The notes under the pieces are model-generated. The model ran no database searches and was not told the origin of the DNA. It saw only the letters and a list, made by a program, of their open reading frames with translations. Made by a program: the position numbers and the translations under genes. From assembly GCA_010909165.1 (NCBI GenBank), contig VJWM01000220.1, positions 124,001 to 188,000 on the forward strand: 64,000 nucleotides of DNA. Direction: 5' to 3'. Numbering within the stretch: the first letter of the stretch is position 1; each line of letters begins with the position of its first letter. This document shows, one piece after another, positions 1 to 64,000 of the stretch. Source of the stretch: Anthoceros angustus. Lineage: Eukaryota; Plantae; Anthocerotophyta.

Positions 1-441
1 TTTGAACTTTACCTAATCATATTGTTTCAAGTTTTCTATTGTATCTACTAAGTTATATTTGGATACAAGTCAAATAAAAAAATATTTTATGTTTATGATT
101 CAAGCTTGTATGAAATTGATTAGGATAGTAGTATTGAAGCCCTAGAGGTTTTGCCTTAAAGAGAGTCTACATGTTTGGAAGTGACTGTAGAAGTGCTTTT
201 CTATTTCCTGGCTGTTAATTATATATGTTGTTGCATCTGTCCTTTTCTATTTATTTCGTATTCCTCTCCCTTGTTGTTCTCCTTCTTCCCCCTTCTTACT
301 TGTTCGTGTCTAATCAAAGTCAATTGTGTTGTCTATCTCACTAAGGATCTGCATGAGTAAGTTGAACGGTTTGAAAATGCATTCTAACATTTCTGAAATA
401 TTACAGCAAGGTTCAACCTCTATACTGTAAGTGGAGTAAAG

Positions 442-1191
442 ATGAAGAGTCTTACCAGTGAAGTGTTGGATCCGAATAATCAACGTATTGAGAAAACCGC
501 CGCACAAGTACTTCAAACAACAACCAAACAATCAATGGCATTTTTGAGATGCCCCGTACTAATGCAGAAAATTTTCGAAATATTAGCATTAATTGGAATG
601 TCTGAAAGCAATCTTCGACCATTTCTCCTAATTAGGGGTCCTGCCTTAAGGATCTTGTTTGAGAATTCAGTGAGAAAAATAAATGAAGTTTTACAAGCTC
701 CCTTAGTTTGGAAGCTTCGTCAAGGGCAACCGAGAAACTCTGCAATCACATGGATAGGGCATGTGTTCCAAGACGTTACAGCAATAAAAAAGGCGTGGTG
801 TATCGTCTACCAATATTTCTCACTCAACATAGTGTATAAAAACTATCATGAGGTCTTGATGCATATTATCACTTTCTTAGACCCAAAGGAGTTTCCATCA
901 AAAGCTTCCTCATCAAGCATAGGGCAGCTGGAATTGTGGATTGTTGATAAATGCAGGGAACTTGATATTACCTCGGGCACCTTACATGAGACTTTAAAAC
1001 ATCCAAAGATTTTGGCCCTTGGGTCTACACTTGAGGAAAGCACTATTAGAGATATTGTGTTAAAGGCTAAGCTTTTGGAAAAGGTTGACGAGTTGGGATC
1101 TCTTATAGACTCTACGTTGGGAGACATCAAATCACGAGACTTTATTTTAGCTTCAATTTTAGCTGATTGTTGGGATGTCTTATATACTTAA
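442..1191 (+). CDS. Uncharacterised 249-aa ORF in AT-rich, TE-relic context
   Basis: Long uninterrupted ORF in AT-rich DNA; no motif recognised; followed by retroelement relics. Confidence 0.3.
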   Translation: MKSLTSEVLDPNNQRIEKTAAQVLQTTTKQSMAFLRCPVLMQKIFEILALIGMSESNLRPFLLIRGPALRILFENSVRKINEVLQAPLVWKLRQGQPRNSAITWIGHVFQDVTAIKKAWCIVYQYFSLNIVYKNYHEVLMHIITFLDPKEFPSKASSSSIGQLELWIVDKCRELDITSGTLHETLKHPKILALGSTLEESTIRDIVLKAKLLEKVDELGSLIDSTLGDIKSRDFILASILADCWDVLYT

Positions 1192-1469
1192 GGTTGAGAG
1201 ACCATTAATCGTGAGAAACCTAATTTAGCTTGGATGGTGGTAGATAATCTCACCCCATCTCTCCTTCCTCAATAAAGTGCAAGCAATAATAATTAGGTTT
1301 CTTAATTTCTAGTTTCTTGTTGGTTACTAATTACGTCGTTGAGCAAAGCGTCTCACAACATAAACACATATATTGGGAGGTACAAAACCTTGTATGAAAT
1401 TACTTTATTACATCGTATGATGTCATCATATTATGTTACGTTATGTTAGATTAGATTGTACGGGGAAAA

Positions 1470-1925
1470 GAAGATTTTATCACAAAAAAAGAGATGAAAA
1501 AAACCCATCCACCCCAAAAACAAAGGGAGGAAAACCCAATGAAGGGCACCATGCCAGAGAGACTAGCCCCACGATCACGCATTTCAAAACTACCAACCGC
1601 CCAAAGAACTTCGTGGTCAAGGATGTGAAAAGACCTACTTACCACCGGTGTTAAAGAGGCTACATCTCCCGTGCTCGTTGTCGTTCTGTATATTGCGTTG
1701 GCCAACACCCTCTGCAGAGCGATGGAAACCCTCTGCCGGAAGAAACCAACAATACAAAAAAGGGGGAGGCCAACCCCATTCTTGCGGCTGTGATAAGCCT
1801 TGGCGCAGACCTTGACGAACCTAGAGAAATCCTTGACCATGGCTCCGTGAGTCTCGATGGCAAAAGATACAAAGGCGTGGCCGTCCTGGATAGGAGAGTA
1901 CTTGAGGACCTTAGATTGTACTAGG
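1470..1925 (-). mobile_element. 3' fragment of an RLE-type (CRE-like) non-LTR retrotransposon, with T-rich 3' tail
   Basis: Translation HAFVSFAIETHGAM...RQRVSIALQRVLANAI resembles the FxPxAxETxG...QRxSIAxQR C-terminus of restriction-like endonuclease elements; the tail recurs at about 40395-40465. Confidence 0.65.
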
Positions 1926-2049
1926 TTACAAATTATTGCATTGGATTGTCTTATGTTGGATTGCTTCATATTACTTTGTACATGTGTTCATGTTTATGTT
2001 CGTGACATATGTTGTGTGCCTTGAAGTTCTTGTATTGAGAAGGATGTTG

Positions 2050-2500
2050 CCATAACTTGAGAGGTTATTACCATGAAATGTCAAGTTGCCTAAGGCAAGC
2101 TTGCAAAGCCATTGAAAAAGGCTTGCAGAGATGAATTATGGGTCAAGGAAGCTCGCCATGGTGCTAGAAAGAGCTTGCAGAACTATAAATTTCTCCACCC
2201 TTGACCTACAATTGCCATACTCGGCTCTCATACTTTGAAACTCGAAATCTTAACCAAAATGTGTAGACTCGCGAGGTAGTGAATGAACATGTACATTTCG
2301 TTTAGGAGCCGCACAACTCCTTAGACCTTCACGAAAGTATGTGCACAACTCCCACACTCTGCATGGACTCATATACAAGAGTTGTACCATTATTGGGAGT
2401 TGTAGGTTGAAATGCGTGCTCAAGTGCCAGAGTTTGCTTGTCCAAAGTTTCTCCATTGTATGAGATATCATCGTAACTTCCACAACATCAAGGCCAAGCA
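2050..2500 (-). mobile_element. Degenerate Ty1/Copia GAG-pre-integrase/integrase relic
   Basis: KLWHLSTHFN resembles LWHxRLGHxN; HVHSLPRES-like segment; decayed GGE motif; frameshifted. Confidence 0.5.
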
Positions 2501-2512
2501 CGAGTGCAGTGA

Positions 2513-2562
2513 ATTGTAGCTGCCATCTTAGTGGCTGATGCCACTAAGATGGCAGCTACAAT
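2513..2562. repeat. Perfect 23-bp inverted repeat with 4-nt loop
   Basis: attgtagctgccatcttagtggc-tgat-gccactaagatggcagctacaat. Confidence 0.95.
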
Positions 2563-2654
2563 AGGCAGTCTGCCCATTTCATTCTTTCCTGTGCTTGAAA
2601 TCATCTACCAAGATTGCAATAAGCATCTTATCTAAGATCAGGATGATAATCTCT

Positions 2655-2880
2655 TTTTTGAGCGCCTTGTTTTTCCAATTCATCCACAATCACATTCTGT
2701 TGATGAGGAACATGTGTCGGGGTCAAACCTTCAAACCTATAAATGATCTCCAGTATCTCCTTGTGTAGGCAGCGAGATTCTTAGTCCTAACCTCACACAT
2801 GCCCATAAGTTGCTTAACAAGGAGCTTACTGTCGCAGTAAGCGCTCAAGGCTTTCACCTTCTGATCCAATGCCATCTTCA
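2655..2880 (-). mobile_element. Retroelement RNase HI (archaeal-type aRH) fragment
   Basis: ALDQKVKALSAYCDSKLLVKQLMG...THVPHQQNVIVDELENKAL matches the DSxLVVxQ and HVPRxxNxxADxLA motifs. Confidence 0.6.
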
Positions 2881-3547
2881 ATGGTGCAACAAGGTTTGAT
2901 ATTCAGATTCATCGTTGGTGTTGTAGGAGATGCAATTATTGACTTTCCTCGATCTCACATCATCCGGACTGTAAAAAAGATTCCGATTCCAACTTTGCCA
3001 TGAGACACCTCTTCGTCGATTGGACAATTTGCAGATGCTTTTTAATTCTTGATTCTTCAGTGCTACGAGTGACAGAGGTATTCTTCAATATATCTATCTA
3101 TATTGGAGAGATATTACAAGTAGAATATCAGCTGTTAGCAGAATATCAGTTTGAGAGAGAAATTAGAGGGGGAAGTAACATCAGCACGTCGCATGTTTTC
3201 ATCGGCAGCAGCAGCACTGAGACTCTGGTGTCCACTGTACTGTTTGCTCATTTGGACACGAGCATCGAGCAGAACAGTTGGCCGCGGAGCCAGGAGCCAG
3301 GAGCCAGGAGCAGGAGAGAAGTTGACACATCGGGACGTCCGCAAGGTTTCCCTTTCGCAGCTACGACGCAAGGGCCTGAAGCTAAGATTGTTCATGTGAC
3401 AGCCAATGCGTGCAATTGGAGATTGCTGCCAGTTCTAGCTTTTCTCTGCCAGCTCCTCCTTGGTGCGCTGAGCCGGAGCTCGCTCACGCTGACAGGACTC
3501 GGAGTAGGAATCCAGCTTAACAGAACTGCGGAGCTCTCACCAGATTA

Positions 3548-6500
3548 ATGGCAGTGGCGGCGTCCGTCGAGGCTTTGGGGGCCTGTACTTATCGCTCAGG
3601 GTTAGGTTCTTCGTCCGGTGCAGGTGCAACTGGATTGCGTACCCGCAGCACTGGGAATGTAATGGAGCACACTCGGGTAGCGGCAGGGAGGAATTCTCTT
3701 TCTGGGAGCTGGGGTATCAGGTTTGGGAGTAGATGGACGAGGCGTGAAGAAAGTTCTACATGTGGAATGAATGGGTTACAGTTTTGGGGTCATCATGGTG
3801 GCAGTGCCTATAAGGGACTTTCCGGTAGACATCCGGCTGAGGAGTTCACACAAATCAGGAGGGGGCGGTTGACTATTGTGAGTGCTGCTGTGATGGACGG
3901 GAAGCAGGTGGAACGCGCATTCTTGCAAGACCATGTCGGCCCGAATGCGGTAGTGCTGGAAGCACAAGCACGTGTGTGCACCGGGCCCAAACAGACCAGG
4001 CCACTCACGGAGGAAAGTGCACGGGATGTTCTTCTTACCATTGTACGTTCAGGTGAATGTCTGCTGTGACAGCAGGTGTTAAGTGATATCTTCGTTTGGT
4101 TTTTGGTTAGGGGAGGTGGTCCAGTGGGTTTCACAAGAGGTGTCTCGTGTCTAACAGTGACTGGGGGAGCCGTTCTTTTCCTTGTATTGTGTTGGGAACT
4201 GGAAGAAGGAATGGTTGTCTTCCTGTTTTGCATCTGGTTTTCTTCACGTTGTGGAAGGAATTCAATCACACCTCTTCACGGCATACACGTGTGTTTGTTT
4301 GTAGTGAATGGGGAGCTTGAAGAACGGGAGAAAGTTTCAGCAGCTCAGCTGGGTGCCTTTTTCGGAGCTATGACACTTAGAACAACCTTTCCGCCTTCTA
4401 CGCAGTGGAGCGATGGCGAAAGAAAAGCTCTCACGGAGATGTGGCCCACGCTGTGTCAAATCCTTCCTCCTGATATCCTGTTTCTAGCCGATCCTGAAGG
4501 TGCAATTTTCGGCGGCCTGCCACCTGTAGGACCCACTTTCACAGGCAATGGAGGGGCAGAGATGAGGCTGGTGGGTGCCTTGAGAGAGGTCCTTGCTGGT
4601 GGTCATCTTGGATTTGAGGAGGTGGTCGGTTTACTGCGAGACATCTTACCTCTGAGGGGTTCTGAGGGAATTGTTCGTGATTCTCTCGTGGCTGCGTTTT
4701 TAATAGCGCAGCGCATGAACACCGAGACTGAGAGAGAGCTGAAGGCGTACTGCATGGCATTTGATGACGAACTTGGTAAGTGGTATGTACAGTCGTGGTT
4801 GCTGGACAGTGCTTAGAGCAGCCCGTGGTGCTTTGCAGCTTGTATACACAAGCTTAAGGAAGCCTTTTCTATTGACTATGGACTGGCTCATCCACGGGGC
4901 CATGCAATTAGAATTTGAGGTGACGTGTATGACATTGTTGCTGCTGATGACGTGCTCTGTACGCCTGTCTACTGGCGATTGGGTTTTCGCTCGCAGGGAC
5001 CTTGCCCACAGCAAATGTCCACTCCTTGACTCACTATGGTGAGCCCTACGATGGAAACACTCGTTTCTTCCGGAGCACTCTGTTTGTTGCTGCTGTACGA
5101 GCCAGTTATGGAGAAGCTTGCGTTCTACATGGAGTGGATTGGATGCCTCCTAAGGTTTGCCTGAAGTCATTCATCTTTCTGTAGCTTGCTGTGGTGTATG
5201 TTGTTTATAAGCTGTGGGCAGCACGCAAATATTCATAGGGTGGTACTATCCACAGAGTGGTGTTACAGAAGAACAGATCCTGAAGCACCTTGGAGCTGCC
5301 ACGACCCTCGATCCTGAAGCTGCCGTTAGACTTCTTGAGGTGGAAATCTCTTTCAATTCTCTTGAGCAGTCTAGAATGGACAAAATTGTGTTTGAGAAGC
5401 TCATGCCTTTCTATCGCCCTACCCAGGATAGGGAAGTAGGGTTTGCATTCTTGAGCCAACGAGAGGTTCGACCATCTCTGTGAGTCTCTTTCTCAAAGTG
5501 TTTTGTGCAACAGGGCTGATACCAGCCTGGGCACTTAGCATAGGCGTTGCATCATTTCCCAGATCTGTTGGTCCTTGCTTTAAAGGTAGTCTGTCCTTGA
5601 ATTTGTGGACACTTACTGATGTGGACATGAGAAGATAGTGCACGCATCTTCTAACATTTACCTTGTAGATACTCTCTGCGTGATTTGCGACGCCATATAA
5701 AGAAGAGACCACCTATCGCAACGACAGAGAAAGTCCAGCAATTTATCCGGGTGAGCATAGCTTTGCTGCGTCAGTGGGGCGTATGGAGTTTCTGAAACTC
5801 GCTACAGATATTAATGACTGGTTTTACCACGGATGATTCAGGGTGTTAATCGAGAGGCAATCATGGCTGGATTTTATCATGAAGGATACGAAGAACCTTT
5901 GCTTATGCTGATCCGACGAAGAGGAGTTGATGCTGGTCTTGTCATAAAGGTAAGGCAAGTGCTTAGTTAACAAATGTTCCAGAGTGGGAAGCAATACCAT
6001 TGACTTGACTTTTGAACTTAGGGAGAAGAGGGTGGTCTGTCATTGACAACAAAGGGGCGCTCTCCAGATGCTGGCATCAAGGGTCGGCCAGTGAACTTCT
6101 GTGCTGGCTTCCGGCCCTCCACTGATCCAAACGTGAAGGAAGACATGGATGGTATGGTGTGCGGTTCGCGTGATGCTTTGGCAGAATGGCACCAGATATT
6201 TGAGTGACTCAAACCTGTCTCATGCTCCAGGCGTCCTACGTGAAACCTTCGGCCTCGAGCTTCATGCAGAAGACTACGGTTTCCAGTCGACACCAACACC
6301 AAGGGTTGATAAGTCGGTAATACTCTTGCTCCTAGCTTGCCTAAGGAGGGCGACACCTTGTCTTGCATGCCTCAATCTGGATGAGTGTTTCAGACAAAAA
6401 GATAACTAGTGCGCTGCTCTACACAGGTGGTGAAGAACGTGGAACTCGGACTGGATGCGTTAAAAGGCGAGAAAGGCCCTGCATATGATCGTATAGTCTT

Positions 6501-6648
6501 CAATGCAGCCATGGCAGATCATTTATTGCACTGCAAGGGAGCTAACCATATCTCGACAGCCATTGCGAGAGCTCAGGAAGCCATCGACAGCGGACGAGCT
6601 TTGGAACATCTCATGAACTACGTAGCTAGAAGTCACCTGGTAGCGTGA
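3548..6648 (+). CDS. Anthranilate phosphoribosyltransferase-like protein (plant At1g70570-type), multi-exon
   Basis: Exons encode ARVCTGPKQTRPL, AQLGAFFGAMTLR, LTHYGEPYDGNTRFFRSTLFVAAVRA, HGVDWMPPK, KGPAYDRIVFNA; GT-AG introns; transit-peptide-like N-terminus. Confidence 0.88.
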
Positions 6649-9434
6649 TGAGAGGGGCTTCTTGAAGCCATCATCTGGTAAAGGATACTGGGACAAGTGT
6701 GCAGGGTACAACGAGAACCTTGTTACGGGAGTGGGTAGATGGCCAGTTGCTGTTGGACATGGGACAGACCACACAGCTAATCAGTCGATATGGGTGCCCG
6801 CACCGCCCGGGGATCTATTCCTTGGCGCTCCTACGCATCTGCTGCAGCGAGCATGGTGTAAGGTGTAAGGTGTAGCTTACTCTTGTCTGGCAGTAAAGGA
6901 CAAAATCTGGAGGTCTGGAATATATTCTTGGCGTAAGAGTTGCTGCTCTGTGCAGAAACCAGGGCACGAATCTTGTATGTACATACATCCGTGGGCGGGT
7001 GGCAGGGCAGGCTCTTAGCGTCACACAATCGCAGCCGCGGCCTTATCACCGATGGTACACTGCTACTACACACACGGCCAGGGGGTCGAGACTCGACACT
7101 GGACGAGTCTGACTCCTCCTCTTCGCTCTTCGCTCTTCCTCGACAGATGTGATCCCGTTGAGCGGGCCGACACTGGAGGCCAGTGGGACCTGCATCTGAC
7201 CCTTGAGCCGCAGGGAAAGGGATCGTGTCCGATTAAATGCCCGCATCCACTAGCAAGCAGCATCGAAAGTCGAGAACCCTAATACACAGGGCACCGAGGT
7301 ACATGCAGTGACCGACGCACAGGATTTCCACATGACCTAAAGCGCGAGCCTGTCCAGCTGCAAGTTGGTGAGGAGGATGGCGATGGCTGCCTCCGAGTCC
7401 CACTGCTACGACGGGGTCTAAGTCACCCGGTAGGTGGCCCCGCGCAGCAGCCCGCATCCAGCAAAGCCCCTTTCCCGAACGCAGGATCCTTTTCCGCATT
7501 CTGAAAGGAACTGGCGGCCTGAATCCTCATCCGCTTGCATCGCCAGATGCTCAAGCCCCACCAACACGCTCGTGCAGTCGCATGTCTGCAATCTGCAGGC
7601 AAGGCAAAGTATGACATGGTGTAGAACATATCCTGCATTCTGCATCCACCTCTTAGCCAGCCAGGATGGAGAGGAAGGCGGAAGCGGCACGGTATTGTGA
7701 TGTGACAGGCAGGGCAGCCGGATCTCCACTTCAGTGCAACTGGCTGGATCACATCGCGGGACGAAGGACATCATCCAAAGCTCTTCATCGTCGTCGGCTC
7801 CGATTAGGGCAAGCCTCGTATTTTACCGTGCTCATTCGAACAACTTCCCGCAAGGTAGTTAACTCTACTTCACCCGACCCATGCTTTGCTCGACGGCTGC
7901 CTATGTCATACTACGGCCATAAGTCGGTGCAGGAATAACGGAGATGGCAGGCCTGCGCTCGGCGGTCAAAGTGGCAGGAAGCATGCGGATGAATCCGCGA
8001 GAGTCCAGGGTGCGCCAATCACATGGTTCAGCATTTTTAGGGGGGACAAGGCGCGTTCAAGTAGCTCGAATGCCGGTGCCCGGCTGGGCTTGCATTGAAT
8101 GCACACTAGCCACCCATGTGTGTCCTGTTCACAGGTATTCACTCTCCGTCACCTCCACCTGGGCTGTTGCAATCTGGGCACTTGTGGGGTCAGTACAGTA
8201 CACTGGTGTACTCCGTATTTGCTTCCAGGGCCCAGCAATCCATGCCCCCGGTCCAGACTCTCAACCCTGGCACCCACCAAGGGGACAGTAGACAAACGAA
8301 ACTCTCCCATCTCATTGGCCTGCCATGCCTACACGCTCCTCTTCCTCCCTCCACCCTCCACCTTTTGGTCCAAAATCTGTAAAGCTTCAAGGTCCAGGAA
8401 ACAAAAACGATAGGCAGCCACAGCAGGACGTGGACAAGGCCTCCACTCCAGAAATACATGGCTGCCTTCATGTCACACCGAGGGCTCACATATCAAGATA
8501 CTATCTCCACCTGCAGCCCTTTTCCCATCAAGACGGCATTGATTTTAGTTCACATAAATATGTTTAGGCTATGATATCCATCATCATTCATCTTAGCTTC
8601 TATCTTCTTTCCATCCTACTTGCCTTGCGTTGCATGCGAGGTAAGGATACTGGTGTTCTGTTATTTGACACTAATCACCCCTCTAGATGATATTGCAGGT
8701 TGAAGTTGGCAAGGCGTACATGGACAGTGTACGCTACAAATCGTACAATGGGAGGTTGTGGGTGGCGTACAGGGAGCTGTGGAGTATAATTGAGGGTGTA
8801 CATACGTACATGGACAGAGAGAGGCAAGGGAGGCAGCGACGCACGCCGCGGAGGGTCAAAAATGTTGGAAATGGCAGCATGTACCGGTTTTGCGCAGGCG
8901 AGCACATGGCGAGCGCCGCAATCTGCCAATCCCCGAGCCAGGATACCGAGCCGGCCGCGGGCCGCGCGGCGCGGGCGGAGGGCGCCTCGTGGCGAGACCG
9001 GACCGGCCCCAACCCTAGATCCCGCGGCAGGGCCTAACGTTTATTACTTAATAGCGCGAGATGAGACGCTTTTGAATTGTCGGTCGGTAGGCCAGGCGTA
9101 TATATGGGGTAGAGCTGACCGGGGTTCGAGCCGCGGCTGGAAGTGCGGAATGTTTGGCAGCTGCGCCAAGGCAGCTCGCTCCTCTAATGCGCGTGCCATG
9201 CTCTTCCCATTCGCTGCTGCTGCTTCCTCTGAGCCGGGCGGGCGGGCACGCCACGCTCCTTGTTTGCGTGTGGTTGATCACAAGGGATTTGCGTAGCAGA
9301 CATCCCCCCAATTCCGAAGGTGCTGGTGTGCGATTCTGCCTTTGTGGGCGGTAGAATTTGGCGGAGATGGCTGGTGGGTTCTTGCTAGCGGGGCCTGGAT
9401 GCGGGGGAATGCAGCGATTGTGACATTAGGAGTG

Positions 9435-9516
9435 GGGGGCTGGATCTACGGTGGTCGCCGTGGGTGGGGGAATTGGGGGAGGGAGAGGGAGAGGGAGTGG
9501 GAGTGGGAGTGGGAGA
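9435..9516 (+). repeat. G-rich (GGGAGA/GGGAGT)n tract upstream of the 5PTase start; G-quadruplex potential
   Basis: Run of more than 8 GGG tracts with short spacers. Confidence 0.6.
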
Positions 9517-10116
9517 GTTAGGCCCAGTTGTGGTGGAGCCCGGGTGTGGCATTTCTGGCGATGGCGACGGCCGGAGCTCGGTCGACGCGCGTGTTGGGAG
9601 ATGTCACCGTCGGGTAGGGCCGGGTTTCCATTAGCGAAAGCTTGAGTGAGGGAGTGAGCTTGAGAGGAGAGCACAGCGGGAGATGCCCCCGGTACTGGTG
9701 CTGGTATTGCGGCTGGCAGGAAGCTGGGTCCTGGCGTCTGCAGCTTCACGGCATTGAGGTTTGTGGGTACTTGCTTCTCCTGCTCCCGGAGCTTATAGGC
9801 CGATGCTTTCGGCTCTGTGGAGAAAGCATCTGAGAGGGTATTGTGCTGGGAGGTGGGTTGCGGGGGATGAATGCGCCCTGAAGGAGAGTAGGCCAGGGTC
9901 CAATGCAAACACCCGAGAATTGGCTGCGGACTCTCTGTTCCTTGAGCAACAAGGCTAGGAGCTTGCCCGCTTGTTCCAGGCAGGTGTCTGTGGTTTGTGG
10001 TTTCTGGGTCTGTGGTGTGAGGTCTCGGAACGGTTCTGAGGGTGTTTTTCTGCTGCTGCTGTTGGTGCTGCAGACGGCTATTCCAGAACGCGTTTCCGTA
10101 TGTGCTGCTGCTGAAT

Positions 10117-12857
10117 ATGCGGATGGTTGCTACGCGGAGATCTGAGGTAAGGGTGGTTGGGGATCCCGGGCTTGTGTGGGGATGGTGTTCGTGAAACCCT
10201 TCTTTTTGTCATTTGTGCGGATTGTTTGGTTGAGAATCCGGGAAAGGCTGTTCATGCGCAGCCTTGTGGTCCATTCTTACAACAATTGCGCAATCTGGTC
10301 TGTGGTGCAGTTGTGTCAGAGTAGCTGTTGGCATGAAGCCGATTTGGCCGGGTGTCATTGCTTCCAGTGCTTACCTGGTCAATTCTTCCAGTTCTTCTGG
10401 GCTAGGCAGGTGGTGAGGAAATGGCTGAACATTAGGTCGTCCGGGGACGAGTTCAATGCCGATGGCCCGGAGGAGGGGGATGAGAGTGATGAGGATGAAA
10501 AAGGTGCACAGCGTCGGCGGCTTTGTCGTTACGGCGTTGCCTCTGCTTTGCTTGCCTTTTGCCTTTCATGAATCTGACACTTGCTGGCCCTGCTCCAGGC
10601 GACTTCTTTGAGTGCCCTGATGTGGACCAGAGTTTGGTGAGAGCGAGAAGTGAGTTGTCAATTCTTGAGGAAACTACTCCAGGTGAGCCCTCTTTTGCTG
10701 CCCGCTTGGGTCGGCGTGTGTAGGGGCTATAGCACGGATGGATGCGGCCTCTGCCTGTCGGTACTTGATGAGCTATAACCTCGTTTCCACTTCTGGATGG
10801 CAGAAAAATTGGGAAGGCCTCAGAACAATGGATTACATCGATGGCAGTCGGAGCCCATCAGCTCGGATATGCTCAGGAGCCAGGAATACAGGTAATGAGC
10901 AGTCCGCTGTTGCTTCTTAATGGGATGTGATTGCCGACGCCGTGACTCATCTGGTATGTGTTTCTGTTGGTTGAAACAGAGTGTCAGTTGGGACCTGGAA
11001 TGTTGCCGGCAAACTACCTCCGGATGGTTTGGAGATCGAGGAGTGGTTAGATACATCTGAACCAGCAGATATCTACGTCCTCGGGTTGGTCCACGTTTTC
11101 CTTGTCCAACAGTTTCTTGATTTCAAGGTTCCGTGATGGGAATGTCCACTTAGTAGGAACCTCTCGAGTTGGCAGGTTTCAGGAAGTGGTTCCTTTGAAC
11201 GCCGGTAATGTCTTGGGTGCGGAAGACGATGGGCCGGCGGTGAAGTGGGATGCCTTGATTCGCCAAACTCTGAACAAAAAATTCACCCCAACCAAACCGA
11301 AGAGCTACAGCACCCCTGCTTCCCCGACCAGAGCTGATGTAACGGATGTGGTGTCTCGGCTGCAGTCTATCGTTGAGGGTGTTGTTCACAAGGATGAATC
11401 CTCAGCCTTGCTAGAGACTGAAGGAAACAGAAATCAGGGGCCTGAGACTAGAAGTAACCATGAGGCCCAAAAAGAGCAGGTGAACTCCCGAAGGAAAAAC
11501 AGGGAGTACTCTCGTACATGGTCTTCGTTCAGGTTGCCAGCCGACTCTGTAGATCTGGGCAGTAGCAAGGTGACGAGGACAGTGTCAGCAAGAGATGAGA
11601 ATATCTTCACCACAGAAGAGACTGTGGTGTCCCCTGTGTCTTCACCACTGCTTTCCAGAGGCGCCTCAGCCACAAAATCTACTTACCTGCGGCAAGGCTA
11701 CTCCCGCGTTGCCAGTAAGCAGATGGTCGGTATCTTCATCTCCGTTTGGGTCCGAACAAGCCTGCGACGCTATGTCCACAACATCAAGGTGTCCAGTGTG
11801 GGACTTGGTCTCATGGGTTACCTTGGCAATAAGGTATGACTTTCCAAGCTACACATCACCTACTGTATCATACGTGTGCTTTCCTTCCAAGAACTTACAC
11901 TCTTCTCTTCCCTTCTGTCGCAGGGTTCTGTGTCAATCAGTATGTCATTGCAACAAACAAGCTTCTGCTTCGTCTGCTCCCACTTGACGTCTGGGAACAA
12001 GGAAGGTGATGAACTGCGCAGGAACTCTGATGTGGCAGAGATACTTAAGAGGACGCACTTTCCTAGGACTGCAAAGTCCATAAGGCAGGATCTTCCGGAC
12101 ACCATTTTGGCTCACGAGTGAGTATCAGCTCAATGTCCACTGTCCTTCGATATCTTGCATTGCTATGGGCTCGGCTATCTCAAGTGCTAACTCACTTGTC
12201 TACTGTCCTTTCACTGCACATTACAGTCGGATCATATGGTTGGGAGACCTAAACTACCGCCTAACTTCATCACACTCTGAGACGAGGAAGCTGGTAGCTC
12301 AAGAGCAATGGGAGAGCCTCCTCACGAAAGACCAAGTAAGATCATTGCTGCTCATCCAATCACCGTCTCCTTTGAGAAATTCCTCCAACAACCCTCACTC
12401 GATTCATTGTTGTCCTTGTCCATGACAGCTTAAGCTCGAACAGGCTGCTGGGCGTGTGTTTGATGGGTGGCGAGAAGGGGTCATCTACTTTGCTCCCACG
12501 TACAAGTATGTCATGGATTCCGACCAATACTTCGGGGAGGTCCAAAAGCCAGGAGAGAAGCAGCGTGCACCTGCCTGGTAAAGTCTCAAGCCGATTCTCC
12601 TTTCTTCCTCATGTCTCTGGTGCCCGGTCTCACCTTGGTGCTTGTGCAGGTGTGATCGGATTCTGTGGTATGGAAAAGGTCTCAGACTGCTGTCCTACGT
12701 GCGCGCGGAGTCCAGACTTTCTGACCATCGCCCAGTCAGCGCCGTCTTCTTTGCCGAAGTGGAATTTGACTCCCGCAAGTTCAAGAAAACCTTGACAAGC
12801 CCCGACGTGGACGGCATCTTGCAGCGAGGTCGGGACCTCCAGAGAAGCTTGCGGTGA
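10117..12857 (+). CDS. Type I inositol polyphosphate 5-phosphatase (IP5P1/IP5P2-like), multi-exon
   Basis: [10 protein letters not shown]|[27 protein letters not shown]|[32 protein letters not shown]|CDRILW, SDHRPV. Confidence 0.93.
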
Positions 12858-13295
12858 AAGGCGTGGCGTCTGCCGAACTCCCCCGTGACCTGTGCCGACA
12901 AAGCGAGGGGAAAAGTTCGCGCAAGAACCAACACTCGCCGACATAGCCTTGTCAAGAAGGAGCATAAATTTCTTTTAGGCTGAAATTTGCATTCCTACTT
13001 TTCATGCTTCGGTTACTGTTGTGTACAGAGACGTAAGTTTGTACAGTAACGGCACTGTATCACCTGGTTGTAATAAGGAAGAAGGTCAAGGCGAAAAGTC
13101 GTTTAATTCGTTATTGTGGAAACGAAATCCGTTAGTCATGTCTGGACGCATGGCCTTCGAGTCCGAGCCGTGGCAACAACAACAGTTTTGTTTATATCCA
13201 ATATGCACTAACGTGGTGGCCAAAGTACATATCCGGGCGCACAGCAGAGAAGGGAGGGAGTCAAATTCCGAGGCCAGAAGTGAGCTTGCGCGAAA

Positions 13296-14130
13296 ATGCA
13301 CTTCGTGAACTTTCTGAGCTTGTTGCTCCTGACGGGAGTGGCCCTGGCAGCAGGGCTCCAGGATGCGCACCCAGCTCTCAGCTCCGAGACCGAGACCCCC
13401 CAGTACAGCGTGGTGCACACGGAGTCCGACTTCCAGATCCGGCTCTACAGGCGCAGTGTGTGGGCCTGTGCTACGGTCACCGATGCCTCCTTCCTTGCTG
13501 CCACGGTCAAGGGATTCCACAGGTCAGACCTCTTCTTCTTCAATCTCCGTCTTCTGCTTCTGCTTTAGCTTCGTCTTCGTCCTGGCCTTGAACCCGTGGG
13601 TGACTTGCCGTGTTGTGGTTATGGGCAGGTTGTTCCAGTACATCGAAGGAGCCAACTTGAATTGGTCGCACATCCCCATGACTGCGCCGGCGCTGACAGG
13701 CCTGAACCCCACAGCCGGGCCCTTCAGCTCCGCCGCCTACATCGTCCGGCTCTACCTGCCCACAGCCTTCCAGGATGTGCCGCCCACCCCAATCCCTGAG
13801 GTGGATGTGGGGTTCGAGCGCTGGCCTGAAGTGTGCATCGCCACCCGCACCTTCTCCGGCTTCGCCAAAGACAACAACGTCGCCAAGGAGGCAGCCTCCC
13901 TGGCTGCCAGCCTGGAGAGGAGCCCCTGGGCGAACGCCACTGTAGGTGCCCCTGTGCCTGGCAGGGACTCCTACGCCATCGCCCAGTACAGCGGGCCCTT
14001 CACCATTACCGGGAGAGTGAACGAGGTGTGGGTCACCCTGCCCGACTCCTTCCTCAAATACGGTTGCCAGGCTCCGGGAAATTCAGCCTCGGACTCTGCC
14101 TCTGCCTGTGAAGGAAAGTGTACAGTGTAG
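13296..14130 (+). CDS. SOUL/heme-binding family protein with signal peptide, 2 exons
   Basis: ETPQYSVVHTESDFQIRLY, GFHR|LFQYIEGANLNWSHIPMTAP, YAIAQYSGPF...RVNEVW; intron at about 13523-13629. Confidence 0.9.
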
Positions 14131-14245
14131 GACTCAGCATGTCCATAGTCATGGCTTCCTTGAAGCAGCTTCTCTTGTTATATAGTACCTACAAGCCTTG
14201 GAGAGACTGGAATTCCGAGCCTCCTCCTCCTTTGTTGCTGAACAA

Positions 14246-15075
14246 TTAAGAGTGTTTGGGAAACTTATCAAAGTTCACCACATCAAGCATGTTTTCTCTC
14301 GGTTCCCTGAGCAGTGCTGGCCGCCTGGGTCCATCCCATCGTCTTTGCAGAACTTGCAGAGCCTTCCGTGCAATCTCAAAAGGCAGAAAGTCTCCTCGCA
14401 AGCCTCTCCTTTCCACCTCCTCTTCCATCACGTCCATGATAACCATAGGATCGAACGGGCCAAACCCGGATGCAAAGAATGCTCCACACGCCTGCAAGCC
14501 ACACCAGGAAACATGTTACATCCTCTCATTCTCTTCTCATGTGCCTAAGGGCCTGCATGATGGCGTGCAAATAGGCACCATCTCACCTCGGCACAGGCTG
14601 CCCCGATCTTGGAGCTCTCCTCGCTGTCTAGGCCTCCCTCCACAAGCTCTGATCTCAGCTGCTCCTTCAGCCACTCCACTTCCTGGTGCTTTAGGGTTAT
14701 GGCACAAGGGCAAGGCAATGCAAAATGCAGGAATTGTTGCCATCCAGGCTTATTGTAAGATGCTTCCCTGCATTGGATTGCAGGAACTGTAAAAATGCCT
14801 GGCAGAGAAGGAGGAACGTGCACCAACCTGAACTCCAAACTCGCCACTGTTGGAGGCTGAATTCCCCAGCCTGAATGCCCGCAGGCTTGAAGAGCGGGAG
14901 CCGGGCGCACCCAGGGTTGCTGGCAGCAAGGAATCGGAATGGCGACGCCAGCCCCTGGCAGCGGGCCCGGCGAGGCAGCAGGAGGAGGCCGGGAGGGGCC
15001 CCTTTCGGTGCAGCCCTAGCTGAGACAAACCGCGGGTGAAGCATCTGCATCCACCACCAAAGGCAAGCGCCATCG
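14246..15075 (-). CDS. Small uncharacterised, probably plastid-targeted protein; 5' exon structure uncertain
   Basis: In-frame GT-AG join AACAE|ACGAFF (intron 14587-14492); EVEWLKEQLRSEL...FLPFEIARKALQVL; N-terminal region rich in Ala/Arg/Pro. Confidence 0.5.
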
Positions 15076-15381
15076 CAGCGGGACGAGACAACTCACAGCG
15101 CTACAACACGACATCCCATGCTGCTGATGCTATGGCTGAACTGGATGCGGATTGCGGAAGCTGGCGATTTGCGCAAAGCGCATATGCCTCGCTGGGACAC
15201 GACATGTGTCGTGTGATATGACCTATACGGCAAGCACATCAAATGGTCCGTCCTCAACCCCTTCATCTGCCTCTGCCATCCTGACCCTCAGCCACAGCCA
15301 CAGCCACAGCAACCTTCCTGCTTCCCGCAAGTTTCCGCTTCCTTCTGCTCTCGTCTCCTCCCGCACTCTCCAACAACAGGT

Positions 15382-16067
15382 ATGGCACAATCTGGGCTCC
15401 TCGCGCTGCTGCTGCTTCTTGCAGCTGCGGCCTGCGCCTCCGCGAGCGTGTTCGACGTGCTGTACGAATACGGCCTCCCCAGCGGCCTGCTGCCTCCCAC
15501 CGTCACCAGCTACAAGCTTTCCGCCAACGGCGAATTCTCCGTGGAGCTTGCGGGAGAGACCTACTGCACATTCGAGGACAAGGTGTACTATGAGAAGCAG
15601 ATCACCGGCACGCTTTCCTACGGGGCCATCAAGAATCTGAGCGGGATCAAAGCCAAGCAATCCATCTTCTGGTTCTCCGTCACCGGCATCCGCGTGGACG
15701 TGCCCAGCACTGGCTTCATCTACTTCGACGTCGGCTTCGTCTCCAAGAAGCTGTCCCTCACCCTGTTTGAGGGTATCCCCACCTGCACCAAAGGTGCCGT
15801 AGTGGCTGCTCAGGACCTCGGCCTTTCCTTCGCGTCTTGGCTGGACCAGGTGAGTTTTCCATGTCTGCAAGTTACCACTCATTTCCACCAGCACCATTCT
15901 TTGCTGGGCATTTCTTTACATTCTGTGTTACCTGGTGATGACTTGTCCTGCATCTTACATTTCTGCGCTGTTCTTGATGGCAGGCTCTGTCTGGGAAGCT
16001 CGCTGTCAATGCTCCCAACAATCTGAACAGGAAATTCGCTCAGACAGCCTGAGCGATGCCGGTTGAG
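15382..16067 (+). CDS. DUF538 family secreted protein
   Basis: Signal peptide, then SVFDVLYEYGLPSGLLP, ITGTLSYGAIKNLSGIKAK, IYFDVGFVSKKL; donor after 15849; short last exon inferred. Confidence 0.88.
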
Positions 16068-18029
16068 CTGGTGGTAGGGCTTGCCAAGTGGAGAATATGG
16101 GCACACCTGCATACCCGTAAATAAGGAGGAGGAGTCGTGGAAGATACATATGTATAGTTGTCTTGTTAGCTAGTAATGTATTGGAACGCCAGCAAGGTTG
16201 CAAGCTCCCTAAGGGGCTATGCTCTTCGGTGTTTTCCCTGGATAAAGCTGTGCAAGCGGCCTAGTCTACCGAGATTGTGATATGCGCAGAGTTGCTAGAA
16301 ATTTGCCTCCAATGCAGGGTGACCCCTTTCCAACAAGCGTGCATATGTTGTTCCGAACGGATATGGCATACATTTTGGATGACAGAAATGGCAAACCCTT
16401 TTTCTTCTGCTCTGTCTCCAAGTACAACCTGGAAAGGTGTAAACCGCTGTCTGTGAGACATCGTGTTCTGTCACTCCCTTGTCATTTTCTGCAACCTTGC
16501 GAGATCGATCTCTTGTATGTACATACTGGCTGCGTGTTCAGACCAAGGACGGTGGGCCGGACAGCAATGTGTCCACTATCATTGTCGGATGCTTTTTTTA
16601 TTTTTTATTTGAAACCCGATTTTAATTTTGATCGCTAAAATCAGGGCTTTCTGAGATAGATAGATGCCTCGGCAGATTCAATATGTCAGTCGAAGTCCAC
16701 ACCCTCCTGCCGTGTAACAGCAGCCCAGATGGAAGATGTGCTGTTCTGCTTGTTACCACACTGATCTGTTCTGTAGCACGCAGCAGAACTGCTGGTGTTC
16801 CAGGATCACACCAGGGATGACATGCCAGTTCTTGAAGGAGAAGATCGTCGGACCCAGCGAGGAGTCCCACGAGCAGGATGTGGAAGTCACAGTGCAACCC
16901 AAAATAAACAAACAGTGCAAGCAGGAACTTGAAGTCCAATTTGAGGCACTTCCAGAGGCCATGGGCAACAGGATGAGATTGAAGTACAGTGATAGTGCTC
17001 ACACTAGCTAACAGATTTTCGCAAAGAAAAACCGTGTATTCACAACCAACTTCCAGACTCTGTATCCATGATGGTGCAGTGATTCCGACTTGCTCTCTGA
17101 CTGCTTGTGCGATTGTCAAAAAAAATTCTTCATATTCACAGCTCTCGAGTGATCAGCGAACGTTTTGAGCCAACAGGACTCAGCATGCATCATTCAGCCT
17201 GAGTTGAGGTGACATCCTGTAGGCTTAAACGCATGTTTGGGCCTAGGAGTCGTGCTGTCGCACTAGTTTGCCCTTTTGCTTCCATTTCCTTCATAAAGAC
17301 GTCCCATCATTCGGATGCGATTGCAACCCCTTGTTCACATACAACATCCATCAACAGATACGACAGAAATGTCCTGTTCCGTATACAAATGCTCAAGGGC
17401 AATTCGTGGCCACAACTGCCCTGTTATGCAGAGTTCCACGTCTTCAACTTCTATTGCCTGCCAGCACATACCCAAGTACGCACAATCCTGCCCTCTGAAA
17501 ATCACACCGAGGTCAAGGATACTCTGCTGTGGTTGTTCCCACACCTGACATGGTCTGCACCAGTTTCACCTCTCCAAACTGTAGTGATGACCAGTTCTCG
17601 AGGATCACCAAACAAGCAAGCAAAGCAGCCTGCTGCAAACAATGAAATCCAACCTGAGTTCCAAGGACAGCAACACAGTGCGGGACTTGCTACTTTGGGG
17701 GGCTGTCGTCAAACTGCATGATATAGTACATACGAGGGTTGATGGGGAAGTCGTAGGAGAGCAGGACCCGTCTAGAAACCCCCAGACGAGCGGAATGTGG
17801 AAGCAAGAGCGCCAGAGCATTCCAAAATAACAAACCGTTCAGGCAGGTACTTAGTCCGATGTCGAGGGACGTCCAGCGGCCATGCCCTACGCCTACGCCA
17901 CATATACATTGCAGGAACGATCGGATTCAAGTACAATGATAGCGCACGCACAAGCTAAAGGAGTTTCCAATCTGAATTTGCCAGTCCAACAATTCCTACC
18001 CTCCTGGCAGTGGGGAGGGCACGGTTGCC

Positions 18030-20394
18030 ATGGCCTTTGGCTACCTGGTGGTGTGCTCACCCGTAGACGTGGGCGTTACCTGCTGGGATTTGGCAACGGG
18101 AGCTCCCTTGACGCATCTGCGCTCCTGTGCGGCTCCCCGCAATGCTCTGACCTGCATAGGAGATCATTATCTAGCTGCCGCTCAGGTGCATAAGCCTCCC
18201 GCCGCCGGAGGCTCCATCTTCTTCTGGGCTTGGCACAAGGTGAGCCGCCGCCTTTGTTTGCGTTGCTGCGCCAGGCAGTTACTTGCCTGGTGCAAATTGG
18301 GTGCTGGGTTCTGGTGTGGCCATTGACTGCTGCAGCCCATGGATGCTCAACGCTGTTACAGAATCAAGTTGCGGTGAAAAGCTTTCCGGTTGAACCCATC
18401 GGACCGCTCGCCTCTACGATTGACGGAACCTATCTCGCTGGTGGTGGCAGCTCCGGAAGAATTTACCTGTGGGAGGTGGGCAGAATGGTTTTTTCAACAC
18501 ATGGCTTTGCTACTCCCCAGCCTATGCCACATCTGGGTCTCGCTTTTGTTGGACAGACAGAATGGAATGGTGGGTGTGACATTAGATCATCTGGCTTGTG
18601 TTCAGATACCTACTGGCAAGCTCGTCAAAGTTTGGCCAGGGCACTACAAAGCCGTAAGCTGTCTAGTTTTCTCTGATGATGATTCTCTGCTCATTTCTGG
18701 CGCTGAAGATGGGCTTGTCAACGTGTGGAACCTGGTCAGGTGGGTGTGTCCTACATTGGTGTGTTGTCTCCTGTGACCTCAAATTCTGGAAAGCCCTATG
18801 CACAGCTTCAGTAGTATTTGGTTCAATTTACTTCCATCATGTCTGCAAGCCTTTGTGCAAGTATATGTGTGGACGGAGTTCTTCTCCAAAAACAGGGCTT
18901 GAGAAGTCTTACCCTTAAATTTGTTTCCACAGCTTTTGAGGTAGCTGAAGTTTGCAGTGTTACAGGGTGGCAGATGCTATGGAGGACACAAACATGGTGG
19001 AAGCACAAGTGCCAGCAATGTATGGGTGGTCAGATCACACTCTCCCAGTGACCGGGCTTTTGGCTGGCTCAGGCTCATCAAGTGCCATTGTGGTATCTTG
19101 TTCGCTGGATCATACTTGCAAGGTGTCTGAACTTTTAGCTCTGTCCTATTCAGCGTTTAAATTATGTCCTGAGGTTCTCTGGTCTGTAATACGGAGCGAC
19201 ATGTCCTTTGTGCAGATATGGAGCCTTGCATTAGGAACACTTCTCCGATCCATAGTTTTTCCGACAGCATTAAATGCTGTGGCCTTAGACACTGGGGAGT
19301 ATGCTTTGTATGCTGGTGGAACAGATGGCAGGATATTCATCACGGCTCTTAATTTCGGAGTACCCACCACTTCTGGCATCATCGGGGATGGCCTCCTTGG
19401 AACAGATGCTGCCCTTGTTGGCCACAGGTGATGGTTGTCCGGATGATGCGGCTGTTGACAGATTTGAAAGACCCTTTTGGATTTCCACATGAGCCAATTT
19501 CTCACTTGAAGTATTATTAGGTGATGATAGCCGAGCTGTCACTGCTCTGGCATTCAGCATGGATGGAGTGTCGCTAGTGTCTGGTTCAGAAGATGGAACT
19601 GCACGAGTATGGGATACCGTTAGTCGCCAGGTGGTCCGGACCTTTACCCACAGCAAAGGTAAGATACTTTAATTGTGGGTCCTTGCAGCACCTGTTGATG
19701 ACGAGAATACAATTGTGGCAATAGTATGCATGGTGTAGCTCCAGAGCCCATCACTTGTCACTGATTTGAGCTGTCTCTGCAGGCCCGATAAGCAACCTAC
19801 TGGTATTGCCTCGACCGCCCACATTGCAAGCTGGGTCTACAGCAGAGCAGCAAGGCCGCAAAAGAGTAGCCATCCTTCCAGTGGCGCAACTTGCAAAGTA
19901 TACGGTTCCAGAAACAACATCTCAAGATCAGAATCCCTGGGATGGCCCATTGGTCGTCCTGCCTTCCAACGATGATGAAGATCAGGCACTGTGCTATAGT
20001 CAGGTCGCCATGGAACGCCAAATCAAGGAACTGGAGGTAAGGCAACTGTGTCTTCCCTTCATTGACATGCAGGCCTTCTTCAATCTCCTGCTGAATTATG
20101 CTGACCACTTCGTATTGCTTCATGTCATGTTGCTCGCAGCAACGAGGGTCGACCGCTGCAATGCAGATGGAGTTGGAGCGATTGAGATCAGAACTGCGGC
20201 GGGCTCTGAACAATGGTCAGCAATGGCAACAGCTTCACCAGGAGCTGTATTGTTTTTGTGTTGATGAGCTTATGGGGCCAGCCAACAAGGATAGAGAGGA
20301 GGAGGACGAAAAAGAAAGTGAGAAAGACAGAGAAAAAGAAAAGGAGAAAGGAAGGGCTCGTGGTAAGGTGGCTGATAAGAGTAGAGATAAATGA
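18030..20394 (+). CDS. RID3: WD40 protein ROOT INITIATION DEFECTIVE 3 / WDR18 (Ipi3) homologue
   Basis: CWDLATG, VKSFPVEPIGPL, GGGSSGRIYLWE, HYKAVSCL, HTLPVT, SLDHTCK|IWSL, C-terminal coiled coil. Confidence 0.85.
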
Positions 20395-20856
20395 CCGCAT
20401 TCCCAATTTTGACCGCATCGGTGAGTAGGTTCTGCAGTAGACTGGGCATCTTCCCACTTGTGGGACGTGCTTGCGATAGGTACCGGTTGAGGAGACTAGT
20501 AGCTAGGAAGGAGCAACGTGTTTTGGACTTCCACACTTCAAGAGCGTGGATTTTGACGCATGCGAGGGATTCTTGGCGTGGGAAACAACCACTGTCTGTA
20601 AAGTACATCTGCAGAATGGTATAACATGGAAGACCCACCAGATGGCTAGTTCCCCCATCATACCCCTCATTGCACGATAGTGGAAAGCGCATTAGATATG
20701 GGTCTCACAACGGGAAGAAACAAGTTTCAGTCGAACTGGACTACACCGCGGGGTCGGGGCTGTGCCTGGACGGAGGACTTGCTAAAAGACTCAACACACA
20801 GTGAATACACAACTGAAGCTACATTGCATTGCCTCATTCCTGGCCCCAACTGTGCT

Positions 20857-21976
20857 TTAAGAGGCTGCCTGAAAGCCAATGACACCTGCAGAACCCACCC
20901 CACGAAACCATAGTCAGATAAGCCACGCACTCTAAAGACAGAACCAGCAAAACAACAGACAACTTTACTTACCACATGCAATTCTTCCTCCGGCATTTCC
21001 TGTCTGCTTGCTGAGCTCATGACCACCTGCACAAACACATGGAAGTAGACGCTCAGATGGGACTTATTGCTCCAGTTTAAAACGGAGAACTCTGCAGAAA
21101 CTCATACTGCTTAAGATACCTTTTCCAAGATCGTCACGGTCAGCATGAACAACCACAGCACGGCCAACAATAGAGTTGGGACCAGAGAGTGGAATCTACA
21201 CAAGAATATGTCAGCTCCAACACACGCGCATCCACAGTGGAAGGATTTAGAGAACACGAAAGCACATGGTCCTAGGAAGTAACAAACCTGAGCGTCGTGA
21301 AGCTGTAGGATTCCGACACCTGAAAAATCACGAAGCCGAGTAATGCTCAGAAAACCATCGTTCTTGACCATAAGCCAACTGGCAAGTGCTGGGAGACTGC
21401 AGAAACAAGTGGTGGAGACAACTACCATCCGGTCCAGCTTCAATGTTGCCAAGATCTCCTGCATGGCGGACGGGATCCTGAGGACCACCATGCTCCTTGC
21501 TTTCGGGATTGAAATGCGCCCCTGCAGATCCATATTGTGACTGACGTTAGAGGCAGTGTGGCATCCTAAAATCCATCAGAACCGGGAGAAAGCCTGAAAA
21601 GCATCCCCAAAACGGAAGACGGAGTCTCAAAATTTACCAGTAGACAAGCACCCGTTCGTGGTGTCACCTAGAGCGTGCACATGGAAACCATGTGGCCCTG
21701 GCTGCAGACCCTCGACTCTTGCATCCACGAAAGTCTTGCCTGTTCTCACACAATTGCACAGGGAGTGGTAAGGAAAGCTAGGCAATCCAGACATAACAGC
21801 AACCATCAAGCTACGGCAGTACAGAAGCACACAACGTGCAAGAAGATGGCCAGATAACGACGGAGTGGCAAATCTGGACACGCACCGCTGCCGTCGTCCG
21901 TGAAGGTCACCACTCCTTTAGTGCTCGGAGTGATGTCGCTGCCGACAAGAACGGCTACAGCTTTGAGGGGAGCCAT
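20857..21976 (-). CDS. CSD: Cu/Zn superoxide dismutase, cytosolic type, 7 exons
   Basis: [76 protein letters not shown]. Confidence 0.95.
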
Positions 21977-22381
21977 CTTTCACTGCCGGAACTGGAGAGG
22001 GTCCCGCGATGCAACAAAGGCGCAAGCCGTGAAAGTGAAGAGCCAATGCGAACGAATTTCAATGAACAGAAGATTCCAGACTTTCCCCTGCTGAAGCCCG
22101 AACTGACGCTTAACCGTAGTTTGTTCCGTGCGATGAGGAAACTTCCGAGGCTGCTGCACAGGGCTCTGCCACAGATTCGGAGCTGATTGGCTGGAGCTGT
22201 CTTGTCGTCTCTAGGTGACCGCATTACAATCACGATGGAAACGCTTAGGAACGAAGCGTAGGTCGATGTCTCGTCACTCTCGTGTAATCGCATTCTTGCA
22301 AGAGGCCAAGAAGAGAATTGCTCTCTGAATTGGAAGCTGAGGATCGGCCTGGGCCAGCTTGCATGTGCTGGGCCTTGCCAG

Positions 22382-23516
22382 ATGAGCTCTGCGGCTTTCT
22401 CAGCACTCGTGCCGGGTAGTGCCGGCTCGATTGCTGCTGAGACCCATCGTGGCAAACCGTGGTTGTGGAGATCGGGCTCAATGATCTGGAGCCCTAGGAA
22501 ATCCAAGGTTAGTCGTGTCAAGGGGCGGACGCGGACCGGTGCAGGCATACATATTGATCGAAGGCACCATCTTGATCGATCCTGGAGGCGGCAGCAGGTG
22601 GAGCTTCCCTTGCTTTATTTTTGCACTGGGTTGGAGCTTGTGGCGTAGCTCCTGGATCCTTAAAGAGCTGGTTGCTGACTCACTTTTGTAGACGCTTTCA
22701 GGAGGAAGAAGCTCGTCAGGCTGAAGCAGAGGTGACTTGCCCCGTGGACTGTGTCCGGGAGGTGTTCAATTTCGCAGAATTTGAGAAGGTTTTGAAGGAA
22801 GCAGAAGCTTCAAATGACCTGGTTTGTTCTTCTCTTAGTTTTCTGATTGGCTTTGCTTGTGTGAACCTCTGTCTTGTTTTAAAGCTTACTGCAGGCAACC
22901 TGTGTAGGTGGTGGTTGACTTCTACAATTCATCCTGTGGAGCCTGTAAATATGTGCTTCCTCAATTTGTGAAAATGTGCAAGATGGTAAGACAGCCTTTC
23001 TCGGGAGGACCTTGTCTCAGGCTCAGCAGCTTAAGATGGCTCATACTTGGGTTCTTATTTGCTACGTGCATTTCATCTGATGTCAATGTAGGGATTGAGT
23101 GAGGAAGAACGTGACGTCGAGTCTCAAAGAGGGGTTCTATTTGTGAAGCACAATGTTCGAGATGAATATGATGACTTGACGGTATTCATTGCATGTCTTT
23201 CCATGAGCTACCGCACTTCGTGCAGATGTCAGTTGCTTCGCAGTCTTCAAGTAGTAGCACTGAACCACCCATGACCAACAGGACATGGCCAGATTTTACT
23301 CAATCCGACACGTGCCAATGTTTTCTTTCTTCATGGTGAGTCTGCTGATGTGCAACAAGCAGTTTCCTCCCGGTGCTTAAGCCGGTTCACTCCTCTGAGG
23401 CTTAGAGCTATGTTGTCCTTCTCTTCCAGGATGGATCTAGGGTGGAGCAGTTTCCTACGAGGGATCGAGCGCGTCTGGAACAGTCAATATCTCGTCTTCT
23501 GTCGAGATACGAATAG
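22382..23516 (+). CDS. Chloroplast thioredoxin-like 4 (atypical TRX, CGAC active site)
   Basis: CPVDCVRE, VVVDFYNSSCGACKY, FVKHNVRDEYDD, FPTRDRARL; transit peptide. Confidence 0.85.
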
Positions 23517-23697
23517 ATGCATGGCCCCTGGCCGGAATTCACATTTGTAAAGATACAAGGAATTGGACAAAGTCTGAGCCGGCTGGGAACTGTCCCCGAA
23601 GCATGACGCTCGCAGATTAGCGTTAGTCTAAAACAACATTGTTGCCCGCAGTTTGTAGGGCTTGGACGATGATGTTGTAGACCACCAGCATCCGGAT

Positions 23698-24784
23698 ATG
23701 GCCGCGAGCTTGTGCAAGCCGATTTTTCTATCTGCTTCGAGCCCTGTAAGCCCTGCTCTGGCATGCATCTTGTCCTTCGCCTTCCTGTGTTGTGCTCTCC
23801 TAACTCCACCGAGGACTCCGCCTGTGGCGCAGAAGGCTCCCCAGAGCTCGGCTGGTGCTGGCGTGAAGATCAGCGTGCAGGGATTGACTAGAAGAGCTGC
23901 AAATGGGTCCCCTCTTCTGGAGGGAGTCAGCCTACAGATCATGGCTGGTGAGGTGCACGGCCTTATCGGTCCCTCGGGGAGTGGCAAGACGACGGTCCTG
24001 CGGGCGCTGAACCGGATGTGGGGGCTGTGTTTTTCGATGGGCTTGACGTCACACAATTGGATGTGATCCAGTTGCGTCGACGGGTGGGCATGTTGTTCCA
24101 AGCAGCCTGCCTGTTTGATGGTGCAGAAACTGCTCTGGCAAGCACCTTTGAGTTCTGCCGCTGTTCACGACTTGGATTTGTTCCATTCCCACAACCATCA
24201 CCAGAGATGACATGCGTCTGAACGTGCAGGGACTGTGGCTGACAACGTACGGTACGGCCCAGCTTTGAGAGGCCTCCATTTGCCGGCCGAGGAGGTTCAA
24301 GAATTGCTGCTGCAGTCGGGATTTGGGGACCCCGCTGTCAGCTTCATGCACAAGGACGTGAAGGAGCTGTCTGGCGGTGAAGCTCAACGAGTTGCCCTCG
24401 CTAGAACTCTTGCCAACAAGCCAGAAGTCTTGCTGCTTGATGAGCCGACCAGCTCGTTGGATCAGGCAAGGCCGTCTCAACCAGGATGCTGCACTTGGCC
24501 TTGTTCTCAGTTATTGCATGTGAAACGAACTGACTCTCTTTTCCTGCCACCAGACAGCCACCACCTTGGTTGAAGACACCATCGCCAAGCTACAACGAGA
24601 GCAAGGATTGACCGTAGTCCTGGTTTCGCACAGCACGGAACAGGTCAGAAGGCTGGTCTCCAGAGCTACGCTGTTGAACAAGGGCACTGTGGTGGCTTCT
24701 GGCAACCTGTGGGAGCTGCAATCTAGTGACAATGTTCTCCTTGAGCAATATTTTGCTGGAAATTCTCTCGCGGAATACACTTAG
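23698..24784 (+). CDS. ABCI17: ABC transporter I family member 17 (STAR1/NAP3 NBD); frameshift near 24020; GC-AG intron 24466-24553; start uncertain
   Basis: [59 protein letters not shown]. Confidence 0.82.
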
Positions 24785-24823
24785 ACTCAAAGTCTTAGGA
24801 GGATAGAATCCTCCTTACACACG

Positions 24824-24932
24824 GATAGAGTAGGTCAGGAAGGGCTTATGGGAAAAGTACTCCAGGGTGTCGACAACACGTTCGATAGAGTAGGTAAGGA
24901 AGGGCTTTTAGGAAAAGTACTCCAGGGGTGTC
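24824..24932. repeat. Direct tandem duplication, about 59-bp period
   Basis: gatagagtaggt(c/a)aggaagggctt...gaaaagtactccaggg twice. Confidence 0.8.
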
Positions 24933-25719
24933 ACCTACGTGTTCCTCAACGCCCTTGAACGAGCGACCGACACCGTCTGTAGCATGCTGGAACAGAGAAT
25001 TTCCGTCAACAATCAGCTAAGCCAATGGGTATCTAGCTTCTAGTCTTCCCAATTCTCAAAATGGTCTATCCCGACAACTTTCCATCATGCCTCATGTATC
25101 TGAGGACTCTAGTAAATGCTTCCTCTTCTTCTAGACCCTTAAGAATTATTCATTATATACTTTTTAGACTATATATTTTGAGATTAAAAATATATATCTT
25201 TCAGTCCATCTTTTGTTCTGAAAACGCTTAACTAAAAATGCTTAATAGAATTGAGTTTGACTGTGGACATTTGGCTCTTTATATGGATATTTACTCCTTA
25301 TAGAATTCTATAAATCCGTTGTCCTGCAAGCGATGATTAGTCAAAGAAGATTAAATTCAAACTTTTTAGGTCATATGAAGGATCCATTTTATCTATTGTC
25401 ATGCAAGCAACGATTAGTCAAATTTAATACCAAAATAACTAAGGAGTTTGAATTCAAACGTTTTAGATCATATGAAGGATCCATTTTTGCTAAAAATTTG
25501 ATAAAGGATACGATCTATTTATTTTGCTCACAATCTACTTTTTACACATAAGTTTTTTGAAATTAGTAATCTTAGAATCATGAATCTTCAATAACCTTCA
25601 AAAGTAAGAGAGAAGAGACCACTAGATTAATATAATAAAATTACAAAATAAAAGCAACGAAGTACTAAGGTAGAATTTGTAACTCAAACAAATCTTTAGT
25701 GTGTCTGGATAGCAAAATC

Positions 25720-26001
25720 TGATGAAATATATCCAGTTTAGGGCACTATTCATTAGGGCCACATTACTTAAACATTATTTTATCATCTAGGGCATTAGGT
25801 AGTTATCTATTTAATTACTCTAGGTAGTTAGTAGTTATATTAGTTACAACAACTTGATGGTTATAACAATATGGGTTATAACAACATATTGTTATAACCA
25901 CCTAACCACCTCAACCACTTAGCCTATATAAAGGCTTGTACTTTACTCTTTAATTCAATCACATTGTAGCACTTCGTGCCTAAGAGCTATGATTCTCATC
26001 A
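25720..26001 (+). repeat. 5' LTR (282 bp, TG...CA) with TATA box
   Basis: Matches the 3' LTR apart from a 15-bp insertion and about 7 substitutions. Confidence 0.95.
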
Positions 26002-26013
26002 TGGTATCAGAGC
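26002..26013 (+). promoter_or_regulatory. Primer-binding site (initiator Met tRNA)
   Basis: TGGTATCAGAGC immediately after the LTR. Confidence 0.92.
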
Positions 26014-27712
26014 AAGTAGCTCTCTATGCTTGAGCCCTACACTCTCTACTGCCCAATGCTACTCTAGCTTTCTTCTATTGCTAATCATGTACCGTGGAGA
26101 TGTCTTCTTGGGCAGCAATCAAGTGTAGCATCAAGTTCTCTAAGGATGCGCAGCCTGTGCATCCATTTCCTTTTCGCTTTTACTGATTTTTGTCGAGCTC
26201 AAGGCATAGCTCAACAACTTCGATTGTATACACCTCGAAAAGCGTAGCGAGAATAAGAACTTACGCCTTCAAGAGATAACAGGTTGCTTGCTCTCCCAAT
26301 CAAAATTAACCAAATCATATTGGGCAGAAGCAATGGTTACAGCAACATATCTCATCAATAGAATGCCAACCTCAGCGGTTAAAGATATGACATCTTATGA
26401 AGCATTTACCGACAGAAAGTCTTCCGTAGATCATCTTCGGATTTTAGGCTGTACAGCTTATGTTTATATACCTAAAGCACAGCGCAGGAAATTAGATGAT
26501 AAGGCTGTCAAATATACTTTTATTGGCTACACTGAAGGCATTAAAGGATACAAATTATTTGATCTTGTTTCAAAGAGACTCATATACGCCAGAAGCATTA
26601 CTTTTCATGAGTCTCCAATACTATCTCCTTCAGTGGATTCTCCTGTTTTCGTTCCTGACGACAATCATCTGCCTTCGTCTTTTGATAATGACGAATTTAT
26701 TACCCTACATTCCACCCTTTCCTCTCCTCCGGTTGAACCTATATTGCAGGAGGAGGAGGAGCCATCTTCTCAAGGCGACCAACTACTCCATCCGGATATC
26801 GAAATTCCTCAACACCTTGAAGATCTTCCTGATATCCTGGACAATGAACTTTCTGAGCCTGAATATCTGGATGAAGATGAGCCGGTTCCTCCTATACATG
26901 AACCAGCTCCTGTAGAAGACGATAACACTTTAGAACAAGTCGTCAACGAAGATGTACAACCTGCACCAAGGTACAACCTAAGACCCAGACCTGCTGTCTC
27001 TGGACCTGCAGGATGGAAGGAACCACCTCTAGGATACCTTACTACTACTTTTGATGATCCCTCCTCACCTTTCTCCCATTTTCATCAAGCTGTTTACAAA
27101 GCCACAGTTGATCCTTAAGAGCCACTAACCTTGAAACAAGCCTTTTCCTCTCCTGAGAAAGACTTATGGAAAGCCGCAGTGGACTCTGAGTATGAGGGCC
27201 CCTGCAAAAAGAAGGCTTACTCGACCTCCATGGCAGAGAAGGTGATGCCGAGAGCAGTATCGAAGGATAATTAAACGCAAGGGTGATGGTTCCATTGAGA
27301 GATATAAGGCAAGACTAGTAGCCAGAGGTTTTACCCAAATACCGGGTTTAGATTACATACCTTGGGCTACTTATGCTCCAGTTGCAAAATTTTCTTCCTT
27401 AAGAATGATAATTGCCTTGACCACTCAACATGATTTACACCTTCACATGATGGATGTCAAAACTGCTTATTTGCAGAAGATTCTATTTCAATGGGGACTT
27501 AATAGGTTGAACCACCTGTTGCTCTTGCTAGAAGTCTCGCTATTAAATCTCAGTTAGTTGAGCCGGCACATATGAATCAGACGCATTCAAGAAGAAATAT
27601 ACATGAAACAACCTGAGGGTTATGAGGTCAAAGGCAAAGAAGATATGGTATGTAGACTAATCAAAGGTCTCTATGGCCTAAAGCAATCTGGAAAGGAATG
27701 GAACAAAGATAT

Positions 27713-29631
27713 ACATTATTTTATCATCTAGGGCATTAGGTAGTTATCTATTTAATTACTCTAGGTAGTTAGTAGTTATATTAGTTACAACAACTTGATG
27801 GTTATAACAATATGGGTTATAACAACATATTGTTATAACCACCTAACCACCTCAACCACTTAGCCTATATAAAGGCTTGTACTTTACTCTTTAATTCAAT
27901 CACATTGTAGCACTTCGTGCCTAAGAGCTATGATTCTCATCATGGTATCGAGCAAGTAGCTCTCTATGCTTGAGCCCTACACTCTCTACTGCCCAATGCT
28001 ACTCTAGCTTTCTTCTATTGCTAATCATGTACCGTGGAGATGTCTTCTTGGGCAGCAATCAAGTGTAGCATCAAGTTCTCTAAGGATGCGCAGCCTGTGC
28101 ATCCATTTCCTTTTCGCTTTTACTGATTTTTGTCGAGCTCAAGGCATAGCTCAACAACTTACAGTTGTATACACACCTCAGCAAAACGGCGTAGCAGAGA
28201 ATAAGAACTTACGCCTTCAAGAGATAACAGGTTGCTTGCTCTCCCAATCAAAATTAACCAAATCATATTGGGCAGAAGCAATGGTTACAGCAACATATCT
28301 CATCAATAGAATGCCAACCTCAGCGGTTAAAGATATGACATCTTATGAAGCATTTACCGACAGAAAGTCTTAGTAGATCATCTTGGATTTTAGGTCTGAC
28401 TTATGTTTATATACCTAAAGCACAGTAGAAATTAGATGATAAGGTCAAATATACTTTTATTGGCTACATCAAGGCATTAAAGGATACAAATTATTTGATC
28501 TTGTTTCAAAGAGACTCATATACGCCAAGCATTACTTTTCATGAGTCTCCAATACTATCTCCTTGATTGGATTCTCTGTTTTCGTTCGACGACAATCATC
28601 CGCTGCCTTTTGATAATGACGAATTTATTACCCTACATTCCACCCTTTCCTCTCCTCCGGTTGAACCTATATTGCAGGAGGAGGAGGAGCCATCTTCTCC
28701 AAGACGACCAACTACTCCAGATCCAGATATCGAAATTCCTCAACACCTTGAAGATCTTCCTGATATCCTGGACAATGAACTTTCTGAGCCTGAATATCTG
28801 GATGAAGATGAGCCGGTTCCTCCTATACATGAACCAGCTCCTGTAGAAGACGATAACACTTTAGAACAAGTCGTCAACGAAGATGTACAACCTGCACCAA
28901 GGTACAACCTAAGACCCGGACTGCTGTCTCGGACTGCGGGATGGAAGAACCACCTCTAGGATACCTTACTACTACTTTTGATGATCCCTCCTCACCTTTC
29001 TCCCATTTTCATCAAGCTGTTTACAAAGCCACAGTTGATCCTTAAGAGCCACTAACCTTGAAACAAGCCTTTTCCTCTCCTGAGAAAGACTTATGGAAAG
29101 CCGCAGTGGACTCTGAGTATGAGGGCCCCTGCAAAGAAGGCTTACTCGACCTCCATGGCGAGAAGGTGATGAGAGCGATGTCGAAGGATAATTAAGCAAG
29201 GGTGATGGTTCCATTGAGAGATATAAAGGCAAGACTAGTAGCGGAGGTTTTACCCAAATACCGGGTTTAGATTACATACCTTGGGCTACTTATGCTCCAG
29301 TTGCAAAATTTTCTTCCTTAAGAATGATAATTGCCTTGACCACTCAACATGATTTACACCTTCACATGATGGATGTCAAAACTGCTTATTTGCAGAAGAT
29401 TCTATTTCAATGGGGACTTAATAGGTTGAACCACCTGTTGCTCTTGCTAGAAGTCTGGCTATTAAATCTCAGTTAGTTGAGCCGGCACATATGAATCAGA
29501 CGCATTCAAGAAGAAATATACATGAAACAACCTGAGGGTTATGAGGTCAAAGGCAAAGAAGATATGGTATGTAGACTAATCAAAGGTCTCTATGGCCTAA
29601 AGCAATCTGGAAAGGAATGGAACAAAGATAT
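27713..29631 (+). repeat. Tandem duplicate of 25772-27712 (partial LTR, PBS, IN C-half, start of RT)
   Basis: Near-identical copy; junction at ACATTA microhomology. Confidence 0.9.
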
Positions 29632-30726
29632 ACATTACAAGCTTATTAAGTATGGCTTTATTCAAAGCAAAGCTGACGCAAGTATGTATATCTTAAAATC
29701 AAAACATCATACACTTTACCTCTTACTTTATGTGGATGACTTATTCTTAGCATCATCCTCACTCTCCCACCTAGCTGAAGTTAAAGCTTGGTTAAGAAGT
29801 CACTATGAAATGACGGACTTGGGAGAGCTAACCTATGCCCTTGGCGTCAATGTTATAAGGGATAGAGGTAATAAATCTATCAGCCTAGTTCAGACAAAAT
29901 ATATAAAAGAAAGTTTAGCCAAGTTTGGACTTGAAGACGCTAAACATGCTGCCACACCATTCCCTAGTGGCACACGGCTCACTTCTGACATGAGCCCTAA
30001 GACAAATACTGAAAAAGAAGAGATGTCAGCAGTACCATACAGACATGCTGTTGGTACATTAATATATTTAAGCAACTTCACTAGACCAGACATATCTTTT
30101 GAAGTTCGTGCAGTCTCACAATTTTTGGAGAATCCTGGAAGACAACATTGGCAATGCGTCAAATGCATATTCAGGTATCTCAAAGGGACTATGCACACTG
30201 GACTGATGTATAAGCATACACCCGGCATATCCAAGTTAAACTTAAGAGCATATGCTGATGCTAATTATGCTGGAGACCCAGACAGCCGAAATCTGTATCT
30301 GGCTACGTCTTACTACTTGGAGGAGCTCCCATCTCATGGTCAAGAAAGAAACAACCAACTATTGCTTTGTCAAGCACTGAGACAAAGTATAGGGTTCTAA
30401 CCTCAGTCTCCAAAGATATAGTCTGGAGTAGGTTAGCATTGAGTGAGCTGAACTATCCTCAAAATGAGCCCACACCCCTGTTCAGTGATAGTCAGGGAGC
30501 TATAGCTTTAGCCAGGAACCCTGTCTTCCACTCAAGGACTAAGCATATAGCAGTAGAATATTATCACATACGCGAGATATCAGAAAATAAAACAATAGAT
30601 ACAAATTACATCCAAACCCATGAGAATCCAACTGATCTGTTAACAAAGTCATTAGGGAGAGATTTGCATTCAAAGCATATGAAAATGTTAGGTATCCAAG
30701 AGGTCAAAACCAACTTAGCAAGCTAG
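29522..30726 (+). pseudogene. Copia RT C-terminal part and RNase H, frameshifted
   Basis: LYGLKQSG, LLYVDDL, TRPDISF, YADANYAGD, SDSQGAI, HSRTKHI. Confidence 0.92.
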
Positions 30727-31401
30727 CTAGTGGAGATAACTAAAAATCCTATAATCCACAAAGCTTGTCAAGCATTGAAAGTTCCTCTTCTAACTCTAAG
30801 TAGTCTTCACAGTACTCCTTAGCTTCTCTCTCTAATGCCCAAAAGGATCCTACAATAAACCCCAGAGGTTAAGTGATGAAATGATATAAACTAAAATGTC
30901 TTTCAATGTGAATCAAGAATCAAGGATACCATAATAGAAATCAAGGATTTGGGTCCATGTGAAGTCCATCCTGCTACGGTTCCAAATCACAATTGTATCT
31001 TGTTTGCAGCACGCCCTGATCGCCGTTTTTTTTAAACGGATTTTATTCCAGCCCGAGGCGCCACACCAGATGGGAGTGCGCCACACCAGATGGGAGGTCG
31101 AACCCGGATGGCTCGGGTGGTAGACACAGTTACTAACCACCATACCAAGGCAGCTTCTTATTTCACTATTGTTTTTAGTTAATTTATATACACTAGCTTA
31201 GATCCTTTACATCCTCATTAGTTGTAATATGCTTTGGTACTAATCAATCTTTTTATGTATTTTGATCTCAATGATGATAGTGATGACAGTGAAGCATTCA
31301 ATACATTGTTTGGCAATTTATTTGACACTTTAGAGATAAAAATTCCTGTAGAGTATTCTATATGGGATTTTTCTCCACAAGCTAAACAATCTAGATTAAA
31401 C

Positions 31402-33582
31402 ATGTCGGGATCTTCTTCTTTGCCTCCCGCTCTTCTCACTCCTCTTAGGATAGAATTTAAGGATAGAGATACATTTAATGGGACAGATTACACTATATGG
31501 GCAATGCGGGTGTCACAAATTTTAGAAGAAAATGAATTGATGGGGGTTGTAGACGGGTCTGAACCTACTCCTGCTCCAGGAGCCGCCCCTGATCTCATTT
31601 TGGAATGACAACGGAAGGATCGGCGTGCAAGAACTATTATTATTTCTGCTCTAGATCGGAATATGATGACACATACCTTGGGTGCTGCCACTTCAAGTGA
31701 TGTGTGGAATAACTTTAAGATGATTTATAAGGATAGGAGCTCAGCCTCCCTAGTACAAGCCTTCAGGAATTTTTAGTCTTCGTATGAAAGACAATGAGAC
31801 TGTGGAGTCTTATATCAGTGTTTCGCACTTGTCGTGCTAACCTTGCATATTGTGGAGCAGTTTAAGTGAAGTTCTGTCACCTACTTGCTACTCTTCCCAA
31901 GCATATCAATCTTTTGTAAGCGCACAAAGCGCCATTGTAAGGACGGCTAGTCAAACAACAGTTGCAGGTGCAACTCCAGCTATTACACTTCAGGAGGTGT
32001 TTGGAGCTCTTCTAGCAGAGGAGCGAACCCTTGGACTCAACAAAATGAAGGCTAGTTCAAGTGGTCAATCTAACTCTAGAATTTTGTTCACTTCTCGAGG
32101 CAGAGAGGGCTTTCGAGGATGTGGCAGGGGACGTGGTTTCCCCAACCAAAATTTTCAGCGTTCCACAAATAATCCACAGCAACACCAAAGAAAAGTTGTC
32201 ACTTGTTATTGGTGCAAGATACCCGGCCATATTGAGAAGGATTGCCGGAAGAAAAAGGCCGGTGAGCCTCGACGAGATACAAGTCTCCCTGAATCAAATG
32301 TCACAACAACAAAAGCTAAGTCACCCACAATCTTAGCTGTTTGTCTTTCATCTGTCCATTCTCAAGTAGAAACTTGGTTTTTAGATTCTGGAGCCACTAG
32401 TCATATTTGTTTTGACAGACACTCATTTAAAACTTTCTCACCCACATATGATGCCAATCAGTTTGTGCTTTTGGGTGATGACAATGGGCTTTCCATCAAA
32501 GGCTTGGGCTCAGTGGTCATACAGCTCCCAGACGAGTCTTCACTTATACTTTCTGGTGTTTTATTTGTCCCATCTATGACCAAAAATTTGATGTCAGTGA
32601 TTAAGTTGTCATAAGAACACTCTTGCCGAGTCTGCTTTGATCAATCTGGTTGCACTGTAACGCATGTTCCATCAAGTCAGGACCTTTTCATAGGCACCCC
32701 TTTTCATGATTTGTACTTGTTAGATGTCAAATCAATAGTGCAACCACAACCCACTCAATTTGTCAATGCCACTCAGAGGCCAGCGTTAATGCAACTTTGG
32801 CATTGTCGTCTAGCCCATGTTAATTTTCAGCATTTAGCATCTCTAACAAAGGGTGATAGTTTTCGAGATCCACTTACCTATCTCCTTCTAGTCACCTCGC
32901 GCTGTCGACAGTAAAGCCTTTCTAAGCCATACGGATCTCCACTCAACAAGGGCCTCGCCCTTTTGGATACTATTCATAGTGACATTTGTGGCCCTATGTC
33001 CACCACTCATTTGGAGGAGTTGTTTATTTTATTACATTCATAGATGAATGGAGCTATTGTATTGTTTATGTGTTAAGACATAAAAGTGAGGCTGAAAGAC
33101 ATGGATTGGCAAGACATGGATTTAGTCAATATTACCACTTTTATTTTCAGCACCGACTTGTTGGATTACCACGGATCCTAGCATATGAGCTTCGATTGCG
33201 ATTACATCCTCATCTTGACATGGGGAAGGAGGTGTTGCCCTCGCGAGCGGAGGCCGTTAATGCAACTTTGGCATTGTCGTCTAGCCCATGTTAATTTTCA
33301 GCATTTAGCATCTCTAACAAAGGGTGATAGTTTTCGAGATCCACTTACCTATCTCCCGTCTAGTCACCCCTTCTGTGACGCCTGTCAGCTTAGTAAAGCC
33401 TTTCTAAGCCACATACGGATCTCCACTCAACAAGGGCCTCTGCCCGTTTGCATACTATTCATAGTGACATTTGTGGCCCTATGTCCACCAGCTCATTTGG
33501 AGGAGTTGTTTATTTTATTACATTCATAGATGAATGGAGCCGCTGTTGTATTGTTTATGTGTTAAGACATAAAAGTGAGGCT
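31402..33582 (+). pseudogene. Copia gag, zinc knuckle, protease, GAG-pre-integrase and integrase N-half, with stops and a ~475-bp tandem duplication
   Basis: FNGTDYTIW, CYWCKIPGHIEKDC, WFLDSGATSH, LWHCRLAHVN, HSDICGPM, FIDEWS, LRHKSEA. Confidence 0.9.
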
Positions 33583-33904
33583 GAAAGACATGGATTGGCA
33601 AGACATGGATTTAGTCAATATTACCACTTTTATTTTCAGCACCGACTTGTTGGATTACCACTTCGGATCCTAGCATATGAGCTTCGATTGCGATTACATC
33701 CTCATCTTGACATGGGGAAGGAGGTGTTGCCCTCGCGGCGCACGGCATGATGCAACATGAGCCACCAGCACAGGTGCGAGGAGCTTGGGAGAGGGAATCT
33801 TCGCGGGCATACCTGCGAGACACATGCAGGTGGCCTGAAAGTGACGGGTTTTCTCCCGTGAGCGGAGCGGCCAGCCGAACGGCTGTACCGGACCCCCGAC
33901 GCGC

Positions 33905-33958
33905 CCACCAATGGCGCATCGGCCACCAATGGCGCATCGGCCACCAATGGCGCATCGG
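33905..33958. repeat. 18-bp tandem repeat x3
   Basis: ccaccaatggcgcatcgg three times. Confidence 0.9.
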
Positions 33959-34330
33959 GGGTGGTTGGGGCCGGATAAACCCGCAACCGGTTTATCCGCA
34001 AGTTATTTTCAATCATTCTTTTAAAAGGGACACTCAACAGGTCCCCCATCCCGGTACTGATCCGGGTATAGGATGCTTAACTGCGGAGCTTTGATGAAGC
34101 TCCGTGTAACAGCCCGGGGTATAGGATGGTTTTGCGGAGCTTTGATGAAGCTCCGTGTAGCAGCCCAGTAAGACCACACCACGAAATAACCATGTAAAGT
34201 TTTGGTATATTTACTTTTTCAGCTCTTAGTATCGGTTTATTTCTTTTTAAGCTTATAACTTTGAATTAAGTGGGAGCCTATTAATGTTTTAGACCTCATT
34301 TTAAAGCTAGAGTTCACCCCTACATTCATA

Positions 34331-34608
34331 GTGAGTGGGAGTGATGAAATATATCTAGTTTAGGGTACTATTCATTAGGGCCACATTACTTAAACATTAT
34401 TTTATCATCTAGGGCATTAGGTAGTTACCTATTTAGTTGCTCTAGGTAGTTAGTAGTTATATTAGTTACAACAACTTGGTGGTTATAACAACATATTGTT
34501 ATAACCACCTAACCACCTCAACCACTTAGCCTATATAAAGGCTTGTACTTTACTCTTTAATTCAATCACATTGTAGCACTTCGTGCCTAAGAGCTATGAT
34601 TCTCATTA
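34331..34608 (+). repeat. PPT followed by 3' LTR (267 bp; terminal CA mutated to TA)
   Basis: gtgagtgggag then tgatgaaat...tctcatta, followed by TSD aaatc. Confidence 0.93.
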
Positions 34609-35729
34609 AAATCTAGCTCGGTGACTCTCTGATTTTAGTTTTTCATTAGCGCTCTTTCCTTAATCCATTTTTTATAATCCAAATTTGAAATATCTATAAC
34701 TCAAATAAACAATCAACAACAATAGTTCATCCTTGAATTCTCGTATTGCACCCGTTAAATAGTCTTTGAATCGTCGCATGACACTTCTTTAGCTTGTATG
34801 GCTAAGAGTTGCTTGCAGCCATCGGAGACTGAAAAAAAATTCGGGTTTGAGAAGGACTTCTTGACAAGATTGTTCACTGAGTTTTTTAAGCAAAATCTCT
34901 TTGAAGTAGCAAACAGTGCACATGACAGTTTGGAAGTGATACTTGGTCTTAGTCTTCAGAAACCAAAGGGCATTCGTGTTCGCCGTAGGAACAAAATTAT
35001 TCTCATTGCCGGGAATTAAACCTTGGTAAAAATCAAATAACAAGTATGGACCAACTTAGCGTTCATACTTAAACCACTATACTACAACAAGTTTGTTATA
35101 CATTACGTCATGTATACACGCCTTGCTTGGCCAAACCCTGGCCCGTTCGGGCCATATTGGGGAACTATTTGTGTGGCGCGGCGCGCTTTGTCCAGCTTTG
35201 TTTTATTATTCTGTTTTGCTTTGTTCAACTACGAGCAAGTCACCATAGGAGCGTGTCTCAGCCATCTCCAAAACATTTTTTGCTGCTGCGGCCTTCATGT
35301 GCGTGATTTTCGGAGTGCTGATCGAGTGCAACATAGGGGCCGCTAATTTCTTTTAGCTCGATGAGGAACAATTTTGGATGCGGCAGCAAAATCGAAATCT
35401 TGCTTCAACCCTCCGCCCTGAGACCTGCGATTTTTTCTTGGTGAAGGATTTTGTTTGAGCCCGCCGCAAATAAAGGTCCACTTCTCTCCTTGTCTTGTGC
35501 GTTGTGTGCTTCACTTCATATTTAGTATCTAATTCTCAAGTGATATGTGGATGTTTACATGACAACTTTATTTACATAAGACTATAAGTGCGAACGAAGT
35601 ACATTGGTACGTGGAATTTATCTACGCGGAAATTTATCGTTGATCGTATGTGTACTAGTCTGCCACACAATCAATGATAAGGTCGGAACAACTAAAATAT
35701 GATAATTGTTAACAAGACTATACAAGAAC

Positions 35730-36180
35730 GTCAATTGAATGAAATGCAGTTAAATGTTAGCTCTATTTAATATTAGCTCTATTTAATAGTAGTTCTATTT
35801 TCCCAAATGAATGAATTAATCTCTCTGGGTTATGGTATAATGCATATATGCTTTAGTTTTTGAACTGAGTGTTATAATATGATACTATCAATATGATTAC
35901 TACTATGAAAGCTTCAATTGAACGAAGTGCAATTGACTATTAGTTCCATTTAAAATTAGCGTTATTTAATATTAGCTCTAGTTTCCATCTTAATGGAGTT
36001 AATCCTTCCAGATCTTGACATCATGTAGATAGACCTTTGTTTTGGATGTAAGTGCTAAAATATGATAAAGTCAACATGATCATGTGAGGCTTCAACTGAA
36101 CAAAGTGCAATTGAATTTTAGTTCTATGAAATTAGCATCATTAAATATTAACTATATTTGGCATATTCAAGGAGTTAGTC
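35730..36180. repeat. Three diverged AT-rich ~180-bp tandem units
   Basis: caa(t/c)tgaa...gca...ttag.tc.at...attag recurs at about 35730, 35910 and 36090. Confidence 0.7.
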
Positions 36181-36840
36181 CTTGTGCGTTGATGCACAGA
36201 GGTAGTTCATTAGATGAAGCGAGAGAAAAAGATGGGGCCCTTCACAAAATGGATCTGCCATGACAACAAGCTTCTATCTACACTTTCCTAACCGGGTTCA
36301 TAAAACTTGGCCCCATGTGCAAAGTGGAGAACTCACAATCCGTGCCGCACATGCGAAGCCCTCCCTGAGTGGTTGCCACTAGTGGACGCGTGGCAGGAAA
36401 GCCCTCCGTCCTCCAGCGCAATCGGAGGACACCTGTCTCTACACCCACCGCCTATATCCCGCATCTCAGTCCAGGATGCGGAAAGGTGGCCAATGCAGAG
36501 TTGGAAGGCGCTGCCATGACGACGATTGCGATCTGGAGATATGGCACAATGGTTAGCGGGGAGATGAGAGGCAAGCAGGCCAAGTCTGGTAAATAGGCAA
36601 GATGAGGGAAGGGCAGGCACGGAAAACTAGAGATCAGGTAGTAAAGACCCTGATTTGGCAAGCAAGTTCATGCACATACTAGAGTGAGAGGTTCTCGGGG
36701 ACATGCCCCGAGGTGGACCTTGTAACTGTGAGACAAGTAGTAGTCTCTCATCGGATCTTACTTTTCTTAGAGAAGTCTGCAAGAAACAGTGGGACCGATA
36801 ATTATGGGCAAGAGACAAACCAATGATAGTGCAATTTTAA

Positions 36841-38324
36841 TCACTAAACGTCCAAGAGTTTCGGATCGAGACTTTGAACCTATTTTTTCTACCGTAACTA
36901 ATTCATAGAAATTTAAAAATTTACTATTGATTAACCCCATGCTGAGGTTTCAAAAATTGGCAACCTTGAAGGCCATTGAATCGCCTTGGAATGGGAGCAG
37001 AGGGGCATGGCAACGGCGATGAGGCATTGCGAGCTGGAAAAGAAACAAAGTGCGAGGTTGAACTGCGGCGAGCAAAGAGAGTGGTATGGTCCGGCCACGG
37101 TCCCGCCACTTAGCCGGTGCCATGGACCTGCCCAGCAGGTGGGTCCACTCTCTCTCTTCACTGGCCTTGAATGACCGTTCTGGTTTTAGAATTGCATAAC
37201 CACTGAATTGGCTGTTGCCCATGATTGTCGATCCCATTGTTGCTTGCACACATTTTCATGAAAGGTAAGATCCAATGAGAGATTGCCACTTGTCTCGCCC
37301 TTACAAGTCCACCTCGGCTAGCGACGTGCTACCACTTCCCGACTCCACCTTGGAGGTGTAGTGCACTGCTTGTTGTTCGGGAGTTTCTATACCTATTCCA
37401 TGTGAAATGGGCCTCTGACCGTGCAAGTGCAGCGAGCACGAGGAGTGTAGGAGAGCCAGAGGCTGGAGGACGGTGTCCTCGTGGGCTCCGGGTATGCACG
37501 TGAGATCCGTAGTGAGTGGCAGGAGAGAGAATCCGGCCATGTCCACTAATGACAGCGACCTAGTAGGGAGGGGCTTCGCATGCGCGGCACGAAAGGGCCT
37601 CGCCGTTTCTCTTGGTGTATCTGATGAACTATCAATCAATTTTCCTTGGATTTCTCGCGGTGATTGGCAGTGATCTTTCAGCATTTCCAATTGTATTTTT
37701 TACCTGAGCCCGTGGCTGGAATAGTTCGAAAGACCCCAAAGAAGGGCATCCCGACCGAAACTCCGGGAGGTTCCTTTCACATTGGAAACTACAATTCTAC
37801 TTCAATGAAGGCAACCAAAGGCTTGTTGGAAAGCCTGCATAGAGCTTGGCACTACTCTAATTAATCTATGATCACAACATTTACAGAAAATCAGAAACCA
37901 CAATGCTTGAATTTCTCGGAAAATAGGGATAGTTGTGTAGGGGTTAAAACCGGAATGGCAAGTCAAGGCCACTGAAGAGAGAGAGTGAACCCCTCTGCTA
38001 GGCGGGACCAGGGCATCGGCTAGATGGGGAGACCACGGCCGGACCATGCCACTCCCCTTGCTCGCCGCAGTTCTGCGCCGTGCTCCGTTTCTTTCCCAGC
38101 CAGCCATGCATTGTCGTCGATGGCATGGGTCTTCTACTCCCTATCCTAGGCCATTCAATGGCCTTCAAAGTTATCAATTTCGGAAACCTGGGCATGGGTA
38201 GATGCGCCTTTTCGCGGTCGACTAAATCCGATCATTCATAGAAAAATTCTAAATTTTTATGAATTAATTACGATATGAAAAATAAGTCCAAAGTCTCGAT
38301 CCGAGACGTTTTGTCGTTTAGTGG
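36841..38324. mobile_element. Non-autonomous DNA transposon with ~340-bp diverged TIRs, flanked by TTAA
   Basis: 36841-~37185 is the reverse complement of ~37945-38324; ends (T/C)CACTAAACG...CGTTTAGTGG; TTAA on both sides. Confidence 0.8.
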
Positions 38325-38724
38325 TTAACTGCGGAATTCTCAAGGTTTCCAACGGCAAGCTCCGCGACGCCCAAAACGCTCACCCACGGGTAACCTACGA
38401 CGGTGTTCCCAACTCTTGTCCAGTCTTGAGCAGTCTTACAAAATGAAATTGTTGCAGGGTAGGCAGAACGCGCATTGGCGTCTCGTCCCTAATAGAATAT
38501 CCCGTCGCAAGGGAAGAGCCTAACTGCAGGGAAGCAGCCGCAAAAGATGCTCTCCCGAGAGTTCGTAAATCAAAGGCTACAACCACTGGCCAATATCATC
38601 GCACGCCAAACTAGAGGAGTTAGTGTAGGAATGAGCTAGAAGCTGCTTTAGTAGGAAGCATGCCGAGGCTTTTTCCAGTCAACAAAGTATAGCCACCAGG
38701 ATTGCTCAACCTGTCGCCTATATT

Positions 38725-38850
38725 CTCCACAGGAGCCTAACCGCTGTTGAGCTGTAGCATCTGGCAACCTGTGGGAGCTGCAACCTAGTAACAACGTTCT
38801 CCTTGAGCAACATTTTGCTGGTCAGAGTGTCAGCGATTACACTTAGACTC
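38725..38850 (+). pseudogene. Diverged duplicate of the ABCI17 last exon
   Basis: tctggcaacctgtgggagctgcaa...ttctccttgagcaa...tacacttagactc matches 24698-24788. Confidence 0.88.
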
Positions 38851-39069
38851 GAAAATTGAGCCTTAACGAAGATGGCATCCTCTGTGAAATAGGTGAGGGA
38901 TTCAGGGAAATTGGGGGGATTGGGAATGGGGTGCATCGAGCATGGCTTTGGATGACCGGATACAGAATGTATGTTCCTCATCGAAATCGCGTCTGAGGCC
39001 TTCCTTCATTTCACAATGACAGCAGGCAAGCGGAAAAAAGCTCACAGCAGCTAGTAATCTTCTCTCTCA

Positions 39070-40145
39070 AACTAAATGGAGTTGTGGATGTTGGAGAGCC
39101 AGCAGGCCCTGAGCATGCGATTCAGGAAGTGCTGGAAAGCAGCCAAGAAGAGGTACCTGTGACTGAGGAAGTGGTAAGGGTGTCTGAGGAATTGCAATTC
39201 CATGTGGGGGATCAGCTGAATATCGTGCGGACTGATTTGTTGGGATTCTTGAAAACCAAGGGGGTTGCGATGTTAGCATCTGTGGAAGAGGAAAAAAAGG
39301 GAGATCCGTTATGGAGGGTGGATAAACTGGAAAAGCTCATGTTATCGACAGGGGCATCGGTTAAGGAGCTTCGGAACAACATGGTGAACTTGGAGACAAC
39401 GATGCAGAAAGGGATGCAGTGGTTTGGCACAAGCTTTGGCAACCTGGACAACGATATGAAAGTACTGAAGAAAATGTCACGTAGTCAAGGTAAGCAGATA
39501 GAAGACATCGCGAAGAGGCTGAAGAACTCAGAAGAGAGCCAGCGGCAGGAACAAGGTTCGAAGGTGCAGGGAAAGGAAATTGTGTTCCAGACAGTGCAAC
39601 CTGGGCAAGACGTCACCGATGATGTGTCAGTTCCAGTGCCGCTGGAGCTGGGAGCCTCACTGTCTGCACCAATGGAGGACAAAAACATGCTGCTGACTAG
39701 GCAGATTGGTTTTGACATCAATGTGGAAGTGCTGTATGCTGACATGGTGTGCAACCTGGAGAAATATCTTACAGCCGTCTGAATGCGTGTGCCCGCGAGA
39801 ATACTCACAGACACAGGAGTTACAATGTCCGATTCAAGGGCTATTGGGAAAAGGCGATAGAAACAGACCCCTACTATTTTGTCGACAACTTCAAGACATG
39901 GCTGGGCACTCACTGGATTCAACGTTCCGGTCCACAGAATCGTTGGAGTGTGGAGGCCTCCGATGCAGAGGTCCAGGTGGCCTCTCCTGGCCGACGATGC
40001 GAGCTCTCGTTACAACGATCCCCCCATGAAGCGTGGGAATGTCCGACCCAGAGATGTTGTAGTGAAAATGAAGAGCATCAAGGATGCACAGGCGCTCCTA
40101 GCGCTATCTGACCGTATCAGGCTCTGTAGTTTATTGCGTCAATGA
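39070..40145 (+). mobile_element. LINE ORF1-like relic (coiled coil plus RRM-like region), frameshifted
   Basis: Coiled-coil ORF followed by HRSYNVRFKGYWE and RPRDVVVKMKS, resembling RxxNxRxxGxxE and RPRxIxVK of L1/CR1-type ORF1. Confidence 0.5.
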
Positions 40146-40394
40146 GGATGCTTGTCATATTTGGGGGTCAGACTTCGTCGCCAAGAATGCTGATCAGATG
40201 CTTTCCAAGCACCCTTTCCAAGCCATGTGGGAAAACCCACCTAGCCATTCTACATGCCCTCTTTTCCCATGCCATAGTGAGATCGGTCCGTTGCACCCAT
40301 CGGTTCCACCATCGCGAGTGACTATGTTCCCCATCCGCCACCAAGAGTGTAACCCTACATAAGAAAGGAGTGTTCTACTGGATTATGTGTTGGG

Positions 40395-40465
40395 TGTTGT
40401 GCCCTTCGTTGGGTTTTTCCCCTTTGTTTTTGGGTGGATGGGTTTTTCCATCTCTTTTTTATTAC
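40395..40465 (+). mobile_element. 3' tail of the same RLE non-LTR family as 1470-1550
   Basis: gtgcccttc.ttgggtttt...ctttgtttttggg.tggatgggttttt..catctcttttt shared in opposite orientation. Confidence 0.75.
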
Positions 40466-40974
40466 AACATGAAGCTGGCGAATGCCAAGTTCAGAACAAG
40501 AAATGCATCTTGGTGATATGTTGCATATCAGGCGAACGGGCGATGAAGGTTTTGGCCGACATCAAAGACAGAGACACGAAATGGTGGTGTAGAAATATGG
40601 CACGTTTCGTTTCCCCCCTCTGTGGACGTTCTTCCTCTTCTCAATCTGATAAAAACGTGTTCAGGGTGCCCTTTGAAACTTTGGTGTATCAGCTCCTTCC
40701 TTAGCGACGCATCGAAGAAGTACTGACCCATGACCCCATTTGACGGTGAAGAAGGAGCCAGTTCACTCGAGAGGAGAGGGAGAGCCCCACCTCATGTCCG
40801 AGGCAGGATCAAACCACCCCGCATTCATTGGTGTTGTGTTGCTTAGGCACAACGACCTGCAAACAGCATGGCCGATAATTGAGCGATGGTTTCTGTTGCA
40901 ACGCTCTCTTTGGAAGTGTGACTGGGTAATATCAGTATCAAGTCACCACTGTAACGACCTTAGGGCTAACCTTG

Positions 40975-41032
40975 AATGGCCATGGCTTGAAGGTTTGTAA
41001 TGGCCATGGCTTGAAGGTTTGTAATGGCCATG
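40975..41032. repeat. 24-bp tandem repeat, about 2.4 copies
   Basis: aatggccatggcttgaaggtttgt repeated. Confidence 0.85.
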
Positions 41033-41209
41033 GCGCGGAGACCAGGAATTGGCGGCAAGTGGTCACCGTCCGCCCCGGGAGAAGCCGCGAGCCCCGCATA
41101 TACAGTGTCAGCGCTTGCACGACAATAAAAACCCCAAATCCTAAATCTTGAAGTGATGCGAACTACATAGCTTTTCCCAACCCCTACTCTCTCACCAAGC
41201 TGCTGAAAT

Positions 41210-41645
41210 TACTGTAAATGGCCAGAAGGTCAGTCGTGAGCGTGCTTTCCACAGAGAATTGCTCGTAGAAAGGACTGCTTGCCCCCCTCCTCCGGCGAAG
41301 ATTGTTTCAGGAGTCGCTCGGAGCAGCGAAGGGGACATGGAGGCTGATCACCAATTGGTACAGTCTCAGCCTCTGGACGAGTAGTCCAAGTACGATTCTC
41401 CAGAACTTCAGCTGCGGACTAAGAAGCAAACGCTGCGCGAGGAGAGTGGGACAGTGCCAGCTCGGGAGCTCGAGCGAGGGAGAGCAATGTGCCCTCGGGA
41501 AGACAGAAAATCCAGGGAAGCACAGGGGAGACTGGGGACCCAGCAGGCCCTGAGCTCACGAATCGGGAAGTGCTGGCAAGCAGCGAAGAAGATGTAGCTG
41601 TGACTGAGGATGTAGGAAGGGTGTTTGAAGAATTGCAACGTGATC
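41210..41645 (+). mobile_element. Second, 5'-extended fragment of the ORF1-like element
   Basis: 41540-41640 is homologous to 39100-39200 (ccagcaggccctgagc...tgtgactgagga...gaattgcaa). Confidence 0.65.
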
Positions 41646-41819
41646 AAGGAGAATATACTAGAATGAAGTGGGGAGGGCCAACTCCAGAACAAGGTCAGCA
41701 CTTTGGTAATATGGTGCACATCAGGCGAATGGGAGATCAACCAGCGGACACTGCCTGATAGATGTAACACGTAAGGTGTGTTAACGAGATTTTGATCGCC
41801 GACGAAGACAGATACATTA

Positions 41820-42620
41820 CTTCAAGAATCTAGTATTCCCCCTTCAGAAGAAAACAGGAAACCAAATTTGAAGCATACGGACTCCTAGATCTGATTACTC
41901 TCTAGCCCCTGTCCGATCGATGCTATCTACAACACGATCAGCTGGCACACTCTCGAGGACTCAGGTTTGGAAAGATCTCCAATGCTATGCCGGCGTTGCC
42001 AACAAGAAAAGAATCTGCCCGCACACTGACTTCAGGGAGGCTCAGGTCTGTATGTCTCTCCGATGGTCCAACATATCCTGTCAGTAAAGCCTTACGTACC
42101 TGTGTATTTATCCTCATAAGTTGTGTTGACATCGTTTAAAAGAACCTAAAACAAAAAAGGACTTCTCAGTCATCTTGCACCCACAATATTCCAGGAACAC
42201 ATCACCCAGCAGGTATTTAAAATTTCATCGGCTTCATCTACAAAGTCCTGATTCACCATGAGCCATTTCTCTGCAGCAAACGCATCACCCAGCTGTACAA
42301 TACCTCGAGATGATGGTGAAGGAGGGTCCACCTTCCTGCTCGACACACCTGAAAAAACAGTGTCGAAGCAGCAACAGCAAAACTGCTGGCTAGCTAAAGG
42401 ATAAGGAAAGACTCGTGAAAAAAAAACGAGCTCCAACCCACCCAATATTCCCAGTGTCTGATGACTTGAGCGTCTATCAATGTTCACCAGCCCAGAAATC
42501 ATTACCAGGTTCAAGGGATGCACCCACGTTTACATTTGCCAAAACCTTAGTTCGTCTACTCTCCTTTTCACCTTCACCGGTAACCAAAGAAGAGTTTTTA
42601 TAGCGTCCTCAACGATGGCG
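41820..42620 (-). pseudogene. Collapsed, deleted duplicate of the DEG protease gene
   Basis: Patches match 44325-44570, 44880-44995, 45810-46130 and 46400-46470 (PSERHTDLSLPE, LVGNAG, RKVDPPSPSS), including intronic sequence. Confidence 0.82.
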
Positions 42621-44382
42621 TTCATCAAAGCTGTGTTGAAGTTCGTCCCGTTCTCGGCATCGACAGAAGACAGTCTGGAAAACAACGAGACAGTCGCTCA
42701 TAGAATGCCCGGATGAAACCTCCCCGCTCTCTTGCTGACTCTTTGACCCTCAGACAGCGTTGGCCTGTTTGCCAGACTGCATTCGGTGATGGGCTTCAAA
42801 AAATGGACAACAGCATATAGCTTCCCTCCACTGACGCCGCCGCGACGCCGCAAGTAGGGCAGACAAGGAGAAGCTATATGTTGTTGCTGCTTGCGGCACT
42901 TCTCATGCTACCGCAACATATAGCTTCTTCAGAGTAACAAGAGTGACACCTCGTAGCGAAGCGACTGTCTCGTTGTTTTCTCGACCATCTTCTCCAGCCA
43001 CCAGCCTCCAAGGCCCTGTGCACAATCAATCCTATGATCAGCTTCGGCCATTGGCGCGAAGCCGCTGCTTCCCTCTGCAAACTAGGTTCACTTGGGTTCT
43101 TCGATCCACGCTGGTGCTGGTCGGAATTGTGACCGTTGCTTTGCATTGCTGGCCAATTCTGACTGGTTGAAATTGTGACTGTTGCTTTCCATCCTTACTC
43201 CATCCACTTCGAACCAGCTTTATTTTTTGTACCAATTATAAGGAATTCACTTCAAATAGACCCCATCCAGTTATACATGTGTGTGACAATTGAATGAAGC
43301 TCTACACATTAAACTCCAAAAATATCAATGTGACACTTTGAGGGTGCTTGTCTAGCTGTTACAAAAACATAGGCCATGGCTGAGTTCAAGGGTTGCCTTG
43401 GAGTGTGTGTTTTGATGTTTTCATGCAAACTTCCTTGGAGGTGGCTATATTGGTCGTCCTCATGCCGGAACGTCTCATAATAGATGGGAGGATATCACAT
43501 GTCACAAGAGCAATGCATTTCGTTCTCGTTGCATATGAGAAACGAATTGGTCCTAGAGAGGCCCTTGCTCGATCCCATGCATGAGGCGTACACGGCACCC
43601 GTACCGGATGGTACTCTTGGGTATATTTATATGTGGACATATTTATCCTAATATTTTAAATTAATTTAAATATCTATGAACACATTCTTTATGTCCACGT
43701 CCTGCCTTCATGCTACATCTCATCCATCATCCACATGTCACATGACATACACAAGTGAACCCATGGCATCATCCATGATGACAGCCTTTTCACAAATGGG
43801 GGTAGAATTCGTCGCCAAGAATGCTGTAGACTTCAATCCTCCAATTTACTTTGGTCCCTTGGAGGATAAGTAATTGATGCATGGTGATTCTATAATCACA
43901 ATCTGGTTGAGGAAATACTCTACAACATCAAGGGGGGAATGGCCAGGTGCAGAACAAGGCACTGTGGTCATATGCTGCACGTCAGGAGAATGGGGCGCTC
44001 AAGCTGTACACACTCGTGATTGACACAGCAGACAAGACAGCTTTTGGCCGAAAATGCAAATAAAGGCACCAGTTAGAGAAGTTGGTGTACCGATGGGCTA
44101 GAAGGTGCTTTAGTAGCAAACACGCTGAGGCTTCCCCTAGCCAACAAAACCACAGCCACCGTTACTGCTTCACGTGTTGGCCATTTTTCCGAAGTGGCTG
44201 GAGCCGCTGGACAATAGCCTAAGAGCTTTCGAGATTTACGTTAGTAGTTTGGTACGAGGCAGAAAGCCGTGTGCAACATTTTCTTGGATCCTACGAGATT
44301 GAAGTACTACACTCAGGGGACATTCTCCCCCTTCCCTTGAAATCAGGGAACTAAATTTGAATGAATTGAAATACACTAACTC

Positions 44383-47300
44383 CTAGCTCTGATTGCACTC
44401 TGCCCCTGTCCGGTCGATTTCAACTACTAGGGGATCTGCTGGCACACTGTCCGGGAGACTGAGGTATGGAGAGATCTCCGGTGCTACCCCGGCGTTGCCA
44501 ACTAGAATAGGATCTGCCTGCACACGGGCGTCCGGGAGACTCAGGTCTGGAGATCTCTCCGATGGTATACCATGGTCTAGAAGAACCTGTGAAATAGACT
44601 TCCGTGCGGCCGTGGTCTCAAGAACTATCAACGTGTCATAATCCAGCTCAAATCGAAGAAAGTCGTCTGTGCAAGCTGCAACAACAAGTCTGCCAGTCAG
44701 GCTCACGGTATACGAACGCAAACGTATGGTCCGAATCATACGATAAAACAACACGATGTCCACTTACAGTCTACCAGCTCTGCAAGTTGCTTCAAATTTC
44801 GGATTTTGGTCCCATTGAATGCAAGAACCTGGGAGCATCTACCGTTCAGTCTCAAGGAACAAAAGAATGACAACCATCAATCCTGTCAGCAAAAGGTGCC
44901 TTACGTACTTGTGTATTGGCGATCTCCTCATAACCTATGTTAACATCGTTTGCAAGAACCTGAAAGAAAGGGAACTTCTCAGTCATCTTGCACACACTAT
45001 CTTGTAGACTGGCTGGGAGACAAGCATTCTCACCTGTGCGACAACAACCAATTGCTCATCATCGAATTGTGCCATTGAGTGTCCAGCCTTTTCCAGAAGT
45101 CGGACCTGCAATATTGGCAAACACAGAGTGACTACCTGCCAGAGGACCATCACAGCGTCACAGTTCCTGAGGAGCTTCAGAGGCAGAAACTGCACAAGAT
45201 CGTCTTACCGCAGTAAACTCGTAGTCGCCACCATATTCAGATCTGCGCAGAAGAGGCCCTGCTATTAGTCCAATTCATGTCTCAAAGGAGTTCCAAGGAC
45301 GTCGCAAATTCAACAAACACTACCAGTGGAGTCAAAACTCACTCCAGAAATGGTTGACACACAGGCGTAAAGACCAATCCTGCGACAATGTAGTAAGATG
45401 GAAGCCTTCCACCAATATGTACTGGGACCTGTACAAATCGAATGTCAGAGCAATTCATACGCACACAGCTGCAAGAGATGGAGAAATTGTCGCGAGCTAC
45501 CAGATGGACTGCAGTCTTCAGTGTAGTCTGCAGTTTCAGGACCTCACCATCTCGAAGTAGCTCAAGCTCAGCTGTTTCACCTGAAAATCTAACAAGAAAA
45601 AGATTGAACAAAGATAAAAATCTCTGAAGTGTAAGCCACCCGTGACATGACACATGCCTGAAGGCAAGAGGAAACAAGCAATCACAGCTACCAACATACA
45701 GCCTGGTCCTTGGGCGGGTTTGGTACTCACTTCTGGCTCACAAGAAAGCCAAATGAAATTCGTTCCAGTCCTCGGAACGGTACTGTTCCCTCGTTGGCAA
45801 TGTTCACTCCGTCGAATTTTAGGAGCACATCACCCTGCAGGTATTCAAATTTCATCTGTTTAATTGACCATATCCTGATACAACAGCCTCTACTACGGAA
45901 TTTGCGATGGCTGAGTTATTGCGACACCCTGCAACTTTGGAGGGAGCACCATGAACCATCTCTCTGCAAAAGACACATGACTAACCTGCTTAATAACGTG
46001 AGATGATGGTGAAGTTGGTTCCACCTTCCTGATCAACACACCCTGCAAAAGCAGCCTCAAAGCAGGAATCAGCAAAACTGCTCGATAGCGTAAGGATAAG
46101 TGAAGACTTGTAACACAAAAAGGAGCTCCAACCTTTTGCTCCTTCATTTTCAGAAATTCTCTCATGGCAGGATTTTCCAATCTTTGCCAAAGTATGCCCA
46201 AGCATGGGAATCCTGAAACATCAGGAGTTAGTATCTTCCTTGTCCAGGAATCAGCAGGCAACAAACAGGCTGAATACACATCTGGCCAGCCAAATTCATG
46301 GTCTTTGACCCATCATAGTGAAAGGTCTCTGACAAACCTGTGAACTTCCCATTGCGTTCAAAGTCAGATAAAAAGTGTGCCACTACAGGCGTTGGAATCA
46401 CCCACCCAATATTCTCAGTGTCTGCTGACTTGAGTGTCTATCATTGTTCAACAGCCCAAAAATCTCTGGTTAAAAGAATCCTACATGCAACAATGCACTG
46501 CATAAAAAAGCGCAGAAAGCGAAGAGGTAACCTGCGAACCTGAAAGGCAATGCCAACACACTCGCCCTTCTTGTTGAATGCTGGACCACCACTATTACCT
46601 ACACAAAGAGAGTCCCACACGAGCTTATTGTGAGTGCACATTGCTTTGCCATGACAATCACAGATGCTTCAAGTCCTCACTGTTGGTAAACCAAGCAATG
46701 GTCCTTTGGACCATGGGCCATCAACTTGAAACGCCTGAGACTCCCAGAGCCTCTCACCTGGATTGATTGCAGCATCGATCTGCACAGCGAGCAGCTCAGC
46801 AGCGCCATGCACATAGGAGGTGACCTGCACAGAGGGAGTAAAAAAACTGAAGACCCACCACAAGAATCTCACGCAAATCCATGCAGCCACACCATGGAAT
46901 GCAGCTATGGATGCAAGCATGAGGCCTTGTGAATGGCATACCTCAATGCGAGAAACCACACCACTGGTGACAGAGATTGTGTCTCCTCCAACTGGGTATC
47001 CAACAACAGTAACATCATCCTGTTTGGCATTTATTTAGCAGCCGCTCAGATGGGAGTAACAATTCACCACAGATGGGAAACAGAATCCCACATAACCTGC
47101 CCGACCAAATTCGGCAAGAATGAGACTGTTACCTGTAAGTGAGGTAGGCTACCAAACCGCAAAGGTTCAACATCCTTCCAAAATTCATCATCGTCGACAG
47201 AAAGGAGGGCAATGTCGCATTCAGGACCAATTGCCAGCACCTGCCCCAGAAAGAGGTTTAGAGATTGAGCTCGTCACCAGACTGAGAGGAATGCACAACA

Positions 47301-48731
47301 GTTCCTTACAGTTGCCACAAACTTTGTGTCGTCTCCTCTCCTCTTCACCTTGACCTGGTTATTAAGAAAACAAATTGTGTAGAGTCAATTCTCGGTTGCA
47401 AAAGAGGGAACAGGAAAACACGAAGGTCCAGTCCAAAGTCTACACAAGTTTCAACAACGGATGCACGTGTTCAGACATTCCCCATCCTTCTTGTTGGACA
47501 GAGTATGCATTCATGCATTGAGCTAGGGTGACCACTCAGATCAATAAGCCACATTCCTAATAGAGGCATTGAGACTATCTGAAGCTTGGCATTGTACAAA
47601 AACCATTGATCTGCATTTCAGATGGCTCACACCATGTCAGAGAAGATGGCATACCTGTGTGTGATGCTCCACGCAGTGAGCATTGGTCAGCAATCTTCGA
47701 TTAGCTATCATGAAGCCACTGGACAACATAGAGAGGTTCAGTACATGCAGTTTTTAATTTCCTGACCAAACTGTACAGTGACAGCACGCCTTGTGACTCC
47801 AGCAACATAAGACTGTGACGACATAAGACTGTGATGGTAATCGGTTAAGCCAGTACCTGCCAGTAGAAGAGTATTGCCTCTGCTTTTGCCAAGGTAATGA
47901 GAAGTTTGGTTCGGTGTGGGTGCAATAAACCTACAGAAGAGAGGCACAACTAAACTCTCAGTCAACCAAGACTTTTATAAACAATTGTCGGAATGCACAG
48001 GTGGGCACAAACCTTGACCACGGCGTCCAAAAACGGGGCGTCTCGCAAGGCTTCATCTTCATCAAACTGTCCCAGATTCAAAGGCTAAGTTCACGCTTAA
48101 CGTGGAGCAGCAATGCACCAGCCTGTTAACCAAAACAGTGAAACTATTTCCGGACGGGAACTTAAGCCACGCACCATGTATAACCAGTCGGAATCAATAC
48201 TATCAATCAAGTCCACTGCGTCCTTATCCTTGAATTGTCCCTTTCCCAAAGAGGGCTTTGGAGAGAGTTGCTGCTTCTCTCTGTCACGTCTGCTGGCTTT
48301 AGCAGGTAGAGGTATCAAACCATCCCTACATCTATATGATCTCGTTGAGACCCAAGGCGAACCTTGAGGCTCTCTTGTCCAGCCAGAGGGGCCATAATCT
48401 GCCTGCACAACAGGTTTGAGCCTGAATAAATATGGCCTTCCTCCAATGCACACCCAGAACTCCAATCGGGGCAACAATCCACAACACCCACGGGATGAAA
48501 ATGCAGCATCGCACTGACCTGCAATTCCAGGCTTGTTGTCGGAGACGGTGTGCCACACCTGAACCGCCCAAGGCCATGCCTTCCAGAGAGCAGTCCAACC
48601 ACGCTGCTCCTGGATTGCGGTAGCAAGTGCGCGGGGCACGGTGCTGGCCATGTCCAGGAATGCTCGTGAGAGGGGACAAATGTAGCTGGCCCTGGCAGAT
48701 TGACGATGCAACCCCCACCGCTGGCCGCCAT
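44383..48731 (-). CDS. Deg/HtrA serine protease, DEG2/DEG9 clade, many exons, probable transit peptide
   Basis: [29 protein letters not shown] (His), ECDIALL (Asp), DAAINP|GNSGGP (Ser), PDZ regions, HGIPSERS. Confidence 0.92.
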
Positions 48732-49897
48732 CGCAGCTGCCACCCGGCTCTCACGGAACCTGGAGCGCCACGGTCACCATACTCAATATCCTGGCAAGCT
48801 GAGAAAAAGAGTGAATTTCGTAAAGCAAATGTGAGAGCAGCGTCACCTGACGCTGGCCTCGCCCCGAAGCAGCCCCCCAAATGCCTTCCAGTGCAGCATG
48901 CGACGGAGTGCAGCTGCTAAAGTGCAGCATTCATGTCACACAGGGAGACGCATTCGCCGCATTGCGATGCGTGCATTGATCCACTCTTGCGGGAACTGTC
49001 TTGTGCTTGAGCGCAGATTGGACCACCATTTAGGGCTCGCCTCACATTCGTGTATAAATTTGTTTACCTGCGAATTTCATCCCCCGCCCGTTACAGAAGG
49101 GAACCAGCAGCTCAGCGCCTGCTGTGGAATTGGCCTCTCCAGGAGTCAGTCCACATCTGCCCGGCCTTCTGCAGCTCGCTTTACAGCTTTGGTCCTTCTC
49201 CTTCAAGCAGCCCATGTGATGGATTTGGGACATCGAATCTATGTCTTGTTCAGAAGCAGCGGCTATCCATCTAGATTTATGTGAACATTACCAAATTGCG
49301 AGCAGCATCCGTCACGATGTTAAAGCTAAGGGCCTCACAAGTGTTAACATTCCTGTGGCAACGTGCTAAGACTGGCAAGTCTCCCAAGTATTCTTCCTCA
49401 AGGTTGTGTACATGTTTAGCACAGATTTCGGGTGGGAGGAAATGCACAAGATCTGTTTTTCTGTATGAGATCTAGATTAGGCTAGCAAGCTCATCCACAA
49501 GCTGCAATAATTTATTCTGCAGATCCAGTGGTTGAACTGCAGAGGTTGAATTGCAGATGTATCAATCGAATTCTGCTAGTTCAACTCCCACATGGATCGG
49601 GAACACATCCATGATGGATCATAATCCACCCTAAACCCTAAAAAATCAACAAATTGTCCGACGTTCCAGGGAGCTGAAGAAATACAGGTAGGAGATCTTG
49701 CAAGCTATGCCGTTTCCAGCAGCATTTGTTCTCTCACAGTGGTTGGACAGTCTGTTGAATCATCTCGTGGAGCGCCACCTTGTCAGGCTTGTGTATGTTT
49801 GATTCTGTACTGTTACAAGCTCCACAGAGATCGATTCCTAACCTGTGATGAAACAACACATGTTGGCTCCCTGGAGGCGTGCTTTGCAGGTCTAAGA

Positions 49898-51165
49898 TTA
49901 TGCTGCTGCTGCTGACATCGTTGCTCCCCAATCCTCCAGGGGGACGCCGTTTATGAACGTCTGTCTGTGGGAGACGTACAATTTCTTGGACTTGTCGGCA
50001 TCGGAGTGGAAATCGACGAAGGTGTGTTCCTTGGTTCTTTCTTGCTCCATCGAGAGCCCCAAGCCGGTGGTAAGCTGGCCGATGCGCTCGCGGGCTCTTC
50101 TGTTGTGGTAGCGAGCGGGGTGGAGCGAGTCGATGAGCTCCTCAGCGGGCCCGATTACGGTGTCATCAATGGGGACCCCCAAGGGCGTGCCCTGGGAGAT
50201 GCGGGGCTCTGTCGCCGTCAGCGCGCGGTGAGTGGGGCTGTGGTACATCCCGTTACTGATGGTCTGCAATCATGCATCGGAGTGCGCACAAGCTGTCATG
50301 ATGAGGAAACGGAACCAGTCGTGAACGACAACGATACCACAGAGTGGTGGGAAGGAAGGTTCGAGGAAGGGAGTGAAAAGGAGTGCGTCGTTCTGAGGCC
50401 GGGACAGTGGGTACTGCCACTCACCACTCACACACCTCCAGGTCGTCGCCAATGCTGAAGAGGATGACATCGCGCAAGGGCGGGATGGTGAGCCACTCCC
50501 CGTCCACAAAGAACTGCAGGCCCCGCACGCCGTCCACGGCGAATAAGTTGCAGAGACAGGGGTCCGTGTGGGGGATGATGTACGGGGCGGGGTTCTGGCC
50601 GACGATCTGCACGGGAGGAGTGTAGATGGCCTTGTGCTCCACTCCCAGCTCGTGGTACTTGTCCAGGAGGTATGTCGGGGGCAGGCGCGTACTCCGGGTA
50701 GATGTGTGTGCGGAACTGCTCCCGGAACGCGGCAAACGGCTTCTGCGCTTCCTCGCCTGCTGCGGGGTTGAAGATGCTGAACTTGGAGAAGTATCCCTGT
50801 GGACGGGCGGATTTATTCTTGGTGGCTGACTGCAGCCTACGCTTTTCCTCTGCCGGCCAAGAGAAGAACACCCTCGACACCGCGTGCACCTGCGCCACCA
50901 ACTCCGGCTCTACCCCGGAGTTCTTGACGAACATCAGGCCAACCTCTGCAAGGGCGCGCACTTGCTGCACCAGCTCTGCTCGCTTCTCCGGCGTCGCTTC
51001 CACGCCCCCCAGGCCCACTGTGTTGTCCACCAACTGCTGCTCGGCTTCGCTCAAGATGAGGTTGGAAGTACTGGTCCAACTGGAATCGCGCTGCTGCATG
51101 GATGCGGATTTCGACGGAGGTTGAGCTAGGGGAGCATCGTGAGGATCTGCCAGAGGAGGGCCCAT
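49898..51165 (-). pseudogene. 2OG-Fe(II) dioxygenase (DOXC type) with internal deletion/frameshift near 50686
   Basis: GLMFVKNSGV, FFSWPAEEK, PHTD, GLQF, IGDDLE|TISNGMYHSPTHRA, RIS; frame break between YPEY and LPPTYLL. Confidence 0.78.
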
Positions 51166-51619
51166 TGTGAAAGCTGAAGTTGGTGCAGGGTGTCGTCCAC
51201 TTCGTTCCCAGGTCACGTGTCACTTGTATGGGTGGCTTGTCATCGCCAGCGTTCAGCATTCTGCGGAATCTCTACTTGGATTCTCGTTCGGTTGCGGAAT
51301 TTTCTTGGGACGAATTATTGAAAGCATCAGTCAAAAATAGGTTATGACTCATGAGGCGATGGGAATTTGTTTTGTAGTGCCAGACTTTGTTGCATACACC
51401 AGAAGCCAGAAATTTACAGTGGAACTTGCTGAATGCTCTAGACCTTCTCGAACAGTTTCAGGGCGCCAAGTGCTGTATCTCTGTCCACCAGGTAAGGATG
51501 GAAGTGACCAGGAGGCGATATTGCAACACGCAGTCGGCGATCCAGCGAGGGTTGTGCCGACCTCCCTTTGGACCAAGAAGTTGCAAGCTGGTCAGCCTGT
51601 TTTAGTAGTAAACTACTTT

Positions 51620-51845
51620 AGCTCGTTTAACAGGGCTGAAACCGAGACCCAGGAGTTTTGCAGAGTGGAAGTGAAAGTCGATGAACATGTTTCTCTGTGG
51701 ACCGAGAAGATAGAACATGACCTGAGGAGACCTGAGGCGGTAGCGGTGGTTAGCTGGGCCATGCGGTCGCCGCCTCTTCCGGTGTGGTAGCGAGCAGGAT
51801 GCAGATGGTCGATGAGGCCCTTGGCGAGACCGATGACCTCATTCA
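51620..51845 (-). pseudogene. Fragment duplicating the 2OGD 3' exon
   Basis: VIGLAKGLIDHLHPARYH...RMAQLTT versus VIGPAEELIDSLHPARYH...RIGQLTT. Confidence 0.82.
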
Positions 51846-52196
51846 TCAATGTCTTCCAGCTTTGAAGCACACATATGTAAACAAGTTTCAGACTTTCAAA
51901 ACAAACCACTACGCAGAAAACATTGCAAACGACTCTCGAGGTTGTGCAAGATTGAAAGTTCTGGTGAGGAGCACAAATGTTCAATATCTGAGTTTCAGGG
52001 GAGCTCAATTGGCAATGCTTTCGAGACACTTCCAAGCTAAATATCCCAGTTGCTGAGCATGCACAGGCCTACAGGCTGCGTATGACTGTTACACAATACA
52101 CATACGTGTATGTGAAGTATTGACAAGGCTAGCTCACCTAAGGTAATTCAAGGCCTGGTAGCGAATGCGTCACAAAGATCCCTACCTCCTGGAGCG

Positions 52197-53111
52197 TCAC
52201 TGATCTTCTGGAGGGAAGATGTCGGTGAGCAAGGTCTCCGAAGTGGCCCCAATGGATGCCTGCAACAATTGCAAAGCCTGCAGAAGGGCAGACTGGCAGG
52301 ATTAGGAACATAGTGTCCATACAACAAGCTAGATACACCTAGGTCATGTGAAGGTTCTCGAAACCTCAACCACAATGCTATCGACAAGTATGGTAAACAT
52401 AAGATAGCCTTACAGTCGAATGAAACAGATACTGAATTCAAAGGCGCATTTGACTACCTGCTTCGAACTAACCCGGGCTTGGCAAGTCTCCAGGTCGCCC
52501 AGCGATTGCACGTTGAGCTGGGCCAACAAAAGGGTGATGTTTGCGGTGGAGGCTTGCGTGATACGCAAGGTATTTGTGATCATGTAGGTGCCGTTTCCCT
52601 CCACAAATCCTTGACCTTCATTCTCAAAACTGTGATAAATAGTGCATCTGTTACGTTTGAACGTCCTGCCATTGCATGCATTGCAAGTAGCCGGATCCAT
52701 GTAGCTCGCACTGAGCACCTTGCGGCAGTCGTGGTTGCAATGGTAGAAGGTCTTTGCTTGAATGCACTGGTCATTTTTCCAAGTGCCGTTGATAAAACGT
52801 CCAACAGCGCTGGGAAGATCCGCGCAGACAGGATGATCCAGTACCTGCCTGACAGCTCCGTTCCCAAGGAAGGATTTGCTCGGGAGGTTGAGCACACTGG
52901 CGAAGATGTTCGTCATGGCTGTGCCGGGCCCCCTCTTGTCTTCTCCCAGCTTCGGAACCAGGTTCAAGATTGTGCTTGTGGAAAGGGTGAGAAAGCTGAA
53001 AAGCAGGTCCACGAATTCCTTTCCGGCTTCCATGTACAAAACTGACCTGCTCGTTTTGTGTCTCGTCAGAGTGACTTCCCAGTACGTCTCACTGTCAGCA
53101 AACTGCGCCAT
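52197..53111 (-). CDS. DUF674 family protein, copy 1 (2 exons)
   Basis: VLYMEAGKEFVDLLFSFLTL, GFVEGNGTYMITNTL, exon 2 ALQLLQASIG...LLTDIF. Confidence 0.85.
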
Positions 53112-54248
53112 TTCCTCGTTCGGATCTCCCCGGGAGTGCTCAATTTCACGCCGCTGGCTTGCAAGTAATTGGAAGCGGTAATTGCGCAGGACTAGACCGC
53201 AGACCGGCTCAGCTCCTCAACATAGGAAGAAGAGACGCTGAAGGGAGAGGGAAGTTTGAAATCGTACGACGCAGCGTAAGCTTGTGCCTTGGCTTTACCG
53301 TTATGATTTAGTGGTTGAGGCCGTTAGCGGCAGGTGCGTTCACTACACTGATTCATGAGAGTGAAGTCTGTACAGGCAGGCAGAGTCTTTGAATATCCAG
53401 GAAAGCTCTTGTGCTAACTGTTACCATCAATACCCCTAACTAACACATCTCGTCCATTGGAATCTGAAACGTGCCTTCGTGTCTACGTCGTTGCAATGGT
53501 TTCTAACATTTACGCTACCTTCTAGCGTACAAGGCTTTTTCGTCACCGACTACCTAGTACGAGATGTACATTGCAGAGTCCAGCAGTCTGGCTGGAGTTG
53601 GTTTTCAAACAGGCCTCGTGATTCTGGAGAGCAACAGTGATCGATGGGTTCATGGAAGGCAACACTGACAAAGGGAGGAATAATCTTCCTAGGTTTCTGC
53701 GGGCTTGATCAGCACTTTTACACATGCACCCTGCAGGTAATTCCACGGCTGCGAATAATGTTTCAGGTTTTGCAGTTCGTACAAGTTTCGCACCATGCCT
53801 GCGGAAGTCTGATTGAAAACCAAGAGGTGCGATTAAGTTTGATTGAAAAGCCTGCCATTACAGGAACATAGTTTTACATTCCAGATGAGTACGATCGTCG
53901 GATGACCTCATTCATGAATGTCTTCCAGATTGTGACCCATACATACGTGTTAACAAGTTTCAGGCTTTCAAGAAAACCACAGTGCAGAAAGCAACTGGTG
54001 CAAAAGACTCTCGTTGGTTCAATTTTAGGCGACAATAGAAGCTCTGGCGCGAGGAGCACAGTTTCAAGCAGAGATTGGATCAATTGGCAATGCTTTCACG
54101 AAATTTGCAAGCTGAATATCCCAGCTGCTGAGCACTGGCTTCCTGCAGGCTGTGTATGACTGTTACACATCACATATGTGAAGGATTGAAAATGCTAGCT
54201 CACCTAGCCTCCAGCGAATTTAAGGCCTGGTTCTTAACTACGAAAGGC

Positions 54249-55150
54249 TCAAGGGAGAGCACTCTCTGGAGGAAAGATGTCGCTGAGCAGTGTATCAGAG
54301 GTGGCCCCAATGGATGCCTCCAGTAATTGCAAAGCCTGCAGAAGGGCACACACTGGCAGGATTAAGAACGTACAGTCGAGACAGCAGTTGAGTCACATAC
54401 ATGTAGACATGTAATTGGGCTTCTGGAAATACCCCGACCACAATGCTAGATATCAACAGGCATGTACACGTACGATACCCATGCAGTCGATTGAGGAAGA
54501 TACTGGAAGCTTACCTGCTTCCAACCAACCTGGACTTCGCATGCCTCTACGTCAGTCCAGGACAGCACGTTGAGCTGGACGAGCAAAAGCATGACATTTG
54601 CAGCGGAGGCTCGCTTGATACGCAAGTCATTTGTGATTATGTAGCCTAAGGTGCCTCCCGCCACAAATCCATCACCTGTATTTCCACAACTGTAGAAAAC
54701 AGTGCTTGTCCGAACATCGGACTGGCTAGGTTTGCGTACAGTGCAAGTGGCCTGATTCATGCCCAAACGGAATCCTCTGCAGTTGCACTCGAATCTGTTG
54801 TTCACTTGACTTGCAGCTCGCCGATTATAGATAAAACGCTCAACATCCTTGGGAAGCTCCGCGCAGACAGGTTGACCCAGTAACTGCATGGAAGATTCCT
54901 CCTTCACGAAGTCTTTCAACGCTAGCCTTTCCACACTGTCGAGGATGTTGGACATGGCTGTGGCGGGCCTCTTCCTTTCTTCTCCCAGCTCTGTAATAAG
55001 TTGCAAGACTCTGCTTGTCGGAAGAGTGAGGAAGCTGAAGAGCAGATCCACGAATTCCTTTCTGGCTTCCATGTACAAAACTGACTTGCTCCTTCTGTGT
55101 CTTATCAAAGCCACTTGCCAGCGCGCCCCACAGTCTACATCCAACGACAT
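54249..55150 (-). CDS. DUF674 family protein, copy 2 (2 exons)
   Basis: VLYMEARKEFVDLLFSFLTLP, GFVAGG, YIITNDL, exon 2 ALQLLEASIG...LLSDIF. Confidence 0.85.
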
Positions 55151-55959
55151 TTTCTCGTTCGGATCTCCCTGGGAGTGCTCACGATCACGCCGCTGGCTTG
55201 CAAGCAATTGCTAGTGGTAATTGCCCAGGAAGAGAATAGCAGACCGGCTCAGCTGTCAGGGATAAGAAGAAGAGACGGAGATGGGAGAGGGAAGTTTGAA
55301 CTCGTACGACACAGCGTAAGCTTCCGCGTTCACATTTACTGATATGATTTAGTGGTTTAGGCAGTTAGAAGCAGGTGTGTTCCGTTAAGGACAGCTGTAT
55401 TCATCGCAGGGAAGTCTGTACCCTGGTACAGGCAGTCAGACAAGGCATTATGGATGTCAAGGGATGGATCTTGTGGTAAATGTTTCAATGGTTTCTAGAA
55501 CATTTATGCTCACTTACAGCGTCCAAAGGCAATTTCATCACCAAATCATGCTAGGAACTGTAAACTGGATTGTGCGGCAGTCTGGCCGGAGTTGGTTTTC
55601 AAGCAGGCTTTTAATGCTGAACAGCAGCAAGGATCCATCTTTCATGGAAGGCAGGCTTGACGAAGTGAGTTCATCTTCCTAGGGCTCTGCTGTCTCGATG
55701 GATACAGCGACATACATATGTACAAATGCACCCTGCAGGCATCGACAAAAATTAGGGGTAAACAATTGTTTCAGGGTTTCTACTAGGTGAACTCACTCTC
55801 GAAAAGTGCCCGAATTACGCACAAACAAGAAAGACTCTCGACGGTTCCCTTTCCGCGAGATTGAAAGGTGTGTTGAGGAGCACAAATGGTTCAAGATGAA
55901 AGTTTCAGGGAGAGCTCAATCGGCTGGTGAACACTGGATTGAAAAGGCTAGCTCACCCA

Positions 55960-56125
55960 GCTAGCGCCTCCTCTTGTCTTCTCCCAGCTCTTCGATAAGC
56001 TTCAAGATTGTGATTGCCGGAAGAGTGAGGAAGCTGGAGAGCAGATGCACGAATCCCGTTCCGGCTTCCATGTACAATACTGACTAGTTGCTCGTTTCGT
56101 GTCTCGCCAGAGTGACTTGCCAGTG
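55960..56125 (-). pseudogene. Truncated third DUF674 copy
   Basis: Homologous to the 5' coding part of copies 1 and 2 (ccggcttccatgtacaa, gagtgaggaagctg), fused to duplicated downstream sequence. Confidence 0.78.
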
Positions 56126-57249
56126 CGTCACAGGAAGGCGTCAGGCTCGCTTCCAAGTGTGAGAAGGGATAGGACCTTTGATTTACCTGCATGCCATGCC
56201 GCTCTTCGCCCCCTCCTCCGCCCGTCCTCCGGGTTGATGGAGCTACTGTATTATGCCATGGGCATCGGGCATGGCATGGCGGTTCCTCAGGCCGTACTGA
56301 CGAACCAGGTGTCGCCGGGACCGTGTCCCTTCCTTCATACTTTTTTTTTATCGAGTGAGCTCGAAAGCGCGAGAGTCAATCTTTTGTAAAGCTAAAGGTA
56401 AAGGCTCGCAAGCATTGCAAGTCAGTCGTGCTGCGTGAACTCGAAGCATGTCTGGCAAAGGATTTCCGCTGCTTGGCCTCGCCGTTGCTCTTGGTTGTGT
56501 GTGTTGTAGTTTTGTCTCGGGAGCTGATCCTGAAATATCGGGCTATGGGTACGAGGTGGGAGGAACGCAACTCTGGGACATCAATGTTTCTCCAGTTCCC
56601 AAAACCTCTCCAGAATTGGGCTAACCAGTACAAGTTTTCGGGAGACCAACTCCGTAAGCGTTTCGTTTCCTCAACATTCATGATATACCAGTTGGCTGCG
56701 TTTGGCATCGTCTTCTAATATTGCTCCAGACTCACCCACGGTACCATACTGATTGAATTCCAAGGGTTTGCAAGTGCTTTGCAGTTCCACAACTCTGTTC
56801 CTGCATCTGGTGAGTTATCTGGAGTGGAGTGGAAGGTTTTAACATCCATATGGTGTATACCTTTCACGTGTTTTTCCCTTCTTATTTTGAAAGACGAAAG
56901 TTTATGTCTGTTGCTACCATGAAAGGAACGATGAAGCATGTTGAGTAGTGCTGTGGTACAGGTGCAGGTATTGCCCTTGCTTCAATGGTCATCGTGAATG
57001 CTCTCTGAACTTTGCCGAAGCATAGCACTGACCGGTCCTGAACCTGAAGTCAGTGGTGCTTAAAGTAGAGAAATGTAGTGTGGGAAGTCCTTCATTTTCC
57101 GGATCCTCTCTCCGGATACATGTCCTGTGAGGTCAAGAGCAAATCTGCAACCTGCCATACCTGGACGCAAATTTTGGCACCAAGCGCGCCTCCCAAATGT
57201 CCCCACTTTTGGGATGAGACTGTAGGTAATATCTACCTAATAATGTTTA

Positions 57250-57450
57250 GTTTGCGTTTGTACTAAAGCCGAAGCATACACTTGTGTCCCTTGGCTCAAC
57301 TGTGTGTCCATCATGAAGGACAGCCATGGTGTTGGCCTGCCGGATTACGGACAGCCTGTGAGCCATCATCGCCGTCGTTTTGCCCACCATGACCTTACGG
57401 AAGGCCTCGGATTTGGCGTCCTGAGTGCCGGTGTCCTCGTCTTCCACGAG
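57250..57450 (-). pseudogene. Degenerate duplicate of the ABCB last exon
   Basis: DAKSEA...KVMVGKTT...AHRLSVIRQANTMAVL; shared tttgtactaaagc. Confidence 0.85.
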
Positions 57451-57498
57451 GTAAGAGCTCCGCGACCTATTAGGGCGGAGTAGAAAATTGTTCGAAGA

Positions 57499-60400
57499 TC
57501 AATCGTGCTTGGTTTGCATTTGTACTAAAGCGAAGTACGCTCCGGTGTCGCCCTTGGCAATGAGCTCCTGGTGCGTGCCTTGCTCAAGAATGCGGCCCTC
57601 CTCAAGGACAGCGATGGTGTTGGCCTGCCGGATTGTGGACAGCCTGTGAGCCACCACCACCGTCGTTCTGCCCACCATGATTTTATCCAAGGCATTCTGC
57701 ACCACGGCCTCGGATTCCGCGTCCAGAGCGCTGGTGGCCTCGTCCAGTAGCAGGATGGCCGGGTTCTTCAGCACCGCCCTGGCTATGGCTATCCGCTGCT
57801 TCTGGCCTCCCGACAGCTGCAGCCCTCTGGCGCCTGCGAAGGTGTCATATCCGTCCGGCAGGAGCTGCAATTCACCAGTTCATCGCACATTGACCAACGT
57901 GGACTCAAATTAGGGTTAGGGTTTTGGGCCAGGACGCAGCAAGGACGGCTCCCGGGCTTACCTGATGAAGGAGTGTGCGTTGGCAGCTTTGGCGGCTTCG
58001 ATGATCTCGGCTTCTGTGCAGGTTGGCTTGCTGTAGGCAATGTTGTCGCGGATGGAGGCGGCAAAGAGGGTGGGCTCCTGTCCTACGAGTCCTATGTGCG
58101 CACGGAGGGCTCGGAGGTTGTAGAGCGTGATGTCTTTGCCGTCGATCAGGATCGTGCCAGCCAGGGGTCGTAGTACCTCTCGATGAGGCTTACGATGGTG
58201 GATTTCCCTGACCCGCTCTGCCCCACCATGGCCACTGTGCGGCCTGCTTCGATCTGCAGGTTGAAGCTCTTGAAGACCAGGACGTGGGGCCTTTCCGGGT
58301 AAGCGAAGGTGACGCTCTGGAACTCCACATCGCCCTGGATCTTGCCGGGCTTGTGGCCCTGTGGGTCATCGGGCTCAATTTCTGTCTTCCTGTCCAGGAT
58401 TTGGAACACGGAGCTGACAGCCTGGGAGCTTCGAGCAAGGTCAGGGGTGAGGATGACTATCGCGTCGGCCAGAATGCGTCCTGTGGCCACCACCACGAAG
58501 AAGGCTTTGATGAACGTCCCGAAGGATGCCTTGTGTTGCCTCACCGTCTGGGCCCCGAACCACAGCATGAATGCCCAGGATGAGTACATGCCGAAGAATG
58601 CTGCTCCAACAACGATGCCTGCCATGTGGGACCGGATCTGCGTCCTTTTGTGAGGTTCGTGGAGCTTGGAGTGGAATAGGCCCATTACTTTTTCTTGGGA
58701 AGAGAAGGCTGTGATGGTGCGGAACTGGGACACAGCCTCGCCGGCTACCTGCAAGGCAGGAATGAGGAACATGCGGGCACCAGCATTCCAAGCAGGAACG
58801 AGCTTGCGTGCAGATGAGAATTTACCTTACTTGCTTCCAGCTGGCTGTCGGCAGAGATTTTGGCAAACCTGGCCAGGAACATGCGTTTGGCGGCATAGCT
58901 GAGGATGTTCAGGGGCTGCAAGGCAATTAGCACCACCGCAAGCCTCCATGACAAGACGAATGTGATGCTGTAAGCAACTGTGATGGTGCTGAGTGTGGAC
59001 ATGGCTAGGGCCATTCTGTCTCCAATCCAAGACCGCACCTGCATGGGTTCGACGATGTCCAAGATGAGATGACGTCAATAGGGTGTCAATGGGCAGGAGG
59101 GGGAGGGGCTGAGGCAACCCAAGGCTTGAAAACTTTACCATGGCTGCATCTGAGCTGAGTCTGCTGCAGACAGCCCCACTCGAGTTCTCATCTCTGTCGA
59201 ACCACCCGACCTCGAAGGTAAGTATTCGATGCAGCATGCCCCTACGTACTCTGGTTGTGAGTGCTTCTCCCATCACAGCGAATAAGTAATGCTGTGTGAG
59301 GTTGCTCACAACAGCCACGATCATGAGGCCTACGAAAACTCCAGCCACCACGTGCACTTCATGCCGTGTCTTGGAGGCTTTCGAGTTGTAAAATGACTCC
59401 AGCAGCTGCCCAAGGAGATAGGCGAAGGTTGGGTGAAGAAATCCGTAAGCAATGGCCCCGGCACTTGCTAGCAGACCCTGTTTCCACTCGGGTGCATTCA
59501 TGGCCAGGAGCCTCCAAATGGACACAGCCTTCTGCTCTCCATCATGCTTTCTCTCCACCGGATGCCCCGGTTCCACCATGGACTCGATGTCTTCTCCTCT
59601 CTCCTGTAGAGCCTCACTCACAGCTCTCCTGAGCGACCCTGTCAAGGACAGCATCTTGAACGACCTGGAGAGGCTGGAGCCTCGGCTCACATTCTTCGAG
59701 GCAGGTCCAGATACGGTTATCAACGAGCTGTTCGAGTCTTGTCTCACGTGACGGCGATCACCCTCTATTGCTGGCTCTAGCTGTTGCAGTGCGATCAAAG
59801 ATTTATACACTCCTCCTAGGGATATCAGCTCCTGGTGGGTTCCCATCTCCACCACCACCCCGGACTGCATCACAGCTATATTGTCAGCACTCCTGACTGT
59901 GGAGAGACGGTGAGCCACAGTCAATGTAGTCCTTCCTTTACTCGCCACCACCAGAGTTTCTTGCACCGCTCTCTCCGACTCTGCATCCAGCGCACTGGTT
60001 GCCTCATCCAAGAGCAGGATGGGCGGGTTTTTCAGCAGCGCCCTGGCAATTGCAATTCTCTGTTTCTGACCTCCTGACATTTGAACCCCACGTTCCCCAA
60101 CCTGGAGCCCAAAACCCACATCGACAAAATATCAAGCTCCGTGTTGTGTGATGTGAACTTGGAGAAAGATCGGGTTCAAGAAGCTTGCTTGGAAAATTAC
60201 CTGAGTCTCGTATCCTTGAGGGCACTGGGAGATGAAAGCATGCGCATTAGCAGACTTGGCGGCCTGCACCACCTCCTCCATGCTGGCACCCTCCTTCCCG
60301 TACAGGATATTTTCCTTGATGGTGGTGGCGAACAGGGCTGGCTCCTGGCTCACCAGCCCGATCTGCCTTCTCAGAGATTTGAGCTGCAGTCTCCTCACGT

Positions 60401-62122
60401 CCACTCCGTCGATCAGGACCTCCCCTGCCTGGGGGTCGTAGAATCTCTCCAGCAGCGCAATCGCAGTGGATTTTCCAGACCCGCTGCTGCCCACCAGAGC
60501 CACATTCATCCCCGCCGCTACCCGCAGGCTGAAGCCCTGCAGAACCGGCACATCCGGGCGGGACGGGTAGCAGAAGCTCACGTCCCTGAACTCTATCCGC
60601 CCTTGAATGTCCTCCAAAATGTCCCCGCTGAGATCATTGGACTCGATGAGCGGCTGCCGATTTATCACTTGGAAGATGCGCTGCCCTGCGTGAGCTCCTT
60701 CTCCGAAGGCTCGGATGCTGGGAGTGGCCTGCCCCAGAGATCTGCCACACACAACACATACATCCATCAACTCGTGAGCTCACCGGTCGTGACCATGACA
60801 GCACCCAGACGAGTTGCAACCCACATGGCAGAGTTGATGATCAAAAAGCCGGTGAGGACGACGTCGGCACCGTTGGCCTGATGCCTCGACACCAGCCTCT
60901 GCCCCACTAGGCTCATCACGGCCCAGACCAGGTACGAGAATCCCGACGAGGCGAGAGCGAAGCCTTTGGCCAGCCCCTGCTTCGATCCCAGCTGCATTGT
61001 CCCGGCGAGGGCGGCAACGAAGGATTCCACAGTCCGTTCCTCCGCGGCGAAGGAATACACAGTCCTGATGGAGGATACCGACTCCTCTGCTATCACGTTC
61101 GCCTTGTCATACTCCTTCCGGATCTTGGCGGTCATGTCTGTCAAGGCCGCTTTGTACATGAATCCTGGTACCAGCACCACTGGCGTTAAGGTGAGCGCTA
61201 CCAGAGCCAGCTCCCAGCAGATGTAGAAACCCACCACGTAGGCAATCAGAAGCTGCACCGAATTGGCTAGCATGTTTCCCACCTGCAACTCACAAACACC
61301 ATGCATTGTTCTCAGCCTCATCCTCGAGCCCACGACACAGGATTGTGCACCATTTTCGAGATGACATTGTGTGAACTTATCATGGAGGTGAACTTTGGAA
61401 GCATACCTTCTCACTCATGGCGTCCTGGATGGCTTCGCTGTCCTTTGCCACACTGGTAACCACTTCCGAAGTGGTGGTTCCCTTGCCATCGAAGAAGCCC
61501 ACCTCCTGCCTCAAGATGGCTCCCAGATACTTGGCCCTGATGAGTGACGACTGCCTCTCCCCTACTCTTATCCAGCAGCTCACTTCTGCAACAGCTCATC
61601 ACAACAACGCAAGCTTGCCAATCATTGATCCTATCACCAACATGAAGGCAGGCACACAGGTCTCCCGAATCTAGGATAATCGTCCCACTTACCCAGATAG
61701 CCAAAAAACGCTGCAGCAATCGCGACAAACACCATGTACAAACAGTACTGCGCACACATGCAAGTGACAGGCCTTCGGGTTAGGTCCGACTCTGCAGACT
61801 GTAAGTCCAAGCTTGAAAGCAAGAGATTGTTGTATCCAGGGAAACCTGGGGGCAATAACAGGCGTACTTTGCCCACTTGTCGTGCTAGTTCAGACGGGTC
61901 GTTCTGGAGGTTTCCGAACTTGTTGATCAGGACCCTCAACACCAAGACAATGAGGGGCACCACTGCCCCTTCTCCAACCGCTCCAACGATGCCCAACAGG
62001 ATCACCACCTTGTCGTGCATGTCAGCATACTGGAACAGATGAAGGTATCTCGCTCTGCCCGCAGGCTTACCAGATTCACCACCTTCACCCACATCTCCCT
62101 CTCCGCATCCCGAGGACACCAT
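57499..62122 (-). CDS. ABCB: Full-size ABCB (P-glycoprotein/MDR) transporter, ABCB15-like; 1-nt frameshift at about 58165; start could also be 62182
   Basis: Two TMD-NBD halves; GSSGSGKST and GQSGSGKST; [14 protein letters not shown] and [14 protein letters not shown]; [10 protein letters not shown] twice. Confidence 0.93.
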
Positions 62123-63359
62123 CTCCACTACTCTAGCAAGCCTACTCTTGCTTACGGGTGCTGTGTGCGAGCCTTCAAACATGATGTGACAACCACCAAA
62201 GCTAGAAGGAAGTCCGGACTGGGCGGTGCCGTGTGCGGAAGTTGTGCAAGCAGTAGAGGGAAGGGAAGTACGGGAGAAGGAGCTCCTGGCCTAAGAGGTT
62301 GTACTAGGCCCAAATGTGACGACTGATTCGTGATCAGCCATAGTAGTGGCATTTGAATATCATTGCTCGACAGAGATCCTTACCCAGGGCTGACAGGACG
62401 CCGCAATTGGGTAAGGCACGGAGCGACAGCAGGCTATCAGGATCCACTACATACGTCCTGCCATAGAATGCGGCTGCTCATTGGACAGGATTACGAAGCG
62501 TCGGCACGCATTCCGCATCCGCCTTGCGGGCCAGTGCTGGGCTCGGGTTCGCCAGTATCAACCTGGACCAGTCGGCGCACATCCATTCGCTGACAGGAAG
62601 CGTGTTGCGCCAGAATCACATCTCCCTCGAGAGCTGCACATGGAGGACATCAGCCTGGACCTGCAGACTGTGTCCAGGGCGGAGTGTTCTCCATGATTGA
62701 TCATGCCGGAGTGTAAAGAGAGGCACTGACAATGGGGCTCATCTTCCAGATGTCGGCCGACATGAAGCTTCCGTATCACATGTACTCCGGGGAAGAGATG
62801 CTTGGCAGAAAATGGGTTTGAGTCACGATTTCCACGACCCCGTGCGGAAAGGGCTCCCCGATCTCGCGTCTTGGACAGTTACAAGGTTGCAAATCCCTGC
62901 AGACGTCCGGCGTGGACGGGGTGAGCAAGCTCTACAGTCGTCTTTGGTCCTAGTCATTGCCTGTTCGCCCTCCACAAACCCAGCAAAGAAGCAGTGCTTT
63001 TGGGGGGTGTGGGTTGGACGCAGTCTGTGTGAGGAAGAGATAGGCTACAGGCATCTGATTGCTTCCCTCTAGGTCAACAACCGTGGCGCTCCATGTAGGT
63101 AAATGGAGGAGAGAAGGCTGCGTGTAAGAAACATTTGCATGCAAAAACGTGAACGGCATGAGACGTAGTGGTCTTGGACTCATACTTTCACCTACTGCTC
63201 AGCTTCGTTGGTGACACCCACGAGAGGTACCTGCGGGTGGAAAGAGGACTTGTCAGGATAGTACTAGAGTTCCCAGAGAATCTCAGAGAGGGGGATTGAT
63301 GACTGGGTGCTTCTACATACTCTCTCCTCCAGGATCAGTGGTTGGGTACCTGGACCCCA

Positions 63360-64000
63360 TCATGCTGTGGTGGTGCGCCACCGGGCTCCTGAGTTCACCA
63401 TTTTCAAGTATGCCGAAGAGAAGTCCTTGAAGAATAGTGTCTGATCCTCTGCGTAGGCCTTTATCCATCTGCATTGAGTGGAAAATGTTATGTCTTGTAA
63501 CAGTGGAAGGGCACCTCACAGGACTTCTGAGTGGACTACTCTTACTGTTGGCATTCCTCATCCTCACTGATTGCTCGATCTGAAGGGATGCCCATCATGC
63601 CCCCCCCACCTGCGTGGTTGTGATTCAGAGTCAGGGGCAACGTGAAGCTTGCAACCTGCGGTGAAAAGGGATGACGATCAAGTGCACTGGACAAGGTCAC
63701 GTACCGGAAGCCCAGGGCTTCTGTGCCAGTATCTTGAAGTAAGTATTGTCGAAAACCGTAGGCTGTCCAAAACCCTTTCCACCGATTGTGTGTGCTCCGG
63801 AGAGTACGACCAGTTCTTGCACCCTGCAAGTTTGCTCAACGATATTCCTCACCTCCCCGTGCAAAAGTACTTCTGCCTTCCAACTTCAAGCAGGACAAAA
63901 AACTGCCTCTTGCCATCTGGAAAGTTAGCTGGAATCTCATATGGCGTGGTCCTGTGTACTTACGAGAACCCCTTCTTCTTGAAGACCTCCTTTAGCTGAG
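63360..64000 (-). CDS. APX6: Ascorbate peroxidase-related protein (APX6/APx-R), last exons; gene continues beyond the window
   Basis: Spliced QLKEVFKKKGFS|VQELVVLSGAHTIGGKGFGQPTVFDNTYFKIL..KPW|GMMGIPSDRAISEDEECQ|WIKAYAEDQTLFFKDFSSAYLKMVNSGARW; not captured as one ORF in the track. Confidence 0.92.

Follow-up and report, generated by a model that had tools for sequence, protein, structure and literature searches.

The 64-kb window of Anthoceros angustus DNA analysed here (the whole stretch, of which the element is one part) contains a Ty1/copia retrotransposon whose ends are in place and whose interior is assembled with two adjacent blocks swapped. A single old integration of the element at this locus is supported, judging from its sequence. 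We tentatively favor the explanation that this one insertion was broken internally at three places and misjoined after integration, then locally duplicated, leaving a one-off wreck. The assembled order is AAATC, LTR1, PBS, leader, integrase C-half (IN-C), RT, RNase H region (RH), spacer, gag, protease (PR), integrase N-half (IN-N), non-element DNA, PPT, LTR3, AAATC. Its principal features are as follows.

25715-25719, plus strand: left target-site duplication (TSD), AAATC
25720-26001, plus strand: 5' LTR (LTR1), TG...CA, with a TATA-like box near 25925
26002-26013, plus strand: PBS TGGTATCAGAGC, which we take to be of the initiator tRNA-Met type, directly abutting the end of LTR1
26014-26175, plus strand: leader (U5a), 162 bp, non-coding, without Pfam or tblastn signal, with swap junction J1 at its right end
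28116-30726, plus strand: block B, integrase C-half, RT (RVT_2) and RNase H region to the stop codon, aligning to residues 523-1295 of P0037, one of the canonical copia polyproteins used as alignment reference
31403-33093, plus strand: block A, gag (DUF4219, Retrotran_gag_2), zinc knuckle, protease (Pol_BBD), gag_pre-integrs and integrase N-half to KSEA, from Pfam and tblastn
34330-34341, plus strand: PPT AGTGAGTGGGAG, purine-rich, adjoining LTR3
34342-34608, plus strand: 3' LTR (LTR3), which has lost 15 bp at an 11-nt direct repeat and ends in TA in place of CA
34609-34613, plus strand: right TSD, AAATC, identical to the left pentamer

The ends carry what defines a Ty1/copia element: an LTR pair with TG...CA, a 5-bp TSD, a PBS by the 5' LTR and a PPT by the 3' LTR. 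The AAATC duplication proposed for both sides is borne out. LTR1 and LTR3, said to differ at about seven positions, align with six substitutions and one 15-bp indel (92.9% identity); the substitutions, in 267 bp, are transition-type and correspond to a divergence of ~2.2% since integration. The original prediction of one insertion event is supported by the matching 5-bp TSD, by the transition-type divergence of the LTR pair and by the presence of both PBS and PPT. It had recognized two LTRs only; three copies were found, including a partial one (LTR2, 27710-27942).

The permuted order, with IN-C, RT and RH ahead of gag, PR and IN-N, is indeed present in the assembled sequence, as determined by Pfam and tblastn. 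The copia-type domains Retrotran_gag_2, zf-CCHC, Pol_BBD, gag_pre-integrs, rve, SH3_retrovirus and RVT_2 were identified with Pfam and with tblastn against copia polyproteins, the rve match (E 0.008) lying below the Pfam cut-off. SH3_retrovirus and IN-C begin at AFTDFC (26176), and RVT_2 and the RH region reach a stop codon at 30724-30726. The gag ATG at 31403 is followed by zf-CCHC, Pol_BBD, gag_pre-integrs and the N-terminal part of rve, and the KSEA end is reached at 33582. Every canonical interior part is present once in content, with two adjacent blocks swapped, and the length is accounted for by a canonical element of ~5.8 kb, plus duplications of 1.94 and 0.48 kb and ~0.75 kb of filler, minus 0.1 kb, giving 8.9 kb. 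Ty1/copia elements are defined by gag-PR-IN-RT-RH in one polyprotein, an arrangement not found in the assembled element; this deviation is read as that of a damaged Ty1/copia member, not of a separate family. Canonical plant Ty1/copia elements share with it the TG...CA LTRs, the tRNA-iMet-type PBS abutting the LTR, the PPT, the 5-bp TSD and the domain set. In contrast to them, IN-C, RT and RH here precede gag, PR and IN-N, the integrase core is split with the loss of 33 codons, and there is a third, partial LTR.

The two integrase halves had been described as complementary and non-overlapping, with some 30-35 residues missing around the second catalytic Asp. Alignment to P0037 confirms this closely: IN-N stops at residue 489 and IN-C resumes at 523, so that exactly 33 codons are absent, DNGGE among them. 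No trace of these residues was found in any frame of the leader or of the DNA after KSEA. The loss amounts to 99 bp at the internal break, where there is no 5-bp duplication. By our own arithmetic, two independent breakpoints would fall within 100 bp of each other in a ~5-kb interior with a chance of ~4%; one shared break in the integrase core, with the loss of ~100 bp, would account for the complementarity of the halves. The rank correlation of IN-N and IN-C scores against 50-70 distant polyproteins, intended as a test of whether the blocks belong to the same lineage, is weak (rho 0.29). RT is broken by a 108-bp insert containing stops, and an in-frame TAA is also present. Given these lesions and the split integrase without its second catalytic Asp, this copy is dead.

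No further copy of the element was found within the window. Among 5.8 billion proteins the best identity to the gag-PR piece is 42%, the RT piece reaches 48% among cluster representatives, and an RT-based locus search recovered only relatives of 48% identity or less. An exact ORF look-up gave no match, and a 24-mer over the LTR end and PBS gave 0 matches in metagenome contigs. These comparisons suggest that the element belongs to an undescribed Ty1/copia family.

Two tandem duplications, overlooked in the original prediction, were recognized by self-comparison.

25769-27709, plus strand: duplication 1, first copy, from LTR position 50 to the LTR end, then PBS, leader, J1, IN C-half (SH3_retrovirus) and RT to RVT_2 profile position 137 (also from Pfam)
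27710-29637, plus strand: duplication 1, second copy, with partial LTR2, PBS with a 1-bp gap, leader, J1 again and IN-C from 28116
32784-33249, plus strand: duplication 2, first copy, IN N-half and 157 bp of non-element DNA, with J3 at 33093/33094
33255-33740, plus strand: duplication 2, second copy, with J3 again at 33582/33583

The unit of duplication 1 is 1,941 bp and that of duplication 2 ~480 bp. In each case nearly all differences between the copies fall in clustered indel patches with a bias to deletions; isolated substitutions number 1 and 0, at most one per duplication. The copies of duplication 1 are separated by 15 such patches; at each, one copy loses a reading frame that is preserved in its partner. 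LTR2 lacks its first 49 nt, shows 0 differences from LTR1 over 240 bp and differs from LTR3 by six substitutions and the indel. Its junction with mid-RT carries the 6-nt microhomology ACATTA (8/9 nt). Since the copies carry at most one isolated substitution, against six and a 15-bp indel for LTR1 and LTR3, the duplications are either much younger than the insertion or technical. Each contains a swap junction, and they thus came after the block swap. The possibility that the 1.94-kb duplication arose in reverse transcription was considered and rejected, given that LTR2 equals LTR1 and not LTR3 and that the copies lack substitutions. Both duplications sit in the single repeat-derived region of the window, and no tandem duplication of near-zero age was found elsewhere in its 64 kb.

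The remaining interior DNA consists of a spacer and of filler.

30727-31402, plus strand: spacer from the pol stop to the gag ATG, 676 bp, with J2 somewhere inside, without LTR, PBS or PPT homology above chance
31026-31154, minus strand: tRNA-derived SINE-like insert in the spacer, with box A- and box B-like motifs and an A8 tail, read by eye
33583-34329, plus strand: non-element, partly GC-rich DNA from IN-N to the PPT, without protein match or DNA match elsewhere in the window
33905-33958: 18-bp repeat, three copies, in the filler
34064-34166: 53-bp repeat, two copies, in the filler

Scans of spacer and filler with ARAGORN and Rfam gave no match, the SINE-like insert included. Antisense ORFs in the filler were rejected as genes, their translations being low-complexity and unconvincing. 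Non-element filler lies at two of the three swap junctions, and no shared k-mers of at least 10 nt were found at J1 to J3 in a comparison from which the parental sequences were absent. A faint copy of the PPT/LTR junction had been noted between RH and gag. The 11-mer concerned, AGTGATGAAAT, is present at 30872; its reading as a junction copy fares less well, with a local alignment score of 24 against a 95th percentile of 27 in shuffled sequence. More broadly, the best local alignment of LTR, PBS or PPT to the RH-gag spacer scores 24-25 against the same percentile, and self-BLAST of both strands found no central LTR at the RH/gag junction.

The explanation we tentatively favor starts from a single integration of a Ty1/copia element, which the 5-bp TSD and the LTRs, since diverged by ~2.2%, demonstrate. 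Three breaks would then have opened the chromosomal copy, one in the leader, one in the integrase core and one beyond the pol stop, and the fragments would have been rejoined in the wrong order, with IN C-half, RT and RH ahead of the leader remainder, gag, PR and IN N-half. Rejoining may have proceeded by end joining with filler DNA or by replicative template switching, and, being internal, would have left the LTRs and TSD intact. Local tandem duplication would have followed twice (1,941 bp and ~480 bp), each time copying a stretch in which a swap junction was already present. It is only by inference that the swap is placed after integration. Three breaks and two later duplications at one locus are unparsimonious, and this counts against the explanation. 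That two duplications of near-zero age should arise by biology in one 9-kb element, with none elsewhere in 64 kb, is an unlikely coincidence.

Together with the heavy consensus noise, these two near-zero-age duplications make an assembly or consensus artefact a serious rival, which we consider somewhat less likely. The real locus would then hold an ordinary collinear old copia element, and the swap and duplications would derive from chimeric or mis-laid noisy long reads, mis-ordered small contigs or gap closing. In false duplications of long-read assemblies, neighboring copies match almost perfectly and are told apart by independent consensus errors alone. The present copies are likewise near-identical and adjacent, lie in a repeat within a noisy assembly and are identical save for indel patches that are biased to deletions, independent of each other and of the kind that consensus error produces. 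The frame breaks seen in a conserved ABCB19-like gene of the same window, the near-zero age of both duplications, their confinement to the one repeat-derived region and the 8/9-nt match at the duplication 1 junction point in the same direction. However, that gene keeps its collinearity over ~900 residues, which shows that scrambling does not extend throughout the window. Overlap-based misassembly joins homologous positions, whereas the junctions here link non-homologous ones, such as leader to mid-integrase. Nor is a layout in which each polyprotein part occurs once and the halves abut within 33 codons the outcome of a random walk. Non-element DNA follows IN-N in both copies of duplication 2, which is impossible for a merely mis-ordered canonical element. 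Finally, errors occur in both copies, and where one is hit the conserved motif survives in the other, implying two separately called copies under the consensus.

Rearrangement before integration appears improbable. It would involve non-homologous RT template switches between co-packaged RNAs, possibly with broken genomic RNA, and insertion of the permuted cDNA with normal ends as a unit, perhaps within a non-autonomous family mobilized in trans. The intact LTR, PBS, PPT and TSD imply competent ends, the junction filler could be captured host RNA, and template switching in reverse transcription is known to yield complex LTR elements that retain TSDs, including three-LTR elements (Sabot and Schulman 2007, PMC1950507) and pre-integration recombinants in rice (bioRxiv 10.1101/452573). 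Such elements resemble the present one in that a single TSD encloses at least three LTR copies as well as duplicated parts of the interior. However, the models for them do not permute domains. Three-LTR complexes are recognized by a complete central LTR and LTRs of equal age; here the first 49 nt are missing from the middle LTR, which abuts mid-RT and matches LTR1 exactly, LTR3 having diverged, and the duplication therefore post-dates integration. Pre-integration switching cannot explain the duplications, LTR2 equaling LTR1 and not LTR3 and their age being far below that of the LTR divergence. Three non-homologous switches would be required in one cycle, and switching alone leaves the coincident integrase breakpoints unexplained. 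The SINE-like filler is antisense, opposite to what copying of a co-packaged SINE RNA would give, a second copy is absent from the window, and searches of protein and metagenome collections gave no close relative.

When a circle is opened at a different position, its interior comes out circularly permuted, a property that products of LTR circles or auto-integration share with the element. A biological swap by way of a circular or concatemeric copy of the interior, opened in the integrase gene and recaptured between the element's own LTR ends, as one case of scrambling by microhomology throughout the genome, is held to be quite improbable. Classical auto-integration, one of the routes originally suggested, does not fit: neither integrase breakpoint adjoins an LTR end, the PBS and 162-bp leader precede IN-C, non-element DNA follows IN-N, and in place of a 5-bp duplication there is a loss of 99 bp. 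The closure point carries no LTR, and the lack of an LTR remnant at the RH/gag junction also weakens the suggested collapsed tandem dimer, as well as a reading as a 1-LTR circle. We regard as very improbable a tandem dimer (LTR-I-LTR-I-LTR) or nested same-family pair that lost, in three deletions, gag through IN-N from its first unit, the LTR between the units, and IN-C through RH from its second unit. Three-LTR complexes and deletion by illegitimate recombination are common decay routes of plant LTR elements (PMC1950507 and general knowledge), and the 11-mer at 30872 equals the PPT/LTR junction. Against this, its alignment falls below shuffled controls, the spacer has no other LTR, PBS or leader homology, two independent deletions must end within 100 bp in element coordinates (the ~4% chance given above), and one deletion edge must lie exactly at the unit boundary.

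The element gives no evidence that a permuted family transposes or that a dimer has lost its central LTR; it resembles a single damaged copy, or a misassembly, more than a novel type of mobile element. Either way, it is no demonstration of a retrotransposon working with permuted gene order. If the layout is an artefact, it warns that permuted or tandem transposon structures of the assembly should not be taken at face value; if it is real, it would provide a natural example of a three-break rearrangement within a transposon whose ends remain intact.

The Ty1/copia element at 25720-34608 has its integrase, reverse transcriptase (RT) and RNase H (RH) block placed ahead of gag and protease; Pfam searches of the open pieces, together with tblastn runs that used five canonical copia polyproteins, returned the same permuted order with a split integrase as the original prediction. 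That description was largely right, but incomplete. The swapped order holds, whereas two head-to-tail tandem duplications on top of the swap had been overlooked, and instead of the single LTR pair claimed, self-comparison of 24-36.5 kb identified three LTR copies. The features are as follows:

25720-26001, LTR1, the 5' LTR
25769-27709 and 27710-29637, the two copies of duplication 1
27116-27118 and 29043-29045, in-frame TAA in the linker between integrase and RT
27477-27584 and 29396-29503, 108-bp insert carrying stop codons, which splits the RT between RVT_2 profile positions 89 and 92
27710-27942, LTR2, a partial internal copy without the first 49 nt
30724-30726, stop codon ending the RT and RH region
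31403, ATG of gag
32784-33249 and 33255-33740, the two copies of duplication 2
33093, KSEA end of the integrase N-half
34342-34608, LTR3, the 3' LTR
58146-61414, minus strand, ABCB19-like ABC transporter gene, collinear with PDB 8woi_A residues 161-1065

From LTR1, the leader is followed by the integrase C-half (IN-C; SH3_retrovirus) and RT to profile position 137, then by LTR2, the primer-binding site (PBS), a second copy of the leader and of IN-C, the full RT and RH region, and a 676-bp spacer. Next come gag, a zinc knuckle, protease, gag_pre-integrs and the integrase N-half (IN-N), which carries the first catalytic Asp. After 157 bp of non-element DNA, IN-N and the same 157 bp are present again, followed by further non-element DNA, the polypurine tract (PPT) and LTR3. 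Aligned to P0037, the canonical copia polyprotein used as residue reference, IN-N ends at residue 489 and IN-C starts at residue 523. The 33 absent residues, including DNGGE with the second catalytic Asp, agree with the predicted gap of about 30-35, and are not encoded in any frame of either flank.

The outer frame is a genuine single insertion, as had been proposed, given the LTR pair, the pentamer AAATC adjoining the outer ends of both terminal LTRs (a match at fixed ends has a chance of ~1 in 1,000), the PBS, and a purine run directly ahead of LTR3. The PBS directly 3' of LTR1, TGGTATCAGAGC, matches the initiator tRNA-Met type. LTR1 and LTR3 are separated by six substitutions, most of them transitions, and by a single 15-bp indel located at an 11-nt direct repeat. 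This divergence of 2.2% corresponds to roughly one million years since insertion if a rate like that of rice, 1.3e-8 per site per year, is assumed; the lineage's own rate may differ. The copia parts (LTRs, 162-bp leader, ~250 bp ahead of gag, 1.69 kb from gag to IN-N, the missing 0.1 kb, 2.61 kb from IN-C to stop, and ~0.45 kb of 3' non-coding DNA) add up to ~5.8 kb. Adding 1.94 kb and 0.48 kb for the duplications and ~0.75 kb of filler, and subtracting the missing 0.1 kb, reproduces the observed 8.9 kb; the locus thus holds the content of one element, not two.

In duplication 1, an ACATTA common to both sides (8/9 nt) marks the join from mid-RT to LTR position 50. This duplication contains the leader/IN-C junction, which is therefore older; duplication 2 contains the junction between KSEA and non-element DNA. 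Across 1.9 kb, the copies of duplication 1 show two isolated substitutions, one within the junction microhomology; their other differences are confined to 15 short patches in which small indels cluster. In each inspected patch one copy drops bases and reading frame while the other keeps the conserved motif, a pattern typical of consensus error rather than evolution. Copies of duplication 2 have no isolated substitution. Since LTR2 is identical to LTR1 across 240 nt, including every difference of LTR1 from LTR3, the insertion appears at least ten times as old as the duplications. Reverse transcription, described as the route to three-LTR elements (PMC1950507), was ruled out as the source of the duplications, LTR2 matching LTR1 and not LTR3.

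Two lesions, the in-frame TAA and the 108-bp insert, are common to both copies of duplication 1, which places the TAA before the duplication. The insert lacks GT-AG borders and matches nothing else in the window. With both lesions, this copia copy is dead, swap or no swap.

An 11-mer equal to the PPT/LTR junction is present at 30872 in the spacer and had been read as a hint of a lost central LTR. However, the best local alignments score 24 against the LTR/PPT region and 25 against the LTR1/PBS/leader region, both below the 95th percentile of shuffled controls (27), leaving no LTR remnant above chance; BLAST on both strands gave no further spacer similarity. The spacer also holds a tRNA-derived SINE-like stretch (31026-31154, minus strand) with box A/box B-like motifs, an A8 tail and a 19-nt internal repeat at 31058 and 31078; it has no clear TSD and no ARAGORN or Rfam call. 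From IN-N to the PPT, the DNA is GC-rich in part and contains repeats of its own; it matched nothing in the searches made. It includes an 18-bp unit repeated three times (33905-33958) and a 53-bp unit repeated twice (34064-34166), the latter with a short hairpin. A 15-bp tandem repeat (33096-33125 and 33585-33614), seen as a 12-mer recurring at a 15-nt offset, opens the non-element DNA directly 3' of KSEA. Another 12-mer, TTACATCCTCAT, at 31207, 33202 and 33694, occurs both ahead of gag and in the non-element DNA that follows IN-N; with its flanking partial matches, it aligns at the 95th percentile of shuffles.

We tentatively favor a one-off event that rearranged the copy in place once it had integrated. 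Two adjacent blocks with a common breakpoint arise most simply from three breaks and wrong rejoining: breaks in the leader, in the integrase core and beyond the pol stop would swap the blocks, with ~100 bp lost at the shared integrase break and filler placed at two of the joins, and would leave LTRs and TSD intact. End joining in plants commonly inserts such filler. A topologically equivalent path, and the novel though improbable variant, would be that the interior was excised as a circle, reopened in the integrase and recaptured. An assembly artefact is a strong and only somewhat less probable alternative: noise is seen in the duplication patches and as frame breaks in the otherwise collinear ABCB19-like gene, and two duplications of near-zero age both fall within 9 kb, the one part of the window that derives from repeats. 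Yet the junctions link non-homologous positions, each protein part is present once, IN-N runs into non-element DNA, and that neighboring conserved gene is collinear.

Rearrangement before integration, at the cDNA level, from which the suggested mobile permuted family might stem, is improbable, as it requires three non-homologous switches and fits poorly with antisense SINE-like filler. Least probable is a dimer or nested pair reduced by deletions, in which independent deletions would give integrase breakpoints within 100 bp only ~4% of the time and one LTR must vanish without trace.

Around the rearranged element, a ~100-bp direct repeat (84% identical; 24692-24791 and 38754-38854, 14 kb apart) brackets the insertion and may represent the termini of an older host element. 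Inverted repeat arms at 36837-37188 and 37945-38328 (~250-350 bp, 78-82% complementary, 756-bp gap between core arms) probably form a fold-back or MITE-like structure. Flanking genes are plant-type (SOUL, DUF674, 2OG-dioxygenase N-domain, ABCB). A DUF674 gene is present in tandem on the minus strand (51832-56129), as two or three diverged copies with 73-82% identity and ~2,040-bp spacing. ABCB19-like pieces align to 8woi_A residues 161-309, 311-497, 492-803 and 870-1065, and the frame breaks at 60767-60770 and 60119-60132 look like indel noise. For the intact SOUL heme-binding ORF (13363-14130), identity to the best public relatives reaches only 52-69%, suggesting sparse coverage of the host lineage in the protein collection. 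The element proteins have no relative closer than 42-48% in the searches made, and both distances would fit a poorly sampled land-plant lineage.
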